From IMG/VR virus record IMGVR_UViG_3300027805_000001: a stretch of DNA of 64,000 nucleotides; one strand, given 5' to 3'. Made by a program: the position numbers and the translations under genes. Positions 1 to 64,000 of the stretch are shown piece after piece (position 1 is the first letter of the stretch; each line of letters begins with the position of its first letter). Below the pieces are notes generated by a model. It was not told where the DNA came from. It did no database searches and saw only the letters and a program-made list of their open reading frames with translations. The DNA is from an uncultured virus (IMG/VR IMGVR_UViG_3300027805_000001). Lineage: Duplodnaviria; Heunggongvirae; Uroviricota; Caudoviricetes.

Positions 1-192
1 GCTGAAGTTACCACCTACATGGGATGGGGCACCTTCAAGGGATGTCAGCTGGTTGTAGTTGCAGAAGAAGCCACCACCTACATGGGATGGTGCTCCTTCA
101 AGGGATGTCAACTGGTTGTCGTTGCAGTCGAAGTCACCGCCAGTGTACTCTATCTTCAGGTCGGCAACTGATTTTTGTCCTTGTAGCTTCAT
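1..192 (-). CDS. Variable LRR-like repeat protein, copy A (runs off window start)
   Basis: Manual translation from ATG at 192: MKLQGQKSVADLKIEYTGGDFDCNDNQLTSLEGAPSHVGGGFFCNYNQLTSLEGAPSHVGGNFS...; same 63-bp module as 38940-39530 and 43636-44478; TAAATA at 217-222 upstream. Confidence 0.9.
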   Translation of the reverse strand, partial: MKLQGQKSVADLKIEYTGGDFDCNDNQLTSLEGAPSHVGGGFFCNYNQLTSLEGAPSHVGGNFS

Positions 193-248
193 GGCACTTT
201 ACATACTGTAGCACAGTATTTACTTACAATGCACGTCCCTGCTAACTT

Positions 249-470
249 TTAGTAGATAGCATGATTCCTTCCACCTTGCTGAATTTGGTGTTTGCGGTAA
301 GTTGCTGTACGCATCAGCGATGTTGATTTCAATCGCAGCCAGCATTGACACCCCAAGATCATCAAGTTCAAAAAGTAACCAGTGCCCGAGTGCTTTTTCT
401 TCTTGAAGAAACGAATAATTTTCGTTGCTTCCTGTAGCGTCACCAGATACCGTACAACAACAGCGCTCAT
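249..470 (-). CDS. hypothetical protein
   Basis: 73-aa ORF whose ATG overlaps the upstream stop (ATGA). Confidence 0.5.
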   Translation of the reverse strand: MSAVVVRYLVTLQEATKIIRFFKKKKHSGTGYFLNLMILGCQCWLRLKSTSLMRTATYRKHQIQQGGRNHAIY

Positions 471-655
471 TTGATTTCTTGGAAAATTTGATGCAGCAAG
501 ATTCCAACAAATGATGCCATTAAAATGAACACCGTAGCTTGAGTTGCTGAGCTATCTGCCGCTGTGGGGCCATATCGTTCATAGATGCAGTGAAGTACCC
601 ACCCCGACCAAACCACGGTTAAGATAAGCCAGATGATAAAAAGAAGAAGAGACAT
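467..655 (-). CDS. small membrane protein
   Basis: MSLLLFIIWLIL... with two hydrophobic segments; directly after ligase stop. Confidence 0.6.
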   Translation of the reverse strand: MSLLLFIIWLILTVVWSGWVLHCIYERYGPTAADSSATQATVFILMASFVGILLHQIFQEIK

Positions 656-656
656 C

Positions 657-2003
657 TTAAACCTCCAGTGCAGGTACGACCTTGTCGTCGCGCAGTAGTT
701 GCTTGATGGTGGGGAAACGGAGAGACCAAAGATCACTGTCCTTTGCCTTGCTCATTTCCTGGTACGTGATCACCGCGGTCGAGCCATTGTAAAGCGCGCC
801 GAAGTTTTCTGCGATGTGCTTGCGCTGCTCGTCGCTGAACCCGCTACCGACGTTGGTTCGGAATGGACGACCATGCTCGTCGCGGCCTTCGACGGTAATG
901 CCACCGCAGGTGTTCTCTAGGCGGGACTTCTTGCGGCCCTTGTACCAGCCAACCACGCGGGCGTCCACGTCGTAGAAGCGCTTCACCTTACACCAATCCA
1001 TCGTCCTGTCCCACTGGTACGTCGCGTCCCAGTTCTTGAGGATTAGACCTTCTTGTTTGTGCGTGTCGATGACCTCGTTGCAGTAGGCCACCATGTCGGC
1101 GTAGTCCTTGACCTCGCGACCCTCGGAGAGGATGACCTTCGTGCAGCCGCTCTTATGCAGCCGATCCTTCAGGAAGGCGCGATTCTGGCGCATCGTGATG
1201 CTCGTCTTCTGGTTCATCCAGTCAGTGAGTGGCATCATGAAGAAGGCGCGCAGCTTGAGGTTGGCCTTAGCAGCGTCGTTACCTTCCTTCTTAGCATTCA
1301 TCGTCTCGGTGAAGTCGCTGGCGAAGGCCTCGCCGTCCATCACGAAGTCGTAGCCGACGGCAGCGCGGATGTTGAGAAGGTCCTCGTCAAATAAGCCATT
1401 GAGGTGGTCGCTCGGCTTGCCGCTGCGGGCACGGTACTCGACGGGCTGACCAGCGCGGACAATTGCAATCGCTCTGTTTCCGTCGTACTTCCAGTCGGCC
1501 TGGCATGGAAAGGTAAGGCGCTCCAGGAACTCATCGGGGCTCTCGCACTTGTCGGCGAGCATCACCTCGAACGTTGGGATGGTGCCGTAGAGGTCATCCT
1601 TGCCGGACCAGACCTTGCTGAAGGTGTCCTCAGAGAAGCCGGATTTCAGATCCTTCTCGATGACCAGCTCCAGGAACTCGGCCTCTTCGGCGGTGTAGAG
1701 GGCAAGCGTCTTGGCAACCGCATCCTGTGCGGCATTTCCAGTGAGCGACCGGCTCGAGAGGGCCTGCAGGAGGTCCAGGAACTGGCCAACGCCGGCGTAG
1801 CCAGTCTTCTGGAAGCTGGCAGGCTTTTCCCACTTGCGAACCCCGTAGGTAAGATACGGGTTGAGCGCGTGCCAGATAAGAGCACGCGCGTGTTCATCGC
1901 ACATGGAGAGGGCTGCCTGGATGGCAGCTTTCTTTCCAGCTCCACTGGCTGACTGACAGGACCTGATGACTTGAACAAAGTTTGCGATTTGAGAGGTGGG
2001 CAT
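657..2003 (-). CDS. lig: ATP-dependent DNA ligase
   Basis: Motif I KYDGNR, motif III DGE, motif IV EGLILK, WCKVK, OB-fold VGSGFS and SLRFP. Confidence 0.95.
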   Translation of the reverse strand: MPTSQIANFVQVIRSCQSASGAGKKAAIQAALSMCDEHARALIWHALNPYLTYGVRKWEKPASFQKTGYAGVGQFLDLLQALSSRSLTGNAAQDAVAKTLALYTAEEAEFLELVIEKDLKSGFSEDTFSKVWSGKDDLYGTIPTFEVMLADKCESPDEFLERLTFPCQADWKYDGNRAIAIVRAGQPVEYRARSGKPSDHLNGLFDEDLLNIRAAVGYDFVMDGEAFASDFTETMNAKKEGNDAAKANLKLRAFFMMPLTDWMNQKTSITMRQNRAFLKDRLHKSGCTKVILSEGREVKDYADMVAYCNEVIDTHKQEGLILKNWDATYQWDRTMDWCKVKRFYDVDARVVGWYKGRKKSRLENTCGGITVEGRDEHGRPFRTNVGSGFSDEQRKHIAENFGALYNGSTAVITYQEMSKAKDSDLWSLRFPTIKQLLRDDKVVPALEV

Positions 2004-2028
2004 CTATAGTTTCCTTGTTGATGTTGCT

Positions 2029-2057
2029 ATTATACATCAACCTGAGAAGATGTACAC
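2029..2057 (-). promoter_or_regulatory. early promoter GTGTACA-N16-TATAAT
   Basis: Same motif and spacing recur at 3156, 4919, 8371 and 17100; resembles T4 early GTTTAC-type -35. Confidence 0.8.
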
Positions 2058-2081
2058 AGCTAAATTGTGACCTGTAACAGG

Positions 2082-2360
2082 TCAGGCTACTTTCCAGATG
2101 TTCTTCTTCCACCATCGGACAATCGGTTTGTAGACGCCTGTCATCATGGCTATGAGGATGACAACGAAGAAGGGGACACGGTGGTGACGCCAGACAAAGG
2201 TGTAGGTCGAGTTGATGAGGTCTGCCGCTTCAATCACGACGTGCATGGTGTTACCCTGCTTGTGGGCGTCCTTGAGCTCGGCCAGCTCCTCACCACACTT
2301 TTCGAGGGTGCCGCGTGGGAAGCGGCGGATGATTGCCTTGTGCTTGAAGGGTCGGAACAT
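2082..2360 (-). CDS. MazG-like nucleotide pyrophosphohydrolase domain protein
   Basis: KCGEELAEL...EAADLI resembles the all-alpha NTP-PPase EExxE...ExxD motif. Confidence 0.55.
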   Translation of the reverse strand: MFRPFKHKAIIRRFPRGTLEKCGEELAELKDAHKQGNTMHVVIEAADLINSTYTFVWRHHRVPFFVVILIAMMTGVYKPIVRWWKKNIWKVA

Positions 2361-2472
2361 GATCAGGTGCTGATGTCGATGATGCGGATCCAGCGCTCGC
2401 CTTCAAACTGCCAGAGCTCGTCTTGCCAGAAGACGCCGAGGTACTCGTCACCGCGCCACACCTCGAACTGCC

Positions 2473-2622
2473 TCACTTCAGATCTCCGCAACAGTTGTCG
2501 ACGTGGTCCTCGAAGGCCTTCCAGGCGGTGTCGAGGTCGGTGTCCATCCACTTGACGACAAACATGATGAACGACATCAAGCTGGTAGACAGTAGGAGCA
2601 CTATCAGAAAGGTGCGCAGCAT
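2473..2622 (-). CDS. small membrane protein
   Basis: Manual translation MLRTFLIVLLLSTSLMSFIMFVVKWMDTDLDTAW...; start overlaps SprT stop. Confidence 0.5.
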   Translation of the reverse strand: MLRTFLIVLLLSTSLMSFIMFVVKWMDTDLDTAWKAFEDHVDNCCGDLK

Positions 2623-3149
2623 CACTCGTCTCCCATTTCCTCGATCGCCAGCCGAATGAACTCACGGTCAGCGTGCTCGAACTTGCTGATCTGCTTGACC
2701 ACCGCCGCGATCTTCGCAGCAGTGGACTTCATCGCCCGCTTGCGCTTTACCTTGACGATGTCGAGCGACGCGATGTTGTAGGTGTGCTTGACCTTCGGTT
2801 CCAGGTCAAGAACACCCATGACTTCCTTCCACTCCTTGCCGTGTGGACGAACCTTCTTGCCGTTCATCGGCTTTTGGTCGTAGACGTGGTGGGCGACCAG
2901 GTGGGCGACCTCATGGGGCACGGTACTCGCCAGGAAATCCGCTTCGTTCTCAACGAGGAAGGTTAGGTTAAGACGGATGAGGTTGCGCTGCAGCCAGGCC
3001 TCACCACCGTTGGTGTTACGGATGTTGTAGCGGATTTCGGGTCGCTTGAACTTCTGCTTGTAGTATTTCTCACACTTAGTGAAAGCAGCCTCGACAGCCT
3101 TCTCGACCTTGGCACGCAGTTCCGGAGAGAGTAGGATTTGCTTGTTCAT
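2622..3149 (-). CDS. SprT-like zinc metalloprotease
   Basis: VPHEVAHL (HExxH) and PHGKEWK..M motifs of the SprT family; ATG 6 nt after TATAAT. Confidence 0.9.
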   Translation of the reverse strand: MNKQILLSPELRAKVEKAVEAAFTKCEKYYKQKFKRPEIRYNIRNTNGGEAWLQRNLIRLNLTFLVENEADFLASTVPHEVAHLVAHHVYDQKPMNGKKVRPHGKEWKEVMGVLDLEPKVKHTYNIASLDIVKVKRKRAMKSTAAKIAAVVKQISKFEHADREFIRLAIEEMGDE

Positions 3150-3155
3150 AAGGCT

Positions 3156-3184
3156 ATTATACATCAAATGCGCAGGTTGTACAC
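3156..3184 (-). promoter_or_regulatory. early promoter, probably leaderless
   Basis: GTGTACA-N16-TATAAT-AGCCTT-ATG. Confidence 0.8.
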
Positions 3185-3200
3185 AACTAGAGTGTAACGA

Positions 3201-3566
3201 TCAGCCGTACGACCTTGGCTTTGTTACATGATAGGTGACCGATACCTGCTTCTCGACCTTCGAGGTGCCAAGCACCAGCACGTCGCTGCCCTTGATCTTC
3301 TTTCCCTTGCCGGACATCGAGCCGCCCCCGAAGTAAAACGACTTGAGCTGGCTGTCATTGAAGGTCAGCTGCTTCTCTGGCCCGGCAGAGAACATGAACA
3401 TCCACGCCAACGCATCGATCTTAACGACATCGATCTCATCGACGCTGTATGGAATACCGTCACCTGGGTCGTCCTGCACGTGTTCACTCCTAACCACCAG
3501 GTAGGGCAACTTTGCCTTCTTGATGGAGACGATATCTCCAACGTTGAGCTTAGTTTGATGGGTCAT
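3201..3566 (-). CDS. hypothetical protein
   Basis: 121-aa ORF tightly packed in early operon. Confidence 0.7.
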   Translation of the reverse strand: MTHQTKLNVGDIVSIKKAKLPYLVVRSEHVQDDPGDGIPYSVDEIDVVKIDALAWMFMFSAGPEKQLTFNDSQLKSFYFGGGSMSGKGKKIKGSDVLVLGTSKVEKQVSVTYHVTKPRSYG

Positions 3567-3567
3567 G

Positions 3568-4041
3568 TTACTTTACCTTCTGCTCGTCCATGTACTTCCA
3601 CGATACCACCAGGTGGTCAGGCAGCCGCTTCATAAACACCTTGTCGAAGGTGAACATCACGCTGTTGTCGAGGTCCCACCAGAGATCGCAGCGAAGGGTC
3701 TTGAAGCGCTTCGAGTGGTCCTTATCGAAGTACGTGTTCTCCTTGGTGTGGCCCTTGCCTTCGCGAAGTTTCATGAGATGACCGAAGTACTCCTCGTACT
3801 CCTCGTCGGTGAAGGTGTGGAGCACGCGAAGGCTTTCACCATTGTCGCCGGTGATGCGCGGCTCGATGGTCACCTTGATGTCGTCGACGCGGGCCTGCAG
3901 TTCGCGAAGGCTCTGAGGCAGCGCGCCCCACTCGAACTCTGCCGAGCCCATGTAGTCGAGGCTGACGGCCTCGCTGAAGCGGCCTTCGCGCCGCGGGTGG
4001 TGGATGGTGGCGCGTTGGATGAGGTAGGGAGTTTTAACCAT
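3568..4041 (-). CDS. hypothetical phage protein
   Basis: 157-aa ORF with DYMGSAEFEWGALP motif; GC3-rich codons. Confidence 0.75.
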   Translation of the reverse strand: MVKTPYLIQRATIHHPRREGRFSEAVSLDYMGSAEFEWGALPQSLRELQARVDDIKVTIEPRITGDNGESLRVLHTFTDEEYEEYFGHLMKLREGKGHTKENTYFDKDHSKRFKTLRCDLWWDLDNSVMFTFDKVFMKRLPDHLVVSWKYMDEQKVK

Positions 4042-4051
4042 GATGTGCCTT

Positions 4052-4282
4052 TCAGCAGTCGATGTAGTCGATGAAGTGGAGGCCGACCTCGGTGACGTAG
4101 GCCTGCGCCTCGTCGGTCATGAAGTCGAAGATCTTGCCGTCTTGGACATAGACGCTCTCACCGCACACCCAGTCCTCGACGTTGGGTGAGATGCGGGTGA
4201 CGCGGAACATCGCGACGCGACCAGGAGGTGTAGCGGCGAGGATGTCGTCAAGGGACGCGAAGGTGCTGCGGGTGACGTTCAT
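4052..4282 (-). CDS. hypothetical protein
   Basis: 76-aa ORF in operon. Confidence 0.65.
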   Translation of the reverse strand: MNVTRSTFASLDDILAATPPGRVAMFRVTRISPNVEDWVCGESVYVQDGKIFDFMTDEAQAYVTEVGLHFIDYIDC

Positions 4283-4285
4283 GCT

Positions 4286-4492
4286 TCAGCCTTTGAAAGC
4301 GTGGTACGGAATGTAGACAACAATCGCCGCTGCAAACTGAACCATCATGTAGCAGTAGAGCCACTGCCTGTCGGTCATCTCAGCCCAGCGAGTGAAGCGG
4401 TTCATCCGACCGGACAGGTGCTCGTGTGAGAAGCCGATCACCCCGATCCAACCAATGATAGCACTTACAACGAAGATGTAATGAGCGTTCAT
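4286..4492 (-). CDS. small membrane protein
   Basis: Two hydrophobic segments. Confidence 0.6.
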   Translation of the reverse strand: MNAHYIFVVSAIIGWIGVIGFSHEHLSGRMNRFTRWAEMTDRQWLYCYMMVQFAAAIVVYIPYHAFKG

Positions 4493-4494
4493 GT

Positions 4495-4884
4495 TCAGGC
4501 AGCCTTCAGCAGGGTGGCGAGAACCAGCGGGTCGTACTTAAAGAGCCGCTTGTCGGTGGTTTCGACGATCGCGAATTTGGGCGAGGACATGCCGACGAAC
4601 TTGACCTTGCCGAGGCGACCAACCGTGATCTCGGTACCGATCATCGAGGTGGCCAGTCCGGCCTGCCAGCCGAAGCGGGCAGTATTCTTGAAGAACTTGG
4701 GGTTGACCTCGCCGGTTGTGGCCTTGTCACCGAACTCGACCGTCATCTTCATGGTCGAACCATCACGCGCATAGACGATTCGCTGAGCACCCTTCTTCAA
4801 GCCATGCTTGGTAGCAAAGGCGTCCAGCATCTCCGCCAGCTCCTTGTTGAAGGCCTTGACAGTAAGCTCGTTGATGGTTGCCAT
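4495..4884 (-). CDS. hypothetical early protein
   Basis: First gene after promoter at 4919; GGAG RBS. Confidence 0.75.
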   Translation of the reverse strand: MATINELTVKAFNKELAEMLDAFATKHGLKKGAQRIVYARDGSTMKMTVEFGDKATTGEVNPKFFKNTARFGWQAGLATSMIGTEITVGRLGKVKFVGMSSPKFAIVETTDKRLFKYDPLVLATLLKAA

Positions 4885-4918
4885 TCAGAAGTTCTCCAGC
4901 ATTTCAATCGATAGAGCT

Positions 4919-4947
4919 ATTATACATCAACCTGCAGCGATGTACAC
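4919..4947 (-). promoter_or_regulatory. early promoter GTGTACA-N16-TATAAT
   Basis: Near-identical to 2029-2057. Confidence 0.8.
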
Positions 4948-5035
4948 TTCTTTTTGCAACAGGGCAAAATCTGTTACATGTGCCCCGGCCCAGCTGTAAA
5001 TACCACGTATTGAAATAACCTAGAACCGTGCAACT

Positions 5036-5530
5036 ATGCCCAAAAAGAAAATCCCAGAAATCGTTATCGAGCGCGCTGAGGACCAAGGAAATTATTTTTT
5101 CTTATCTGTACTCGAATATAGACAAGAAAATTATCTTGTAGTTATTGATAATATCTCAGACAGCGAAGTTACTGCATTTGTTCTTGATTTTGCCCAACAA
5201 GAAGGAATAAATCTTAAGCAGCTGATCTCAATAATTACCCTTTGGTTTTACAGAGGATCTTATCATTATCCGCTGTCATTTGAATTTTCTAGACTTGGGA
5301 TTGCAGATAGAACCAACCGTATCTTCAAGACTTTTGAGCTTGCTCACGTGACTCGTCTAATTGGTAAAGATTTCTCATATGACCTATTTGAGATGCCAAA
5401 AGTTCGACGCAGACGGGCAAATAAAATCCCAGCCGGCGTCGAAGTTAGACTGAAGCGATCAAGCGAAGGGCGGCAGCCCGTACCTGAACCTCAGCTCCTC
5501 AAGAAGCCACTGTTCGAAAGCAGCCTCTAG
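5036..5530 (+). CDS. hypothetical protein (late-promoter driven)
   Basis: AT-rich 164-aa plus-strand ORF; TAAATA at 4997-5002. Confidence 0.7.
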   Translation: MPKKKIPEIVIERAEDQGNYFFLSVLEYRQENYLVVIDNISDSEVTAFVLDFAQQEGINLKQLISIITLWFYRGSYHYPLSFEFSRLGIADRTNRIFKTFELAHVTRLIGKDFSYDLFEMPKVRRRRANKIPAGVEVRLKRSSEGRQPVPEPQLLKKPLFESSL

Positions 5531-6487
5531 CTCAGGCGTTTTTTCGGGAAGCAGAGTGCTGGTCTTCTGAGCTTCTGTCAGCTCCTCTTCGAGCTTGAGC
5601 AGGTGCATCTTAGCATCCTCAAGTGGCATTGTCGTCTTTACCAGCAGCAGCCGCTGACGCTCAACTTCAGGTCGAGGGAACGTCAGCTTACCGTGGCGCA
5701 GCAGCTCCAGCGCCTGCTCATACACCCGCACCGCATGCATCAGCGACTTGCGGTCAACCTCAGCTTCTGCGGCTGCTTGCGTACGATGACCGTAGCTGTC
5801 CACCAGCTTCTGCACCGCGGTGCGAAGGTGCTCAACTGTCGTCGTCTCAAGGTACTCCCGACCATTAAGCTTGAGCGTCCGCATCTCACGACCATTGTTG
5901 ACGGTGGTACCGAGCTCAAGGTCTGCGTACTTAGCGATGACGTGCAGCACCTTTGTGCCTTTGACATGGTCGAGCCGAAGCTGCTGCCCATTGGCGACAT
6001 CGGCGAAGAAGCCATCCCTTTCGTCGGATAGCAGCTCGTTGAGGGCCACAAGCAGCCTCTTCGCTTTCTCCAGCCGCACCCCACGGTGCACGTAGTCAAA
6101 AGTTTGCTTTTTTGCAAAGCCGGCCATCGAGCTGACGTTGCATGTAAGGAACTTCTCAACGAGTTCTTTTACCCAGTAGAGAGCCACCGGTTCAGCGCTG
6201 AGGTGGGCAAAGGCGCACTCCAGCGCGTAGGTTTGACCGTTGAGGAAATCACGACAGAACGTCTGGAACGGCACGTACTCCACCTCAACACCACCGTCAG
6301 GCATCTGCGCGGTGTCGCTCACCGGATTGCCCTCGGCGTCAACGCGCGTTTTGTAGGTACGGAGCTTCTTGCTAAGCAGCACGTCTTCGAGCGGTGGCAG
6401 GTACACCACCTTCTCGTCAAGGTCGCTGGTGGGGGTGCTGGTCCCGTAGAGGTGCGACCCGTAGGTCACCTTGAAAAGGTCAGTCAT
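5459..6487 (-). CDS. Pol-beta superfamily nucleotidyltransferase (RlaP/NrdC.11-like)
   Basis: N-terminal GSHLYGTSTPTSDLD motif; C-terminal DRKSLMHAVR...ELLRHGKLTFPRP. Confidence 0.85.
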   Translation of the reverse strand: MTDLFKVTYGSHLYGTSTPTSDLDEKVVYLPPLEDVLLSKKLRTYKTRVDAEGNPVSDTAQMPDGGVEVEYVPFQTFCRDFLNGQTYALECAFAHLSAEPVALYWVKELVEKFLTCNVSSMAGFAKKQTFDYVHRGVRLEKAKRLLVALNELLSDERDGFFADVANGQQLRLDHVKGTKVLHVIAKYADLELGTTVNNGREMRTLKLNGREYLETTTVEHLRTAVQKLVDSYGHRTQAAAEAEVDRKSLMHAVRVYEQALELLRHGKLTFPRPEVERQRLLLVKTTMPLEDAKMHLLKLEEELTEAQKTSTLLPEKTPELEAAFEQWLLEELRFRYGLPPFA

Positions 6488-6650
6488 CAGTCATCTCTCC
6501 ATTCGCCGGCTCTTGCCTTAGCTTGAGCTCGGCTTTCTCCTTGAAGCTGCTGCGCGACAGCTCTCAACCGAAGGAGCCATTGAACGCGTCGGTAGAGCTG
6601 CGCAAGCAGCGGGCAGATGAGAGCCATCACCAGCATGCCGAGCAGAAAGC

Positions 6651-7181
6651 TCATCGCAGCTCCAGCTCCTGATAACAGTAGGAGGCCGATTCGTCGAACG
6701 ACGGCGGGTTGAGACCACCTTTTTGGTCAAAGAAGCCGAACATCTCGAGGTGCTCCTTGGTGGCGCCCAATTCAACGGCCTTGTCATGAGACGCCTGATA
6801 CGCCATCTGCATGCTGCGCTCATGCTCAGCTTGCAAGGCCTTCCAGATAGGCTCGAATTCCTTACGCCATGCGTTGTACTTCTTCTTGTACTCGGCCTGG
6901 GTTTCCTTGGTATGCTTCACTGGTTCCTTCGGCTCGGGTGGCAGCTTGAGGTCCTGGTGCTGCAGGAAGTAGTTCCGGTCGTGCGCGATCCGCGCTTCGG
7001 CATAGCCGTCGGTGAGCGAATTATGCACCTGCGGCCAGATGCCCTCGCAGAACTTGTGCAGCTCGGTGAGACGCTGCACCTCGACCTTTGCCTGCTCCTC
7101 CTCGACGACGGCGTAGAGGTTGTTTTTCCACGCATCGTCGTACGACCCGCCGAAGGCTTTGATGATGTAGATCTTCGTCAT
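6651..7181 (-). CDS. hypothetical protein
   Basis: MTKIYIIKAFGGSYDD... ORF in operon. Confidence 0.7.
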   Translation of the reverse strand: MTKIYIIKAFGGSYDDAWKNNLYAVVEEEQAKVEVQRLTELHKFCEGIWPQVHNSLTDGYAEARIAHDRNYFLQHQDLKLPPEPKEPVKHTKETQAEYKKKYNAWRKEFEPIWKALQAEHERSMQMAYQASHDKAVELGATKEHLEMFGFFDQKGGLNPPSFDESASYCYQELELR

Positions 7182-7334
7182 GTCAGTGCACCGTCGCCGA
7201 AACACGTCGCATCACCGCCTCGCGAACTGCCTCCTCGAGCCACTCGATCTCGTCGAGGGTCAGCTCATCATCAGGAAGCAGCCCAGCGCAAAAGAGCTCA
7301 AGGCGCGCAGGGTCCATCACAAAGTTCTCGTCCA

Positions 7335-7808
7335 TTAGAAGTGCCTCTTCACGTAGTCGTAGGCTGCCCGCATCTCGCTGGAAAAGCTCGACAGCGGGGT
7401 CGAATAGCTGTACTGAGGGATCTTGCCCAATACCCCAAGGTCATGCTGCAGGAGATCAACGATGTCCTTGGCGTCCCGCATTCCAAGCCCCCAGGCTTCA
7501 CGCATCTTCTTGATGGCCGACACCTTCTGGATAGGATTGAGGGTGAGGTCGCTCAAGATGGAACGTGCAGCAGCAAACTTCATGTGATTACCAGTTGCAT
7601 GTCGCATGAACAGCGCAGGCTGATTCTTGACCATTGCTGCACTGATCTGGGTAGGGGTCTTTCCGGTGAGTTCCGCAAGGAACTCCATGAAGGCGTCAGT
7701 CTCTCCAACTGCAAAGGACTTGATGACCTCTCTCAAGTCAACCTGTTCCTGATTTCGCAGGTAGAACTTCAGGGCTTCCTGAGGAGTGACAGCGGTTTGT
7801 TCGTCCAT
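7335..7808 (-). CDS. protein with ribosomal L7/L12 C-terminal-like domain
   Basis: QKVSAIKKMREAWGLGMRDAKDIVD matches the L7/L12 CTD pattern KIxAIKxxRxxxGLGLKEAKxxVE; ATG 6 nt after TATAAT (7815-7820). Confidence 0.65.
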   Translation of the reverse strand: MDEQTAVTPQEALKFYLRNQEQVDLREVIKSFAVGETDAFMEFLAELTGKTPTQISAAMVKNQPALFMRHATGNHMKFAAARSILSDLTLNPIQKVSAIKKMREAWGLGMRDAKDIVDLLQHDLGVLGKIPQYSYSTPLSSFSSEMRAAYDYVKRHF

Positions 7809-7859
7809 GTGTAGATTATACACTAATATGAAGACCACATCTTGATAGACAGAAAATTG

Positions 7860-8180
7860 TTACTTTTTCTTGACAACGTAGCGCTTCTCAGCGCTCGCCA
7901 TCTTCATGTATGCCTTGTGGTCGCCAACGAACCACCAAACGATTACCTGTGGTTTAGCAACAACTTCTGTACCAAGGGCTCGGTAGTTCGCATTGATGCG
8001 AACCGAGAAGGTGCCGGGGTTGTGGATGCCACCACCCGTGTCGCGGAATTCTTTGAAGTGAAGCTGTGGGTGGGCAGGGTTTTCCTTCAGCAGCTTGAAG
8101 CGCTCCTTGGCTTCAGCCTGAATATCCGCGGGAAGCTTGGAAAAAAGATCCTTGAAACCGATAGAACGTCGATGGATCAC
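7860..8180 (-). CDS. ParE/RelE-like toxin
   Basis: LPADIQAEAKERFKLLKENPAHPQLHFK...SVRINANYRALG...WWFVGDHKAY typical of ParE-like toxins; GTGA coupling to upstream antitoxin. Confidence 0.8.
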   Translation of the reverse strand: MIHRRSIGFKDLFSKLPADIQAEAKERFKLLKENPAHPQLHFKEFRDTGGGIHNPGTFSVRINANYRALGTEVVAKPQVIVWWFVGDHKAYMKMASAEKRYVVKKK

Positions 8181-8338
8181 AGCGCCTCGGTCTTCCCGTC
8201 TTCGTATTCTTCGACAACATGCGCCGCGATCGCCGCCAGGGTACCGTCAGCAGCGTGCTGGCGCAAGGTAGCTTCCCATTCCTGATCGGCTTGGGTTTCA
8301 GCAGAGGTATCGGTCCTGGCAAGTTCGTTGAGCTTCAT
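8177..8338 (-). CDS. putative antitoxin (53 aa, not in ORF track)
   Basis: Manual translation MKLNELARTDTSAETQADQEWEATLRQHAADGTLAAIAAHVVEEYEDGKTEAL; acidic, GGAG RBS, coupled to toxin. Confidence 0.75.
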   Translation of the reverse strand: MKLNELARTDTSAETQADQEWEATLRQHAADGTLAAIAAHVVEEYEDGKTEAL

Positions 8339-8359
8339 GCGTTCTCCAGTATTCTTTAG

Positions 8360-8399
8360 TATTTAGAGAGATTATACCATAAACCTGAAAGATGTACAC
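8360..8399 (-). promoter_or_regulatory. tandem early (GTGTACA-16-TATAAT) and late (TAAATA) promoters
   Basis: TATAAT 8371-8376, TGTACA 8393-8398, TAAATA 8360-8365. Confidence 0.7.
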
Positions 8400-8423
8400 T
8401 CTTTTGTGCAACAGCCACACATC

Positions 8424-8825
8424 TCAACTGTCACATGGCGGAAAGGTTTCTCCTGTTTCAAGAATTATACGTCCATCTGACATTCCGTCGTATTTACAGA
8501 TAAGCCACCGCAGCTCTTCTGGAGTTTTTGTTCTGGGATCATTTATAAAAGTATGTCCAGGAATTACTCCACCATTTGGATTTGGCCAGTCAGGCTGTTT
8601 GTCAATAGTATACTTGACTTGTAAAATATTAGTCAAAGGCATAAACTTTACTACCCAGTAATCATCTCGAGGAATTAGTTCATCACATCTCGCAACAAAA
8701 CCATGAACATCCTGTCCTACGTCTGCCCAAATTACAAACAGCCTGGGAATGTTATTTTGATTATACGCAACGGCCCGCTGCACAAATAACGCTTCAACTT
8801 CTGAAAGATAATCCTTCTTAATCAT
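8424..8825 (-). CDS. hypothetical protein
   Basis: 133-aa AT-rich ORF with AAGGA RBS. Confidence 0.65.
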   Translation of the reverse strand: MIKKDYLSEVEALFVQRAVAYNQNNIPRLFVIWADVGQDVHGFVARCDELIPRDDYWVVKFMPLTNILQVKYTIDKQPDWPNPNGGVIPGHTFINDPRTKTPEELRWLICKYDGMSDGRIILETGETFPPCDS

Positions 8826-8861
8826 ATTCTATTTTCCTTTGCGATTTGATATTTCAGTAAA

Positions 8862-9434
8862 TTACAATCTGCCTTGCTCGATTAAATGAAGCTGAAGAAC
8901 TACAACAAGACTATACGCTAAACTGTGACTGCGTTTGAAAGAATATCCGTCATCATCTTTTGCGTACAGTACTTTCCTGCACGCGTCTCTTTCTTTCATG
9001 TATAACCCAAGAAGCGTTTTCTTTCCGGGTCTAATCAGAGCCATGCAATCAGCAAGCTCCTCGATACTTTTTGGTTTAATCTTCTGTAGCAGCTCTCCAT
9101 GCTTCGCCAACTGAAAGAGCTTTGGCCAAGTAGATGGAAGCTGCAGCAGAGTCCAGTCTGGTTCCTTCTTCAGTAGCTCTTCAATCTCAAGTCGGCTTTT
9201 AAAGTGCTCGTACACGTTAAGATGAAGCAAGTCAACCTTAAGGTACCCAAGCTCCTCAGCTTCCTCATACGGAATAGCTGCAAGCCCGGTGTAAGGATCT
9301 ACAGCCATCTTCTGCGGATATACGCCAACAGGATGCGCGGTTAGCTTACCATCACGAACAACTGATGCCTGCACCCACTTAGGAAAGTAATCTTTTGCTT
9401 TAAAAGACGGGGTTACGTCGATGTCAATGTCCAT
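8862..9434 (-). CDS. DNA polymerase III alpha (DnaE)-like, C-terminal catalytic half
   Basis: MDIDID (PDIDxD), HPVGVY, KVDLLHL (KxDxLGL), LFQL, ALIRPG, YSFKRSHSLAY (YxFNKSHxxAY). Confidence 0.85.
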   Translation of the reverse strand: MDIDIDVTPSFKAKDYFPKWVQASVVRDGKLTAHPVGVYPQKMAVDPYTGLAAIPYEEAEELGYLKVDLLHLNVYEHFKSRLEIEELLKKEPDWTLLQLPSTWPKLFQLAKHGELLQKIKPKSIEELADCMALIRPGKKTLLGLYMKERDACRKVLYAKDDDGYSFKRSHSLAYSLVVVLQLHLIEQGRL

Positions 9435-9696
9435 TCTCTTTACCCCAGGAAATAATGTCCTTCAGCAGCACGGTGTAGCTGTCATAGGAGTTACTGTTGT
9501 CAGTATAGCTGATCTGTACCGCGTAGTCCTCAATCTCCATTCGGTCCCAGTCCTCCTTTGACAGCCCCTCTTCCTTTATCCAAACCCTCCAAGACATCAG
9601 GTCAAAGTGCGAGTAGTGAAAGTTATAGGTGCCATTTCGACCATGGTAGGCCTCAATAAGCTTCTCAAGCTCCTCAACGTTCTTCAGGTGGTCCAC
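9424..9696 (-). CDS. hypothetical protein
   Basis: 90-aa ORF in operon. Confidence 0.6.
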   Translation of the reverse strand: MDHLKNVEELEKLIEAYHGRNGTYNFHYSHFDLMSWRVWIKEEGLSKEDWDRMEIEDYAVQISYTDNSNSYDSYTVLLKDIISWGKENGH

Positions 9697-9898
9697 AGTC
9701 TCGTGCCCTCTTCATTTGTGATAACACACCAGGAATTGATTGTTTCCATTTTAAACCAGAAGTTGGGTCATCAGTTTCGCATAACAAGGTTGGGTAGAGT
9801 CCCATACGCACCGCGTTAATGTTAAGCAGAATGTTGAAGAAGATCTTGGAGTAGAAAACTCGTTCTTCTCTGTCTGCATTACGAAATGGTTCAGTCAT
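9674..9898 (-). CDS. hypothetical protein
   Basis: 74-aa ORF. Confidence 0.45.
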   Translation of the reverse strand: MTEPFRNADREERVFYSKIFFNILLNINAVRMGLYPTLLCETDDPTSGLKWKQSIPGVLSQMKRARDCGPPEER

Positions 9899-9914
9899 AT
9901 AACTTCACGTAGTT

Positions 9915-10664
9915 TCATAGTCCAACTTCCTTTGCAGCTGCTGCAAACTCACGAAAGAGCGTTGCTTCTTGATTGATGCGCTCAAGCACCGCACCGGCAT
10001 TGAGGGCACCCTGGAGTCGTTCCTTGTCAATTTCAGGTAGGGAACGCAGGTAGTCTCTAAACTTCGCAGATGCCATCAGCAGCCAAAAGCTAACTTTCCG
10101 TCGCGCAATCAGATCCTCAAGTGTATCAACTCCAATTGCTGGGAAGATGTCACCAAGTGGTATCTTGAGCTCGACTGAGAGGTCCTCTAGCTGCTGTAGG
10201 CTGTCGGTGAACTGCTGGAGAGGTGTAACTGCTTCATCGTAGGAGCGAAGATAGACGCTATAGACTTTGTCCCGGCACCAAAGCTCAGGTGGAACCCTGT
10301 TCTTCTTATCACCAGCAGTCATCAGGTCAATGTAGCGTTTGACGTTAGGAAGCTTGACCTTAATTGCAAACTCAGCAAAGCGCTTGAAGGCCGCGTAGTA
10401 GCGGCTCTGACCAAATGTATCAAGTCCAGGCACGCTGTGCTTCTGGCACTTCATCCAATAGGAGTAGTAGCTGTAGGCTGCCTGACCAATCGGGCTTCGA
10501 AGCTCTTCATGTCGCTGCTTCTCCTTGCAGAAGTGGTTCATGAACGCCTTCTCGGAGACAAAGTCACGCGTGCAGAAGGAGCACTTCCAAGATGCACGCG
10601 GTGCCGACGTCTCAACCGGATTTCGCCGACTTGCTGCTTGGTTTCTTAGCTCTTCCCGCGTCAT
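9915..10664 (-). CDS. zinc-finger-containing replication-cluster protein
   Basis: CSFC...HFC C2HC finger; directly downstream of clamp loader genes. Confidence 0.7.
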   Translation of the reverse strand: MTREELRNQAASRRNPVETSAPRASWKCSFCTRDFVSEKAFMNHFCKEKQRHEELRSPIGQAAYSYYSYWMKCQKHSVPGLDTFGQSRYYAAFKRFAEFAIKVKLPNVKRYIDLMTAGDKKNRVPPELWCRDKVYSVYLRSYDEAVTPLQQFTDSLQQLEDLSVELKIPLGDIFPAIGVDTLEDLIARRKVSFWLLMASAKFRDYLRSLPEIDKERLQGALNAGAVLERINQEATLFREFAAAAKEVGL

Positions 10665-11118
10665 CCTTCTCTACCTCTGCTTTTAGCTTCTTGAGTTGGT
10701 CGTTGTCCCACCCTAGCTCTTCTGCCATTGTAATCAAATCATCAGGCTCGATGGGCTGAAGTTCTGCTTCACGGGTTGACCAACCGTAGTACTGCTTGGT
10801 AACCTCAAGAGATAGCTTGTTGCTGGTGCCGCCTGGTGCCTTCAGCCAGTAGTAACGCTTGAGCTTGTGGGTAGTAGCTGCAGCAAGCAGCTTGAAGAGC
10901 AGCGCCTTCTCCTGCCCTAGGGAAAATGCATACGGGTTGACAAACGTATTTAGTCTGACGATCTGCGCAGGGTCTGAGGTACCTGCAAGCCAGCGCATGA
11001 TGACGAACGGCGCGGCCGCCTTCTTGCCATCGTCAGACAGCTTGTCATACCAGTTGAGGTCACCTGCCGTCAGGCTGTCAAGACCTGCGAAGAGGTCGAA
11101 GGCGTCTCGGTCAGCCAC
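10612..11118 (-). CDS. putative clamp loader small subunit (gp62-like)
   Basis: PFVIMRWL...N...YYWLK...YYGWSTREA pattern; adjacent to clamp loader ATPase. Confidence 0.65.
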   Translation of the reverse strand: MADRDAFDLFAGLDSLTAGDLNWYDKLSDDGKKAAAPFVIMRWLAGTSDPAQIVRLNTFVNPYAFSLGQEKALLFKLLAAATTHKLKRYYWLKAPGGTSNKLSLEVTKQYYGWSTREAELQPIEPDDLITMAEELGWDNDQLKKLKAEVEKDDAGRAKKPSSKSAKSG

Positions 11119-11413
11119 GGTAGTCGTCCCTAATCCAGCCTAGCACGGACCACTGCACCACAATGAACAGCTCGCCCTGTCTTTCATGACCTTTCTGGTA
11201 GATTGTATCACTCACCTGCTCGATGAGGAGCGGGTGTTGAGGATCATCAAGCTTGACACCGTGCTCCTTGAGGAAGGCGATGAGCTCCTCTCGGCTGTAG
11301 AAGGGCATGCCTTCATGAGCAGACGGAATGAGCTTAGGGGTGAGAACGATAGAAGGGTTGAAGTCAAAGACCTTGCGCCACATGCCGATGTCGCGTGGGA
11401 AAAAGATGATCAT
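11111..11413 (-). CDS. hypothetical protein
   Basis: 100-aa ORF overlapping both neighbours. Confidence 0.65.
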   Translation of the reverse strand: MIIFFPRDIGMWRKVFDFNPSIVLTPKLIPSAHEGMPFYSREELIAFLKEHGVKLDDPQHPLLIEQVSDTIYQKGHERQGELFIVVQWSVLGWIRDDYRG

Positions 11414-12324
11414 AGCGCGCCCAGCTCCACAAAGAGAGCTGCGATCTGAAGCTCTCCATCTGACACGAAGCCGTGCTGGTACTGGTACTGCGCGATGAGC
11501 ACCACTGCCTGGTCTTCCTTACCCTTGAGCTTACTGATCTTGGTGACGTGGTCATAGAGGAAGCGATACACCTCTTGAAGCTCTTCCTTGTTCGCCTTCT
11601 CGCACACCAGCTTGCGTGCTGTCTTGAAGTCACCGGTCTCGAGGATAGGCAGCAGCTCCAGCTTCCAGTCGGCGGCACCTTCACCGCTGCCCAAGACCAG
11701 CTGACCGCTCGTACTGTTCTGCTCCAGCAACTGGATGATCTTGCGGAAGTCGGGATAGGCAACGTCAATCACCTTCACCACGTCCTCAGGGTCAAACTTT
11801 ACGCTCTGCTTCTCAAGAATCTCAATGCACCGCTCGAACACCAGCTCAACGTTGGGCGCGCTGAACTGATACTCCTGGAAACGGGAGCGCAGCGGCGGGG
11901 TGACCTTGTTGATGTAGTTGCAGGTAGCGATGAAGCGACAGGTGTCAGGAGCCTCATCAATCAGTGCACGCAGAAGGGCCTGCGCGTCGAGGGACAGGTG
12001 ATCAAACTCCTCAAGCTGCACGACCTTGTAGGTGCCGATCGGGTAGGTGAAGGCAAAGCCTTTCACCTTGTCGCGCATTGCGTCGATCTTCTCATCAGAG
12101 CAGTTGATACGCAGGATGTCAAGGCTGTCCACGCCAGTAGTGTGACACAGCGCGTGAGACACAGACGTCTTGCCGGTGCCAGGGCGGCCATAAAGGAGAA
12201 GGTTTGGAAATGAACGTTCAGCTGCATATCGCTGAAATGCGCTCCTTACCTTTTCATCAGCGAAGATGACCCTGTCAATGGTTACAGGCTTAGACGCTAC
12301 GATCCACGGTTTCTTCTTCAACAT
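11410..12324 (-). CDS. clamp loader ATPase subunit (gp44/RFC-like)
   Basis: Walker A GRPGTGKT, Walker B LEEFD, FIATCNY, LRSRF, PDFRK. Confidence 0.92.
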   Translation of the reverse strand: MLKKKPWIVASKPVTIDRVIFADEKVRSAFQRYAAERSFPNLLLYGRPGTGKTSVSHALCHTTGVDSLDILRINCSDEKIDAMRDKVKGFAFTYPIGTYKVVQLEEFDHLSLDAQALLRALIDEAPDTCRFIATCNYINKVTPPLRSRFQEYQFSAPNVELVFERCIEILEKQSVKFDPEDVVKVIDVAYPDFRKIIQLLEQNSTSGQLVLGSGEGAADWKLELLPILETGDFKTARKLVCEKANKEELQEVYRFLYDHVTKISKLKGKEDQAVVLIAQYQYQHGFVSDGELQIAALFVELGAL

Positions 12325-12382
12325 GCTTGCTCCGCTATTGGCACAGTAACATTATATGCCAATGGATTAGCTGCGGTAGCTT

Positions 12383-13369
12383 TTACTTTGATTGGGATCC
12401 AGATCGATAGACACCTGTTTTATACCCAATCTCTCCATTATCCTGCATCTTTACCGTAGGGTCAGGTCTAACTATGCCAAGCGTAGACTTTGTAATTTCT
12501 CCAGGTTCTTCTTTTTGCTGCGCGCCTTCATCTTCGCGTGGCAGTCTAATTTGATTGTCTGCAATTTCGTTGTATGTTTTTGCCACAGGTCCATCATGCT
12601 CTTGGCCAATGGGCTGGACAAGTTTTTCGTGCTGAATGTCATTTGGCGCATTAAGATCATCCGTCGATAGCTCAACAGCTGTTGATTGCGCCTTCTTACG
12701 TTCAAGTAGGAAATTTCCAGCAACGATGAGGAAAACTGCAAGCGGGTCAAACACGAAGATGATCATGAGGATAACCCACTTCACCGCTTCTTCTACGGTG
12801 ATGCCAAAGGCCTTGGCGATATAAAGAATTGGACCAGCTTTAGCTTCAGAGTTAATCTGGCTGATCTTGAGAGTTGGCAGCTCCTTATCAATTTCAGCAA
12901 GACGGGCAGTTACAGCTGACTGTTCTGACTTAAATTGATTTATCATGCGTACGCGCTGCGCTGCGGTAAATCTTTCTGGGAGAGAAGCAATTTGCTGGTC
13001 GATCTGTTCCTTGCGCTTTTGAAGTCGAGCCTGTTCCTCTTTTAGAACCTCTACCTTCAGCGCGTTCTCCTGTGTACCAACTATTGCCTTCTGAAATTCT
13101 CCAGATAGGTACCCAGCAGCACCAGCCGAGGTGATGACCATAGTGACAAATGCTGCTAACAGCCCGTACACCTTCATCAACTTACTTAGCTGCGCCCAGT
13201 ACTTATACAACAAGGCAACCACAACAAGCTTGCCCACATCAAGCGCAACGGCCAACGCGATGATGATTGGGTTTGACCCAAAAAGCGTGCTCAACCCGAT
13301 AACTGAAACTATGGTTCCAATAGTCTCAATCGATAGCGCTGCAATAAATGTTAGTGCGATGAAGAGCAT
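12383..13369 (-). CDS. membrane protein with coiled coil
   Basis: Several N-terminal TM helices, coiled coil, IIFVFDPLAV helix. Confidence 0.75.
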   Translation of the reverse strand: MLFIALTFIAALSIETIGTIVSVIGLSTLFGSNPIIIALAVALDVGKLVVVALLYKYWAQLSKLMKVYGLLAAFVTMVITSAGAAGYLSGEFQKAIVGTQENALKVEVLKEEQARLQKRKEQIDQQIASLPERFTAAQRVRMINQFKSEQSAVTARLAEIDKELPTLKISQINSEAKAGPILYIAKAFGITVEEAVKWVILMIIFVFDPLAVFLIVAGNFLLERKKAQSTAVELSTDDLNAPNDIQHEKLVQPIGQEHDGPVAKTYNEIADNQIRLPREDEGAQQKEEPGEITKSTLGIVRPDPTVKMQDNGEIGYKTGVYRSGSQSK

Positions 13370-13978
13370 TTAAACAAACTCATCTTGTCCAGGAGAACCG
13401 TACCAATCAATTAACACCTGGCCTTCTTCTTGACCAAGCAAATTTTTGCCAGGTATTGAAAAAGGAGCTACATCCTCAATCAGAACCGCATCTCGTTGTC
13501 CTACTTCGTCTAGACCCTTGATAGGCTCAGTCGTTCCATCTGGATGAACTGCTGAAAGCTTAATCATTCCACGCTTAGCTAGAGCAGAAATAAGCTGGGC
13601 TCCACCTTTGAACACTGCGTCACTGCTGTCAATCATAACAGGGGCATCCAATTGTTCCTTAACGGCGTGCAATAGCATTGGCACAGCTTTTGTTCCTCTG
13701 AATTTATCAGTGAAGTAAATGAAGTCTACGCCAAATACTTTTCGACCGTCCAGATCACGGGGCTTTAACCCTATCCAGCCAGCTACTTCATCAGCTGCCT
13801 GGATGAAGTAGAAGTCACCCAAAAATTTAACCTGCTTCTTCCAGACTGAATATCTTCCAACTAGTTCCTTGACTAGCTCGGCGCCATTCTTGAGAAAGTC
13901 AGAAGTTTCTTTTAGTTCAGCTGCTGTTCCTGGGCGATAGTCTATAAAGCTTCTATTGACGATTTCTTGGAGCTTCAT
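13370..13978 (-). CDS. GNAT-like protein with MKLQEI leader
   Basis: DFIYFTDKFRGTKAV resembles GNAT motif A; ATG overlaps GroES stop. Confidence 0.5.
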   Translation of the reverse strand: MKLQEIVNRSFIDYRPGTAAELKETSDFLKNGAELVKELVGRYSVWKKQVKFLGDFYFIQAADEVAGWIGLKPRDLDGRKVFGVDFIYFTDKFRGTKAVPMLLHAVKEQLDAPVMIDSSDAVFKGGAQLISALAKRGMIKLSAVHPDGTTEPIKGLDEVGQRDAVLIEDVAPFSIPGKNLLGQEEGQVLIDWYGSPGQDEFV

Positions 13979-14307
13979 AGGGCTTGCGACTGACACGCGG
14001 AAATATCATCTGCAACAGCGAGCACCTTTGTGTCGTCGGTTTTCCAAACCTTCTCAGTTTCGCTGAGCTTGACACCTTCCATCCACATCAGAGCCTCAAT
14101 GAGGATGTAGTCACCAGGTGACACGCCGTCAACCTTGGGGCCAACAGCAACAACCTTGCCCCAGCGATGAACTTTTTGGGTGTTTGTAGTCTTTGGAATT
14201 ATGAACATTCCGTGTTTTTCTACGAAAGCTCCTTGTTTTCCTGTCGTCTCATCTAGGAATTTAAACAGAATATAGTTGTTGAGTGGTTTAACCTGCATTT
14301 TTATCAC
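13975..14307 (-). CDS. groES: GroES-like co-chaperonin
   Basis: VKPLNNYIL...GKVVAVGPKVDGVSPGDYIL...VLAV. Confidence 0.8.
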   Translation of the reverse strand: MIKMQVKPLNNYILFKFLDETTGKQGAFVEKHGMFIIPKTTNTQKVHRWGKVVAVGPKVDGVSPGDYILIEALMWMEGVKLSETEKVWKTDDTKVLAVADDISACQSQAL

Positions 14308-14537
14308 TTCTTCTTAATGTTTTTAGCCTGACCAGCACTTTCTTCAGCGGCGCTCTTTGCTATTTCTAGCATGTCAAGGTCTGCAGCAACACGTGGTTTT
14401 ACCCCATCTTTTTCATCGATGGCAATTTTACGTTCCTCTACGGGCTTAGGAACTGGCGCAGATGCGAGCTGCGCCTTTATAGCAAGAAGCTCGAAGTCTA
14501 CAATTTCACCCCGAGCACTTCGAACAAGTTTTGGCAT
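14304..14537 (-). CDS. hypothetical protein
   Basis: MPKLVRSARGEIVDF; GGAG RBS; TAAATA at 14581. Confidence 0.7.
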   Translation of the reverse strand: MPKLVRSARGEIVDFELLAIKAQLASAPVPKPVEERKIAIDEKDGVKPRVAADLDMLEIAKSAAEESAGQAKNIKKK

Positions 14538-14616
14538 TGAACTCTCCAAGAATTTTAATTGAGCCCTTACATAGGCTTCTTATTTACTCAATATTTTTCG
14601 TTAAAATACCAGGTTG

Positions 14617-15171
14617 TTAGTCGTGGAAGAATTCAGTAAGAGGTATTTCAAATTTTACACAGTCAACACAGTGTAGACCAATCAAAAACAGAACATACGA
14701 GGCACAAGATGAACCTCGTCCAACTCCCCAGACCACACCCTTTTCTCTAAATGTGTCAACTATGTAGATAATTGTCCGAAGAAGTTCTACCATTCCTCGC
14801 CGCTCAAACTCAGCCAGTTCAGCCACAATACGTTCTAGCGAGGCATCGTACTGTTGTTGACTGTACTCGGCGTACAGCTCTTCGGTTCTTTTTTCGTAGA
14901 TTTCACCGATTTTCGCGTAAATGTCAAGCTGTTGATAGTAGGGAGGAAGTTGCCACTCAAAGTTTATGTTGATTGGGCCAATCCCCTGAACCTTAAGCTG
15001 ATCATCTACGTTCTGATTAAACAGCTCAATGTCTGGCGTAATATGAGTTAAGCGCAGTTCAGATGGTTTAACTCCCCGCAACAGGGCAGCCACCACCTCC
15101 TCTGGGGAGATGATGGATACCCCGTCAAAGCGAAGAATTCTGTCTTCTAGATCAACTGATAGTGATTTCAT
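14617..15171 (-). CDS. DNA polymerase III alpha (DnaE)-like, N-terminal half
   Basis: RIVAEL...VWGVGRGSSCASYVLFLIGLHCVDCVKFEIPLTEFF matches DnaE GxGRGSAAGSLVxYxLGITxxDPxxYxLLFERF. Confidence 0.85.
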   Translation of the reverse strand: MKSLSVDLEDRILRFDGVSIISPEEVVAALLRGVKPSELRLTHITPDIELFNQNVDDQLKVQGIGPININFEWQLPPYYQQLDIYAKIGEIYEKRTEELYAEYSQQQYDASLERIVAELAEFERRGMVELLRTIIYIVDTFREKGVVWGVGRGSSCASYVLFLIGLHCVDCVKFEIPLTEFFHD

Positions 15172-15472
15172 CAGCAAGAGAACCTAGGATGCTCGCACCC
15201 GCCAGTATCTTTGTAGCTAGCATCTCTTCGTCAGTTTGACTATGAGCTTCAAGGCGCGAGCGCGCAAATTTCACTAGCACGGTCATTGGGACATCTGTGA
15301 ATGGATACTCGCAGTAGAACTGTACATCACCCCAGTTTCCAGTGCTGATGAACGACTTGAGACTATCAAGGTGTTCCTTATTGGAAGGATCAAAGTTCTG
15401 CCGATTGACGCTCGCTCGGCGCAGAATGGTAGATTTGTTCAGAAAGTCGCTGGTGTCAACAAAGTCAGGCAT
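15152..15472 (-). CDS. hypothetical protein
   Basis: 106-aa ORF in operon. Confidence 0.7.
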   Translation of the reverse strand: MPDFVDTSDFLNKSTILRRASVNRQNFDPSNKEHLDSLKSFISTGNWGDVQFYCEYPFTDVPMTVLVKFARSRLEAHSQTDEEMLATKILAGASILGSLADEITIS

Positions 15473-15486
15473 AAAAGTCCCATTGA

Positions 15487-16371
15487 TTAGAAGAAAGAAG
15501 AAACGTAGCCACCGTCGTCAACCTGCGGCTTCTTTTCAGGAGTGGATGGGCGTTCTACGGGAACACCATCCTCAAGTGAGATGCCAGCGGCCGCAAGCGC
15601 CGCTGCGACGTCATTAACGAGGAGAGGCTCATTCACCATTGGACCTTGGACAGGTGGAACTACCGGCTGTTGGACCAGTGTAGGACCTTGCACTACTGGA
15701 ACTGCTGTGGGCTCCACCAGAGTGGAGCCCTGAGCCGGCGCAGGCTTTCCTGCAACCGCAGCGAGGGTTCGAAGCCGCGAAACTTCGGCCCTTGACGATT
15801 GGTCGAGCAGAGGTGACTTAGGTTCTGGTTGAACGGGAGGCGCAACTGATCGCTCAGGTACGCGCGTCGAGTTTGGTGAGGCTCCATCAACCTCAGCTTG
15901 CACCAGCTGATCAACTGCCACGCCACGCTTCAGCAGGAAGTCGATTCCCTCACGATCACGGTAGAGCTCTCGGAAAACGACCCGCTTGATCTTTGCCTGC
16001 TTGATGAGCTTCGCGCATTCCTTACACGGAGACATTGTGACGTAGAGGGTGGCGCCTTGAGCCCCGACACCACCGTTCTCGGCGATCTTGGCAAGGGCAT
16101 TGCTCTCAGCGTGAAGAACTTCAGACTTTGTCCGCAGGACCGGTGTCAGCGTTGGGTCGTCTGTCCTAACCGCCCAGGTTTCACAGGTGTCGTCCTCATC
16201 TCCAGCCGGCATGCCATTGTAGCCGTCAGAGATGATCTGCTTGTCCTTGACTATGAGGGCGCCGACCTGCTTACGGTTGGCTTTGGACCGCTTCGCCCAG
16301 ACCTCAGCCATCTGCATGTAGGCTTCGTCTAGATCGATGCGGTTCGGATTGATGGTAATTAGCTTGTTCAT
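15487..16371 (-). CDS. dCMP deaminase with long low-complexity C-terminal tail
   Basis: GYNG, HAESNA, TMSPCKECAK zinc deaminase motifs. Confidence 0.92.
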   Translation of the reverse strand: MNKLITINPNRIDLDEAYMQMAEVWAKRSKANRKQVGALIVKDKQIISDGYNGMPAGDEDDTCETWAVRTDDPTLTPVLRTKSEVLHAESNALAKIAENGGVGAQGATLYVTMSPCKECAKLIKQAKIKRVVFRELYRDREGIDFLLKRGVAVDQLVQAEVDGASPNSTRVPERSVAPPVQPEPKSPLLDQSSRAEVSRLRTLAAVAGKPAPAQGSTLVEPTAVPVVQGPTLVQQPVVPPVQGPMVNEPLLVNDVAAALAAAGISLEDGVPVERPSTPEKKPQVDDGGYVSSFF

Positions 16372-16379
16372 ATTTTATT

Positions 16380-17093
16380 TTACAACAGATCACCAAACTT
16401 TGCACCACGAGAAGTAAGGACGAAGGTGCTGCCTGCTTCAGGAGAGATCCACTTGATCTTCGCGTACACGAAGACCCTCTTTCCTGCTTGCTGCTTTTGC
16501 AGCGCAACTTCATGCCACTCCCGGCGCCCAGTCTTGATGTTGCAACGGCGACCGTAGTGGGTATCAAGCGTGATCTTGAAGAACATACCGTAGACGCCAC
16601 GAATTTCTTCAGACTTGATAACGGTACAAAAGAGCTTGACGTTATCACCCTCCTTGAGCTTAGGCCAGGCTTCCGCCTTTGTGGCCAGTTCACGACGGCG
16701 CCGCACTTTCTTAAGGAGCAGCTGCAGCTGCTTCTGGGAGAGCCACCCTCGGCTCTGGAACTGCTGCTTGACGGAGTGCAGCCACTCGTTGGTCACCAGC
16801 TGCAGACCATTCTCCAAGACCTTGGAAGAGGGCTCGTTGATGGCCTCCTGGAAGTCGACCCAGTCCTGTTCAGACATGGTAGCCTTGAAGTCATCACGGT
16901 GCTTCTGCTGCTCTGCCTTCCAGGCTTGCCGCTGGGATTCACGCTCAGCCGCCTTGGCTTGCAAAGCAGCTTGCTTCTTAGCTTCATTGCGCGCTCGGGT
17001 TTCAGCCTTGCGAGCTTCACGACGGGCCAGGACTTCGGCTTGACGCGCTGCTTTGGCAGCAAGCTTCTCTTCGAAGGTTAGGTGTTGGCGCAT
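16380..17093 (-). CDS. hypothetical protein (coiled coil plus possible OB-like C-terminus)
   Basis: ATG 6 nt after TATAAT; Ala/Lys/Arg-rich N-terminus. Confidence 0.7.
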   Translation of the reverse strand: MRQHLTFEEKLAAKAARQAEVLARREARKAETRARNEAKKQAALQAKAAERESQRQAWKAEQQKHRDDFKATMSEQDWVDFQEAINEPSSKVLENGLQLVTNEWLHSVKQQFQSRGWLSQKQLQLLLKKVRRRRELATKAEAWPKLKEGDNVKLFCTVIKSEEIRGVYGMFFKITLDTHYGRRCNIKTGRREWHEVALQKQQAGKRVFVYAKIKWISPEAGSTFVLTSRGAKFGDLL

Positions 17094-17099
17094 GAGTGC

Positions 17100-17128
17100 A
17101 TTATACACTCAACCTGACATTTGTACAC
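17100..17128 (-). promoter_or_regulatory. early promoter, probably leaderless
   Basis: GTGTACA-N16-TATAAT-GCACTC-ATG. Confidence 0.8.
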
Positions 17129-17181
17129 ACTTTTATAGGTTACAAAGTAACAAGTTTGCGTGTAATAAGTTTACGCTAAAA

Positions 17182-17616
17182 TTAGTCTTTTGGTGGCTTT
17201 AGCGATGGATTTTCTGCAAATTCATCCGAACTTGAGATTCTCGCTTCAGCGGGCTGTCTCACGCTAAATTCCTTGTACTGATATTTAGCAGTCACGTACT
17301 TACTAAACCCTTCAACACCGCCCACGTATGCAAGATATATTCCCAGAATTGCGTCAGTTAATCCACCGGTTAATGTCAGCTTTATCATTATCCATGTTGC
17401 CGTCAATCCACCAATTAACTGAAGGACCTTTGTAAGTGAAACAGTTTGACCATCCTTGGTTATCATATCGGCAAAATCAAGTTTCTGCGATCTTTGAATT
17501 CTCCAAAAAAGAAACAAGATTCCAGCAACAAGAACAATAAATGCCATTGCCATTAAGTTGACTTGATGACCAAATACGTCAAAAACTATATTGGATAAAG
17601 TTTGCTGTGATGACAT
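17182..17616 (-). CDS. membrane protein, holin candidate
   Basis: Three TM segments; late TAAATA at 17645-17650. Confidence 0.5.
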   Translation of the reverse strand: MSSQQTLSNIVFDVFGHQVNLMAMAFIVLVAGILFLFWRIQRSQKLDFADMITKDGQTVSLTKVLQLIGGLTATWIMIKLTLTGGLTDAILGIYLAYVGGVEGFSKYVTAKYQYKEFSVRQPAEARISSSDEFAENPSLKPPKD

Positions 17617-17672
17617 TTCGTACCTAGATTAATCTACTGAATAGTATTTATGAATATCACTCCCGAAAACAG

Positions 17673-17697
17673 GAAAGCCACCTTTAAGGTGGCTTTC
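17673..17697. terminator. stem-loop terminator
   Basis: GAAAGCCACCTT-T-AAGGTGGCTTTC inverted repeat downstream of nrd operon. Confidence 0.7.
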
Positions 17698-17750
17698 AAA
17701 TTAGGGCGCCTATTTAGCAACTAATGCTATTAATCTTGGCTAGTGGATTG

Positions 17751-17969
17751 TCACGCCATTGAAATGGTTACGATGATTACCCATATTGCTGTTAACAGCC
17801 AAGATACCAATGTCATCCTAAAAAGGAGGAGTTCCACATCAGTGTTGTGGTCTGAAAATGAGAGGTCCTCTTTAGCCTTGTACCTCCTAAAGGAAACAGT
17901 TAGCCTATGCGCAAGTGCAACAGTTAAGCACACGGTTATGACAACCAACAGTACAAGAATTTCAAGCAC
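17751..17969 (-). CDS. small membrane protein
   Basis: Two TM helices. Confidence 0.55.
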   Translation of the reverse strand: MLEILVLLVVITVCLTVALAHRLTVSFRRYKAKEDLSFSDHNTDVELLLFRMTLVSWLLTAIWVIIVTISMA

Positions 17970-18222
17970 CTATCTGCTCCCTTAGTTCTACGAATCCACC
18001 GATTGGCTGGAAGTTACCATCCTTCACAAGGGCAATCTGTGGCATAGTGCGTGCACTTGGAAAAGTTTCTAGTACCTTTTCACGGGATACGTAGGTTTTT
18101 CCTTCAACTTTTGGTTGACCAACATCCATGATGAATTCTTTGAAAGGTAGGTTTTTAGCAGTCAGAAGTGCCTTTGCTTGGTCACAAAATGCACAGTTTG
18201 GTTTTGAGTAAATGTGAAACAC
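17962..18222 (-). CDS. nrdC: glutaredoxin
   Basis: CAFC active site, TMPQI, IGGF; follows nrdB. Confidence 0.9.
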   Translation of the reverse strand: MFHIYSKPNCAFCDQAKALLTAKNLPFKEFIMDVGQPKVEGKTYVSREKVLETFPSARTMPQIALVKDGNFQPIGGFVELREQIGA

Positions 18223-18231
18223 GAGTTCTCC

Positions 18232-19329
18232 TTAAAAATCTACCTCAAAGTTTACGGTTGAATCATCACGTACAATGGTTCCAACTTTATACTGATTGTT
18301 ATCTTGTTCCTGTGGAGCAGCTTGCGATTTTCCAATGTTAATCCAGTCTTCTAAGTGAGGCATAGGGTTGGTCCTCGGGAACTTGTGCTCGCTCTCTATG
18401 TCAAGAAACTGGTAGACATCACGGGCATTGAAGAGCACCCAGTTCTTGACCTTTGACGCGTTGGTGCCAACAAGCTCACGCCCCTCGCTAAAGAGGTAAT
18501 CTGTCCATGTCAATTCGCTGTCAACGACCTCATCGCAGAGTGCCTTGATGCGTGGCTTGAGGCGGCGATAGGCATCCTGCCCACGCTCGGTTGCAAGCTC
18601 CACGCGAAGTACCTCCTTGTCAAATTCTGCATGCACCTCTAACTCATCCTGCGCAATCTTCTGTACTGCCTTTCCAACTGGTTGAAAGTAGTTTGTGCTG
18701 CAAATGGTAAAGGTAATGCCAAAGCTTGCAGTGAACTGTACTCGCTCGAGTAGCAAAAGGGCTACTACGGTCATGAAAATTACATCATAGGCATCATCCT
18801 TTGAAATGATTCCTAAGGCATATTGATGTGATGCAACATGAAGGTCATCAAATATCTGCTTGACAATAGTAAGACGTGTAAGACTTTGTTTAACTGACAG
18901 TATATCAGCCAGCACCTTTTCAGGGTCGTCAAAGCACATTCGCACGATTTCGCTGTAAGTGGCAGCGTGCACGATCTCATTGTCAGATATACGCTGCCAC
19001 GCCGCCCAAAGCGAGCTGTCACTAATAAATGGTGCCATGAGCGGTGCAACACTGCGAGATGCAACGCTATCTGCCTCCCATTGCCACGCAAGAGTCCTTA
19101 TCATCATATCGTATACTGGGCGGGGGCAGTTCTTAAAGTCAATGTTGCACTGCGTGTAATCAAACTCATCCTCTGACCAGTCTAGTGACTTCATAGTCTT
19201 GTAGATTGACCAGATATTAGGATAGTGCTTATTGACTGTATCAAACAGTCCAGGATCATCCCCTAGAAAAAGTGGTGACTTTGCACGATATTGTTCTGGG
19301 GTCTTGTCGGTGTTGAATACTTTGCTCAT
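18232..19329 (-). CDS. nrdB: ribonucleotide reductase class Ia beta subunit
   Basis: EIVHAATY, ERVQFTASF, QDELEVH iron ligands; PQEQD C-terminus. Confidence 0.95.
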   Translation of the reverse strand: MSKVFNTDKTPEQYRAKSPLFLGDDPGLFDTVNKHYPNIWSIYKTMKSLDWSEDEFDYTQCNIDFKNCPRPVYDMMIRTLAWQWEADSVASRSVAPLMAPFISDSSLWAAWQRISDNEIVHAATYSEIVRMCFDDPEKVLADILSVKQSLTRLTIVKQIFDDLHVASHQYALGIISKDDAYDVIFMTVVALLLLERVQFTASFGITFTICSTNYFQPVGKAVQKIAQDELEVHAEFDKEVLRVELATERGQDAYRRLKPRIKALCDEVVDSELTWTDYLFSEGRELVGTNASKVKNWVLFNARDVYQFLDIESEHKFPRTNPMPHLEDWINIGKSQAAPQEQDNNQYKVGTIVRDDSTVNFEVDF

Positions 19330-19331
19330 GG

Positions 19332-21629
19332 TTACAATGTACAACTTTCGCAGTATTGGTCATCTTTCGGTGGTTGTGGTTCTTCATATATTTTTACTGC
19401 AGATACCACAGCGTTCTCTGTCTTTGTGAGGTCTATACCCGATGAAGTCAGACTGTTGACGTAGTAGCGAGTCTTCATACCGTACTTAACCATATCAAGG
19501 TAGTCTTGGATGATGGCTGCGCTTGACACCTTTTCATCACCTTGAATCTTAACGAAGAGGTCGGCGCTGATTGCCTGATCGGTCCACTTTTGCATGATGG
19601 CATAGACCTTGATCATGTCAGATGTTTTGATGTCCCACGCAGACTGGTAGCGGTTCTTCAGCTTAGTACCATCAGGCGCTGCCCAATGATTCACCTGTGT
19701 GTCGTTTGTCTTCATGATATACAGCTCGCGGACAGGGTACGGGCCATTGGTCGTACCTGCTGCAATCGTTGAGCTCTCACCTGGCATGTGCGCCACCAAT
19801 ACCGAGTTGCGAATACCTTTGTTAGCGATTATCTGCTGGCGCAGGCCTTCCCAGTCACGCTTCAGCCCAACGGTGACGAGCTCGTCTACACGTTTCTCAT
19901 ATGTATCAATTGGCAACCAACCTTCGGGCCACCTCGTCTTGCACATCCACTCAGCATTACCAAGCTCTTTGCCTAGACGAAGAGAGGCATTAATAAGGTG
20001 CCACATATGCGTCTCTGATATCTCATGTATGAAATTGCGACCATCTCGTGTATCATATAGTCTGCCTTCCTTTGCCATCAGGTGCGCCAATCCAAGAATA
20101 CCAACACCTGCAGAAAGACGGGCTTTTGCTGTATGTTCAAGGCTCGGGAAAACATAGTCTGATTTGTGGATACATACGTCAATCATCTTTAACGCGTAGT
20201 ACGCAACCTCTGCGTATTGCTCATCGTTCTCAATGTTGGAAACAATAATTCCTGCAAGTGAACATAGACCAATCTCGCCGTCTTTTTTCTCATCGTACTT
20301 TTTCTTATAAAGATCTTCAACTGACGCGTAATGTTTTGTAGGTATTCCTATTTCTGCGCATAAATTGGAAGAGAATATAGTCTCTTTAAAAGGTGTGTGA
20401 ATGTTAAGAGCATCCGTCATGTGCAAGTACTGCACCCCCGTCTCGTACGCTTGGGTTAATGCACCCAGTAAAACTTCTCGGGCTGACAATTTAACTTTAG
20501 CATTCTTTTCATATTCAGTATAAAGCTTTTCAAAAACAGATTGATCCTTAGCGTACTGAGCGAAATATAAATCTGGCCGTTCACCAAATGAGAATGGAGC
20601 GTACTGCTCATTCTTGGCAACCTTACGTGCAAACAATTTATTGGAGCCAAAACTATAATGACAGCCGGAGATTTTCTTTGTTGCTGGTGTAAGTGGATGA
20701 CGAAGCTTCTGAATCACCTCAACTTCTGGGTCATATGCTGTATAGTACACAGTAGCAGCACCCCCGCGCCCGTTTTGAAGATTTGCTCCAATAGCTCCTA
20801 CCATTGAACGATAGTATGGAAGCTTACCCTGGTGCTGAACAAGACCACCACGAACAGCATCACCGAGAGAACGCGTATTGATATGCGTGCCTATACCAGC
20901 ACTCATGACTGTCATCATATATGCTATGTGATCACCAGCAGCAAGAGAAGGCGCTGTATCATCAGTTGTGTAGAGACAACAAGAAGCATACCCATTAAGC
21001 TTTGTTCCTAAGTTAACATAGTTTGGTGTTGGCGCATTGAGTCGATTGTGGCTAAAGTGCTCGTACCATTTTGAAATATGATGTAATCGTTCGTCCTTTG
21101 GCAGCTTTTCAGCGAGAGCCATAGCCATGCGCATGTAAACAAACTGTGGTGTTTCATATTCTTTGCCAGTCTTCTTGTTGCGCAGGGCATACTTGTATCT
21201 AATCTGATTTATCTGATAGTGCGGATACTTAAGGTCCTGTTTATGATCAATGATGCTCTCTATTTGATCATATTCCTCATCTGAGTAATCTAGTTTTACC
21301 ATCATTCCAACTTCGGCAAGCTGCAAGTGGAGTTGCTTTACAGTTGGCCGCTTTTTGTCGTAAATGACTCTCTCAAGAAGAGCGGCATAGAGGCGTCCAG
21401 CCATACGATTGTGTTCCCACGTCTTCTTGCTTAGGCAGACTTTTATCAGTGTCTCTTGCAGTAAAAGTGAAGTGCAAATTTCTGGGCATTGGTTAACTGC
21501 TTCAAGCACCACTGATGCCCAATCCATTTGAGAACCAAGAGAGCGTGCTGCCCAAGTGCCCCACCCATTTACTTTAGCAGGTGAAAAAGATTCCTGCGCG
21601 CCATTTCGTTTAACAATGCATTTGATCAT
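19332..21629 (-). CDS. nrdA: ribonucleotide reductase class Ia alpha subunit
   Basis: ATP-cone-like N-terminus, ASCC, SNLCAEI, CSLA, DQAIS, KTRYY, C-terminal CESCTL. Confidence 0.96.
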   Translation of the reverse strand: MIKCIVKRNGAQESFSPAKVNGWGTWAARSLGSQMDWASVVLEAVNQCPEICTSLLLQETLIKVCLSKKTWEHNRMAGRLYAALLERVIYDKKRPTVKQLHLQLAEVGMMVKLDYSDEEYDQIESIIDHKQDLKYPHYQINQIRYKYALRNKKTGKEYETPQFVYMRMAMALAEKLPKDERLHHISKWYEHFSHNRLNAPTPNYVNLGTKLNGYASCCLYTTDDTAPSLAAGDHIAYMMTVMSAGIGTHINTRSLGDAVRGGLVQHQGKLPYYRSMVGAIGANLQNGRGGAATVYYTAYDPEVEVIQKLRHPLTPATKKISGCHYSFGSNKLFARKVAKNEQYAPFSFGERPDLYFAQYAKDQSVFEKLYTEYEKNAKVKLSAREVLLGALTQAYETGVQYLHMTDALNIHTPFKETIFSSNLCAEIGIPTKHYASVEDLYKKKYDEKKDGEIGLCSLAGIIVSNIENDEQYAEVAYYALKMIDVCIHKSDYVFPSLEHTAKARLSAGVGILGLAHLMAKEGRLYDTRDGRNFIHEISETHMWHLINASLRLGKELGNAEWMCKTRWPEGWLPIDTYEKRVDELVTVGLKRDWEGLRQQIIANKGIRNSVLVAHMPGESSTIAAGTTNGPYPVRELYIMKTNDTQVNHWAAPDGTKLKNRYQSAWDIKTSDMIKVYAIMQKWTDQAISADLFVKIQGDEKVSSAAIIQDYLDMVKYGMKTRYYVNSLTSSGIDLTKTENAVVSAVKIYEEPQPPKDDQYCESCTL

Positions 21630-21639
21630 TACTTTTTCC

Positions 21640-21894
21640 TTATCCAAATAGGGTACTGCGAGTTGTAGACGGTCTTAAGTTGATCGCTGCTTCAGCATCA
21701 TTTTGAATGATAAGCTTCACGATCAACTGTCTACGAAATTCATTTATTTCTTGCGTGTTCAATCTTGATTGCCCAGCAGCAGCCCTTCTTTCATGTTCCT
21801 GATTGATTAGATATTCTACAGTGTCCATGTTGTAGTTCACTTTTGCTGAGGTCACTACAGTGAACAGTCTAGGGGGTGTTTCATCATATGTCAT
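21640..21894 (-). CDS. hypothetical protein
   Basis: 84-aa ORF with GGAG RBS. Confidence 0.6.
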   Translation of the reverse strand: MTYDETPPRLFTVVTSAKVNYNMDTVEYLINQEHERRAAAGQSRLNTQEINEFRRQLIVKLIIQNDAEAAINLRPSTTRSTLFG

Positions 21895-21959
21895 TGTAAC
21901 TCCAATGGCAAATTACGACTGAGCTGCATCAGGCTGCAGATAAAGTATTTCAGGACATG

Positions 21960-22574
21960 TTATTGAAAATTCATTTCTGGGCTGGTTGTAAATTCTCGCA
22001 TCTCTCTGATGCGCCTCATCCACCCACGACGGAATCGTTCTTGGCTTGGGTCATTCCTAATAATTGCTTCATAGAAAGCTTCGCGATAATCACAGATTAG
22101 GTTGCAGATCGTGATGTCACCCCTTGATAAGATGACCGCCTGAACTCCTCTGAGAGTTGCAGGGCCTACGTCACCATCTTCGGTGGCTCCAACCGCTCTT
22201 TGCAGAAATCTGCCTGAACGCCCAACGCCATGGTTGACTGCACCATCAAAATGAAGAATTGCTAGTCTAGGTGACATTAGGTCCAAATCATCGCAGTTAG
22301 CGGACAGCCAATATCTCCTAAAGTACACCCTTTTGGCACCTTCCCAATCTAGATTAGTAATGTCAAGATCTGGATTTGGGCGTTTGGCGACGCCAAATTT
22401 TGTCTCTCCTCCTCTATCGGCAGGATCATTTACATAACCAACAGCCCTACGTTGCTCTCTAGTTTGGATAAGTCCTTCCCGAACACCAGGAACATTTAAA
22501 TCCCAGTGAGATCCTACCTCATAGAGCATCGCATGATCTACTGCCTTTTCAAATGCTTTAGAAAATGTTACCAT
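21960..22574 (-). CDS. endolysin, glycoside hydrolase family 108 with PG-binding domain
   Basis: GYVNDPADRGGETKFGV, FDGAVNHG, DGDVGPAT, FRRGWMRR; TAAATA at 22602. Confidence 0.9.
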   Translation of the reverse strand: MVTFSKAFEKAVDHAMLYEVGSHWDLNVPGVREGLIQTREQRRAVGYVNDPADRGGETKFGVAKRPNPDLDITNLDWEGAKRVYFRRYWLSANCDDLDLMSPRLAILHFDGAVNHGVGRSGRFLQRAVGATEDGDVGPATLRGVQAVILSRGDITICNLICDYREAFYEAIIRNDPSQERFRRGWMRRIREMREFTTSPEMNFQ

Positions 22575-22614
22575 AAGGTCTCCTTTTTCTATTTGAGACC
22601 TTATTTATCGGCCG

Positions 22615-23124
22615 CTATCCTAAGATATCGCCAACAGTTCTACCATCAATCCACCTGTGTAAATCATGCGGACCACACACGATACCATAAAAAACAGAGC
22701 GACCGTGAAGGGTTTCTGGTCCTGTTGGGTGAATCATCGCTGATCCTTTCGGAATCATTGGATGAATTACAGATTCTTTTGGTAGGTAGTCTACTACCAT
22801 GGCTGAGGTTGTTGCAAGTTTTCCATCATCCGGCGAAAACAAAAACAGGCGATGTCCCATCGTTGCTGCCATAGCAATTGGGACACTATCTACTGTGTAA
22901 GTTTCCGTGTCAACAGCCAAGACGTACCAACTTGCTGGCAGGGCTATATCGAGGTTTTGCACTCTAATTTTAATAGTCTTGCCAGTAGTTTCTTCTAGGT
23001 ATTCAAGAGGTTCAAGCTTGAAATCTAGAGCATGGCCACTTAACGTCCAAAAATGTGACACTCCAATGGGAGATGACAAAGAACTTAAGATGTAGGGTCT
23101 AGAAGCTTCAGATATTATTTGCAT
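22615..23124 (-). CDS. hypothetical protein
   Basis: 169-aa beta-rich ORF downstream of UvsW. Confidence 0.7.
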   Translation of the reverse strand: MQIISEASRPYILSSLSSPIGVSHFWTLSGHALDFKLEPLEYLEETTGKTIKIRVQNLDIALPASWYVLAVDTETYTVDSVPIAMAATMGHRLFLFSPDDGKLATTSAMVVDYLPKESVIHPMIPKGSAMIHPTGPETLHGRSVFYGIVCGPHDLHRWIDGRTVGDILG

Positions 23125-23125
23125 G

Positions 23126-23326
23126 TTAACGTGTTTGCATTTGATTGTAGATGGCATCGACTGCGCGCTTCCATTCAGCTAGAGCATTCTTGGCTCGCTT
23201 CTCATCTTTCTTCAACACCTCGATAGCAATACACCCTGGCCCAATACCGTGGGAATATTGTATTCCTTCGTGCTTGAAGATGATAGACAGCGCGTCAGCC
23301 ATATCAGGTCGGCATTCAATTATCAA
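23126..23326 (-). CDS. hypothetical protein
   Basis: 66-aa ORF in operon. Confidence 0.55.
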   Translation of the reverse strand: MIIECRPDMADALSIIFKHEGIQYSHGIGPGCIAIEVLKKDEKRAKNALAEWKRAVDAIYNQMQTR

Positions 23327-23750
23327 GGTACATCCTTTTTAGAGTTTCAGCATCATGCCGTGCAAAGTTGCCACCAGCAAAGCGACCACCATAGCGGTTC
23401 CAGGTTTCAATTATACAATACTTGGTCTCATCCGCAGTGTAGGCTTCATTCCCTTCAGGTTGTAGAATAATCTCACAGGTTGAAAGGATGTGGGCTGGAA
23501 TCTCTCCGTAGTAAGTTTCAAGCTGGTGATCTGCCGACATGTTGTGCATGATAATGCTATTGAGGTTGGTCTCAGTCACCACGTCTTCTACAAGCACGTG
23601 TGCCCTGAGGCGCATACCAAGTTCGTCAGCTGCTCGAATAGCACCATCAAGCTGATCTGTTGAAAGATCTTTGGAGATGATTGCAACAGAAAGCAGTTGG
23701 TTTCGAACGTGACCGATGTCACCAATGCCGACTTGACGGATTGCCTTCAT
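23316..23750 (-). CDS. hypothetical protein
   Basis: 144-aa ORF coupled to uvsW by ATGA. Confidence 0.7.
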   Translation of the reverse strand: MKAIRQVGIGDIGHVRNQLLSVAIISKDLSTDQLDGAIRAADELGMRLRAHVLVEDVVTETNLNSIIMHNMSADHQLETYYGEIPAHILSTCEIILQPEGNEAYTADETKYCIIETWNRYGGRFAGGNFARHDAETLKRMYLDN

Positions 23751-25159
23751 AGCTTTGCCTTTACTACCTTCATGACTGGATATTGCGCCTCTTTATAGAA
23801 CTTGTTCCGTTCTCTAAAGTGCTTCTTCGACCACTTGAGGTTGCTGTGCACGTCCACAAGGTGCACGCGGTCCTTGTCACCCGACTTGCGGAGGCCACGG
23901 CCAATCGACTGAATGCACTTGATGAACGACTTGCCAGCATCAATCATGAATTCACAGAAGATGCGATCGATCGAGATGCCTGTTGACGCGATACCAAAAG
24001 TTGCGATGACGATGAGGTCATCGCGGTTCTCGAACATGTGGTACCACTCGGCGCGCACCTCGTTCTCAGTGGCGCCGTGCAGGAAGACGCTGTCCTTGAT
24101 GAGCTTCTGCAGCTCCTTGCCCTGCTTGATGGAGTTGACCAGCACAAGTGTGTTGCCGTACTGCTGCGCCTTCGCAATGATGAGGTCAGCAATGAAGTCA
24201 AGCCGATCGGCGTTCTTGTTGATGAACGCTCGCTCGCTACTGTAGTCAGGAAACTCCTCTTCAACCATCTCTTGGATCTCAACAGGTTCAATTTCTAGCT
24301 GTGCCAGGTAACCCATCCTAATGAGGTCGGCAGCGCTGATCTCGTAGAGGATATTACCAATGGCGCCGCGAAGCGACATCTGGTCGATCTTCGGTTTAGG
24401 GAAGGTGCCAGTGAAGCCGAAGCGGTATGCGCAGTGCTTACCGTGGTCATTGATCAGCTCGCCGATAGTTTTAGCGGAAGCGCCGTGTGCTTCATCAACG
24501 ATAATGCACTGGAAGTCGTGCATTACTACCGGATTATTCTGGAGTGACTGCCAAGTTGCGACCACCGTGTTGTGGTGAATATCCTTCTTTGAGCCACTAT
24601 AGACGCCAACGTCGAGCTGACCAAGCCTCATTGTTGCCGCCGTCTGCTCAACTAGATCTGATGACGGAACGATGACGATGACGCGATTACCAGCTCGATT
24701 CATGATCTTCGATAAGCCAGCAATCATCCACGTCTTTCCAGATCCAGTTGCCGCCAAGATAAAACCGGATCCTGCTTCAAGCGCGGCATTGACTGAATCT
24801 ACCTGGTAAGGACGAAGGACCACGCCGAGCTCATGCGCTGGGTCATCCTTGAAGAACTCTGGATAGATGCGCTCTTCTACCAGATCCACCGGCTTTCGAA
24901 GATCGCTGAGCTCAAGCTGGTACCCCCAAGCTTCGAGGTATGGGATGACCTCGTCAAGTAGACGAAAGTAGATCTTGCCGGTCTTGTCAAAAAATCTAAT
25001 GCGTCCGTCCCAGCGACCAAGCTTCACTAAAGGTTGAAAAAAGGCACCTTCAACCATCACCGCAAACTTGTCTTCAAGTGACTTGTGATCCTGTGGCTCA
25101 AGACCACTTATTTGGCAAAAAACCTCATCTCTGACAGTGATATACGCTGTTTTGGTCAT
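23747..25159 (-). CDS. uvsW: UvsW-like SF2 DNA helicase
   Basis: WDGRIRFF, LRPYQ, ATGSGKT, DEAH, TGT, QSIGRGLR. Confidence 0.93.
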   Translation of the reverse strand: MTKTAYITVRDEVFCQISGLEPQDHKSLEDKFAVMVEGAFFQPLVKLGRWDGRIRFFDKTGKIYFRLLDEVIPYLEAWGYQLELSDLRKPVDLVEERIYPEFFKDDPAHELGVVLRPYQVDSVNAALEAGSGFILAATGSGKTWMIAGLSKIMNRAGNRVIVIVPSSDLVEQTAATMRLGQLDVGVYSGSKKDIHHNTVVATWQSLQNNPVVMHDFQCIIVDEAHGASAKTIGELINDHGKHCAYRFGFTGTFPKPKIDQMSLRGAIGNILYEISAADLIRMGYLAQLEIEPVEIQEMVEEEFPDYSSERAFINKNADRLDFIADLIIAKAQQYGNTLVLVNSIKQGKELQKLIKDSVFLHGATENEVRAEWYHMFENRDDLIVIATFGIASTGISIDRIFCEFMIDAGKSFIKCIQSIGRGLRKSGDKDRVHLVDVHSNLKWSKKHFRERNKFYKEAQYPVMKVVKAKL

Positions 25160-25557
25160 GCTGTAGAAAAACGAAAGTGTCGCTCAAGATTATGGCTGCG
25201 AATGTAGGAGATAGGATTCGGACCAGTGTTTGATCCATCACGCAGCACAATTATCAGCATCATCACTTTTGTCAAATCAGTTACAGCCATGCCACTGTCT
25301 GGCTCAAAACACGCCTTAATTTTTGTTCCATCTGCTTGTGTTTCATAGAACTCAACATTTGGTTCACCAGAAACTGCAGATATAAGCATTCTAACTGAAC
25401 GGTCTTCCTTGGCACCTGTTAGCGATTTAATGTCATCAGCCGAAACCGTAACAGTTCCGGGTCCTATGATGATTGGTGCGGCTCCACCACTGTTTACGGT
25501 GTATGATCCACCAATTACCGATGGTGCCGTTGCTTTAGAAATTTTAAATGACGACAT
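25156..25557 (-). CDS. hypothetical protein
   Basis: 133-aa ORF in operon. Confidence 0.65.
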   Translation of the reverse strand: MSSFKISKATAPSVIGGSYTVNSGGAAPIIIGPGTVTVSADDIKSLTGAKEDRSVRMLISAVSGEPNVEFYETQADGTKIKACFEPDSGMAVTDLTKVMMLIIVLRDGSNTGPNPISYIRSHNLERHFRFSTA

Positions 25558-26005
25558 CTTGTAGTTCCGCTACTCGTAGTTTAACTATGTTTCCCACCAT
25601 CCATCCCATCTGTTTGAAGCTTTCAACTATAGCATCAAGCTTTTGGTACAGAAGCGTTGCCTCAATGATTAGCTGATTATGTTCCACCATCTCTTTTTCG
25701 CCAGCGACAAGTGTAGACGTTTCGCGCGCCCCGTACGCTCGCTGACCTTGAAGGTAGTTCTTAGTCAGACGTGCTTCAATTCTAGCCTTTGAATTTTCTA
25801 ACCACTTGACTAGCTGATGCGCTTCTTTGGCAAGCTGATCATAGTGCGACTGGTGATAAGGTAAGGAACGCGCTATCTCTTCTAAACGCCTTCCTTCTAA
25901 CTCAAACAAAGGTTCTGCCTTTTCAATTTCCTTTGAATACCTGTCAAAGAAGAGCATCAGCTCTTCTCCAAGCTTCGTTTCATCTATGGTTAGAAAAGCT
26001 GTCAC
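25544..26005 (-). CDS. uvsY: UvsY-like recombination mediator
   Basis: Helical 153 aa ending FKQMGWMVGNIVKLRVAELQD; lies between uvsX and uvsW. Confidence 0.75.
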   Translation of the reverse strand: MTAFLTIDETKLGEELMLFFDRYSKEIEKAEPLFELEGRRLEEIARSLPYHQSHYDQLAKEAHQLVKWLENSKARIEARLTKNYLQGQRAYGARETSTLVAGEKEMVEHNQLIIEATLLYQKLDAIVESFKQMGWMVGNIVKLRVAELQDVVI

Positions 26006-26268
26006 TCTTTATCTCTATTAGAAATTATGAACTCGTTGGTATTGTAGTTGAAGTCAACAGTTTTATCAGCTAACAGTGTTGATGTTTGAAAATCAGCGAC
26101 AACAAATGGCACATGTGATATTGTACTATCACCGGCTTTTAGTTCAGCATTAGGTATTAGGTCGATCAAAGACCCTGCTTCAATAGAACCTGTTGCTTGA
26201 ATTCTGAATATACCGCCCGGCTCTAAGAGTTGCAAGATCTTAGAGCGGGCGCAAAGTGTTATACGCAT
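26002..26268 (-). CDS. IscA/HesB-like protein lacking Fe-S cysteines
   Basis: MRITxxAxxKI...FRI...VVADxxTxxLLxDxTVDF...F.ISN resembles the A-type carrier fold. Confidence 0.5.
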   Translation of the reverse strand: MRITLCARSKILQLLEPGGIFRIQATGSIEAGSLIDLIPNAELKAGDSTISHVPFVVADFQTSTLLADKTVDFNYNTNEFIISNRDKE

Positions 26269-26303
26269 ATTAACGGGCCTCTTCAAAGAGGCCCTAATCA
26301 ATA

Positions 26304-26480
26304 TTACTCTTCGCCGTCGTCAGACTTCTTCGGTAGTAGACTGAGCTCCTCAACGGCGGCGCGGAAGGCCTTGTTGAGCTTGCCAGTAGAGGTTACGATC
26401 TCAATGGTATCCTTGTCGTCAACGGACTTCTTGATGATGAAACCGCCGTTGACGAACTGAATGGTTACTTGGTTAGGCAT
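26304..26480 (-). CDS. hypothetical protein (58 aa)
   Basis: Manual translation MPNQVTIQFVNGGFIIKKSVDDKDTIEIV...; GGAG RBS. Confidence 0.65.
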   Translation of the reverse strand: MPNQVTIQFVNGGFIIKKSVDDKDTIEIVTSTGKLNKAFRAAVEELSLLPKKSDDGEE

Positions 26481-26482
26481 AA

Positions 26483-27613
26483 TTACTCCTTCTTGCCGCG
26501 CTTCTTAGCGGCTGGTTGTGGTTGTTCATCTTGATCGATGATGTTGTCAATGTCATCTTCACTTGGTTCTGGTCCGCCTCTAGCGATAAGTGGCTTACAT
26601 GCCGGGTGCTCCAGTAGCTGCAGAGCGATTTCCTCATTGAAATCCTTCTCGCGGAAGGATACTTTGTGGATCTCACCAGTGCCTTCATCAGTCCACTCAG
26701 CCACCCAGTTAAGCTTCTCACCAGGTTGAGTGCCCTTTGCGATGACCTTCATTTCCTCAAGCATCTGGAGAAGACCTGTGACAGGTGACATGCCACTGTT
26801 GTATGGGACCTCAAGCTCAACCTTGGTACCAATCTTTGCGAAGCGGGACTTGTATGTCTCGAAGCGCATGCGTACCCCAACGATCTCATTCTCTTCTTTG
26901 AGCTTGAGCTTCGTGACAATACCGATGATAGAGCAAGAAAACTTGGTGGAGTTGGTGATTGCCCAAGCACCGTCACCCAGCATGATGTCCTGAGGGTAGA
27001 CGTGGTCAGTAATGAGCATGGTGATCGGAAGCCGACCAATCTGACCAAGCGCCAACCTCAACATTGCCTTACGTCGCTTTGCGAGCTGACCTTGATCACC
27101 CTTAATGACGCCCTTGTCATAGTTCTCCATCTCGGTGCTGGATGAGAGCATCGCCAGACTATCAAGAACGATGAGGGTCTTCTGAGCATCGAGGTTGTCC
27201 TTACCGAATGCCTTCTTGTATCCGGTGAAGAACTCAGAAAGAACTGAATTGACGTCCTCAATAGTTGCTACTGAGATATAGGTCAGGTGCTCAGGGTCGA
27301 TATTGCATCCGATCTTTCCCAGGTAATCAACGTCAATCGCATGCTCACTGTCCAGGTAGACAACGTGATAGCCTTGCACCTGCGCCTGCTTGGTGATGTT
27401 GCCCGCGATAAAACTTTTGCCGGAACCCGAAGGACCAGCAAAAAGCGTGATCTTTGCGAGGGGGACGCCCTTCTTGAAGTCACCGCTAAGAGCCCGATTA
27501 AGGGCGTAATTACCAGTTGAAAGCCAGTGAGTAGTCTCAGGAAGACCAACTGCCACCGTCTCTAGCTTGGCAACCTCTTTCTTAAACTTGTCTAGGAATG
27601 GAAGTCCTGCCAT
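26483..27613 (-). CDS. uvsX: UvsX/RecA-like recombinase
   Basis: STGNYALN, Walker A GPSGSGKS, DSEHA, VLDSL, KSRF. Confidence 0.93.
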   Translation of the reverse strand: MAGLPFLDKFKKEVAKLETVAVGLPETTHWLSTGNYALNRALSGDFKKGVPLAKITLFAGPSGSGKSFIAGNITKQAQVQGYHVVYLDSEHAIDVDYLGKIGCNIDPEHLTYISVATIEDVNSVLSEFFTGYKKAFGKDNLDAQKTLIVLDSLAMLSSSTEMENYDKGVIKGDQGQLAKRRKAMLRLALGQIGRLPITMLITDHVYPQDIMLGDGAWAITNSTKFSCSIIGIVTKLKLKEENEIVGVRMRFETYKSRFAKIGTKVELEVPYNSGMSPVTGLLQMLEEMKVIAKGTQPGEKLNWVAEWTDEGTGEIHKVSFREKDFNEEIALQLLEHPACKPLIARGGPEPSEDDIDNIIDQDEQPQPAAKKRGKKE

Positions 27614-27693
27614 AGATTGCTCCTTTTAAGGAATAGCCGACGCTACTCGCGATGCCTTAGGCACCTAGCGCGATCGCGCCGACCATGTTTCAA

Positions 27694-28596
27694 TTACTCA
27701 GCGCCTTGTGCTGCCTTCTGCTGCGCTGCGCGGAGACGGAGCTGCTCAACGACGCTAAGCTTCTTCTCACCAGCCGATGCTGCGGGGGAAGGAGAAGGAG
27801 CAGGGGTGTCATCATCGCTGCTGGAAAGTGCCTTAGAAAGCTTAGAAATGGCAGGAGTAGCAACAGGAGCTGCTTCCTTTTCACGAGTAGAAACAGAAGC
27901 ACCAGTCTGGTCAGCAATCAGCATCGCTTCAAGCTGTTCCATAGCAGTCTTCGGGGTGCGCCATGCCTTTAGGTCAAAGAGCTCGATAGCCTCAATGACG
28001 TCATCCCCAACATCAGTCATCTTCGGGGAGAAGCTAGAAGTTCCATAGTCGAAATATTCGCCAGACTGCGTCTTCTTGATGCGGAAGTTGTAGCCACCCT
28101 TCAGCTCGTACGGAGGGTTCTCAAGATCACCGCTCTGAAATGCTGCCTGGATCTGCTTAAAGATCTTAGGACCAAATTCGATGAGCTTCACAACTTCTTC
28201 AGCGTTGTGCTCAACCGGAGTTTCGAGAACAATGACCTGTCCAACGTAGCTCTTCTTGCGGTAGTACTTCTTACCGAGAGCCTCGTTGTGCTCAGGGTCC
28301 TTAGGATCATAGTACTTCTGCGACAGCGCGCAGATCGGGCAATCTTCACCAAACATCTTCAGACAGGCGACAGTTTCGCGCTTACCATTTACAACCAGTT
28401 CATGGGTCAGGTTTTCCACCAGGAAACCCATCGGGTTGTCTTCATCTTGGTCGGGTAGGAAACGGACAACAGAGACGCTGTCCTTAGGAGCTTTCCAGAA
28501 GGGAAAAAAGCTCCGCCATCTTTGATCGGTACCACCAGTACCGCCGGCTTTTTGTTCAAATGCTGCAGCCAGATCAGCCAAACTACGCTTTGCCAT
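27694..28596 (-). CDS. single-stranded DNA-binding protein (gp32-like)
   Basis: VRFLP, H...C..MFGEDCPIC, GYNFRIKK, DYGTSSF; low-complexity C-tail. Confidence 0.88.
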   Translation of the reverse strand: MAKRSLADLAAAFEQKAGGTGGTDQRWRSFFPFWKAPKDSVSVVRFLPDQDEDNPMGFLVENLTHELVVNGKRETVACLKMFGEDCPICALSQKYYDPKDPEHNEALGKKYYRKKSYVGQVIVLETPVEHNAEEVVKLIEFGPKIFKQIQAAFQSGDLENPPYELKGGYNFRIKKTQSGEYFDYGTSSFSPKMTDVGDDVIEAIELFDLKAWRTPKTAMEQLEAMLIADQTGASVSTREKEAAPVATPAISKLSKALSSSDDDTPAPSPSPAASAGEKKLSVVEQLRLRAAQQKAAQGAE

Positions 28597-28745
28597 GTCT
28601 ATCTCCTAAACGTTGAAAATAATGAAACATAAACTACAAACACTCCATTGTGTCTGCAGTCTATTTACGCTATTCTACACAACGTTTACAACTTTCCAAC
28701 CTGTTACAAGGTTGATGGGGAGATGGTCAGAACAGTAAATACTTT

Positions 28746-29375
28746 ATGACACAACCTTACACCTATCTTATCGGCTGGAGCAATCACAACAAGTGGTACT
28801 ACGGTGTGCGTTACCGCAGGGGATGCTCACCATCAGATCTTTGGGTAACCTACTTCACGAGTTCAAAACACGTGCAAAGGGCACGCACCGAACTTGGGGA
28901 ACCTGACATCGTGCAAGTCAGAAAAGTGTTTGAGAAGTCAGATGCCGCCCGGTTGAGCGAACACAGGGTTCTTAGGCGTATGAGGGTGCGTATTGATCCA
29001 CGCTTCTTGAACAGACACGACGCCCCTGCTTTCCCTTCCGAAAAGCACCCAGATCATGTAGCACTAATAGCAGAACGCTTGAGGGGAAAGAAGAGAACCG
29101 CAGAGCAAAAAGCCAGGATGTGTGGTTCTAAAGGAAAGACTTGGTCGCTGTCAGAACAGACTAAGCAGCGCCAGTCTGAAGCAAAGATTGGAAAGAAGTT
29201 CTCAGAAGAGCACCGTCAGAACATCGCGAAGGCAATGACAGGGCAAGAGCAGTCAGCAGAGACGCGCGCAAAGCGCAAGGCGAGCCTAACTGGAAAGAAG
29301 AAAAGCCCTGAACACGTCAGGGCTGTTGTCGAGGCAAAGAAGAGGAGGGCTGCCGAGCGCGCCCTCCTCGGCTAG
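28746..29375 (+). CDS. GIY-YIG (Seg-like) homing endonuclease with NUMOD3-type repeats
   Basis: YTYLIGW...KWYYGVR...YFTSSK; repeated GKK(R/F)SxE basic motifs; TAAATA at 28736. Confidence 0.85.
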   Translation: MTQPYTYLIGWSNHNKWYYGVRYRRGCSPSDLWVTYFTSSKHVQRARTELGEPDIVQVRKVFEKSDAARLSEHRVLRRMRVRIDPRFLNRHDAPAFPSEKHPDHVALIAERLRGKKRTAEQKARMCGSKGKTWSLSEQTKQRQSEAKIGKKFSEEHRQNIAKAMTGQEQSAETRAKRKASLTGKKKSPEHVRAVVEAKKRRAAERALLG

Positions 29376-30517
29376 GTGCCTGGCACCACGATTACCTCAT
29401 CCACCTCACTACCCAACCATGCGCACGTCTGAGCGAAGTACTGCTGCTTAACCGACAGCTCAGGAACTGACTTGTCACCTCTCGACGACTGCCGCTCGAT
29501 GAGGGTCGGTAGCGTGTTCCAGAACTCCACAGCCACTACCTTCATGCCGATGCTGCGTGCCGCCTGGATCCACTTTGCACGTGCCTTCTTCGAGCCGTTG
29601 GTTTTGTCGATGAAGACGCTGCGAAACGGCTGAGCCTTGAGGCTCTTCAGGCTGTCGCTAAAGGTGCGGCGTACGAACTCATCCACGTACTTCTTGAACT
29701 CTGCCTCGTGCTGGTTGCAGTACTCCCATGCCTCAGCATAAAAGCGCTTCTCATCAGGAACGGCGAAACCGAAGTTCGTGTTCGCGGTATAGAACTGCAG
29801 ACGGTGCTCGTCAAGCGACACCACGTAATCACCATCCCGCTTGTACTGCTTGGTCCACGTCGACTTGCCCGAGCCAGACGGTCCGATCAAGATGTAGCAC
29901 TTCCCACGATTGAGGTCAACCTTGTTGACAGTCAACGGTACCTTCTGGAACTCAGCGATCCACTCCTCGACGTTCTGCTTTTTGGTTGGATGGTCGTCGC
30001 TGATGCGACCCCAGCAGTCCGAGCGCAGGCAGTCGTAGAACGTCTGCACGTCCTCGCGCAGCGTATGCTCGATAGCGGTGCGCAGGTCAGAGCGCTTCTT
30101 ACCGTCCTTGAAGCCGTACGGCAGGTGGTGCTCGATGATGAAGCGGATCTTGCGAGCCTCTTCAACCGACACGAACTCGCGCAGCAGCGGGTCCTGCAGC
30201 CACCGCTCGGTGAAGGCGACGGCAGAGTCCTGCTCGTGACCAGCGTAGCGCCGATGCGTGCCCGAGCCGTCTTTCTTTTCTAGGACCTCTTCAGCTGCCG
30301 GCTTTCCCACATCATGGAACAGCAGGGCGAGCAGGGCGATCTTGTTCTGATCTGGCGACCGGTGCGGCATGAAGTGGGTCTTGTACTCCTCGAGCACCAT
30401 CTCGGTGTGCACTGCTACAGAGGATTCTCTATGCCATGGAGAGTCCTCCACCGTCTGGCTCATGCGGAACCAAGACGGCGAGTACTTGAAGAGCTTGATG
30501 TAAGAGATTGCGTCCAT
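29372..30517 (-). CDS. HD phosphohydrolase + polynucleotide kinase-like P-loop fusion
   Basis: PWHRE...HT...LFHDVGK, HH, D; then IGPSGSGKST, IDKTN; ATG 6 nt after TATAAT. Confidence 0.85.
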   Translation of the reverse strand: MDAISYIKLFKYSPSWFRMSQTVEDSPWHRESSVAVHTEMVLEEYKTHFMPHRSPDQNKIALLALLFHDVGKPAAEEVLEKKDGSGTHRRYAGHEQDSAVAFTERWLQDPLLREFVSVEEARKIRFIIEHHLPYGFKDGKKRSDLRTAIEHTLREDVQTFYDCLRSDCWGRISDDHPTKKQNVEEWIAEFQKVPLTVNKVDLNRGKCYILIGPSGSGKSTWTKQYKRDGDYVVSLDEHRLQFYTANTNFGFAVPDEKRFYAEAWEYCNQHEAEFKKYVDEFVRRTFSDSLKSLKAQPFRSVFIDKTNGSKKARAKWIQAARSIGMKVVAVEFWNTLPTLIERQSSRGDKSVPELSVKQQYFAQTCAWLGSEVDEVIVVPGT

Positions 30518-30523
30518 GATACT

Positions 30524-30573
30524 ATTATACACCATGGACCAGGGAAAAGTGTAACAATGAAGGTTGGTTACAC
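30524..30573 (-). promoter_or_regulatory. TATAAT promoter with GTGTAAC-N11-GTTACAC palindrome
   Basis: Same palindrome architecture at 32337-32361. Confidence 0.65.
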
Positions 30574-31155
30574 TTAGTCGCCGCAGAACGCAGAGCGCAG
30601 GTTGGTGAACTCCATGAACCGCTCACCCGGTTTGCTGCTCAGCGCGTAGTAGCGAACAATCAGGTTATACTGCTCACCGTGCTTCAGCCCTTCCCGCCTC
30701 AGGCAGTGCTTAGATACATACTGTCCCTCATAGCGCTGTCCTGTCTGCACGTCCTTGAGGGTGACATAGAAGTGCTTCGGTGGGTTCCAGCTCACCAGCT
30801 CGAAGCGCCGAATCTCAGTGCCGAGCTCCGTGCGGGTAGGAGACTTTGCCTTCTTCTGCCGATCGAGGTGCTCCTGCATGTTCTCGGTGACAACGTTCCA
30901 CAACGCCCCCGTAAGGTGATCCTCCACGCTTGTGGTACGCGGAACTCCGAAGGGCCAGGCCCATGCCGCGAAGAGGATGTAGGCCATGCCGACGAATGAG
31001 CCGACTGGAATCCAGTAGAACCAGCAGGCGACACGGTTATTGGGGACTAGTCCCCAGACCAGCGTGTGACCTATCAGCGCCGGAAAACCAAAGACCGCCA
31101 GCAGGCCGATCAGAGCGAGCATCTTGTAGAAGATGAAGGAGATGAAGTCGATCAT
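30574..31155 (-). CDS. membrane-anchored hypothetical protein
   Basis: Two N-terminal TM helices followed by soluble domain. Confidence 0.65.
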   Translation of the reverse strand: MIDFISFIFYKMLALIGLLAVFGFPALIGHTLVWGLVPNNRVACWFYWIPVGSFVGMAYILFAAWAWPFGVPRTTSVEDHLTGALWNVVTENMQEHLDRQKKAKSPTRTELGTEIRRFELVSWNPPKHFYVTLKDVQTGQRYEGQYVSKHCLRREGLKHGEQYNLIVRYYALSSKPGERFMEFTNLRSAFCGD

Positions 31156-31445
31156 GTTAATCAGTTGTAAGAAGAGCAAAGGCAATGCAGAAGACGCCGA
31201 TGGCGACGGAAATGGAACCGGTGCCGTATCCAATGAGCGCAGACCCAATGATCACCGATACGTTGTTGGGAAATTTTACGCTGTTGGGCAACTTCTGAGA
31301 GTCAATCATACTTCTCTCCCCTGTTGACGCTGCTTCTTGCGCCGTTCCATTTTCCACTTGGGAACGTCATCTTGCCGCTCTTCACCTCGGCGCTGTCGCT
31401 TCGTCGGGGTGAACGGGACATCCTCATCGTCTTCTCGGCGTCGCA

Positions 31446-31790
31446 TTAGTCAATCCTCGTCTGTACGCTGATCTTCATGGTGGGATAGTGCTTCTTCAGA
31501 ACCTCTACGAACGCCTGAGCACCTGCTGCCTTCGCGTCCATCCACTGGGTGGGGTTCCCTGACGGGTTCCAGATGGAGAAACCACCCTCGAAGTCGTCGG
31601 TGCGCCCGGCACCCTGGTCCTTGCACATATCGACGAAGCGGCCTCTGGCAGGTCGAATCTTGACCCACGCAAAACCGCATGGGTACCACTGACCAGGGTT
31701 TTCCAAAAGGTAGCGCCTCGTAGCAAGCTCAGCTGCAAGCTGCGCCTCGAGGAAGATGTCAAGTTCCTTCTGGTACTTGTAAGGTGTCAT
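31446..31790 (-). CDS. hypothetical phage protein
   Basis: PCGFAWV...QWMDAKAAGAQAF motif; GGAG RBS. Confidence 0.75.
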   Translation of the reverse strand: MTPYKYQKELDIFLEAQLAAELATRRYLLENPGQWYPCGFAWVKIRPARGRFVDMCKDQGAGRTDDFEGGFSIWNPSGNPTQWMDAKAAGAQAFVEVLKKHYPTMKISVQTRID

Positions 31791-31826
31791 GCGCGCTCCA
31801 GAAAAAGAAACAATGGAATGCCGAAA

Positions 31827-32282
31827 TCAGAAGTGGGGGTTTCGCTCATCGTGAACTCCGGAGATCATCCAAAATCCTCGACCAGCTTCCCTCCAACCAC
31901 CAGTTCCTTTGTACCTGATAAACTTGGTACCGGTGTCGGTAGTAATCTGCCAAGTCCGAGTAATCTTAACGATCTTGCCGCAGGGATAGCTGTCGCCGTT
32001 GAAGGACTTGGAAACTTCATCACCGATGCACGGAGCAGCAATCACTCGGTACCTTGGCCAAACCCCGTCACCTTCATCAACTGGAAGATGCGTTTCACCG
32101 GTGAAGGCCGTAAGATACGTCGCAAGGGTGATCGCATCCTCAAAGCACTTGACATTTCGGCTGGATGTCCAGCCAGAAGCTTCTTTCAGCTTTGTGGGAG
32201 ATGGGACCCACTGCGCTCCGAATCCCGGGTTCTTGTCTGCTACAGCTTTGGGAAGCCCGTTTTCAAGTAGAATGTAGAACAT
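31827..32282 (-). CDS. hypothetical phage protein
   Basis: FNGDSYPCGKI...ERNPHF; first gene after promoter at 32313. Confidence 0.75.
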   Translation of the reverse strand: MFYILLENGLPKAVADKNPGFGAQWVPSPTKLKEASGWTSSRNVKCFEDAITLATYLTAFTGETHLPVDEGDGVWPRYRVIAAPCIGDEVSKSFNGDSYPCGKIVKITRTWQITTDTGTKFIRYKGTGGWREAGRGFWMISGVHDERNPHF

Positions 32283-32312
32283 CTGGTTGCTCTAGAGCGT
32301 TGCGATGGGTAG

Positions 32313-32361
32313 ATTATACACTACTCTGCTCGCAAAGTGTAACTTTTTCTAGCTGTTACAC
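32313..32361 (-). promoter_or_regulatory. TATAAT promoter with GTGTAAC-N11-GTTACAC palindrome
   Basis: TATAAT at 32313-32318; palindrome 32337-32361. Confidence 0.65.
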
Positions 32362-32619
32362 TCTTCTTTTCGTCCATCCATACCCAGAACCATCTGGGAG
32401 TTTTCCATTTTCTACTGAGCTTACTCCATTTTTTCCTATATTTTCGTCAAGCTCAGATGAAATTACCACATGGTTGACGCCATTTTCTTTTCGTTTTCGA
32501 TGCGCAAATGCTAGCGCCTCTGTAATTTCAATGGATGAAAATGGTTTAAAATGAGATTCCTGGTAACAACCAAAAAACTCATTATCATTTTGTTCTAGCC
32601 AATAAACTATTATGCCCAT
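32356..32619 (-). CDS. hypothetical protein
   Basis: MGIIVYW...GKLPDGSGYGWTKRR; ATG 7 nt after TATAAT. Confidence 0.7.
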   Translation of the reverse strand: MGIIVYWLEQNDNEFFGCYQESHFKPFSSIEITEALAFAHRKRKENGVNHVVISSELDENIGKNGVSSVENGKLPDGSGYGWTKRRV

Positions 32620-32646
32620 AGTTGAAATTATATTCAACTATGGGCA
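32613..32646. promoter_or_regulatory. 14-bp perfect inverted repeat with TATAAT as loop
   Basis: TGCCCATAGTTGAA-ATTATA-TTCAACTATGGGCA. Confidence 0.8.
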
Positions 32647-32667
32647 AATCCTAAAATCTAGTTTAGG

Positions 32668-35646
32668 TTAGAGCGCGGCTATTATGAATGCTAGCAGCTC
32701 ATCATATCTGATACCGAGGCGAGTTCTCTGAACAGCACCCTCAAAGTATGTTGATGATGTCTCGCCATCAAGCTCATACCAAGTGTCCTCGCAGAAGATG
32801 CCGTAATGATTTGCGTCAAGACCCTGAGCCTCAAATGCCGCCTTAACCTCCTGCGCGATCACACCAACGTGGATGCGGGCTGCTGATCCCTTTGATACAA
32901 CAGCGTCCTTGAACTTGAACTTCTTGATAAGACCCTTCAGAGCAGTTGCAACCTGCAGTTCAGCGGCTGACAGCGACTCGATCTGCTCCTTCTCGTTGGC
33001 GTCAGAGGTATTGATGGTGCCGGTACCAGCGAATACCATTGACCAACGATTGCTAGAAGTTCCAAGTGTTCTTGCATTATCATTGTTTGGGCGAAGAACA
33101 CCAGCGATAGTGGTGTTGGTGGCAGTGATGATAACGTCGGTTGCAGTGTTCCCAGATCTTAGCACTTCCATCCACTTGGTCGCAGAACTGATTGCATCAT
33201 TTTGCAGCTCAAACATTATTGAGCCCGTTGTTGAGTTAACAGCTATGGTACTTGATCTATTGCCGGAGGTTGGCGAAGATGAGTACATTGCAACATATGG
33301 GAAGTTGCTGTTTTGCCCAACCATCACACTTGAGTTGGTGATGGATGCAGGGCGAGCTCCTCTGAAGCTCGCAGCAGAAGTTGCGCTCAGCGCGCCAGAA
33401 ACGGTAAGCCCTGTTGCCCCTGGCTCTAAACTAATTCCTGTTGCTTTTAGTGTCAGAACGTTAGGTGTTGTTCCTGATCTTGTTAAAGTAAAGAAATCAC
33501 CTGCAGTTGAACCGCCCCATGTATCGGTGTCCAGACGCATCCTGAACACACCAGTATCGTCATGGAAAAATGAAAGAACCTTTTCATTTGATCCTGCAGT
33601 AGCGTTTTGGAACTGCACGAATGGATTTCCATTGATAACGCCTATGTTGACAGAGTCGTTAGCTATGTTGCGAGTAACAGAAGATGTCGCAACCAGGGAA
33701 GTAGCTGACGATGACCCACCAGAACCCGCTGGTGGCGTGGCCCAAGTTCCATCCCCGCGTAGGAATGTGGTTGAGTCTGCAGTTCCAGAACCAAGTCGAG
33801 CAGTTGCAACTGTACCAGAAGAAAGGTTGCTTGCATTCAGCGAAGTTATGTTTGTTCCTGCACCAGAAAGCGTTTGCGCAGAAACAGAAGTAGCAGTAAT
33901 AGAACCAGTAGATAAAGAACCAGTAGATGCAGCCCCAGAAACGTTAAGTGATGACAGCGTTCCAATAGATGTGATATTTGGTTGCGCCGCGGTAGTCAAA
34001 GTTATGTTTCCTGGAAGATCACTCCAAGATGGTGATGTCCCAGATCCGTTTGAAGTAAGAACCTGCCCACTTGTTCCGTAGGAACTGTTGATAAGCCAAG
34101 CACCAGCAGAAGAAATTGTCAGACGCGAGGTTGCTGCCGTGTACAGAGTTAAAGAATTTGAGCCATAAATCCTAGTTGTGCCAGTTCCTAATGATTCGAT
34201 TTTTACATTCCTACCGGATGGTGCTGTAATTTCAAGATCCTTATTTGACGCGCAACGAAGATAAGCAGTGCTCGAAGATGAATTAATGGTAATGCCGGTG
34301 CCGTCAACTATTGTTTGTGATGCCGCGAACGCCCCATTTGAGCCACGCACCTGAATTTGGTTTACAGCTGTTCCAGCAGCAGGAATAGTAGAAAATGAAA
34401 CATTGGTTCCATCAGAAACTAAAACTCTGCCGGCGGCCTGCGCCGGCAGAAGAGCGTTGATTGCTGATGCTCTAGTTGTTTGACCTGTACCACCATTAGC
34501 AATTGATAGCACTCCGCCAAGCGTTAAAGTACCTGATGTGGTAATTGGCCCTCCGCTGATTGTCAGTCCTGTTGATCCTCCAGAGACGTTAATTGATGTT
34601 ACCGCACCTGAGGTAGCAGAGAACACGGTGAATGACAAGGCAGTCGTGCCAACGGTAATTGGATTAGGCGTATTAAGGGCAAATCCTTTTCCACCATTGG
34701 TGGTGCCTGACGTAACAAATGTAAATGATCCACTTACTACCTCATTAGATGGAGAACCATCAAAATCTGAGGCCCGAGACCAGGCGCCGGATGCCGCAAC
34801 GTAGACGCCATTATTGACAGCATTTGTTTGGTTCTTAACAAGAACACGCTCACCCCCAGCGAGTGCAACTCCGTCAATTGTTTGGAGCCCCGACAACGTG
34901 ATTGGTCCCGTAGTTGCAACCTCAACTGCATCAAGAATAGCAAGACCAGAAGCTACACTGTCAACATATGACTTTGACGCCGCGTGACCATCTGACAGCG
35001 GAGTAGTCGGGACAGTGACGTTATTGCTGAACGACCATGTTCCGGAAATAGTTTGATTTAATGATGCGTCAAATGATGAACCAGCATTTTCGTCAACGTA
35101 GTCCTTTGTTGCGAGATGCGCGCCAAGGGTTGGAGTTACTCCAGTTATAGCATTAGCAAACGACCAGTTGCCTGTAATTGTCTGATTGGATGTAGCGTCA
35201 AACGAACCTGGATTTGCGTCAACGTAGTCCTTGGTGGCAAGATGCGACCCTAAGACTGGTGTTGCGCCAACCACAGGCAAACTAAATTGCCATTCTCCCG
35301 TAATTGTTCTTGCCGCTGAAACATCAAATGAGTTTAGATCAACGTACTGCTTAGTTGCAAGGTGCGATGCACTTGTTGGTGTGACTCCAGATACAGTATT
35401 GCTAAATGTCCATTGGCCAGTAATAACTCTGTTTGCGGATGCGTCAAATTCTCCGCCTCCACCACCACCACCACCAGCAGCACTGGTAGATACCCAGTTC
35501 GCGCCATTATAAACATACAAGGTAGTATCTGTGGTGTTAAAAAATAGCTCTCCTATTGTGGCGTTTAACGGAAAAGTTGTACCAGATGCAATAGTTGCAT
35601 TGGTTATCTTAGCGCCTTCAATAATGGTGATATTGTCGTAGATCAT
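32668..35646 (-). CDS. tail fibre with C-terminal intramolecular chaperone (peptidase S74-like)
   Basis: Gly/Ser/Thr-rich; four HLATKxYVD-type repeats; TFLRGDGTW; C-terminal INTSDANEK...HVGVIAQ...GIRYDELLAF. Confidence 0.9.
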   Translation of the reverse strand: MIYDNITIIEGAKITNATIASGTTFPLNATIGELFFNTTDTTLYVYNGANWVSTSAAGGGGGGGGEFDASANRVITGQWTFSNTVSGVTPTSASHLATKQYVDLNSFDVSAARTITGEWQFSLPVVGATPVLGSHLATKDYVDANPGSFDATSNQTITGNWSFANAITGVTPTLGAHLATKDYVDENAGSSFDASLNQTISGTWSFSNNVTVPTTPLSDGHAASKSYVDSVASGLAILDAVEVATTGPITLSGLQTIDGVALAGGERVLVKNQTNAVNNGVYVAASGAWSRASDFDGSPSNEVVSGSFTFVTSGTTNGGKGFALNTPNPITVGTTALSFTVFSATSGAVTSINVSGGSTGLTISGGPITTSGTLTLGGVLSIANGGTGQTTRASAINALLPAQAAGRVLVSDGTNVSFSTIPAAGTAVNQIQVRGSNGAFAASQTIVDGTGITINSSSSTAYLRCASNKDLEITAPSGRNVKIESLGTGTTRIYGSNSLTLYTAATSRLTISSAGAWLINSSYGTSGQVLTSNGSGTSPSWSDLPGNITLTTAAQPNITSIGTLSSLNVSGAASTGSLSTGSITATSVSAQTLSGAGTNITSLNASNLSSGTVATARLGSGTADSTTFLRGDGTWATPPAGSGGSSSATSLVATSSVTRNIANDSVNIGVINGNPFVQFQNATAGSNEKVLSFFHDDTGVFRMRLDTDTWGGSTAGDFFTLTRSGTTPNVLTLKATGISLEPGATGLTVSGALSATSAASFRGARPASITNSSVMVGQNSNFPYVAMYSSSPTSGNRSSTIAVNSTTGSIMFELQNDAISSATKWMEVLRSGNTATDVIITATNTTIAGVLRPNNDNARTLGTSSNRWSMVFAGTGTINTSDANEKEQIESLSAAELQVATALKGLIKKFKFKDAVVSKGSAARIHVGVIAQEVKAAFEAQGLDANHYGIFCEDTWYELDGETSSTYFEGAVQRTRLGIRYDELLAFIIAAL

Positions 35647-35703
35647 GGATTTCTCCAAAATACTTGGTGGGAATAAATTCTGCTGTTATTTAGCGGCAAT
35701 CAT

Positions 35704-37230
35704 TCAAACTATGAACGGAACTGGCTCATCACCAAAAGCATCACCCGTTTCACTGGGATCAACATACTCGTTGACTCGCTTGAAGGCTTCATCATTCCAC
35801 TCCGAAATCCTCTTTAGCAACCGAATGATGCCGACCAAAGCCATTACTGTGTCGTCAGTTGCCCCCGCCTTCGCCTCGTAGGTGCCACCTTTAGCAATGA
35901 AGTTCTTTAGCTCGAAAAGCAGTTGCTCGCTGTTGATCTGCAGACCGTTGGTTGTCTTCTCTACCAGCTGCTTGAGCTGCAGACATGACAGGATTTTAGT
36001 CTTACCGGTTGTATAAATTCCAAATTTTCCCGGAACATCGCAGAAAAGCTCAGCATGCTCTGGTTGCTTCTCATCATTCTGGTAAAGGGCAGAGATGGCT
36101 TCACCAATGCCGTTACGTTCAAACGTCCAAATGACCTCTGCTCTTCCTCTGTTGCCCCACTCACTAAGCTTCAGGATGATCCACTTGAGCTTGGCGTATA
36201 GAAGAGGAATGTTAACATCATTGGTTCGGAACTCAGCGACTTGATTCAGCCCTGGAAAGTCAAAGACCTCAATGACAGAAAAGTCTCGACCACTTCCAGT
36301 TGCGGGGTCAAGCGAGATTAGATATGTCTTACCAACTCCCCCAAGTTCCTCGTCGGGAACCCAGAACTTGAAGCCCATGTCCTCGTGCGGCGGGGACTTG
36401 TATCTGAGCTGCTGTAGCTTGAGAGAGTTGATGAGTAGTGCGTCATTTGAAACAAAAACGCAGTCTAGTTCCTGCTTTACCAACAGAGGACCGAGCTTAC
36501 CTAGCATTTCTTGGTAGTATTCTTGACCTCTGTCAGGGTGTTCATACCACATTGCCTGTACCGGTTTGAATGAATTCGTACCAGCCATTGCTCCTCGCCA
36601 AATTGTGGCAAAAAGGTCGGTATCGCCATTTGGCGTAGATGTCAAGACAAATCTGCCGCCGGTTGAGAGCGCGGGCGCAAGTGATGCCCACATGGCATCC
36701 TGAATACGCTTTGATATAAACGCAATCTCATCAACCATTAGAATTGCTGGAGAGCTACCACGACCAGTTCGCTCAGATGTAGCTTCGCACTTAATCTTGG
36801 AGCCATTTTCAAATTCTATTGATGTTCGATTGAAGAACTTACAGCCGGCTTTTATCCAGTTGGGTAGTTCCTCATAGGCGTATTTGACGCGTGACATGAT
36901 TTCAACGGCATGCTCCATGTTCTTTGAAGCAATGATACAAACCTTGTCCTTGTTGAAAAGGGCAAACCATAGAATGTACATCGCAACCACTGTGGTTTTG
37001 CCTAGCTGCCTAGATGCCAGAATAACAACATCCTTATTATTGTGCACCGCATCTACAATTTTCTTTTGATACTCATAAAGAACGAATGGCACATTTCCTT
37101 TCGTTGGATGAACCACCTTTATGTGGTTCTCCATGAAGTGTATTGGATCAGTTAGACATTTCCTGATTTCAAAAATTCTTTCATGGGTGTATTCATCTAA
37201 CGAATTTGGTCTCTTGATGTTAGTTGCCAC
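35704..37230 (-). CDS. terminase large subunit (gp17-like)
   Basis: SRQLGKTT, MVDEIAF, TSTPNG, QELDC, nuclease DPATG...DDTVMAL. Confidence 0.95.
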   Translation of the reverse strand: MATNIKRPNSLDEYTHERIFEIRKCLTDPIHFMENHIKVVHPTKGNVPFVLYEYQKKIVDAVHNNKDVVILASRQLGKTTVVAMYILWFALFNKDKVCIIASKNMEHAVEIMSRVKYAYEELPNWIKAGCKFFNRTSIEFENGSKIKCEATSERTGRGSSPAILMVDEIAFISKRIQDAMWASLAPALSTGGRFVLTSTPNGDTDLFATIWRGAMAGTNSFKPVQAMWYEHPDRGQEYYQEMLGKLGPLLVKQELDCVFVSNDALLINSLKLQQLRYKSPPHEDMGFKFWVPDEELGGVGKTYLISLDPATGSGRDFSVIEVFDFPGLNQVAEFRTNDVNIPLLYAKLKWIILKLSEWGNRGRAEVIWTFERNGIGEAISALYQNDEKQPEHAELFCDVPGKFGIYTTGKTKILSCLQLKQLVEKTTNGLQINSEQLLFELKNFIAKGGTYEAKAGATDDTVMALVGIIRLLKRISEWNDEAFKRVNEYVDPSETGDAFGDEPVPFIV

Positions 37231-37960
37231 GTTTTATTCCTCTTAGACTTAATTTTCCACGGCACCATCCAGGTGGTTGTTCTCCAAGAACACACATTAT
37301 CTGTTCTAATGTTTCTGGATTGAACCACCAAGTTTTACCAGCACTGCCAGCTTTTCCTTTTAGGCGGGGGTCCCCAAGAGTAGAATTAGGTAGAGCAATT
37401 TTGCTGATAACTACTTGTCCATCTTCTGTCACGTAGGTTTTTGAATTTTTGTTGGGAGCTGTTCTACCTTGTGCCTTAAGCTTTATGCGTAGGCGAGTGG
37501 TTTCTGAACGTTTCATTCCGAGATGTTTTGCAGCGGTTTTTGCTATTTTTTCTGGATTTTTGTTGATCTTATTGACGTGTTCCTGAGTTTTCTTTTTTCC
37601 AGAGAGAGATCGTGAAATTTTCGCGCAGTGCTCATTAGTACGAAGTGCACCAATTGCACCTTCACCCCCATCTGTCAAGTTTAACAGAGGTCCTTTTCCT
37701 TGGTCTTTTCTACCTATTTTTGTAATAGTGCTCTTTTCAAGCGAAAATGCAACATCCTCGGATAACCCTTCTGACAGCCTTGTTATGATCGGATCAATTC
37801 CAGCACTTCTCATTTGGCGAAGTCTATATGTTAATGGGTGATGATCAGTTCTAGTAAGGTGATCCTTTTCTCTATTGTTGCACCCTTTACCAACATAAAA
37901 CACCTCATTTCTAGATGGATCAAAATAGGTGTACACATAGAATTTTGCTTCAGTCTTCAT
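37220..37960 (-). CDS. GIY-YIG homing endonuclease
   Basis: FYVY...FYVGKG...R...E...LLNLTDGGEG plus NUMOD-like tail. Confidence 0.88.
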   Translation of the reverse strand: MKTEAKFYVYTYFDPSRNEVFYVGKGCNNREKDHLTRTDHHPLTYRLRQMRSAGIDPIITRLSEGLSEDVAFSLEKSTITKIGRKDQGKGPLLNLTDGGEGAIGALRTNEHCAKISRSLSGKKKTQEHVNKINKNPEKIAKTAAKHLGMKRSETTRLRIKLKAQGRTAPNKNSKTYVTEDGQVVISKIALPNSTLGDPRLKGKAGSAGKTWWFNPETLEQIMCVLGEQPPGWCRGKLSLRGIKRGN

Positions 37961-38544
37961 GCGTGTTCGTCATCAAAAAGAAAGTCTGCAATAAGCTTAA
38001 CTGTGCGTTCATGCAGCAGTACCTCAAAGTGGTTAGCTTTGACCTCGCACTTTTTTCCAAATGGTAAAGCTCTTTGGCTGCTTACCGTAACTATGCTGTC
38101 ATTTGGTTCAGGCGAGGTTGGTAACGAACCACCTGTAGAATAGATACACAGAGTTGGATTTGAAAGCTTGAGCTGACTGATGAGCTCAATCTTTGGCGAA
38201 GTAGGTGTTATGTCGTGAAGCATCTTCGGATAACCAGGTATCCACCTAAGCGTTGTCGCGGCCCGTGAACCACCAAGAGGCGAAGAAATAGTTACAAGCC
38301 CATCAACTCTATCATGGTGCTCGGCTGCCATTAAGACAGAGATAATTCCACCTAGTGAATGACCAATCAGACAAAACCGACCCTTTGGCAGCTGGCGCCT
38401 AACCTCATCCATGCTGTCACGGATAGGCTGGTGGCTGCTGTAGCTGATAGGCACAATCGTGTGAGTTGGTAGCTTAGACTGCAGGTAGTTAAATGAGCGA
38501 TGGCTTGAGTTGAAACCGTGAACGTACGCGATCTGCATCTTCAT
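37957..38544 (-). CDS. alpha/beta hydrolase
   Basis: HGFNSS, GHSLGG nucleophile elbow, NDSIV, NHFEV. Confidence 0.88.
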   Translation of the reverse strand: MKMQIAYVHGFNSSHRSFNYLQSKLPTHTIVPISYSSHQPIRDSMDEVRRQLPKGRFCLIGHSLGGIISVLMAAEHHDRVDGLVTISSPLGGSRAATTLRWIPGYPKMLHDITPTSPKIELISQLKLSNPTLCIYSTGGSLPTSPEPNDSIVTVSSQRALPFGKKCEVKANHFEVLLHERTVKLIADFLFDDEHA

Positions 38545-38580
38545 TTCCTTATTGATGTAGTATTTACAGCCTACAGGCGC

Positions 38581-38943
38581 TTAAAGCTTGACACCTTTAC
38601 CATCTCTGCTGGTAAGTAGCCAGTGGTCGTCCATCTTCTTGATTGTTAGCAGCCTATCGTCCTCTGGAATAATCTCAAACCAATCGTCTGGCGAATCAGT
38701 ATGAACGCGTACTTCAGTTTTTTCTGATGCCAGCTGGATGATCTGAACCTTCTTGATGTTCCATTCCTGGGCAGGAATGGAAACGTTGATTTTCTTACCA
38801 TCAGGTTGCTTGACGACCCTGTTAAGACCAGTCATCAGCACCTTCATTGGCTGCTTTGCCTTGTAGAGCTTTAACAACATGCTGCCAATAAGAGTTTCGC
38901 TCTTAAGTTCTTGTTCTGCTTCAAGTAGTTGGCTGACTTTCAT
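38581..38943 (-). CDS. putative capsid internal protein (MKVSQLLE leader)
   Basis: Shared leader motif; ATGA coupling. Confidence 0.65.
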   Translation of the reverse strand: MKVSQLLEAEQELKSETLIGSMLLKLYKAKQPMKVLMTGLNRVVKQPDGKKINVSIPAQEWNIKKVQIIQLASEKTEVRVHTDSPDDWFEIIPEDDRLLTIKKMDDHWLLTSRDGKGVKL

Positions 38944-39530
38944 CTCGGGTACTCCACATCCGCATCTGAGAGCAACTGCTGCACATCTAAAGCTGCTCTA
39001 ATTGAGCCAGATGGATTCGTCTTAAGGTACTCGTTGATGATCTTGTCTGCGTCTGGGCAAGGTGTACTTACTCCTTTCACTCCCTTGATCAGCAGGATGT
39101 ACAGCAGACCTTCTTTGATTGGGTTGCCGTGACAGTAAAATACACCATTTATCTCCTTGATGATCTTGTGGATGTTCTTCAGGGAGGTCAGCTGGTTGTT
39201 ACTGCAGAAGAAGCCGCCACCTACGTGGGATGGTGCTCCTTCAAGGGATGTTAGCTTGTTGTTATTGCAGTAGAAGTCACCGCCTACATGGGATGGTGCC
39301 CCTTCAAGGGATGTCAGCTTGTTGTGGTTGCAGTAGAAGCCACCACCTACATGGGATGGGGCACCTTCAAGGGATGTCAGCTGGTTGTTATTGCAGTAGA
39401 AGTCACCGCCTACATGGGATGGTGCCCCTTCAAGGGATGTCAGCTTGTTGTGGTTGCAGTAGAAGCCACCACCTGTGTACTCTATGTTTAGATCAGCAAC
39501 TGACTTCTGTGTTATCTCTAGTAGCTTCAT
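38940..39530 (-). CDS. Variable LRR-like repeat protein, copy B (5 modules)
   Basis: 5 x 21-aa GGxFxCxxNxLTSLEGAPSHV plus C-cap nearly identical to copy C. Confidence 0.92.
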   Translation of the reverse strand: MKLLEITQKSVADLNIEYTGGGFYCNHNKLTSLEGAPSHVGGDFYCNNNQLTSLEGAPSHVGGGFYCNHNKLTSLEGAPSHVGGDFYCNNNKLTSLEGAPSHVGGGFFCSNNQLTSLKNIHKIIKEINGVFYCHGNPIKEGLLYILLIKGVKGVSTPCPDADKIINEYLKTNPSGSIRAALDVQQLLSDADVEYPR

Positions 39531-39937
39531 CTTGGATTATGTCCCCAAACCTTAAGAGACAGAAGTTTTCTAGTCGGCTCACCATTCTCATCGTACAAAG
39601 GCCCAGCAGCTCCCTTCATGCGGCTGATGAAGCTCACTTGCTTGCCTGCCCAGCGCCACATCTCAGGTGTCCAATCCTTCACTGGGGTACTTTTCATTTT
39701 TATGATCCATTTTGCCGACTGGCGGCCTGTGCTGATACCAAGCTTTGAGGCTTCAGACTGCTTCATACCAGGATGCTTCTTAGGATCCTTCTTAGCAAGC
39801 TCAAGCTGTCTATCAAGCCAGTTATCCAGGCTCTTCGCTGACATATTGACAAGTGAGCGCCAGCGGGCATACAGCTCCTGACGGCGCTTCTTCTCACCTT
39901 CTGATACTTCTTCGGTTAGCAGCTCATTAACTTTCAT
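39527..39937 (-). CDS. DUF3140-like protein with MKVNELLTE leader
   Basis: LVNMSAKSLDNWL...GRQSA...SLKVWGHNP. Confidence 0.7.
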   Translation of the reverse strand: MKVNELLTEEVSEGEKKRRQELYARWRSLVNMSAKSLDNWLDRQLELAKKDPKKHPGMKQSEASKLGISTGRQSAKWIIKMKSTPVKDWTPEMWRWAGKQVSFISRMKGAAGPLYDENGEPTRKLLSLKVWGHNPR

Positions 39938-39939
39938 GA

Positions 39940-40395
39940 TTATCCCTTTATGTCTGTTATAACTTCATCCACGGAGTGAAAGTGTAGGATTGGCCCAGCT
40001 CTCATTCCGGTGGCCACCGGGAACCAAGCAGCAAGCCACTGTCCTTTTTCCTTTTCTTTAGGGCTGAAGTAGGTGTTTATGATAAATGCCGGCGTTGAGG
40101 TAGTAAGGTAAAGGTTTCCGTTAGTTGAAACTTTTAACTCAGTATTAAGACGAGCGGCCCTCATCTTCTTCATGGCCATTCTAAGCATAAACATCTCGTG
40201 CTCTTTATCTGCATTTTCAGCAAGATACAAAAGCTGCTCGCTGATCTTTTTACCTAACTTTGCGTCCAGAAGCTCGATGACATCTTTATGACTTGCCAGC
40301 CACTCATCAACCTTGACAGTATACCCCTTTTTCAATAACTTCTCAGGCATTGAAGCTAAAAGCGGTTGTTCCTCCAGAAGCTGCTTTACTTTCAT
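39940..40395 (-). CDS. putative capsid internal protein (MKVKQLLEE leader)
   Basis: Shared leader motif. Confidence 0.65.
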   Translation of the reverse strand: MKVKQLLEEQPLLASMPEKLLKKGYTVKVDEWLASHKDVIELLDAKLGKKISEQLLYLAENADKEHEMFMLRMAMKKMRAARLNTELKVSTNGNLYLTTSTPAFIINTYFSPKEKEKGQWLAAWFPVATGMRAGPILHFHSVDEVITDIKG

Positions 40396-40694
40396 TGGGC
40401 TTTCGCAATCTGCGCGGCGTAGAACTTGTGCTTCGACCTGTCAATCTTACCTGTCTTCTGGTCAATCTTTCCACCGTAGTTTTCTGCTTGCCGTTCAATC
40501 CGGCGATGCAGCTCCTTCATCGCCTTCATGATAGTTTCCTTGTCATATGGCTTTGATGGTGTTCCATCCAGCATATCAAAGCTGTCATCAGCTTCAGAGC
40601 TGCGATCTTCATCATGAGCTAAAGGCACCGATGGATGGGAGTTGCCGTTAGCAACTACGTGCTTAGACTTTCCCAAAAGTTCTGAGATTTTCAC
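40392..40694 (-). CDS. hypothetical protein (MKISELL leader)
   Basis: Shared leader motif; GTGA coupling. Confidence 0.6.
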   Translation of the reverse strand: MKISELLGKSKHVVANGNSHPSVPLAHDEDRSSEADDSFDMLDGTPSKPYDKETIMKAMKELHRRIERQAENYGGKIDQKTGKIDRSKHKFYAAQIAKAQ

Positions 40695-41137
40695 GAGAGG
40701 TTCTCCATCTTGTATCGTATCTTTGAGACCATCCCCTGAATTTCTTGATACTTGTTAACTAAGAAGCCATCCTGTGGTATGCGACTTTCTTGGGAAGATA
40801 AGAAGTCATCAAGCTGTTTGATAAATGCCAGCGGATCAGTTTCACTGAAGGAATTAGGCTCGCTTAGTTCTATGTGGGCTTCTGTTCCATATCTGCCCAT
40901 GTACATCTCCATTAGGTCGTCCATCATGTCTGACAGACCATCATAGAGCTCTCCAAGGGCCATATGGAGCGCAAACGACTTTACTTTCCAATGCCACATT
41001 CTTGCGACGTTTTGGGCCCGCATCAGCTGAGACATCAAATTAGCCATAACATCATCAGCTGAGCTTTGTGTCTCTTCGTATCCGTCCATTTCGTAGTCGC
41101 TCATGGTGTAACCATTCATGTTGTACCTACCATTCAT
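40691..41137 (-). CDS. ferritin/Dps-like protein
   Basis: HWKVKSFALHMALGELYDGLSDMMDDLMEMYMG resembles the Dps HW...H...E..D...E pattern. Confidence 0.7.
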   Translation of the reverse strand: MNGRYNMNGYTMSDYEMDGYEETQSSADDVMANLMSQLMRAQNVARMWHWKVKSFALHMALGELYDGLSDMMDDLMEMYMGRYGTEAHIELSEPNSFSETDPLAFIKQLDDFLSSQESRIPQDGFLVNKYQEIQGMVSKIRYKMENLS

Positions 41138-41185
41138 GTTGTTCTCCTTGTTATTGTTGTTATGAGAGGGAATACAGATTTCTAT

Positions 41186-41443
41186 TTACTGCTTCTTCTG
41201 TTCTCTTGCCTTAACCCACAGATCCTTATCTGCTTTTCTTGCTGGGCCACCAACCAGAAATGAGTTTACTCTGCCCATTGCCCACTGGTGCTGAGAAACA
41301 CCTGGCCGGTGTCCAGTTTTCCAAGCCGCCAGACCTCGATTATAGACGGCTCGAAGGGTTCTCATTGGGATACCAGTCTTTTCAGCTTTGTTCTTGAGAG
41401 CTGTATCTACGTTGCTTTCAAATAGAATTTCACTGACCTTCAC
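41186..41443 (-). CDS. DUF5824-like small basic protein with MKVSEILFE leader
   Basis: KTGIP...LRAVYNRGLAAWKTGHRPG...QWAMGRVNSF. Confidence 0.7.
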   Translation of the reverse strand: MKVSEILFESNVDTALKNKAEKTGIPMRTLRAVYNRGLAAWKTGHRPGVSQHQWAMGRVNSFLVGGPARKADKDLWVKAREQKKQ

Positions 41444-42597
41444 TTGCCATACCTCCGCTCAAACTCCTTGGTATACTCTGACTTAGGGAGTGACTTGCCT
41501 TTCTTTTTCAGACGTTCCTTATACTTCTTATCTGCAGTCCAGTCTTCAGGGTAGGCATCCTTGTCTTTATGGCTCATCTTGCTGAAGCGCTTGATCTCAC
41601 GCTTCATTTCAGCCTTCTCTTCGGGGTTGAGACCCTTGATGTAGCTGGGCTTCACCTTATCTTCATTAAGCAGTTCTGCTTGGTCTAAAACTCCTAGCAT
41701 GAATTGCTTCAAGAAACTAGGGGTAAGTGGATTTACCTTACCATCTGCTGCTACAAACTTTGAGCGCTCATCCCAGTTCAAGTAGTCGACCGAGTCACCG
41801 CCCGCCTGCACTAGGAAAGCCCTGCCTTGAGCTGGAAAGTTTCTAAGAACAACAACTACCTTGATGTCAGGTGTTTCTCCGGCGAGCGGTATTCTACCAA
41901 CGTCAAACTTGACTTTTATGGCGGTGTTGCTAATGAACTTGAGGTAATAACCACCTTTGCCAATCATGATGAACTTTGGGAGAGGCTGCTGCTTAAGCAG
42001 CTTTGGAATTGTTACTGCTTCATCCTCGTTGACGACAACAATCTTATCTAGTTCCGATATTTCCTCATGCATTTTTTCAAGAGGTTGCACATCCTTTGGA
42101 AGCTTTACGCCTTTTTTCCAGTTTAAAAACCAAGAAACTGCTTCTCTGCCAAATGAGCCATATTTTCTTCTGTCAAACGGTCCCTCATAATCAGGACTCA
42201 TCTGCTTGAAGAGCTCATAGTACTTGTCCCAAAGCAGACCTCCCCAGTCACTCTCCAAGAAATCATAAGCTTGCTCAAGATTAGCATCGGTGTTTCCGCC
42301 TTTCATAAGTCGGTTCTGTGTTGCAAGCTTTACTATCTTATGGATCATCGCTCGCTCAGCGGCATCATTTTTATACTGCCCCTGGTCACTTTCAAGCAGC
42401 TCGTTGAACTCAGCAAATGTGATGCTCTCCTTGAGCCCCATCATTCGCTTGAAGGTGTTGACGACCTTGCCCCAGTACCAGGAACCTTGTCTCTTGCCCT
42501 TCTTGACGGCGTGCTTAGCATCCTGCCACACCTTCTCAGCGTGTTCTACAGAGGTACCAGTCTTATGAGCAACATTTTGAACGAACTTAGTTGGCAT
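41440..42597 (-). CDS. multidomain putative internal head protein
   Basis: Basic N-terminal domain, internal LKESITFAEFNELLES and LLNE motifs, basic C-terminal domain. Confidence 0.65.
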   Translation of the reverse strand: MPTKFVQNVAHKTGTSVEHAEKVWQDAKHAVKKGKRQGSWYWGKVVNTFKRMMGLKESITFAEFNELLESDQGQYKNDAAERAMIHKIVKLATQNRLMKGGNTDANLEQAYDFLESDWGGLLWDKYYELFKQMSPDYEGPFDRRKYGSFGREAVSWFLNWKKGVKLPKDVQPLEKMHEEISELDKIVVVNEDEAVTIPKLLKQQPLPKFIMIGKGGYYLKFISNTAIKVKFDVGRIPLAGETPDIKVVVVLRNFPAQGRAFLVQAGGDSVDYLNWDERSKFVAADGKVNPLTPSFLKQFMLGVLDQAELLNEDKVKPSYIKGLNPEEKAEMKREIKRFSKMSHKDKDAYPEDWTADKKYKERLKKKGKSLPKSEYTKEFERRYGK

Positions 42598-43069
42598 GAT
42601 TAGATGTCTTTGAAGGTAGAACATTCATTTCTATTAGCCTGTTGATAACCCACCATCTTAGCTTCAGCGGGTTATACAGGTGCTCATTACTGACAAAAAG
42701 TTCCTTGCCCTCGCCCTTATAGTCAGGAAAAAACTGAGAGTTGGGTTCAAATCTCCAACCACATTGCATTGTCTTCGGGATATCGAACAGCAATGCATCG
42801 GCAATCGGCGTGTCGTTAAAAAACTGTCTAACTTGATAGTACGACCAGCCATTAACCGTTTCACCTAGAACCATGAAAAAGCTCTTGCTTAGAAAAATAC
42901 GATTTGGCAAATCCTCTTTAGAGTAAGTTTTCTTTTGCTCAGTGCCCTCACTCACAGAAGGTAATTCAGTAGTTTCTCCCGTTCCCCAACCCCAAACAAA
43001 GAACCAGGGATCTGGCTGCTTCTTAGGTTTCTTGGGTTTCCATTGCTTGAGCAGTTCGACAGCCTTCAT
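42587..43069 (-). CDS. hypothetical protein (MKAVELL leader)
   Basis: ORF in late cassette array. Confidence 0.6.
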   Translation of the reverse strand: MKAVELLKQWKPKKPKKQPDPWFFVWGWGTGETTELPSVSEGTEQKKTYSKEDLPNRIFLSKSFFMVLGETVNGWSYYQVRQFFNDTPIADALLFDIPKTMQCGWRFEPNSQFFPDYKGEGKELFVSNEHLYNPLKLRWWVINRLIEMNVLPSKTSNHAN

Positions 43070-43070
43070 G

Positions 43071-43349
43071 TCAATCCTTCTTGCGCGCCGCAAGCTTGCG
43101 CTTAACTGCTTCCCTAACACGTTCCATCTTTTTAGCGTAAGATGGATTTTTATTTCTATTGAACACTATCTGCTGATTAAGAGAACCAGTTATCTTCTGC
43201 ATGTTACCGCCACGAGTTCGAATAAGCCAGTCAGCTAGCGCGTTTATCCCAAGCTCTTTGAACTTACCATTTGCATCAGGCGCGTCACTGTCCTTCCAAG
43301 TTGGCGCCCCGGCTGGACGCTTTTCAAGTAATAGTTCACTTACCTTCAT
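43071..43349 (-). CDS. putative capsid internal protein (MKVSELLLE leader)
   Basis: Leader motif then basic domain SDAPDANGKF. Confidence 0.7.
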   Translation of the reverse strand: MKVSELLLEKRPAGAPTWKDSDAPDANGKFKELGINALADWLIRTRGGNMQKITGSLNQQIVFNRNKNPSYAKKMERVREAVKRKLAARKKD

Positions 43350-43599
43350 TCTTTTTCCCCTCATACTTTCCCACAAGCTTCATAACAAAGTGCCCAAAGC
43401 CCGTGACAGCGTGCAGGTTATGAGCAATTACTTTTCCAGGATTCGCATCAACCATGTGATTATGATGTCTTATTGCTTCTTCTTTTGTTGAATAGAATCT
43501 CTTGGACTGCCAGAAATCTGCGCGCTCAGAACCGTCCTTCTTCAAAGCGTGAAGCCAGATATTTGTTTCTTTTTTACTCCAAACTTCAAACAGACGCAA
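43336..43599 (-). CDS. hypothetical protein (MRLFE leader)
   Basis: TTG start with GGAG RBS; TAAATA at 43624. Confidence 0.6.
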   Translation of the reverse strand: MRLFEVWSKKETNIWLHALKKDGSERADFWQSKRFYSTKEEAIRHHNHMVDANPGKVIAHNLHAVTGFGHFVMKLVGKYEGKKNEGK

Positions 43600-43635
43600 T
43601 TTAATTTCTCCAGGTTATCAGTGTATTTACGCTAT

Positions 43636-44478
43636 TCATCTTGGATACTCCACGTCTGCGTCTGAGAGCAACTGCTGCACATCTAAAGCTGCTCTAATTG
43701 AGCCAGATGGATTCGTCTTAAGGTACTCGTTGATGATCTTGTCTGCGTCTGGGCAAGGTGTACTTACTCCTTTCACTCCCTTGATCAGCAGGATGTACAG
43801 CAGACCTTCTTTGATTGGGTTGCCGTAACAGTAAAATTTACCATTTATCTCCTTGATGATCTTGTGGATGTTCTTGAGGGAGGTCAGCTGGTTGTGGTTG
43901 CAGTAGAAGTGACCACCTACATGGGATGGTGCTCCTTCAAGGGAGGTCAGCTGGTTGTAGCTGCAGCTGAAGCTACCGCCTACATGGGATGGTGCTCCTT
44001 CAAGGGATGTCAACTGGTTGTCGCTGCAGAAGAAGCTACCACCTACATGGGATGGGGTACCTTCGAGGGATGTCAGCTTGTTGTCGTAGCAGGAAAAGTT
44101 ACCACCTACATGGGATGGTGCTCCTTCAAGGGATGTCAGCTGGTTGTCGTCGCAGTAGAAGTGACCGCCTACATGGGATGGGGCACCTTCAAGTGATGTC
44201 AGCTGGTTGCTGCTGCAGTCGAAGTCACCGCCTACATGGGATGGTGCACCTTTAAGAGATGTCAGCTGGTTGCTGTTGCAGAAGAAGTGAGCACCTACAT
44301 GGGATGGCGCTCCCTCAAGGGATGTCAGCTTGTTGTCGTAGCAGGCAAAGTCACCACCTACATGGGATGGTGCTCCTTTAAGGGATGTCAACTGGTTGTT
44401 GCTGCAGTCGAAGTCACCGCCTGTGTACTTTATCTTCAAGTCAGCAACTGATCTCTGTGTTATCTCTAGCAGCTTCAC
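43636..44478 (-). CDS. Variable LRR-like repeat protein, copy C (9 modules)
   Basis: 9 x 21-aa modules; MKLLEI leader; C-cap shared with copy B. Confidence 0.92.
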   Translation of the reverse strand: MKLLEITQRSVADLKIKYTGGDFDCSNNQLTSLKGAPSHVGGDFACYDNKLTSLEGAPSHVGAHFFCNSNQLTSLKGAPSHVGGDFDCSSNQLTSLEGAPSHVGGHFYCDDNQLTSLEGAPSHVGGNFSCYDNKLTSLEGTPSHVGGSFFCSDNQLTSLEGAPSHVGGSFSCSYNQLTSLEGAPSHVGGHFYCNHNQLTSLKNIHKIIKEINGKFYCYGNPIKEGLLYILLIKGVKGVSTPCPDADKIINEYLKTNPSGSIRAALDVQQLLSDADVEYPR

Positions 44479-44927
44479 TTGATTTCCTTGGTGTCAGCAT
44501 CGACCGAAATGATCTTCATGATGTCGTCAAGGCTTGCTACTACCGCGCCATTTTGATTTTTTGCGGCGTACGGAATGAACGTGTTGGCTTTCTTTCTGTC
44601 GGCCTTCACGCGCGCGCGCATGCCAGCAGCATTTAGGGCGATGTTTAGATAGTTTGCCGCAACCTCAGCATTTCTGGCTGCATATCTAGGTTCAACTATC
44701 TCCGCGTACTGCATCTGCTGTTGAAAAGTTTCGATGGCGCTGTTGTACACCGTGTCTATCTTGTTGTCTATATCGACATCTTCTTGATCTTTTTCTGGAG
44801 ATCCTGCAGGATCCTGCATAGCAGAAAGTTCACCTTCAGTTACCTGCTGATACTCTATCATCTCACCAGCTGGCTGCGCAGTTTCAAAAAGTTCATCAAG
44901 AGGATTAGTTAGCTTTTTAGTCATCAT
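44475..44927 (-). CDS. putative terminase small subunit (gp16-like)
   Basis: Helical, EPRYAARNAEVAANYL pattern; position between gp4 and terminase region. Confidence 0.55.
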   Translation of the reverse strand: MMTKKLTNPLDELFETAQPAGEMIEYQQVTEGELSAMQDPAGSPEKDQEDVDIDNKIDTVYNSAIETFQQQMQYAEIVEPRYAARNAEVAANYLNIALNAAGMRARVKADRKKANTFIPYAAKNQNGAVVASLDDIMKIISVDADTKEIK

Positions 44928-45382
44928 ACTGCCTTTCCTACTTCTGGTGTTCTTGTTTTCTTCATACCCGCGAACATCGTACGCTCTGTCACTACCCTAA
45001 ACTTAGCCCCTTGGCTCTCTGCCCATGCTGCAGCTGCCTTCCACTTTGCCTCGTTTACAATTAGCGCTTGCTTATCTCTATCCGACATTTTTGGTGTCGC
45101 CACGGTCTGTGAATACGGCTTAACCTCAACTATTTCCTTACGTATAGTTCCATCCTTATGCTGGTACATGATAATGATGTCTGGGAAATAGCGGTGCTGT
45201 CGCATGTCAAGTGGGCTGATGTAGGGAATGGCTATCTCCTCTGATCCCCACCTAAGAACAGCCGGTGTCTGATCCAGCCACTTAAAGAACTGCAGTTCCC
45301 AAGATGATCGCCACATTATGTTGTTTGGATTTCCAACGTACTTCTGTGGGTTCTTAGGAATAAATCGACCGTATGCCGCCAT
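44924..45382 (-). CDS. head completion nuclease (gp4-like)
   Basis: PKNPQKYVG...WRSSWE...WGSEE...YFPD...EVKP...NEAKWKAA. Confidence 0.9.
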   Translation of the reverse strand: MAAYGRFIPKNPQKYVGNPNNIMWRSSWELQFFKWLDQTPAVLRWGSEEIAIPYISPLDMRQHRYFPDIIIMYQHKDGTIRKEIVEVKPYSQTVATPKMSDRDKQALIVNEAKWKAAAAWAESQGAKFRVVTERTMFAGMKKTRTPEVGKAV

Positions 45383-46794
45383 TATTCGCCCTCATCTCCG
45401 CTTGGCAGAGTGCTGTTGTAGAATGGTTGAGAAACTACCCTAGAACGAAGAGTATCTGCACCTACGGTAGATTTATCAGAAAAGATAGAACGTGATATTC
45501 TGGCACCGGCTTGTGATGCCCCAGATGAAAGAGTGCTGATGAGGCCTGTAGTTTGATCGCGCACAGCTGAGCTCACTATGCCACCAACAGCACCAGTTAC
45601 ATTGCCTAGAGCGTCTGTCAGGCCACCAGAAAAAGCTCTTCCAATTCTGCTGTTAGCAAATCTGCCATCTCCCACGATTCCTTTTACGGCCTTGTCAACT
45701 AGGTCCTTTGTTACCTTAGTTGTAATCTGCCCAGCCGCATTGGCGATGATGTTGATGTATGGATTAGTTTTACCCTGTGTTGAACTAGCCTGTGCAGGTG
45801 GTATATCGGTGTTTGTCCCACGAAGAATATCAGCAGTTATACCAGATTGTCCTGTTCCATTTTCACCGGTTTTTGATGCCACAACAACTGGATACTCAGG
45901 GCCAAGACCATCAGCCTGGCTCTGAATCCCAGAGTTCTTAGTCATCTCTAACCAATCGTAGTCAAACTGCATCGTCAAAAGATTAGCGTCTGATACCTCA
46001 TGGTTTAGATCATCAAGGTCAAATGATATAAGTCTGGGGTTGACAAAGTCATAGTAGTTAGAGCTTATTGCTCTTTGCGCTTCTTCCCCTCTTAATGCTG
46101 GCTGAATAAAGATCTGCTTTACCCTAATGAGCGAAATGGCATTTCCAGAGTATGTGTCAACTACACCGCGCTGCGCTATGTCACCTGTTGAAAAGCTGCC
46201 TAAGTCCGAAAAGACCATTCCACTTCCTGTTTCAAACTTCCTACCATTGGGAAGTGCATTGTACTGATTGTCCCTCTTCACCGAATCCCTAACGATCGGA
46301 GAGTAGATCATCATCAGCGTTCTGAAGAAATCGAAAACATTATTGCCGACGTCATCCATGAACGTCACGGACAGTTCTCTGTGTCTGATTTTCTTCAGGA
46401 CCTTTGTTCTGAAGTTGTAGTGGTTGATGTCGTCCTCATACTCAAAGTCAACCTTGGGACGATCAATCATCTTTATCATGAAGGTGAAGTTGTTCCTTGC
46501 CAAATCTGGAAACACCTGTATGATCTCAGGTGTGAAGAAAAACTGCACCTTAAAGAGAAACTTAAGCTTAGGTCTAAATTCAGTTGCCCCAGCTAGGGCT
46601 GCAGCATAAGAGGTTGCGTCCCAGACATTTGATCGTGTTTGTAGCTCAGGTGGTAGTGCACTGCCCGTTCCTGGGCGGCGCAATCCAAGCTTTCCTCGGA
46701 CAAAATCTTCCACAGCATTGCCGAATGCCGCCGTTGCTTGTCGCTCCAGCTGCACACCGGCAGATTTAACTATATCACCTACATCTATTGGCAT
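45382..46794 (-). CDS. tail tube-like baseplate/tube initiator protein
   Basis: Tube fold features (DRPKVDF...YN...VTFMDD...LTMQFDYD) with low-complexity extension. Confidence 0.65.
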   Translation of the reverse strand: MPIDVGDIVKSAGVQLERQATAAFGNAVEDFVRGKLGLRRPGTGSALPPELQTRSNVWDATSYAAALAGATEFRPKLKFLFKVQFFFTPEIIQVFPDLARNNFTFMIKMIDRPKVDFEYEDDINHYNFRTKVLKKIRHRELSVTFMDDVGNNVFDFFRTLMMIYSPIVRDSVKRDNQYNALPNGRKFETGSGMVFSDLGSFSTGDIAQRGVVDTYSGNAISLIRVKQIFIQPALRGEEAQRAISSNYYDFVNPRLISFDLDDLNHEVSDANLLTMQFDYDWLEMTKNSGIQSQADGLGPEYPVVVASKTGENGTGQSGITADILRGTNTDIPPAQASSTQGKTNPYINIIANAAGQITTKVTKDLVDKAVKGIVGDGRFANSRIGRAFSGGLTDALGNVTGAVGGIVSSAVRDQTTGLISTLSSGASQAGARISRSIFSDKSTVGADTLRSRVVSQPFYNSTLPSGDEGE

Positions 46795-46835
46795 AGATAC
46801 TCCATTTAGTAGAAGTATTTATGCTAATGCTGTTA

Positions 46836-48326
46836 TCAAGACGGTCTATCAATTACCCATCGCGTATTGCCTAGATCCCAAACTCTGTACCATCCATTAT
46901 TCCAGCAATTTTCTCTTTCAGACAGATTCTCGTTAAACGTTGAAAGAACTTTCTTCAACTTGTGCTTCATGTGCTGCTGTCGGCTTCTTCTAACTCCATT
47001 ACTGTTAGTGTAGAAGTACCCTTGCCCCGTCTGACCATCATTTTTAAATCCAAGATTCTCATAGAAGTTTCCTGTGCCCCATCGATTATCTGAAAAGCTA
47101 ATAATCGATGAAGACGGATTTAACTTTCTCCAGTGACCAAAAAGACGAGACGCTGCACCAGCAACGGATGTTCCTGTCTTAGTAGCAAATCTCAGCAGCT
47201 CCCACTCATACTTTTTATTGAACCTGCTTTTTCCAAATGACATCACCGCGACAAGCACATCCTCATGCTTTAGTCCAAAGGCCATGTCACAGGCGGTTGA
47301 ACCTTGAGTGTGGTTAAGCTCAAAAAACTGCTTTTGTTCATGCGAGCTAAGCTCAACTATCGTGCATCTTCTGGCCATTAGGCGCCGATCCACAACGCCT
47401 AGTGCGTTTTTAATTCTGCTCTTGACAATTTCAGTTTTACTTTCCCATTCATAGTCAAAAACCATAATTGATCGCAGACCTGCATTCTTTAGCTGTTCAA
47501 ATTTTAGCCAGCTTTTTTCCTTTATATCAGGTCGGCCTTTTTCACTGTGCCAATACAATCCATCGTACTCAATAACCAGCTTGTGATCGGGAATGTAGAG
47601 GTCAAGTTCCATCTTCCCCTTGAACTCTTTCCTGTCATTAACTCTAACTTTAACTCCTAGGCTTCGTAGCCATTCTGCTAAATCATGCTGCCCTTTAGAA
47701 GCTCTAGGAGTCCAGCACGTTGGGCACAAAATTTCCTTGGACGTTTTCCAATTTATTTTTTTGACATTAAATGATGTATTGCACTTGTCATGAGTTACCA
47801 AATTCCAACTTCGTGTTCCTCTAAATTCTTCGGCGCTGAATTGCGGAGTATAGCCCAATGCTTGAAGCTCATTTATCCAGGTTTTCGCGGTATTCAAAAT
47901 AACTGCTTTAGATCTCTTTTCTTTTCCTTCCTTATTCATCCACGCCCAAGCAACACCGTATCTCTCCATGTTTGTTCGCGTCTGTCTTTCTATTTTTTCT
48001 TCTCGCGTCAAAAGTCTTGGCTTTTCCTTTTTGGGTTTCTGCGGTCTATAGTGTGTGGAACAAGAAATACTGCAATACTTTAAATACCCACCATTCCAAG
48101 ATCTAAAATTGACTGCATTTCCACAGTGTTTGCAACCAGTTCGCTGCATAATTTTATGATGCAGACAATATAGTCTTTCTGCCGGTGACGCATTCTCATT
48201 TAACCATGCAGTCATTGCTTTTAATTCTGAAATAACCGACGGCACTAGTTTTCGACTGGAAGGGTTTCCATTTTTGTCTAATAGGCTGCTAATATCCATT
48301 TCCAAAGGATACTCCAAAGTCAACAT
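46836..48326 (-). CDS. Hef-like endonuclease (Vsr-like PD-(D/E)xK + GNAT/Mom-like domain)
   Basis: Zn fingers, ELDLYIPD...IEYDGLYWHS, WELLRFA, IISFSDNRW, RVWDLG. Confidence 0.8.
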   Translation of the reverse strand: MLTLEYPLEMDISSLLDKNGNPSSRKLVPSVISELKAMTAWLNENASPAERLYCLHHKIMQRTGCKHCGNAVNFRSWNGGYLKYCSISCSTHYRPQKPKKEKPRLLTREEKIERQTRTNMERYGVAWAWMNKEGKEKRSKAVILNTAKTWINELQALGYTPQFSAEEFRGTRSWNLVTHDKCNTSFNVKKINWKTSKEILCPTCWTPRASKGQHDLAEWLRSLGVKVRVNDRKEFKGKMELDLYIPDHKLVIEYDGLYWHSEKGRPDIKEKSWLKFEQLKNAGLRSIMVFDYEWESKTEIVKSRIKNALGVVDRRLMARRCTIVELSSHEQKQFFELNHTQGSTACDMAFGLKHEDVLVAVMSFGKSRFNKKYEWELLRFATKTGTSVAGAASRLFGHWRKLNPSSSIISFSDNRWGTGNFYENLGFKNDGQTGQGYFYTNSNGVRRSRQQHMKHKLKKVLSTFNENLSERENCWNNGWYRVWDLGNTRWVIDRPS

Positions 48327-48400
48327 AGTGTATTTATCATCCCTCAAGACAAAAATTTGGACAACACGTAGGTTGTCCAAATTCATAAAAACACAAGTTT

Positions 48401-48997
48401 TTAGGCTGCTACATTGCCACCGAGCGCGGTTCCGTATGATAGGCCACTTTCGACATGGCGAGCATGATCGTAGCGAATGTTCATCGTGATAGTTGCCGCC
48501 TCAGATGCTGAATAGTCACGGTCTCCGAAATCTGCCGAGGTAATCATCGCGCCTTCCAGTACCCAAGTCTGAACAACGCCTTCATCACCATCCAGCTGGT
48601 CGATCTTAGCGCCAAACTTGTAGTCGGCTCCAGTTGGGGCTGTGTTCAACCAGCGGCCATCAAGGTCCACGCCGATAAGGCGCTGCTGGGTTTCAAGCTG
48701 AGCCTTGATAACCGTGGCGGCAAGACCTGTGATGTCATCTTCAACTGTGACGCTGATTGGTTCCCAGGTGTGCTTTCCGGCTACATACGCAACTGAGTTG
48801 TAGCGGTGCAGGGTTACTTCTTCAAATGACAGATTTGGCAGGGTGATGTTTGTGACTTGCCAAGAAAGGTTCTGTGACTTAGTTCCAGCAATAGCTTGAC
48901 CCATGTTAAGGAAGGTGATGCGGAACTTGTTTTTCAGCCTAGGATGAAGAATACCTTGACCTACACCTGGGATGCCGAAGTTAGATAGTGTTGCCAT
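48401..48997 (-). CDS. tail tube protein (gp19-like)
   Basis: LPNLSFEEV...YVAGKHTWEPISVTVEDD...MNIRYD; near sheath; TAAATA at 49037. Confidence 0.88.
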   Translation of the reverse strand: MATLSNFGIPGVGQGILHPRLKNKFRITFLNMGQAIAGTKSQNLSWQVTNITLPNLSFEEVTLHRYNSVAYVAGKHTWEPISVTVEDDITGLAATVIKAQLETQQRLIGVDLDGRWLNTAPTGADYKFGAKIDQLDGDEGVVQTWVLEGAMITSADFGDRDYSASEAATITMNIRYDHARHVESGLSYGTALGGNVAA

Positions 48998-49107
48998 TTT
49001 ATACCTCCTGTCAAACTGTTTGGAGCTGTAACCTAGTATTTAGTGCTTGTGGCGTTTTAGCGGCGGTTTTAGAATAAATAGGATAAGAAATAACTTATTC
49101 AAATGAA

Positions 49108-50682
49108 ATGAAAACTCTTGAGAATTGGATTGAGAAGAGGCATGTTAGATACATGCCCGACGACATACAGGCTGAACTCAAGAGTAGAGTGCCAGCATGT
49201 CAAGGAGATGCCGCCGAGGCAATGTTCTGGGTGCTTCACGGCTTGACTGAATATCCCTCATGTCAGGCTTGCGGGACCAAGTTAAGCAGCTTTCACTGGG
49301 AGCCCTTTCTAAAGCCTGAGCTTAGAAAGGACCAGTCAGTCAAGCAGGGGTACAGGCCTTTCTGTGGAAAGTCATGCGCCTATCGATTTGGCACCAAGCA
49401 GGAGAGCTACAGAAAAACTTCTCTTGAGAAGTGGGGTGTTGAGCACCCTATGAAGTCGCAGCTTGTGATTGAAAAAATCAAGATTACAAACCTGGTAAAA
49501 TACGGGGATGAGATGCCTAACAGGTGGGCAGGCGATAAGTTCACACGGGCGCTCGTTGAAAAATACGGCGTTGAAGCAGTTAGGCACATCCCAGGGGTCA
49601 GTCTCAAGATTGCAGAAACCAAGCTCAAGAAAACCGCTGAGCTTTTGCCGAAAAAAATCAAGGAGATGGAAGAACTATTTGAGGTTGAGTGCACCTCAAC
49701 CATCGACATTCTTCCAGCGTCAAACATCAACGACATCGAGCTAACGTGGAAGCACAAGTGCGGTAGGGAATACGCCTCCAACATATCGTTTCGCGGCATC
49801 CGAATGTGCCCAACTTGCTCAGCTGGCACTAGTCGTGGAGAGCAGAGCATCCTCAATTTCGTTGAGGAGCTTGGGCTGACTGCGGTAAGTCGCGACCGTA
49901 CCGTGATTGCGCCGAAGGAGCTTGACATCTGGATACCAGAGAAGCGACTAGCAATCGAGTTTGACGGCACCTACTGGCACTCGGCGAAGTTTGAGAGTCG
50001 CTCAAAGTCGATGGAGAAGCTGGAGCTGTGCGAGAAAGCAGGCATCAAGCTCATCACTCTGCAGGAGCATCTATGGGTCCACAAGCCTAACCACGTGCTG
50101 TCACGGCTGCGGTCTATCCTCGGTAAGAATGAAAGGATTGATGGTAGAAAAACCAAGGTCATCGTGCTTAAGCATGCAGACAGTAGCAGGTTTTTGTGGG
50201 AGCACCACCTGCAGGGACCGGCTCGAGCCTCAATCCACCTTGGACTCGAACACCAAGGTGAGCTCGTTGCGGTGGCCACCTTTGGTAGGCCGAGGTGGGC
50301 AAAGAAGTATAACTGGGAGCTCATTCGCATGAGCTTCAAGTCAGGTTTGACGGTGGTCGGTGGAGCAGCTAAGCTCATCAAGGCCTTCAGGTTGGAACAA
50401 GCTGGATCGATAATCTCTTATGCCGACCGGTGTTGGAGTACCGGCAACGTGTATCAACAGCTGGGCTTCAAGCTGTCGCACGTCACCCAACCCTCTTACT
50501 GGTGGTGTCACCACACGCTGGGAACGTACGCGCGATATCAAACCCAGAAAAAGAAGCTTGACGCTCTTTTGACTGGGCTTGGTAAGCAGTTTGATCAGAT
50601 GCTGTCAGAAGATGAAAATATGACGCGTGCCGGTTTTCTGCCTATCTACGATCGCGGAAACAGCGTTTGGGTGTTGGATTAG
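49108..50682 (+). CDS. Hef-like endonuclease (Vsr-like + GNAT/Mom-like domain)
   Basis: EKYGV repeats, ELDIWIPE...IEFDGTYWHS, WELIR, IISYADRCWS, IYDRG. Confidence 0.8.
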   Translation: MKTLENWIEKRHVRYMPDDIQAELKSRVPACQGDAAEAMFWVLHGLTEYPSCQACGTKLSSFHWEPFLKPELRKDQSVKQGYRPFCGKSCAYRFGTKQESYRKTSLEKWGVEHPMKSQLVIEKIKITNLVKYGDEMPNRWAGDKFTRALVEKYGVEAVRHIPGVSLKIAETKLKKTAELLPKKIKEMEELFEVECTSTIDILPASNINDIELTWKHKCGREYASNISFRGIRMCPTCSAGTSRGEQSILNFVEELGLTAVSRDRTVIAPKELDIWIPEKRLAIEFDGTYWHSAKFESRSKSMEKLELCEKAGIKLITLQEHLWVHKPNHVLSRLRSILGKNERIDGRKTKVIVLKHADSSRFLWEHHLQGPARASIHLGLEHQGELVAVATFGRPRWAKKYNWELIRMSFKSGLTVVGGAAKLIKAFRLEQAGSIISYADRCWSTGNVYQQLGFKLSHVTQPSYWWCHHTLGTYARYQTQKKKLDALLTGLGKQFDQMLSEDENMTRAGFLPIYDRGNSVWVLD

Positions 50683-51530
50683 ACCTTCTTTCCATTAACC
50701 CAAATATCAGCAACGGGTCTTCTGACTATGCTGTCGGATCTCTCAGCGAATATTCCCATCTTGACTTCATCGGTCATCTCGGGAGTTAGATGCCGAGATC
50801 TTAATCCGCCACGCAGGAAAAAGTGGACTGGGATAGGGTGATCGCCAAGAACTCTCTTTATCATCCGCATTCTTCCGCGGCCTTCATGCCCCCTAATTCT
50901 TGGAAGTTCATTTCCATCTTCATCAAATTCAATTTCAAGAAATGGGATTCCAATAGCATACCCTTTTTCCACGAGAGCTTCAATGTCTTTGGAAGTTGGC
51001 TCTTGATGTCCCTCATCATCAAGTGCAAGCAGTAAGAAAGTAGATGGTCGCATCGTCGCGACAAATCCTTCGTACCAAACATTTGCGTTGCTTGGCACCG
51101 ATCCTAAACCATCACGAGCGCTGAAGGTTATCTTACCTATCTTGTAAGTTGACTCTGCCAAAGAAGGTGACCATTCTGGGGCGTCAGATATCTGCTTGGC
51201 ATAGATTTTTTGATCTTCGTCAACCTTGTATTTGCACATTAGAGTTTTTCTACGGTCATACTCACCAATATAGAAACGGCCTAGATCTTCTTCATACACA
51301 TACATCGTAGCCGGTATGTAGGTGTTTTCATCAGTGCTCCACATCTTATAGTCTACAGCTACTGAAAAATTACTCGCCTGTGAAGCACCTTCTAAGAAAC
51401 CCTCATGATGGGCGCCATCATAGTGACAGTAAAGATAGGGGCGTGGGGTTTTAGATGCAAGCTTGTCTATGAGGTTGATGAACAACTTCATATCCATTAC
51501 TTCAGTTAGGAATTGCTTGAATGTTTGCAT
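50679..51530 (-). CDS. putative internal protein (MQTFKQFLTE leader) with ParB-like GHEGRGR motif
   Basis: Leader resembles T4 MKTYQEFIAE; PFL...IRGHEGRGR; TAAATA at 51554. Confidence 0.65.
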   Translation of the reverse strand: MQTFKQFLTEVMDMKLFINLIDKLASKTPRPYLYCHYDGAHHEGFLEGASQASNFSVAVDYKMWSTDENTYIPATMYVYEEDLGRFYIGEYDRRKTLMCKYKVDEDQKIYAKQISDAPEWSPSLAESTYKIGKITFSARDGLGSVPSNANVWYEGFVATMRPSTFLLLALDDEGHQEPTSKDIEALVEKGYAIGIPFLEIEFDEDGNELPRIRGHEGRGRMRMIKRVLGDHPIPVHFFLRGGLRSRHLTPEMTDEVKMGIFAERSDSIVRRPVADIWVNGKKV

Positions 51531-51578
51531 GGATTATTACTTTGCGCGCTTGCTATTTATCGCATAAGCGACAAGAAG

Positions 51579-53186
51579 CTATGCGCTTGATAGTAACCAT
51601 TTAGTAGTTCCACAGTCCCAAATTCTGTCATATCCTTCTTGCTGAAGAAGCTCATACTCAGAAAGTGATAGATCCATCTTTTTGCGAAATATTTTTTCAA
51701 GTCGGTGCTTCATAAAGTTTGACCTGTGAATCCTAATTCCCTGAAGTTCCCCGCTTTTCATATAAACGTAAAAGTAACCGGGCTTGGAGTTAGATATCTG
51801 TTTAAAGCCTATCTGTCTGTAGACATTGCCATCCGACCATCTATTGTCGCTGTAAGAAATGATGTCAAGTTTTTCATGGTTGAAATTTTTGTTGAAGAAG
51901 CTTAGAAATTTTGAAGCTATCCCAACAATGCTAACATTCAGCTTGGATGCAAAACGGCTAAGTTCAATTTGAGATCCATCTCCTCCTTTGACGAACGTTG
52001 TTTTCTTGAAAGTCATAACGCTTAGCAGCTCATCATTTAAAAAAGCACCTAGAGAAATTAATGGTCTGTCAGCACGTTGAATATGGTTTTCATTTAAGAA
52101 GGTGCTGCTAACTTTTGCTGGTATTTCACGTATTTCAAATTTTCTGGCATACAAAGCTTTTTCTGTCTTACACAGCTGGTGTTTTAACCTCGACAAAACT
52201 ATCTGTCGCTGCGTGACAATCTCATCCTCGTAAATTGTAAAAAGGCGAATACCATTTTCCTTGCACTTAAGGTACTTTTCATAAAGATGGTATTTTGTTC
52301 TGTTGTACTTTTCTGCAACTTTCTCAGTATGCCAATATGTGCCAGTCACCTCAATTGCAATTTTTAGCTCTGGTATCCAGATGTCTAACTCATAGGGAAA
52401 AATAGCTGTCCTATTTCCACTAAGTATTTGAAGATCTGGTCTAACAGAACGACACCATTCTAGTAATTCTACTTCCAGTTTAGATTTTTTAACTTCTCTT
52501 GGGTAGCAGCTTGGACAAATTTTTTCTATTCTGCTATTATGGTAAAGCTGAGAACTGGGAGAAAAATACTGACGTGTGAATGTAAAATTTGTCTGACAGT
52601 TATTGCAAACTAAATTTACATTTTGCGCTGTTAAAGATAAAGCTGTTATGTTGTCGGCAGCTAGGCGAGCGTCAAGCTCTTGCAGCCATTCATTTCGTTT
52701 TTTAGCAAAGGTTGTCAAGGTAGTTGATCTAATCTTTTCTTTGACATGTTGGGGGCATACGGTACCTTTCAACGGGCTAATCCAGCCTGAAGTAATCAGT
52801 TCTTGACGCTTTACTCTTTTGTTTTCTGACTGGATTGCTTTTTCCTCAGGTGTAATTCTTGACATCGCCAGTTTTGTTGCTGCCGATATATTTTCCTTCT
52901 GCTGCTGCGTGCGTTTTTGCCCCTGCAGTTTTAAGTTAGGTTTTCCCCTCTTTGAAGCAGAAAGTTTTTCATTTTTCCCAGTAGTTTTACCTTTGTTCCA
53001 CGGCTCTTTACCCTTTTTGCTTTCAGCCTGCTTTTTACGACTTTCTTCAGTTTGAATTCTAAGCTTAAAACCTGGGTACTTTTCCTTGTATTGAGCACCC
53101 GTCATCCCGTGAGTTTTAAGATGCGATGGGGAGATCATGGTTGGATGAGAATAGGAACACACCTGGCACACAAGTAAATTTGACAT
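51579..53186 (-). CDS. Hef-like endonuclease (Vsr-like + GNAT/Mom-like domain)
   Basis: CQVC...HLKTH finger, ELDIWIPE...IEVTGTYWH, IELSRFA, IISYSDNRWS, RIWDCG. Confidence 0.8.
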   Translation of the reverse strand: MSNLLVCQVCSYSHPTMISPSHLKTHGMTGAQYKEKYPGFKLRIQTEESRKKQAESKKGKEPWNKGKTTGKNEKLSASKRGKPNLKLQGQKRTQQQKENISAATKLAMSRITPEEKAIQSENKRVKRQELITSGWISPLKGTVCPQHVKEKIRSTTLTTFAKKRNEWLQELDARLAADNITALSLTAQNVNLVCNNCQTNFTFTRQYFSPSSQLYHNSRIEKICPSCYPREVKKSKLEVELLEWCRSVRPDLQILSGNRTAIFPYELDIWIPELKIAIEVTGTYWHTEKVAEKYNRTKYHLYEKYLKCKENGIRLFTIYEDEIVTQRQIVLSRLKHQLCKTEKALYARKFEIREIPAKVSSTFLNENHIQRADRPLISLGAFLNDELLSVMTFKKTTFVKGGDGSQIELSRFASKLNVSIVGIASKFLSFFNKNFNHEKLDIISYSDNRWSDGNVYRQIGFKQISNSKPGYFYVYMKSGELQGIRIHRSNFMKHRLEKIFRKKMDLSLSEYELLQQEGYDRIWDCGTTKWLLSSA

Positions 53187-53227
53187 AGCAATAAATCCTT
53201 CACACTGCTATGTATATTTATCTCAGT

Positions 53228-53259
53228 AAAAAAAGAAAGGGCTTTTAAGCCCTTTCTTT
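53228..53259 (-). terminator. intrinsic terminator after tail sheath
   Basis: AAAGAAAGGGCTT..AAGCCCTTTCTTT stem followed by U-run on minus strand. Confidence 0.75.
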
Positions 53260-53278
53260 ATTAAGGTTAGTGCTTGAC

Positions 53279-55126
53279 TTAAATGTCAGCCCCAGTGTTT
53301 ACAACGCGAATTGGGATGTAGATATATTCTGCAGCTTTTGTTGGCTTGATAGCAACATCCAAATAGATCTCGTTCCTGTCAATTCTGTCAGGAGTGTTGT
53401 TAGTTGCGTCGCAGTAAGATGCGAAGTCAGTCAAACCTCTCTTAGCCAAGATGTCACTCATGATACCATCAGCCGCCGCCTTCAGGTTGTCTCGAGTAAT
53501 CTGATCATTGGGCTCAAACACGAATGGCAGCGCGCCCTTACGAAGAGCTCGACGCAGGTACATTACCAGGCGCGCAACGTTGACGCGGTCTAAGGCTGAT
53601 GCAGCTGGAGCAGATGTCTTTTGACCCCAAACCAATAGGCCTCGTCCTGGGAAGAACATAATTGGGTTGATGTTCTTGTCGTATTCGTACAGATTATCGC
53701 GCTGTCCTTCGTTGAGGCTTACTTCAACGAAGGTAGTTGCAGTTCCAGGTGTTCCAGTAAAGTAACCTACCTTAGAAACACCAGTTATAGCACCACGTGA
53801 AACACCCGCTGGAGCTGTCCAGACGTATGCGACCGTGTCACTGTAGGCAATCGTTCTGAGAGCTGTACCAGATGGCGCGCCAAGAACGTTTCTGCCATCG
53901 ATGTTTGACATAACGCACCATGGATAGTAGTACGCAACATTGGTGCTCGTGAAACGTGATGAAGACAGAGCCCACTGGGCAACTTGTTCAGGGGTCATAG
54001 ACCCTGGGGTGTCAGCAAGTACCAGAGCCTCTTCCTTAACAGCCGTGTTTAGAGCTACCAGTTCATCAACGACTTCAGGGTAGCCAGGGCAGAGCAGAAG
54101 ATTAAACTCATAAAGAGGTGAACGGACTTCAGTGTTGCTGTTGATTGCTGCCTGTAGCGCGGTAGCGATAGCAGCTCTGCGAGCAGCATCATTTGCACCC
54201 AGTGGAGATGAAATAGTAACTGGATTTACGTCTACGATAAACGTATCACCAGCCGCAAATGGAACCGTTCCCTGAACAGCCGTGAAGTTAATTCGGTTGT
54301 TGTCAAACGGTGCGTTAACCACACCGGAACCAGTTGGACCAGAATTTGAACCAACTACGGTAAACGCTGTGGGTGACGTAAATGTGACAGTGAAGGTTTC
54401 ATCGATAGCTAGGGTGTCTGCAACAAGTCCATTTAGTCTGCCATTCCCGGCGTTTCCAGTTCCTGGCGTAGCAACATATACTAGCTGGAAATTGAACTTA
54501 TCACCAATTGCAAAAGGTGTTGACCCATTGCTGACGGTAAATGTCACAACAGTGGAGTTGAATGAAACACCAACAGCACCCTCGCCAATATACCCAGAAA
54601 CAGTTCCAGTTACTGAGAATGATGATGGAGTTTTGAATGTCACCGTGATAATCTGTGGTTCAGCTTGTGGGCTCGCGCCTTGAATTCCAGACATTGTGCC
54701 ATTACCGATACCATTGAAAACAACAGAACCTGGCTGCAGCCCTGGAGTGCCAAGGCTCATGAAGGTGCGTGGTTCATCATTTAGATCGATATTAGCTCTA
54801 ACGACATATGCACGGTTTCCAACATCTAGGAACTGATGCAAAGCCAGAAGACCATATTCGTTTCTAGCGTCTCCATGATACTCATTACCTGAGATATCGC
54901 GACGAAAATCTGGAACGCCGTAAAGCTCAAGAGCCTGTGTTCTAGAGGTAACTGTTCTGACGACGTTAGCCTCTAATGTGCCTGCTGCTTGAGTGATACC
55001 ATTAGGTTGAGTTTTTCCAGATCTTGTGGCGATAAAGAAAAGAGGAACTGTTGTTGCTGAGGCAGGAATAAAGAAGCTCTCGTTCACAACTGAGACGCTT
55101 ACTCCTGGTGAGCTTAAACTTGGCAT
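53279..55126 (-). CDS. tail sheath protein (gp18-like)
   Basis: SPGVSVSV, YYPW, APAGVSRG, INPI, WGQKT, DRVNVARL, VFEPND, KPTKAAEYI. Confidence 0.95.
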   Translation of the reverse strand: MPSLSSPGVSVSVVNESFFIPASATTVPLFFIATRSGKTQPNGITQAAGTLEANVVRTVTSRTQALELYGVPDFRRDISGNEYHGDARNEYGLLALHQFLDVGNRAYVVRANIDLNDEPRTFMSLGTPGLQPGSVVFNGIGNGTMSGIQGASPQAEPQIITVTFKTPSSFSVTGTVSGYIGEGAVGVSFNSTVVTFTVSNGSTPFAIGDKFNFQLVYVATPGTGNAGNGRLNGLVADTLAIDETFTVTFTSPTAFTVVGSNSGPTGSGVVNAPFDNNRINFTAVQGTVPFAAGDTFIVDVNPVTISSPLGANDAARRAAIATALQAAINSNTEVRSPLYEFNLLLCPGYPEVVDELVALNTAVKEEALVLADTPGSMTPEQVAQWALSSSRFTSTNVAYYYPWCVMSNIDGRNVLGAPSGTALRTIAYSDTVAYVWTAPAGVSRGAITGVSKVGYFTGTPGTATTFVEVSLNEGQRDNLYEYDKNINPIMFFPGRGLLVWGQKTSAPAASALDRVNVARLVMYLRRALRKGALPFVFEPNDQITRDNLKAAADGIMSDILAKRGLTDFASYCDATNNTPDRIDRNEIYLDVAIKPTKAAEYIYIPIRVVNTGADI

Positions 55127-55217
55127 TTTTTTCTCCTTTATGGGTAAGAAGTGTGTTACCCTTGATTGTGTGCTGAAGTATTTATGAAAGCGTCCGTTTT
55201 CCCTTAGTCGGGTGACA

Positions 55218-56028
55218 TCACTTCACGTTAAGAGCCATTTCTTTAAATCTGTCAAAAGTTCCTGCAGGACCAACTATCCAAAATGCATCATACATAGAAT
55301 ACGCTATTTTCTCAAGCTCTGTTAAAGGCCCAAAAACTATCACCCCATCGATCTTGTGCTTTAAAGAATCTGTGGCGTTCAACGTCTTAATGTTGTTAGC
55401 CGTTTTGTACTTTTTCTGATATCTTTTTAAAAAATCGTCAGCTGAACCTTGCATTATAAAAACCACAACTTCTCCACCCTGTGACTTAACTAGATCTACA
55501 ACCTTTAGCCAGGTCTTTTTTCCACCGCCAGTTTGATAAGTCGAGCTAAAAAGAACTTGACCAGCTTTAGCAAGTGAGGCATACAACTGAGGCGCGAGGC
55601 CTCGGCCTCGATAATTTTCATGACTTGCCAGAAGATCAGTTTTGAGCCCGTACAGAAACTCACCTTTATCCGCTGAAACTGGAAGCTTGTGTTTGCCTTT
55701 CACTACCCTCAAACTTACAGCAATTCTGTTTTTGTTTTTAAGATAGCTTCCAAGTGACACACCAGGAGGCAGAGGTAAATCTGTTAAGTCTCTTGTGTCC
55801 ACAAGTAGAATGTTAGTTTCACCAAATATACTTATTGCCCCATACTACTTTAAATCCCTGTAGTGGAAAGATCACATCTAGATCTTTCCACTTACGTCCA
55901 AGATCACCACGCCCCGCCTGCATTATCAGGCTCTGAGCGTAAAGCACCGAATCTTGGCTTTCATCAGGGCCATATGCTGTATCGTCAACAGTAATGTCCT
56001 CTAGAAACTTTTTAAACGTCAAAGACAT
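55218..56028 (-). pseudogene. GNAT-like protein with MSLTFKKFLE leader, split by a frameshift near 55820-55845
   Basis: 69-aa ORF stops at 55819; the +1 frame is open from about 55845 and carries YRGRGLAPQLY...QTGGGKKTW (GNAT motif A). Confidence 0.6.
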
Positions 56029-56040
56029 GAACAGATTTCC

Positions 56041-56418
56041 TTAATCAATTCGCTGTATCACAATAAGAAGCTTTAGCCCACTAAAGTTTTTTAAGACATT
56101 CACGATGTTCTCTTTACTTATTGAAAAAGCTGAAAGGTTCTTTGGTTTAATTCTTATTTCCATCGGCTCCCAGCCTCTGCCTAGGTATTTTTTGGTCAAA
56201 GGGACTATTAGCTTATCTATCATCTTTACCGTAAACAGGAAATGCTCAGCGTCAATATCATCTGGGATGTCCAAATGGAAACTGACATGATCAATAAAGT
56301 CAGTTCCTGGCGTGTACTCAGTGTGCCACTTAAATGCACGCTGCAGCTCAGCAAGAATTTGATCTCCCTGACTTCTAATTAACTTCCAATCTGATTCAAG
56401 CAGTCGAATGAGCTTCAT
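56041..56418 (-). CDS. putative internal protein (MKLIRLLE leader)
   Basis: Leader motif; ATGA coupling to gp15. Confidence 0.6.
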   Translation of the reverse strand: MKLIRLLESDWKLIRSQGDQILAELQRAFKWHTEYTPGTDFIDHVSFHLDIPDDIDAEHFLFTVKMIDKLIVPLTKKYLGRGWEPMEIRIKPKNLSAFSISKENIVNVLKNFSGLKLLIVIQRID

Positions 56419-57305
56419 GGTAATGACGTTGGTTCAGGAGGAGTGGGGCCCTTAGGTGGCTTTATCTGTTCTATGGTAGTCTCAGTGACGGTGGTTTCAG
56501 ACTGGTCAATTACACCATCGCCATTTCTATCAGAACCAACTGAAACGGTTGGCGGCTGCGTAGTGGTGTCGTAACGTATCTCTGCCAGCTTTTCATCAAA
56601 GCGTGTTATATTTCCAGCGGCGTCTACCTCATTAATCTGCATGCTTCCCATATCACCTATCTGGATAATGATCTTCCTGACTAGATCGTCCTTGACGCCC
56701 ATCGGGATGCTCAGATAAATTGGCATCTCAAACGTGAGCGTCCACTGCACGATTCTACGTTCAGTTCCAATTGGATAGTTTTCCTCATTGGTGATGTCAG
56801 TTAGCTCAACTTTTGTAAGCTTTGTCCAGTCAAATGGGCCGTCTGACTTCTGTATCTGCACGTCAGGATTAAAAAGTACCAGGATCTGCTCAAGTATCTG
56901 GTGCATCTGGTCTGTGTTGGACGCGTAGATTGTCAGTTCTACTGTGACGTTGTAAGGAACGGGTGCAGCGCGCTTTATCACAGTGAGATCGGTAGGAAAA
57001 ACTCCTCCCACTGGCATGGTGACTCGCTGATCGATCATTCCTGGGGTTCTTCTTCTTTCTGGGGCCAGCGCTATGTTCTGAAGATGCACGGCCATAGTGG
57101 GAAGACTGAACGTTCTGTTCTGAGTGTTGCCGGCCATGATGGCGGCAACAACTCTGTCCTTGTGACCTATGACAATGGGAACAGTGATGAACTGCTGCTC
57201 ATCGCATTCACCCTTGCCAGTTTTGACGCGCAAGCCATAAAAGATGCTACAGAGCTGTAGCAAATAGCTTTTAAGTTGGCCTTCGTAGTGATAGTAGTTT
57301 ATCAT
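56415..57305 (-). CDS. tail terminator / sheath stabiliser (gp15-like)
   Basis: YYHY...VPI...LPTM...PVPYNV...QILEQILVLFNP...R.VQWTLTF. Confidence 0.88.
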   Translation of the reverse strand: MINYYHYEGQLKSYLLQLCSIFYGLRVKTGKGECDEQQFITVPIVIGHKDRVVAAIMAGNTQNRTFSLPTMAVHLQNIALAPERRRTPGMIDQRVTMPVGGVFPTDLTVIKRAAPVPYNVTVELTIYASNTDQMHQILEQILVLFNPDVQIQKSDGPFDWTKLTKVELTDITNEENYPIGTERRIVQWTLTFEMPIYLSIPMGVKDDLVRKIIIQIGDMGSMQINEVDAAGNITRFDEKLAEIRYDTTTQPPTVSVGSDRNGDGVIDQSETTVTETTIEQIKPPKGPTPPEPTSLP

Positions 57306-57313
57306 GGTATTAT

Positions 57314-57673
57314 TTACGGTAGTAAGCCGTCTCCATCTGGAAGAAATAAGCGCACAAATACTGTTGGCTCACCTTCCCAGTTCTGTATTTCAGCACTGCT
57401 CAGCTTCCATTCCTCAAAATTTTTATCAAGCTCTTGCTTCACGACCTTCATAAAAATGTTCATGAGAACATCATTGCCCAAAAAATGATCTTTTGGCAGT
57501 CGATAAAAAATTATCCACTTTATTCCGCGTTCACCATCAAGTGATGCACGTGCTACTCCTACCTTGAATGATGGCGTCTTAATAGCTTTGACGATGCTGT
57601 TCTTCACAGCGTACATCTTTTCACGCTGATCTACAAGAAAACCTTCACTGATGTACTGTTTAAATGTGATCAT
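57314..57673 (-). CDS. putative internal protein (MITFKQYISE leader)
   Basis: Leader motif; ATGA coupling. Confidence 0.65.
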   Translation of the reverse strand: MITFKQYISEGFLVDQREKMYAVKNSIVKAIKTPSFKVGVARASLDGERGIKWIIFYRLPKDHFLGNDVLMNIFMKVVKQELDKNFEEWKLSSAEIQNWEGEPTVFVRLFLPDGDGLLP

Positions 57674-58095
57674 TTTTCTGACAACTTGACTGAGATAACC
57701 AACTGGCGAGTTTCTTTTCCATATGTCCAAGAACGCTCTTTTGCTACAACTTCATCTATCTTATATCCGGCTTCAGCAAATCTTTCTGTGAAGATGCTTC
57801 TAAACAGACTATCTACACGCTTCATGTTTAGCTTGAACCAGTCCAGTCCAAGACCAAGCTGCTTTTGCTTGTCTGACGGCGTAACGAAAAGAGCAGTGGT
57901 TCCCGACGATAGGTTTATGGAAATCTCAGGCATAGTAGTGCTAACACTTGATGGCACAACCCTTAGACTACGCGCAAGTTCTTCTTTGCCATCTTTGAGC
58001 ACATGTCCAAGTTTTCTTCGAGTTTCAATAACGTCCTTAGTAGTTACCTTTCTAACAGCACCTTCCTCTATGAACTGTTTGAACGTTTGTCTCAT
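57670..58095 (-). CDS. putative internal protein (MRQTFKQFIEE leader)
   Basis: Leader motif; ATGA coupling. Confidence 0.65.
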   Translation of the reverse strand: MRQTFKQFIEEGAVRKVTTKDVIETRRKLGHVLKDGKEELARSLRVVPSSVSTTMPEISINLSSGTTALFVTPSDKQKQLGLGLDWFKLNMKRVDSLFRSIFTERFAEAGYKIDEVVAKERSWTYGKETRQLVISVKLSEK

Positions 58096-58571
58096 TTGAT
58101 ACCGTACCTTTCTTTGTCCCACTTTAACCAGTCAGGCGGATACTTAGTCCTGAAGCTAAGCTGAATACGCAATGGAAGGTCAAACCCTGGAACATGGTGC
58201 TGTGTAGGATCAAGCAGCTTAACGTCTGAAACATCAACATCAACAAAGTGCTTACTTAGTTCAGCTCTAAGAAGCTTTGGTAACATACTACTAATCAAGT
58301 CAGCATTTAGCGATTTCTTACGAAGTAGCACCTGCATCAGACATCTTTCTGTAGAATAAGGACGAACTGAACGACTAGTGTAAATCCACGGAAGTCGATG
58401 GTCAGACTGTACCTTGAAGTTGGCTACTGGTATCTTGAAGATACGAGACATATTGGGAATGATGGTGTTGTATAGAGCCGCAAGTCCCCTATCACGCGAA
58501 GTTGGATAGTTACCAAAAACATAGGTGTGGCCTTTGAAGCTACCACTTTCAAAAAGCTCAGTTACTTTCAT
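58092..58571 (-). CDS. putative internal protein (MKVTELFE leader)
   Basis: Leader motif; ATGA coupling. Confidence 0.65.
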   Translation of the reverse strand: MKVTELFESGSFKGHTYVFGNYPTSRDRGLAALYNTIIPNMSRIFKIPVANFKVQSDHRLPWIYTSRSVRPYSTERCLMQVLLRKKSLNADLISSMLPKLLRAELSKHFVDVDVSDVKLLDPTQHHVPGFDLPLRIQLSFRTKYPPDWLKWDKERYGIK

Positions 58572-58924
58572 TTTTCTTCAAGGTTAAAGTTGATTCGAAC
58601 GGTGCCCTGGTTTTTATCAACCCAGCTTGAACGGAGCTCAAGCTTCTTGAAGCGCTCCTTGAGGTTGGCAGTCAGCAGCTTGGTGAGCATTGACATGAAG
58701 AACTCCTCGTTGCCCTTGACCTTCTTAGGGATCTTGATTGTCCAGTGCTGCACGAACTTGTCGATCTGGGGCAGGAACTGCTTCACCGAGATGCTACGCT
58801 CCGAGATCTTGAACTTTTCGGCAACATCGCTCTTGACGTTGCTGGCGAAGCTCTTGCTCGAAGCCAAACTTGGGTAGTCTGCCCAGTACTCACGTTCCTC
58901 TGATAGAAGTTCAGTTACCTTCAT
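58568..58924 (-). CDS. putative internal protein (MKVTELLSE leader)
   Basis: Leader motif; ATGA coupling. Confidence 0.65.
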   Translation of the reverse strand: MKVTELLSEEREYWADYPSLASSKSFASNVKSDVAEKFKISERSISVKQFLPQIDKFVQHWTIKIPKKVKGNEEFFMSMLTKLLTANLKERFKKLELRSSWVDKNQGTVRINFNLEEK

Positions 58925-59661
58925 AGCTTGTCCGTTAGCGAGCGCTGATATTCATCAATTGCGTGGCGCAACTGTTCTAACGTGATATCGCATCTTTTGT
59001 TTTTAGATAAATTGTGTTCCCAAGGAATACAGACAAGATTACAAATGTGACCAATGATTTCAGGATCTACATTCAGCCTGAAACCTTCCTGAATAGAAAA
59101 TCTATGATCTATGTTGTGGGCACCGGGCGTACCCGGTGCCCCGCGCTTCTCAATATGCGGCAATTGCGATAAATCAAATTTATTTTGGAAACGTCTAACT
59201 GCCAGTTCATATTTTCTAAAATCACTTTGTTTGTCTCTTGGGATCCAATTGCCCATATTTTCATTGGTGAGCCTTACCTTGGGTGCAGCTTTTCTCGCAG
59301 CACGTTGATATCCCGATAATCCATCTACCCCGATTTTTGAATTTGCCTCTTTAATTTTCAATGCCTTTAGGTGTAACACAGATATCCCATCCACGAAAGT
59401 ATTTTTCATAGTGGCAACTGATTTATGTGCTGATGCAATTGCTGTTTCCTTGTAAGAAGGATCCTGCTTTGTAGTAATCATCTTTTGTATTCTCAGTCCT
59501 TCAGAGCATAACTTATTACCGCAGGTAGCAAACCACCTATTTCTGTTTTCGTGTTTTCTGGCTGGTTTTCCACACTGAAGGCAGTCAGGTATAGATCCAT
59601 CTTCATTGAGGGGGCGCCTATTACACGATCTTGCCTGTTGCTGATATAATTTTTGGTGCAT
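58921..59661 (-). CDS. HNH-like homing endonuclease
   Basis: N-terminal CxxC...C..C finger; C-terminal NIDHRFS...GHICNL...EHNLSK His-Me finger. Confidence 0.7.
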   Translation of the reverse strand: MHQKLYQQQARSCNRRPLNEDGSIPDCLQCGKPARKHENRNRWFATCGNKLCSEGLRIQKMITTKQDPSYKETAIASAHKSVATMKNTFVDGISVLHLKALKIKEANSKIGVDGLSGYQRAARKAAPKVRLTNENMGNWIPRDKQSDFRKYELAVRRFQNKFDLSQLPHIEKRGAPGTPGAHNIDHRFSIQEGFRLNVDPEIIGHICNLVCIPWEHNLSKNKRCDITLEQLRHAIDEYQRSLTDKL

Positions 59662-61498
59662 TGAAGATCTCTTGATGTGACGGTTTGTGAGAACTATTTA
59701 TTGTCCGGCGATCAGTTTCAACGTAGATCCACTTGTTCTTGACCGAGCTGAACTTGTAGAGACGGGCTGCAATCTTCATTTCAGGCGGATATTCCAGCCT
59801 GAAGAATGATCCATCGGTCTGCCCAGCAACATCGGGTAGCTTAAAGCCAGTTTCATATGGCTGTCCGTCAGGTGGTAAACCATCCTCAACGTACTTACCT
59901 CTACCATCATAGCTTCCTGGGCGGTTAGCCATGTCAGCTCCTGAAGCAAGCTCACGAACGTTGGTGCCCTTTTCAGGTACTCTCTGTTCTGCTTCTGCCT
60001 GATTGGCCTCGGTTACGGTCAACTGCGCGGTTTGTATCTGTTGAATACCGTCAAAGAACGAACCATCGTCAATGATGTACTTTTGCGTATCGGCTGTTCC
60101 CAATATGTCACGATGCTCTTGCCCGGGTATCAGGTGCTGCGCCGTTACTCGGTACATAATTGGTTTCCAACCAGTGGTGTAACCTTCTGACGACCAAGCA
60201 ACGTCATTTACCTCAAGGAACTTCCGCACAGGCTTTAAGTTGTGATCGTACTGCAGCTCAGCAGGAAGCTCAATAACGTCTCCTACAACTATAGGACGAC
60301 CAAGTGCACGAACCATCTCAGCAAAAGACAGAGTGAACGTGTAGATGTCAGCTATCTGGAAGACAAACTTAGTTAGATCTCCCATTCCGTCAAATGGCTG
60401 ATACGCGGCCTTCAGCTGAATGCTGGTGTTAGCGTAGTCGCGATCACGATTTTCCATCCAAAACGTATCCTGGATGTTATCAAGCCTTGTCGCTTGGAAA
60501 TCAAACAGCTCTATCTTGTCAACTACCCACGCGTTTGAAGGGCCACCAACAAAGACGGTTGGCACCAGTCTCCAGAAGCGTGAGGCGCTTGACTGCTTGA
60601 TGTTGATGAGGGCAGACGGAACGTCTGGTAGGTTAACCACATCAACCCTGTACCAATCAAGCTCAACAGGAACGGTAAAAAAATCACCTGCAGCAAAGGG
60701 TATGTTTCCATTAAGGACGGTGAATGAACCCACTGGTGAGTTGAACTGCTGACCAACTGTAGCGACCCCAAGAATACTTGTACCAGTTGATGAGGTAAAC
60801 GTTACGCTGAAGGTTGTTGAATTTGCAGCAACCAGCATAAACGCGCCTGGCCTACTTTCTATTCCAGGTCTAAAGGAGGTAATACTTCCATTGCCAGCAC
60901 CCGTGAACAGCACCTTTGACTGATCTACTTTGTATCCACCAGTAGAGCGTTCTACTCTTACCTGTCTGGCTCTTACCGGGCCTGGCTGCGAAATACGAAA
61001 TGACGTGATGTGCTGTGCAGCAGGAGTGAACGGCACTGTTTCTGGAAGACCATAGGTAGTCTTCCTTGGACCAAAATCATATCCAATCCAAGCAGGTACC
61101 GTAAGAACACTAAGACCCGTTTCTGAGCTTGTCCAAGCTGATGCAAGAGAGTCAAACGCAGCTTCAGCATTGCCACTTGACGAGATAGCGTGACCATCGC
61201 CTGTCACATCTACAAGTCTACCTTGTTCATGCACACCAAGCAGCTTGAACACGTTGATGTTTGCTCCACTGATGTTTAGGTTTTCGGCGGCAAGACTTTC
61301 TTGATAAAGGTTTTCAACAGTATAGCAGTCACCTTGCGAAATCCTAAAATCTCCTGTACAAAGCTCAGGAGGAACATACGGATTAGATGGCGTTGGCTGA
61401 TTTGCTGGCAACCCACCATTTGGCTGAGTGTTGAATGACCCAGCGCCATCAGGGCACTCAGTGATTGGTAAGGTTGGGACTGTGATTGGTGTCGGCAT
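59621..61498 (-). CDS. neck protein (gp14-like) with inserted beta domains
   Basis: IQDTFWMENRDRDY, DLTKF, GRPIVVGDVIELP; follows gp13. Confidence 0.75.
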   Translation of the reverse strand: MPTPITVPTLPITECPDGAGSFNTQPNGGLPANQPTPSNPYVPPELCTGDFRISQGDCYTVENLYQESLAAENLNISGANINVFKLLGVHEQGRLVDVTGDGHAISSSGNAEAAFDSLASAWTSSETGLSVLTVPAWIGYDFGPRKTTYGLPETVPFTPAAQHITSFRISQPGPVRARQVRVERSTGGYKVDQSKVLFTGAGNGSITSFRPGIESRPGAFMLVAANSTTFSVTFTSSTGTSILGVATVGQQFNSPVGSFTVLNGNIPFAAGDFFTVPVELDWYRVDVVNLPDVPSALINIKQSSASRFWRLVPTVFVGGPSNAWVVDKIELFDFQATRLDNIQDTFWMENRDRDYANTSIQLKAAYQPFDGMGDLTKFVFQIADIYTFTLSFAEMVRALGRPIVVGDVIELPAELQYDHNLKPVRKFLEVNDVAWSSEGYTTGWKPIMYRVTAQHLIPGQEHRDILGTADTQKYIIDDGSFFDGIQQIQTAQLTVTEANQAEAEQRVPEKGTNVRELASGADMANRPGSYDGRGKYVEDGLPPDGQPYETGFKLPDVAGQTDGSFFRLEYPPEMKIAARLYKFSSVKNKWIYVETDRRTINSSHKPSHQEIFNAPKIISATGKIV

Positions 61499-61499
61499 G

Positions 61500-62270
61500 C
61501 TAACTACATTTAGTGTGATACCTATTTAGCGCAACCAACGTAGTTTCCTTACCACATCCAGTACAAATACCACGGCGGCTTAGCGGGCTGTTGCCCTTCA
61601 TTCGGGCACCAAGTGCTAGCTTTTCAGTCTCTGACATAGGAATGCCCTTTGGGCGGCCGCCTCTGTTGGTGCCGCGTTGGTTCTTTGTTGCTGCTGCTTT
61701 CTGGCCGCGCTCGATGAGAACTTCTTGGGATACTGAGGAGTAGTAGCGCTGTTGGCCGGCCTGAAGGTTAGCTAGTTGCTCGGCAGTGCGCTTCTTGCCC
61801 GTGTTTGCTTTGGCCCTTTTTGCTGCAGCTTCAGGTGTGGAGATCTTCTTGATGTGCTCAGCCATCGCAGTTGGGTCTGCTTTACGTTTGGCCCACATCT
61901 GTTTTGAAGCTTCAGAGTTCTTCCTTTTGCTTTCCTCTGTGTTACGATGACCCGGGGCATGGCCAATACCACCTGCAACATTCACACACAATGGGTCGGC
62001 GCGGAGTTCCTTAGTCAGCAGTTCTTCTTCCCTATTGGCAACTGCTTTTCGAGATGGGTGTTGTTCAAGTATCTCATACACATGGTTCTCTTTTCCATAC
62101 TTCTTAACACTGCGTGATAGAATTTGTCCGCTGCCAAGATAACCGTCATTGAGGTTGTCAGTAGAGTGCATCCCAATATACCACTTACCCGTAATGGTAC
62201 AAGTGGTTTTGTAGATGACATGGAATTTGCGCTGATCAGCACGATTGATTGGCTTTTTGCGTTCTGGCAC
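61500..62270 (-). CDS. GIY-YIG (Seg-like) homing endonuclease
   Basis: VIYKTTC...KWYIGMHST...DGYLGSG...KYGKEN; TAAATA at 62301. Confidence 0.9.
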   Translation of the reverse strand: MPERKKPINRADQRKFHVIYKTTCTITGKWYIGMHSTDNLNDGYLGSGQILSRSVKKYGKENHVYEILEQHPSRKAVANREEELLTKELRADPLCVNVAGGIGHAPGHRNTEESKRKNSEASKQMWAKRKADPTAMAEHIKKISTPEAAAKRAKANTGKKRTAEQLANLQAGQQRYYSSVSQEVLIERGQKAAATKNQRGTNRGGRPKGIPMSETEKLALGARMKGNSPLSRRGICTGCGKETTLVALNRYHTKCS

Positions 62271-62319
62271 AATGATCTCCTGTGAAGTAGAAGTGTGACA
62301 TATTTATGCAAAAATGTAA

Positions 62320-63999
62320 CTATCCAATCAAAAAACTGGTGTTACCATGCCCGATACCACCACCACCAAACTCATTGTTCAGTAGCTGTTCACGAAGTTC
62401 AGTCATGTCCTGTCGTGCTTCACTGATAAGCATTTCGCCGTTGAGGTTTATCGGTCCTTGTGCTCCTGGGGTGCCTGAGCTAAACTTGCTGCGAATTAGC
62501 CCCAGCTGCTCCTTGCACTCTGCAAGCGCCCAGTTCTGTATAAACTGCTTCGAGTATCTGTCAAGCACCAGTTCCTGTTCGGTTCTCTCACAGTATGCCT
62601 CAATGATGACCTTTTCATTTCGAGCAATTCTGCGCGTCACTAGTAGCTCACGCGTTGGTTCGTCCCACTGGAACATCATGTCACCGGCAAATATTCGCTG
62701 AAAGTCCTCTGAAAGTCCGTGCACGAGGTGGATTGATAGAACGTCGGTGTATCCGGAACTGTAGTACTGATTTAGAAATGTTTGAAAGTAGATGTTACTA
62801 TCCCAGTTCAGCGCGTTGGCGCCTAGAATATTTAGGCGATGGATCTTGTTGATGCCTACGATTTTGTCAGTGCCATCAGCAGCAGAATTAAGGTAGTAAA
62901 CCTGTTGACCTTCAATAAGCGTAAACATGATGTATTTTCTTGTATACGCTCCATCACACAGGTGTCTGTAAGTATCAAGCGCGTTATCTATGGCGATGTT
63001 GAACTGCTCTTCCTTCAGTTCAACGCACATGACAGGCCACCCAAGCTGATTTTTCAGTATCTTGATAAGTCGAACCCGTTCATCATACGACCCGTCTGTT
63101 CCGATAGCGACCTTATCAGTGGTTGGCGTTCCCTGTTGATCTGTGTTTGCCTGCTGCCAAGTTGTTCCCGTCCAAACATTCAGAACTTTTGAAGAAGTAT
63201 TATAGAAAAGCTGACCAACATAAGGAGCAGGTGCATCAACGCTGTCAGCAATAAGAGGAGCAGTAAATGCTGGTGTTAACGGTGGCCTATTGAAAAGTGA
63301 ATTTGCCGAGCTGGGGAATACCCATTCAACTCCATTCCAGTACTGGCCTCTTTGAGTGGTAAAGTTCCAAAAGAAATCACCAACACCCGCAGTTTCTGGC
63401 AGCGAGATACCAGAAGATTGTGATGCTATTGGAACCCAGGCCGGACCAGGTACTTGCAGTTGAAGGTTTTGGGAGTTAGCGTCTACCCATGTAGCCCCAT
63501 CAAATATCTTCAACCTACCCTGGGTAGTTAAAAAGTATGTTTGGCCAATGGACCCAGGATTGTTGGGCCCTGACATAATGCTGTCGGAACGAGTTGGTAT
63601 CCACTGACTTCCAGTCCAGTACTGAACTATGTTCAACCCCTTGTCGTGGTAAACCATTCCAGGAGATGGAGAAACAGGAGCTTCAGGCAGAGAAGGAATG
63701 TTGCCTGAGTAAGATGAGCTGTCCTTTTCTATTCGGCTGGCTTCAAGCGGATAGGTTTGAACTCCCAGCGGATAGTACTGAAGAATGTTAGAGCACGCGT
63801 GAACAGAGGCGTAGTAGAGAGTATCTGACTGCGTGTTGTTAACTGTCAACTCAAATGTTGACATTCCAGTTGCAGCATTGGGCGTGCCTGGAAGTGGTGC
63901 CCCAAGAATGTGCGAGTAAAATGCTACTACGTGGGCACCATCAACTCCCTCGATTTTGTCAGCAGGAACTGAAAAGTCGGTGCTCCCAGTGTATCTTTC
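62320..63999 (-). CDS. neck protein (gp13-like) with N-terminal repeats; starts beyond window end
   Basis: LGWPVMCVELKEEQ...AL, WALAECKEQLG.IRSKF...LNGE; reading frame stays open upstream of 63864 to the window edge. Confidence 0.85.
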   Translation of the reverse strand, partial: ERYTGSTDFSVPADKIEGVDGAHVVAFYSHILGAPLPGTPNAATGMSTFELTVNNTQSDTLYYASVHACSNILQYYPLGVQTYPLEASRIEKDSSSYSGNIPSLPEAPVSPSPGMVYHDKGLNIVQYWTGSQWIPTRSDSIMSGPNNPGSIGQTYFLTTQGRLKIFDGATWVDANSQNLQLQVPGPAWVPIASQSSGISLPETAGVGDFFWNFTTQRGQYWNGVEWVFPSSANSLFNRPPLTPAFTAPLIADSVDAPAPYVGQLFYNTSSKVLNVWTGTTWQQANTDQQGTPTTDKVAIGTDGSYDERVRLIKILKNQLGWPVMCVELKEEQFNIAIDNALDTYRHLCDGAYTRKYIMFTLIEGQQVYYLNSAADGTDKIVGINKIHRLNILGANALNWDSNIYFQTFLNQYYSSGYTDVLSIHLVHGLSEDFQRIFAGDMMFQWDEPTRELLVTRRIARNEKVIIEAYCERTEQELVLDRYSKQFIQNWALAECKEQLGLIRSKFSSGTPGAQGPINLNGEMLISEARQDMTELREQLLNNEFGGGGIGHGNTSFLIG

Positions 64000-64000
64000 A

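What the first reader, a model, noticed from the sequence alone, without database searches (positions are those of the whole stretch)
38940..44478. Phage-encoded variable LRR repertoire: constant scaffold, hypervariable binding face, variable module number
Seen: three paralogues (1-192 partial, 38940-39530 with 5 modules, 43636-44478 with 9) consist of an N-cap, n x 63-bp modules GG-a-F-b-C-c-d-N-(Q/K)-LTSLEGAPSHV, and (where visible) a ~250-bp near-identical C-cap. The scaffold is almost invariant, while a/b/c/d vary (copy C: DDSN, DAYD, HFNS, DDSS, HYDD, NSYD, SFSD, SSSY, HYNH; copy B: GYNH, DYNN, GYNH, DYNN, GFSN; copy A: DDND, GFNY). Copy B contains a 126-bp two-module duplication, and modules 2 and 6 of copy C share the TTT-xCC-TGC-TAC-GAC-AAC-AAG block, consistent with shuffling. 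Established: in LxxLxLxxNxL repeats these positions line the concave ligand-binding sheet, and lamprey VLRs build binders from capped variable LRR cassettes. Inference: this is a recombinationally diversified, antibody-like binder family. Copies B and C carry the MKLLE leader, so they may be packaged and injected to neutralise host defence proteins.
Basis: partly seen in the sequence, partly recalled or inferred. Interest (0 to 1): 0.9.

Follow-up and report, generated by a model that had tools for sequence, protein, structure and literature searches.

The report
Variable LRR binder family, jumbo phage
A large freshwater phage carries several copies of a small repeat protein whose predicted binding surface differs from copy to copy while its scaffold stays constant, which suggests a set of custom binders aimed at its host.

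Summary
The window holds three paralogous genes: 1-192 (partial), 38940-39530 and 43636-44478, all on the minus strand. Each encodes a stand-alone capped leucine-rich-repeat (LRR) protein built from 63-bp modules. LRR positions 3, 5, 7 and 8 carry nearly all the variation, with dN/dS about 2.5-2.9 against about 0.1 in the scaffold. They are rich in D, N, S, Y and H. In the models they lie on and next to the repeat's beta-strand.

Module number differs between copies. Identical modules recur at different positions in paralogues of related contigs, which fits in-register recombination.

The phage is a T4-related jumbo phage. The genes are accessory inserts in a late, co-directional block, among unrelated small basic proteins that share a T4-capsid-targeting-like N-terminus.

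The repeat is of the IpaH/SspH/InlJ type. Thousands of relatives exist, mostly in large phages and often as tandem multigene arrays.

There is no sign of programmed diversification: no reverse transcriptase, and the invariant AAC codons rule out a diversity-generating retroelement (DGR). Packaging and injection are plausible but unproven: the leader matches only partly, the proteins are acidic, and copy A lacks the motif.

This scan found similar arrays before on other DNA. My literature searches found no description.

The parts
43636..44478 (-). LRR gene copy C, 280 aa, GTG start overlapping the stop of the upstream gene by 4 nt
   Evidence: Pfam LRR_4 E 6.7e-9, 36.2 bits against a cut-off of 27
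44464..44478 (-). Copy C leader, residues 1-5 (V/M-KLLE)
   Evidence: In the model of copy C, residues 1-19 have pLDDT under 50. In copy B, residues 1-5 do.
44422..44463 (-). Copy C N-cap (ITQRSVADLKIKYT)
   Evidence: S10, V11, D13, L14, I16 and Y18 are at least 90% conserved in 21 homologues
43855..44421 (-). Copy C array, nine 63-bp modules GG-a-F-b-C-c-d-N-Q/K-LTSLEGAPSHV
43636..43854 (-). Copy C C-cap: one degenerate last LRR (FYCYGNPI) plus helices, then the stop codon
   Evidence: Folded with pLDDT 96-99 in the equivalent part of copy B. GNPI aligns with the GNPL cap of SspH2.
38940..39530 (-). LRR gene copy B, 196 aa, ATG start overlapping the upstream stop; its own stop overlaps the start of the next gene
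   Evidence: Pfam LRR_4 E 5.2e-8; AlphaFold pLDDT 95.1, pTM 0.90
39159..39473 (-). Copy B array, five modules; modules 1-2 and 3-4 form a 126-bp tandem duplication
1..192 (-). LRR gene copy A, 5' part only (N-terminus MKLQGQKSVADL, two full modules and the start of a third); it continues beyond the window edge
38581..38943 (-). Leader-bearing small basic ORF (MKVSQLLEAE, pI 8.8), directly downstream of copy B
39527..40694 (-). Three leader-bearing small basic ORFs (MKVNELLTEE, MKVKQLLEE, MKISELLGKS), upstream of copy B
41186..41443 (-). Leader-bearing ORF (MKVSEILFES, DUF5824, pI 10.6)
42587..43599 (-). Three small basic ORFs (MKAVELLKQW, MKVSELLLEK, MRLFEVWSKK) directly downstream of copy C
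44475..45382 (-). Conserved 150-aa gene and a gp4-like head-closure gene directly upstream of copy C. They anchor the locus in the late structural block.
58092..58924 (-). Second small cluster of leader-bearing basic ORFs (MKVTELFES, MKVTELLSEE)

Best explanation
These genes form a germline multigene family of small, stand-alone, capped LRR binding proteins. They belong to a freshwater jumbo phage with a T4-type core.

Architecture. Each protein has a short N-cap, 5-9 repeats of 21 residues, and an 80-residue C-cap. The repeats are of the IpaH/SspH/InlJ type, with a Phe/Cys/Asn ladder in the core.

Specificity. It lies in four exposed residues per repeat on and next to the beta-strand (LRR positions 3, 5, 7 and 8).

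Diversification (inferred). These four codons change under diversifying selection, mostly by substitutions in their first two bases. The near-identical 63-bp modules also recombine in register, within and between paralogues. That duplicates, deletes and transplants modules.

Genomic setting. The genes are accessory cargo, inserted in a hyperplastic stretch of the late structural operon.

Function (inferred). The proteins most likely bind variable host proteins inside the infected cell, for counter-defence or host takeover. Loading into the capsid through the N-terminal leader is a plausible delivery route, but it has not been demonstrated.
For: Fold and family:
- Pfam LRR_4 is above its cut-off.
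- phmmer against PDB gives SspH2 E 1.9e-23, InlJ 1.8e-15, and also SspH1 and IpaH7.8.
- AlphaFold on copy B with a 21-sequence alignment gives pLDDT 95.1 and pTM 0.90.
- Foldseek's top rows are IpaH and SspH1 LRR domains, GPIb-alpha and lamprey VLRs, at probability 0.99-1.00 but weak E-values.

Position of the variable residues:
- DSSP strands fall on F-b-C-c in the model of C and on F-b in the model of B.
- The SspH2 alignment puts F, C and N on LRR positions 4, 6 and 9. So a, b, c and d are positions 3, 5, 7 and 8.

Selection:
- Nei-Gojobori dN/dS is 2.92 at the four variable codons against 0.09 in the scaffold (14 modules). With 45 modules it is 2.45 against 0.11.
- Per-site difference is 0.538 at variable codon bases 1-2, 0.184 at scaffold third bases and 0.092 over the whole scaffold.
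- Of 11 module pairs with identical 51-nt scaffolds, 5 differ at 3-5 of the 8 variable bases.
- Residues at the variable sites of the window: D15 N11 S10 Y9 H4 F3 G3 A1, of 56.
- Positions 3, 5, 7 and 8 are also among the most variable in four other phage LRR sets.
- In Chlorobiales bacterial homologues the pattern is reversed.

Recombination:
- Module counts run from 4 to 9 in the genes seen complete.
- GYNH-DYNN, GFNY, NSYD, DSYH-DFSL and DFSL-AYSS recur at different positions in different genes.
- 6 module pairs are fully identical, 5 of them between different genes or contigs.

Accessory status:
- The closest relatives of the flanking gene (L074 83% identity, L075 77%) have no LRR gene at that site.

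Late operon:
- The genes are co-directional with the flanking genes, and their start and stop codons overlap the neighbours'. The block runs from the tail-tube and gp4-like genes to the terminase.
Against: - No binding partner is known, and nothing here tests binding.
- dN/dS among repeats is not a standard design. The pairs are not independent, and recombination confounds it.
- I had no model coordinates. 'Concave face' rests on DSSP, on the alignment to SspH2, and on recalled LRR geometry.
- Module order and number come from short-read assemblies of repeats. Related contigs break inside these genes. Laying Logan contigs gave only short fragments.
- Out-of-register sharing of modules can also arise from common descent plus module loss or gain.
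Confidence: 0.6

Rival explanations
1. The MKLLE leader is a capsid-targeting sequence, so the LRR proteins are loaded into the prohead and injected with the DNA. They then block host defence proteins before any phage gene is expressed.
For: - T4 IPIII and IPII start MKTYQEFIAE.
- gp21 cuts after L/I-x-E, and 10 residues are enough for targeting (passages of PMC9026906).
- T-even internal proteins are diverse anti-defence proteins that share only the CTS (passages of PMC3012670).
- Ten ORFs of the window start with a similar N-terminus: eight with MK(V/I)xE/QL/I-L/F, one with MKAVELL, one with MRLFEVW. They lie in two clusters, have pI 8.8-10.6, and show no similarity beyond the leader.
- Relatives carry MKTF(K/R)QF(L/I)xE and MKVxELFE ORFs next to the same flanking gene.
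- A sister LRR subfamily starts MKLKELFEATGKSVADL.
- M1, K2 and L3 are at least 90% conserved, yet residues 1-5 are disordered in the model.
- 36 of 49 phage LRR ORFs with a complete 5' end have a leader-like start, against 19 of 328 control ORFs.
- A gp21-type protease (PF03420, E 7.4e-27) lies on the sister contig that holds two LRR genes.
Against: - MKLLEITQ keeps only M-K-h-x-E-I. The L/I-x-E site at residues 6-8 of the neighbours is I-T-Q here, which leaves only L-L-E at residues 3-5.
- Copy A starts MKLQGQ.
- The LRR proteins have pI 5.9-6.2, unlike the basic neighbours.
- 13 of 49 LRR ORFs do not match the leader pattern, and in 4 of 10 contig groups no ORF matches it.
- No virion proteome is available.
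- The T4 late promoter motif is absent from the window.
- Paralogues in the count are not independent.
Confidence: 0.35
2. The proteins are made in the infected cell and act there or at the envelope, in host takeover, superinfection exclusion or lysis timing. They are never packaged, and the shared N-terminus is only an expression or folding feature.
For: - The proteins are acidic and have no signal peptide.
- The leader match is only partial.
- The LRR gene of Vibrio phage VB_VaC_SRILMA sits beside a DnaB-like helicase gene and has no MK leader.
Against: - The disordered N-terminal residues are conserved across subfamilies.
- The genes lie among leader-bearing ORFs in a structural operon.
Confidence: 0.3
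3. They are virion-surface or fibre-associated adhesins. The variable face binds host envelope structures or environmental surfaces.
For: - In L002 two LRR genes directly follow a gp5-like baseplate hub gene.
- Other phages are reported to carry LRR domains in tail modules or fibre-cloud proteins (passages of PMC10945359, and of bioRxiv 10.64898/2026.04.21.720040).
Against: - The whole protein folds as one compact capped LRR, with no separate attachment domain.
- There is no similarity to fibre or decoration proteins in PHROGs; the only matches are two families of unknown function.
Confidence: 0.12
4. The phage copies mimic or replace a host LRR protein. They were acquired from a bacterium such as a green sulfur bacterium and keep its conserved ligand.
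For: The same module type was found in 32 bacterial MAG loci, 19 of them Chlorobiales, at 44-57% identity over most of the query residues. One lies between chromosomal genes, phoU and a phosphoesterase.
Against: - The bacterial gene has one copy at most of these loci (two on one contig). It has 12-14 modules in a conserved order and no leader. Its concave positions are D/N/S/G and vary less than its convex ones.
- The phage N-cap and C-cap patterns were found in 0 of the bacterial genomes scanned.
Confidence: 0.1
5. Programmed hypermutation, by a diversity-generating retroelement (DGR) or something similar, writes the NNC codons.
For: 54 of 56 variable codons are NNC, while genome-wide NNC/(NNC+NNT) is 0.25-0.68.
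Against: - The invariant Asn codon AAC is unchanged in 14 of 14 modules, and the many other scaffold adenines are constant.
- No reverse transcriptase was found among 77 window proteins.
- Most scaffold two-fold sites are equally fixed: TGC 14/14, CAT 13/14, TTC 12/14.
- Other phage LRR families use NNT at these sites.
Confidence: 0.02

Closest known systems
LRR domains of the IpaH/SspH (and YopM-like) bacterial effectors, e.g. SspH2 (PDB 3g06), SspH1 (4nkg), IpaH7.8
   Same: - Best sequence match among solved structures (SspH2 E 1.9e-23).
- Short repeats with xNQLTSL, and a GNP(L/I) C-terminal cap.
- Capped solenoid of similar size.
- Several of the matching PDB entries are complexes of the LRR domain with a host target (4nkg, 8gtk, 7wjq; titles). 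That the concave face binds the substrate is recalled, not tested here.
   Different: - No NEL E3-ligase domain and no secretion signal.
- 21 rather than 20 residues per repeat. EGAPSHVGG replaces PxLPxxLxx, and the core has a Phe/Cys ladder.
- Phage-encoded, multi-copy, and hypervariable on the concave face.
Listeria internalin J (PDB 3bz5), the 21-residue 'cysteine ladder' LRR
   Same: 21-residue repeat with a conserved Cys in the core. phmmer E 1.8e-15. Appears in the Foldseek list.
   Different: InlJ is a large cell-wall-anchored surface protein of a bacterium. The phage protein is a small cytoplasmic-type protein with its own caps.
Lamprey and hagfish variable lymphocyte receptors (VLRs) and the repebodies derived from them
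   Same: Capped LRR of similar size, a variable number of modules, and variation concentrated on the concave strand positions. VLR structures are among the Foldseek rows (3e6j, 5uf1, 5wk4).
   Different: VLR genes are assembled somatically from flanking cassettes (recalled), whereas nothing here points to programmed assembly. The caps are not the Cys-rich LRRNT/LRRCT: Pfam LRRNT is below its cut-off. This is an analogy, not membership.
T4 internal proteins IPI*, IPII, IPIII and Alt, with their capsid targeting sequence (CTS)
   Same: Diverse accessory proteins of a T4-type phage with a short conserved N-terminal leader. The neighbours are small and basic like the IPs. A gp21-type protease is present in the lineage.
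   Different: The leader of the LRR genes matches only partly. The LRR proteins are acidic. Packaging is untested. The T4 IP genes are not LRR proteins.
Tandem LRR gene arrays in other large phage contigs, and the uncharacterised Chlorobiales LRR protein
   Same: The same module type and a variable number of modules per gene. Examples (LRR ORFs with at least 3 motif matches):
- L007: 11 ORFs.
- L008: 12 ORFs.
- L015: 9 ORFs (one has no leader in view).
- L013: 6 ORFs.
   Different: The N- and C-terminal domains differ between families. The bacterial version is mostly single-copy and conserved on its concave face.

Membership tests
Leucine-rich repeat (LRR) proteins | Repeats with the LxxLxLxxNxL core | tested here: met
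   The module reads G-G-a-F-b-C-c-d-N-Q/K-L. F, C and N align to LRR positions 4, 6 and 9 of SspH2. Pfam LRR_4 scores 36.2 and 33.3 bits against a cut-off of 27.
Leucine-rich repeat (LRR) proteins | Curved solenoid with one short beta-strand per repeat | tested here: met
   AlphaFold pLDDT 95.1 for copy B. There is one strand or bridge per repeat, at F-b(-C-c). All top Foldseek rows are LRR domains.
IpaH/SspH NEL effectors | C-terminal NEL E3 ubiquitin-ligase domain | tested here: not met
   The proteins end about 80 residues after the last repeat. There is no Pfam hit beyond the LRR, and the SspH2 match covers only its LRR part, residues 52-304.
Variable lymphocyte receptors | Cys-rich LRRNT and LRRCT caps | tested here: not met
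   Pfam LRRNT scores 18.5 bits against a cut-off of 25.8, and the hit lies inside the repeats. The caps are a short helix and a helical bundle.
Variable lymphocyte receptors | Somatic assembly of an incomplete germline gene from flanking cassettes | not testable with these tools
   All copies seen are complete ORFs. Population data were only short Logan contigs.
T4-type internal (capsid-targeted) proteins | N-terminal leader of about 10 residues ending in an L/I-x-E cleavage site | tested here: inconclusive
   B and C carry L-L-E at residues 3-5 but I-T-Q at 6-8. Copy A carries neither. The neighbours and a sister LRR subfamily carry L-F-E or L-L-E at 6-8.
T4-type internal (capsid-targeted) proteins | gp21-type prohead protease in the phage | tested here: met
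   PF03420 at E 7.4e-27 and 89.5 bits, on the sister contig G002 that holds L002. It is not in the window itself, and the window's own assembly is not held.
T4-type internal (capsid-targeted) proteins | Presence of the processed protein in virions and its injection | not testable with these tools
   No isolate or virion proteome exists for this lineage.
Diversity-generating retroelement (DGR) targets | Reverse transcriptase plus a template repeat, with variation only at template adenines | tested here: not met
   No reverse transcriptase was found in 77 window proteins. Scaffold adenines, including AAC of Asn9, are invariant. Only 64 kb of the genome was seen.

The most novel reading that the evidence does not exclude
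Large T4-related phages keep a germline repertoire of LRR 'antibodies'. Cassette-like 63-bp modules recombine among paralogues, and selection keeps renewing four contact residues per module. The finished binders are tagged with a capsid-targeting leader, loaded into the head, and injected with the DNA. There they neutralise whichever host immune proteins a given strain carries. In effect this would be a viral counterpart of receptor-repertoire immunity.
Probability: 0.25. Interest if true: 0.85.

Novelty: new variant of a known kind. Interest (0 to 1): 0.68.

Why it matters
Known phage counter-defence proteins are mostly one-off inhibitors. A modular binder scaffold with a rapidly changing contact surface would be different. 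It is multi-copy, and it recurs in many large phages: more than 7,700 database relatives and tandem arrays of up to a dozen genes. That would be a general way for phages to track variable host proteins.

It would also offer a natural, cysteine-ladder LRR scaffold for binder engineering.

If the leader does target the capsid, this would extend the T4 internal-protein idea to jumbo phages and to a designable cargo class.

The contrast with the conserved Chlorobiales homologue gives a ready control for selection analyses.

Tried and rejected
- Megablast of 38000-46000 against isolated phages: no match.
- The window's own assembly is not held. The nearest record, G001, has no LRR gene. So paralogues could not be counted genome-wide.
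- T4 late promoter motif: 0 matches in the window, with 0.87 expected by chance.
- Sequencing runs: only Logan contigs were available, the best holding 0.30 of the sampled words. Laying four runs gave fragments of about 80-280 bp, many from paralogues. This says nothing either way on within-population variation.
- A degenerate leader pattern in Ralstonia phage RsoM2USA gave 2 matches, too few to use.
- tblastn of neighbour 39940-40395 gave no match. tblastn of neighbour 41186-41443 gave 18 phage records with no virion annotation that helps.
- The DGR idea was rejected.
- The NNC bias looked special at first. It is explained by shared ancestry of the modules and by the residue set: most scaffold two-fold sites are just as fixed, and other families use NNT.
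- Literature: six full-text searches on phage LRR proteins found no description of such a phage LRR repertoire. A seventh search served the T4 capsid-targeting background. Matsushima et al. 2021 (Arch Virol 166:43) on LRRs in dsDNA viruses is cited in PMC10945359 but is not held, so I did not see it and it may overlap.

Full report
**What is there**

The window holds three minus-strand genes built from 63-bp tandem modules.
- Copy A is 1-192; its 3' part lies beyond the window edge.
- Copy B is 38940-39530 (196 aa).
- Copy C is 43636-44478 (280 aa, GTG start).

Tandem Repeats Finder reports period 63 at all three places, and period 126 in B as well.

Several other details check out.
- The last 255 nt of B and C are 246/255 identical.
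- B's modules 1 and 3 are 63/63 identical, and modules 2 and 4 are 58/63 identical.
- B and C start M/V-KLLEITQ, whereas A starts MKLQGQ.

In the 14 full modules of the window, entropy is 1.7-2.2 bits at positions 3, 5, 7 and 8, and at most 0.94 bits elsewhere.

**What kind of protein**

Pfam LRR_4 is above its cut-off for B and C. Against PDB sequences the best matches are the LRR domains of SspH2 (E 1.9e-23), InlJ (1.8e-15), SspH1 and IpaH7.8. That alignment places F, C and N on LRR positions 4, 6 and 9.

AlphaFold gave two models.
- Copy C without an alignment reached pLDDT 74-92 through the solenoid.
- Copy B with 21 homologues reached pLDDT 95.1 and pTM 0.90. Residues 1-5 are disordered, there is a short N-cap helix, and the C-cap is helical and integrated with the solenoid.

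DSSP strands fall on F-b-C-c or F-b. Positions 3, 5, 7 and 8 are therefore the exposed strand and post-strand residues that form the concave face in canonical LRRs. The geometry itself is recalled. I had no coordinates.

Foldseek rows are IpaH and SspH1 LRRs, GPIb-alpha, VLRs and repebodies, at probability 0.99-1.00 but weak E-values.

**How the variation is distributed**

- Nei-Gojobori dN/dS over all module pairs is 2.92 at the variable codons against 0.09 in the scaffold (window, 14 modules). With the close relatives L001, L002, L003 and L005 (45 modules) it is 2.45 against 0.11.
- Per-site difference is 0.538 at bases 1-2 of the variable codons, 0.099 at their third base, 0.184 at scaffold third bases, and 0.092 over the whole scaffold.
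- Of 11 module pairs whose 51 scaffold bases are identical, 5 differ at 3-5 of the 8 variable bases.
- The residues used are D15 N11 S10 Y9 H4 F3 G3 A1.

The striking NNC bias is 54 of 56 variable codons, against about 50% genome-wide. It is not a DGR signature, for three reasons.
- The invariant Asn codon AAC and the other scaffold adenines never vary.
- Most scaffold two-fold sites are equally fixed.
- Other phage LRR families use NNT at these positions.

No reverse transcriptase was found among the 77 window proteins scanned.

The same four positions are among the most variable in four other phage LRR sets. In the Chlorobiales bacterial homologues the pattern is reversed: the concave positions are D/N/S/G and less variable than the convex ones.

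These statistics treat non-independent, recombining repeats as samples. They are descriptive, not formal tests.

**Recombination**

The genes of this family that were seen complete carry 4, 5, 6, 7 or 9 modules. Blocks such as GYNH-DYNN occur twice in window copy B and at modules 2-3 of an L002 gene. GFNY(-NS..) is module 2 of copy A and module 5 of another L002 gene. NSYD, DSYH-DFSL and DFSL-AYSS also recur out of register. Six module pairs are identical over all 63 nt; five of these are between different genes or contigs, and one is within copy B.

This fits in-register unequal recombination or gene conversion, which a UvsX-encoding phage should do readily. Descent with module gain and loss, or assembly chimeras, are alternative explanations.

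Related contigs break inside these genes. The array of C is reproduced exactly in a second contig.

**Context**

The window belongs to a T4-related phage. It encodes terminase, a gp4-like head-closure protein, tail tube and sheath, ribonucleotide reductase, UvsX, gp32 and ligase. The closest isolates by sheath protein are jumbo phages:
- Ralstonia phage RsoM2USA, 52% identity;
- Stenotrophomonas phages CM1 and RAS14;
- Xanthomonas phages XacN1 and Xoo-sp13;
- Pseudomonas phage PA5oct.

B and C sit in one co-directional block with overlapping start and stop codons, between the tail genes and the terminase.

The genes are accessory. The closest relatives of the flanking 150-aa gene (83% and 77% identity) lack an LRR gene at that site. 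More distant relatives carry a different LRR subfamily there.

Around them lie ten small ORFs with a similar N-terminus. Eight start MK(V/I)xE/QL/I-L/F; the other two start MKAVELL and MRLFEVW. Their pI is 8.8-10.6, and they are otherwise unrelated to each other. Relatives have many more of these beside the same gene, including MKTF(K/R)QF(L/I)xE. That closely resembles the T4 IPIII/IPII leader fetched from AF158101.

Passages of PMC9026906 state that gp21 cuts after L/I-x-E, and that the first 10 residues of IPIII suffice for capsid targeting. Passages of PMC3012670 describe the T-even internal proteins as diverse anti-defence proteins that share only the CTS. A gp21-type protease lies on the sister contig that holds two LRR genes.

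**Does the LRR leader target the capsid?**

For:
- M1, K2 and L3 are at least 90% conserved across three subfamilies, although residues 1-5 are disordered.
- A sister subfamily has the full MKLKELFEA form.
- 36 of 49 phage LRR ORFs with an intact 5' end have a leader-like start, against 19 of 328 control ORFs. The paralogues are not independent.

Against:
- The window's version has I-T-Q where the neighbours have L-F/L-E.
- Copy A lacks the motif altogether.
- The LRR proteins are mildly acidic.
- In 4 of 10 contig groups no LRR ORF matches the leader pattern.

I put packaging at about one in three.

**Spread**

- More than 7,776 database proteins match at E 1e-5 or better.
- The nearest ESM Atlas clusters are about 100% viral.
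- Other large phage contigs carry tandem arrays of LRR ORFs with 4-13 motif matches each: 11 such ORFs in L007, 12 in L008, 9 in L015 and 6 in L013.
- The N-cap and C-cap patterns of this family were not found in 185,579 bacterial and archaeal genomes.
- The module type does occur in 32 MAG loci, 19 of them Chlorobiales. One of these lies between ordinary chromosomal genes.

**Comparison and novelty**

The repeat belongs to the known bacterial short-LRR class (IpaH/SspH/InlJ), but it lacks their other domains. It works like a VLR or repebody scaffold, but it fails the VLR membership features that could be tested.

Six searches of the held literature on phage LRR proteins found no description of such a phage repertoire. 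One possibly relevant survey (Matsushima et al. 2021) could not be read.

Two earlier notes of this scan describe similar arrays on other DNA. I reached the same reading from my own tests.

**Verdict**

This is a real and widespread feature that I could not find described. It is a new variant of a known kind. Its binding targets and delivery route remain open.

Noticed in passing
window 38581-43599 and 58092-58924: Ten small ORFs with a similar N-terminus: eight start MK(V/I)xE/QL/I-L/F, the other two MKAVELL and MRLFEVW. pI is 8.8-10.6 and there is no mutual similarity beyond the leader. They look like a hyperplastic locus of T4-style internal-protein candidates in a jumbo phage. Relatives hold more, including MKTF(K/R)QF(L/I)xE.
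   Followed up: partly
L115-L133, L137 (Chlorobiales MAG contigs): Green sulfur bacteria carry a conserved LRR gene of about 350 aa with the same 21-residue module. It has 12-14 modules in a fixed order, one copy at most loci, and lies between phoU and a phosphoesterase in L124. Its concave face is conserved. It may be the source of the module, or a hint at the phage's host.
   Followed up: partly
window 45382-53186, 37220-37960, 61500-62270: Three HNH homing-endonuclease genes (46836-48386, 49108-50682, 51579-53186) and two homing-endonuclease genes of PHROG family 314 crowd the tail and neck module. Two tail-tube-like genes (45382-46794 and 48401-48997) flank the first of the HNH genes.
   Followed up: no
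window 8862-9434 and 14617-15177: Two short ORFs match separate parts of bacterial DNA polymerase III alpha (finger domain; NTPase domain). The polymerase gene may be split or interrupted.
   Followed up: no
window 15487-16371: A dCMP/cytidine deaminase domain occupies residues 15-133, followed by about 160 residues with no family match. Weak APOBEC-like hits are all below their cut-offs.
   Followed up: no
window 37957-38544: An alpha/beta-hydrolase (GHSLGG motif, Pfam Abhydrolase_1 E 1.2e-10) lies between the leader-ORF cluster and a homing endonuclease next to the terminase.
   Followed up: no
L001, L003, L004, L005, L006 (IMG/VR contigs): Contigs of this phage lineage end inside LRR genes. 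The repeats therefore break short-read assemblies, and copy numbers are probably underestimated.
   Followed up: partly
L072 5971-6606 (Vibrio phage VB_VaC_SRILMA): A cultured 196-kb Vibrio phage has an 8-module LRR gene of this type (59% identity to copy C) next to a DnaB-like helicase gene. It has no MK leader and no C-cap. It could serve as an isolate for experiments.
   Followed up: partly
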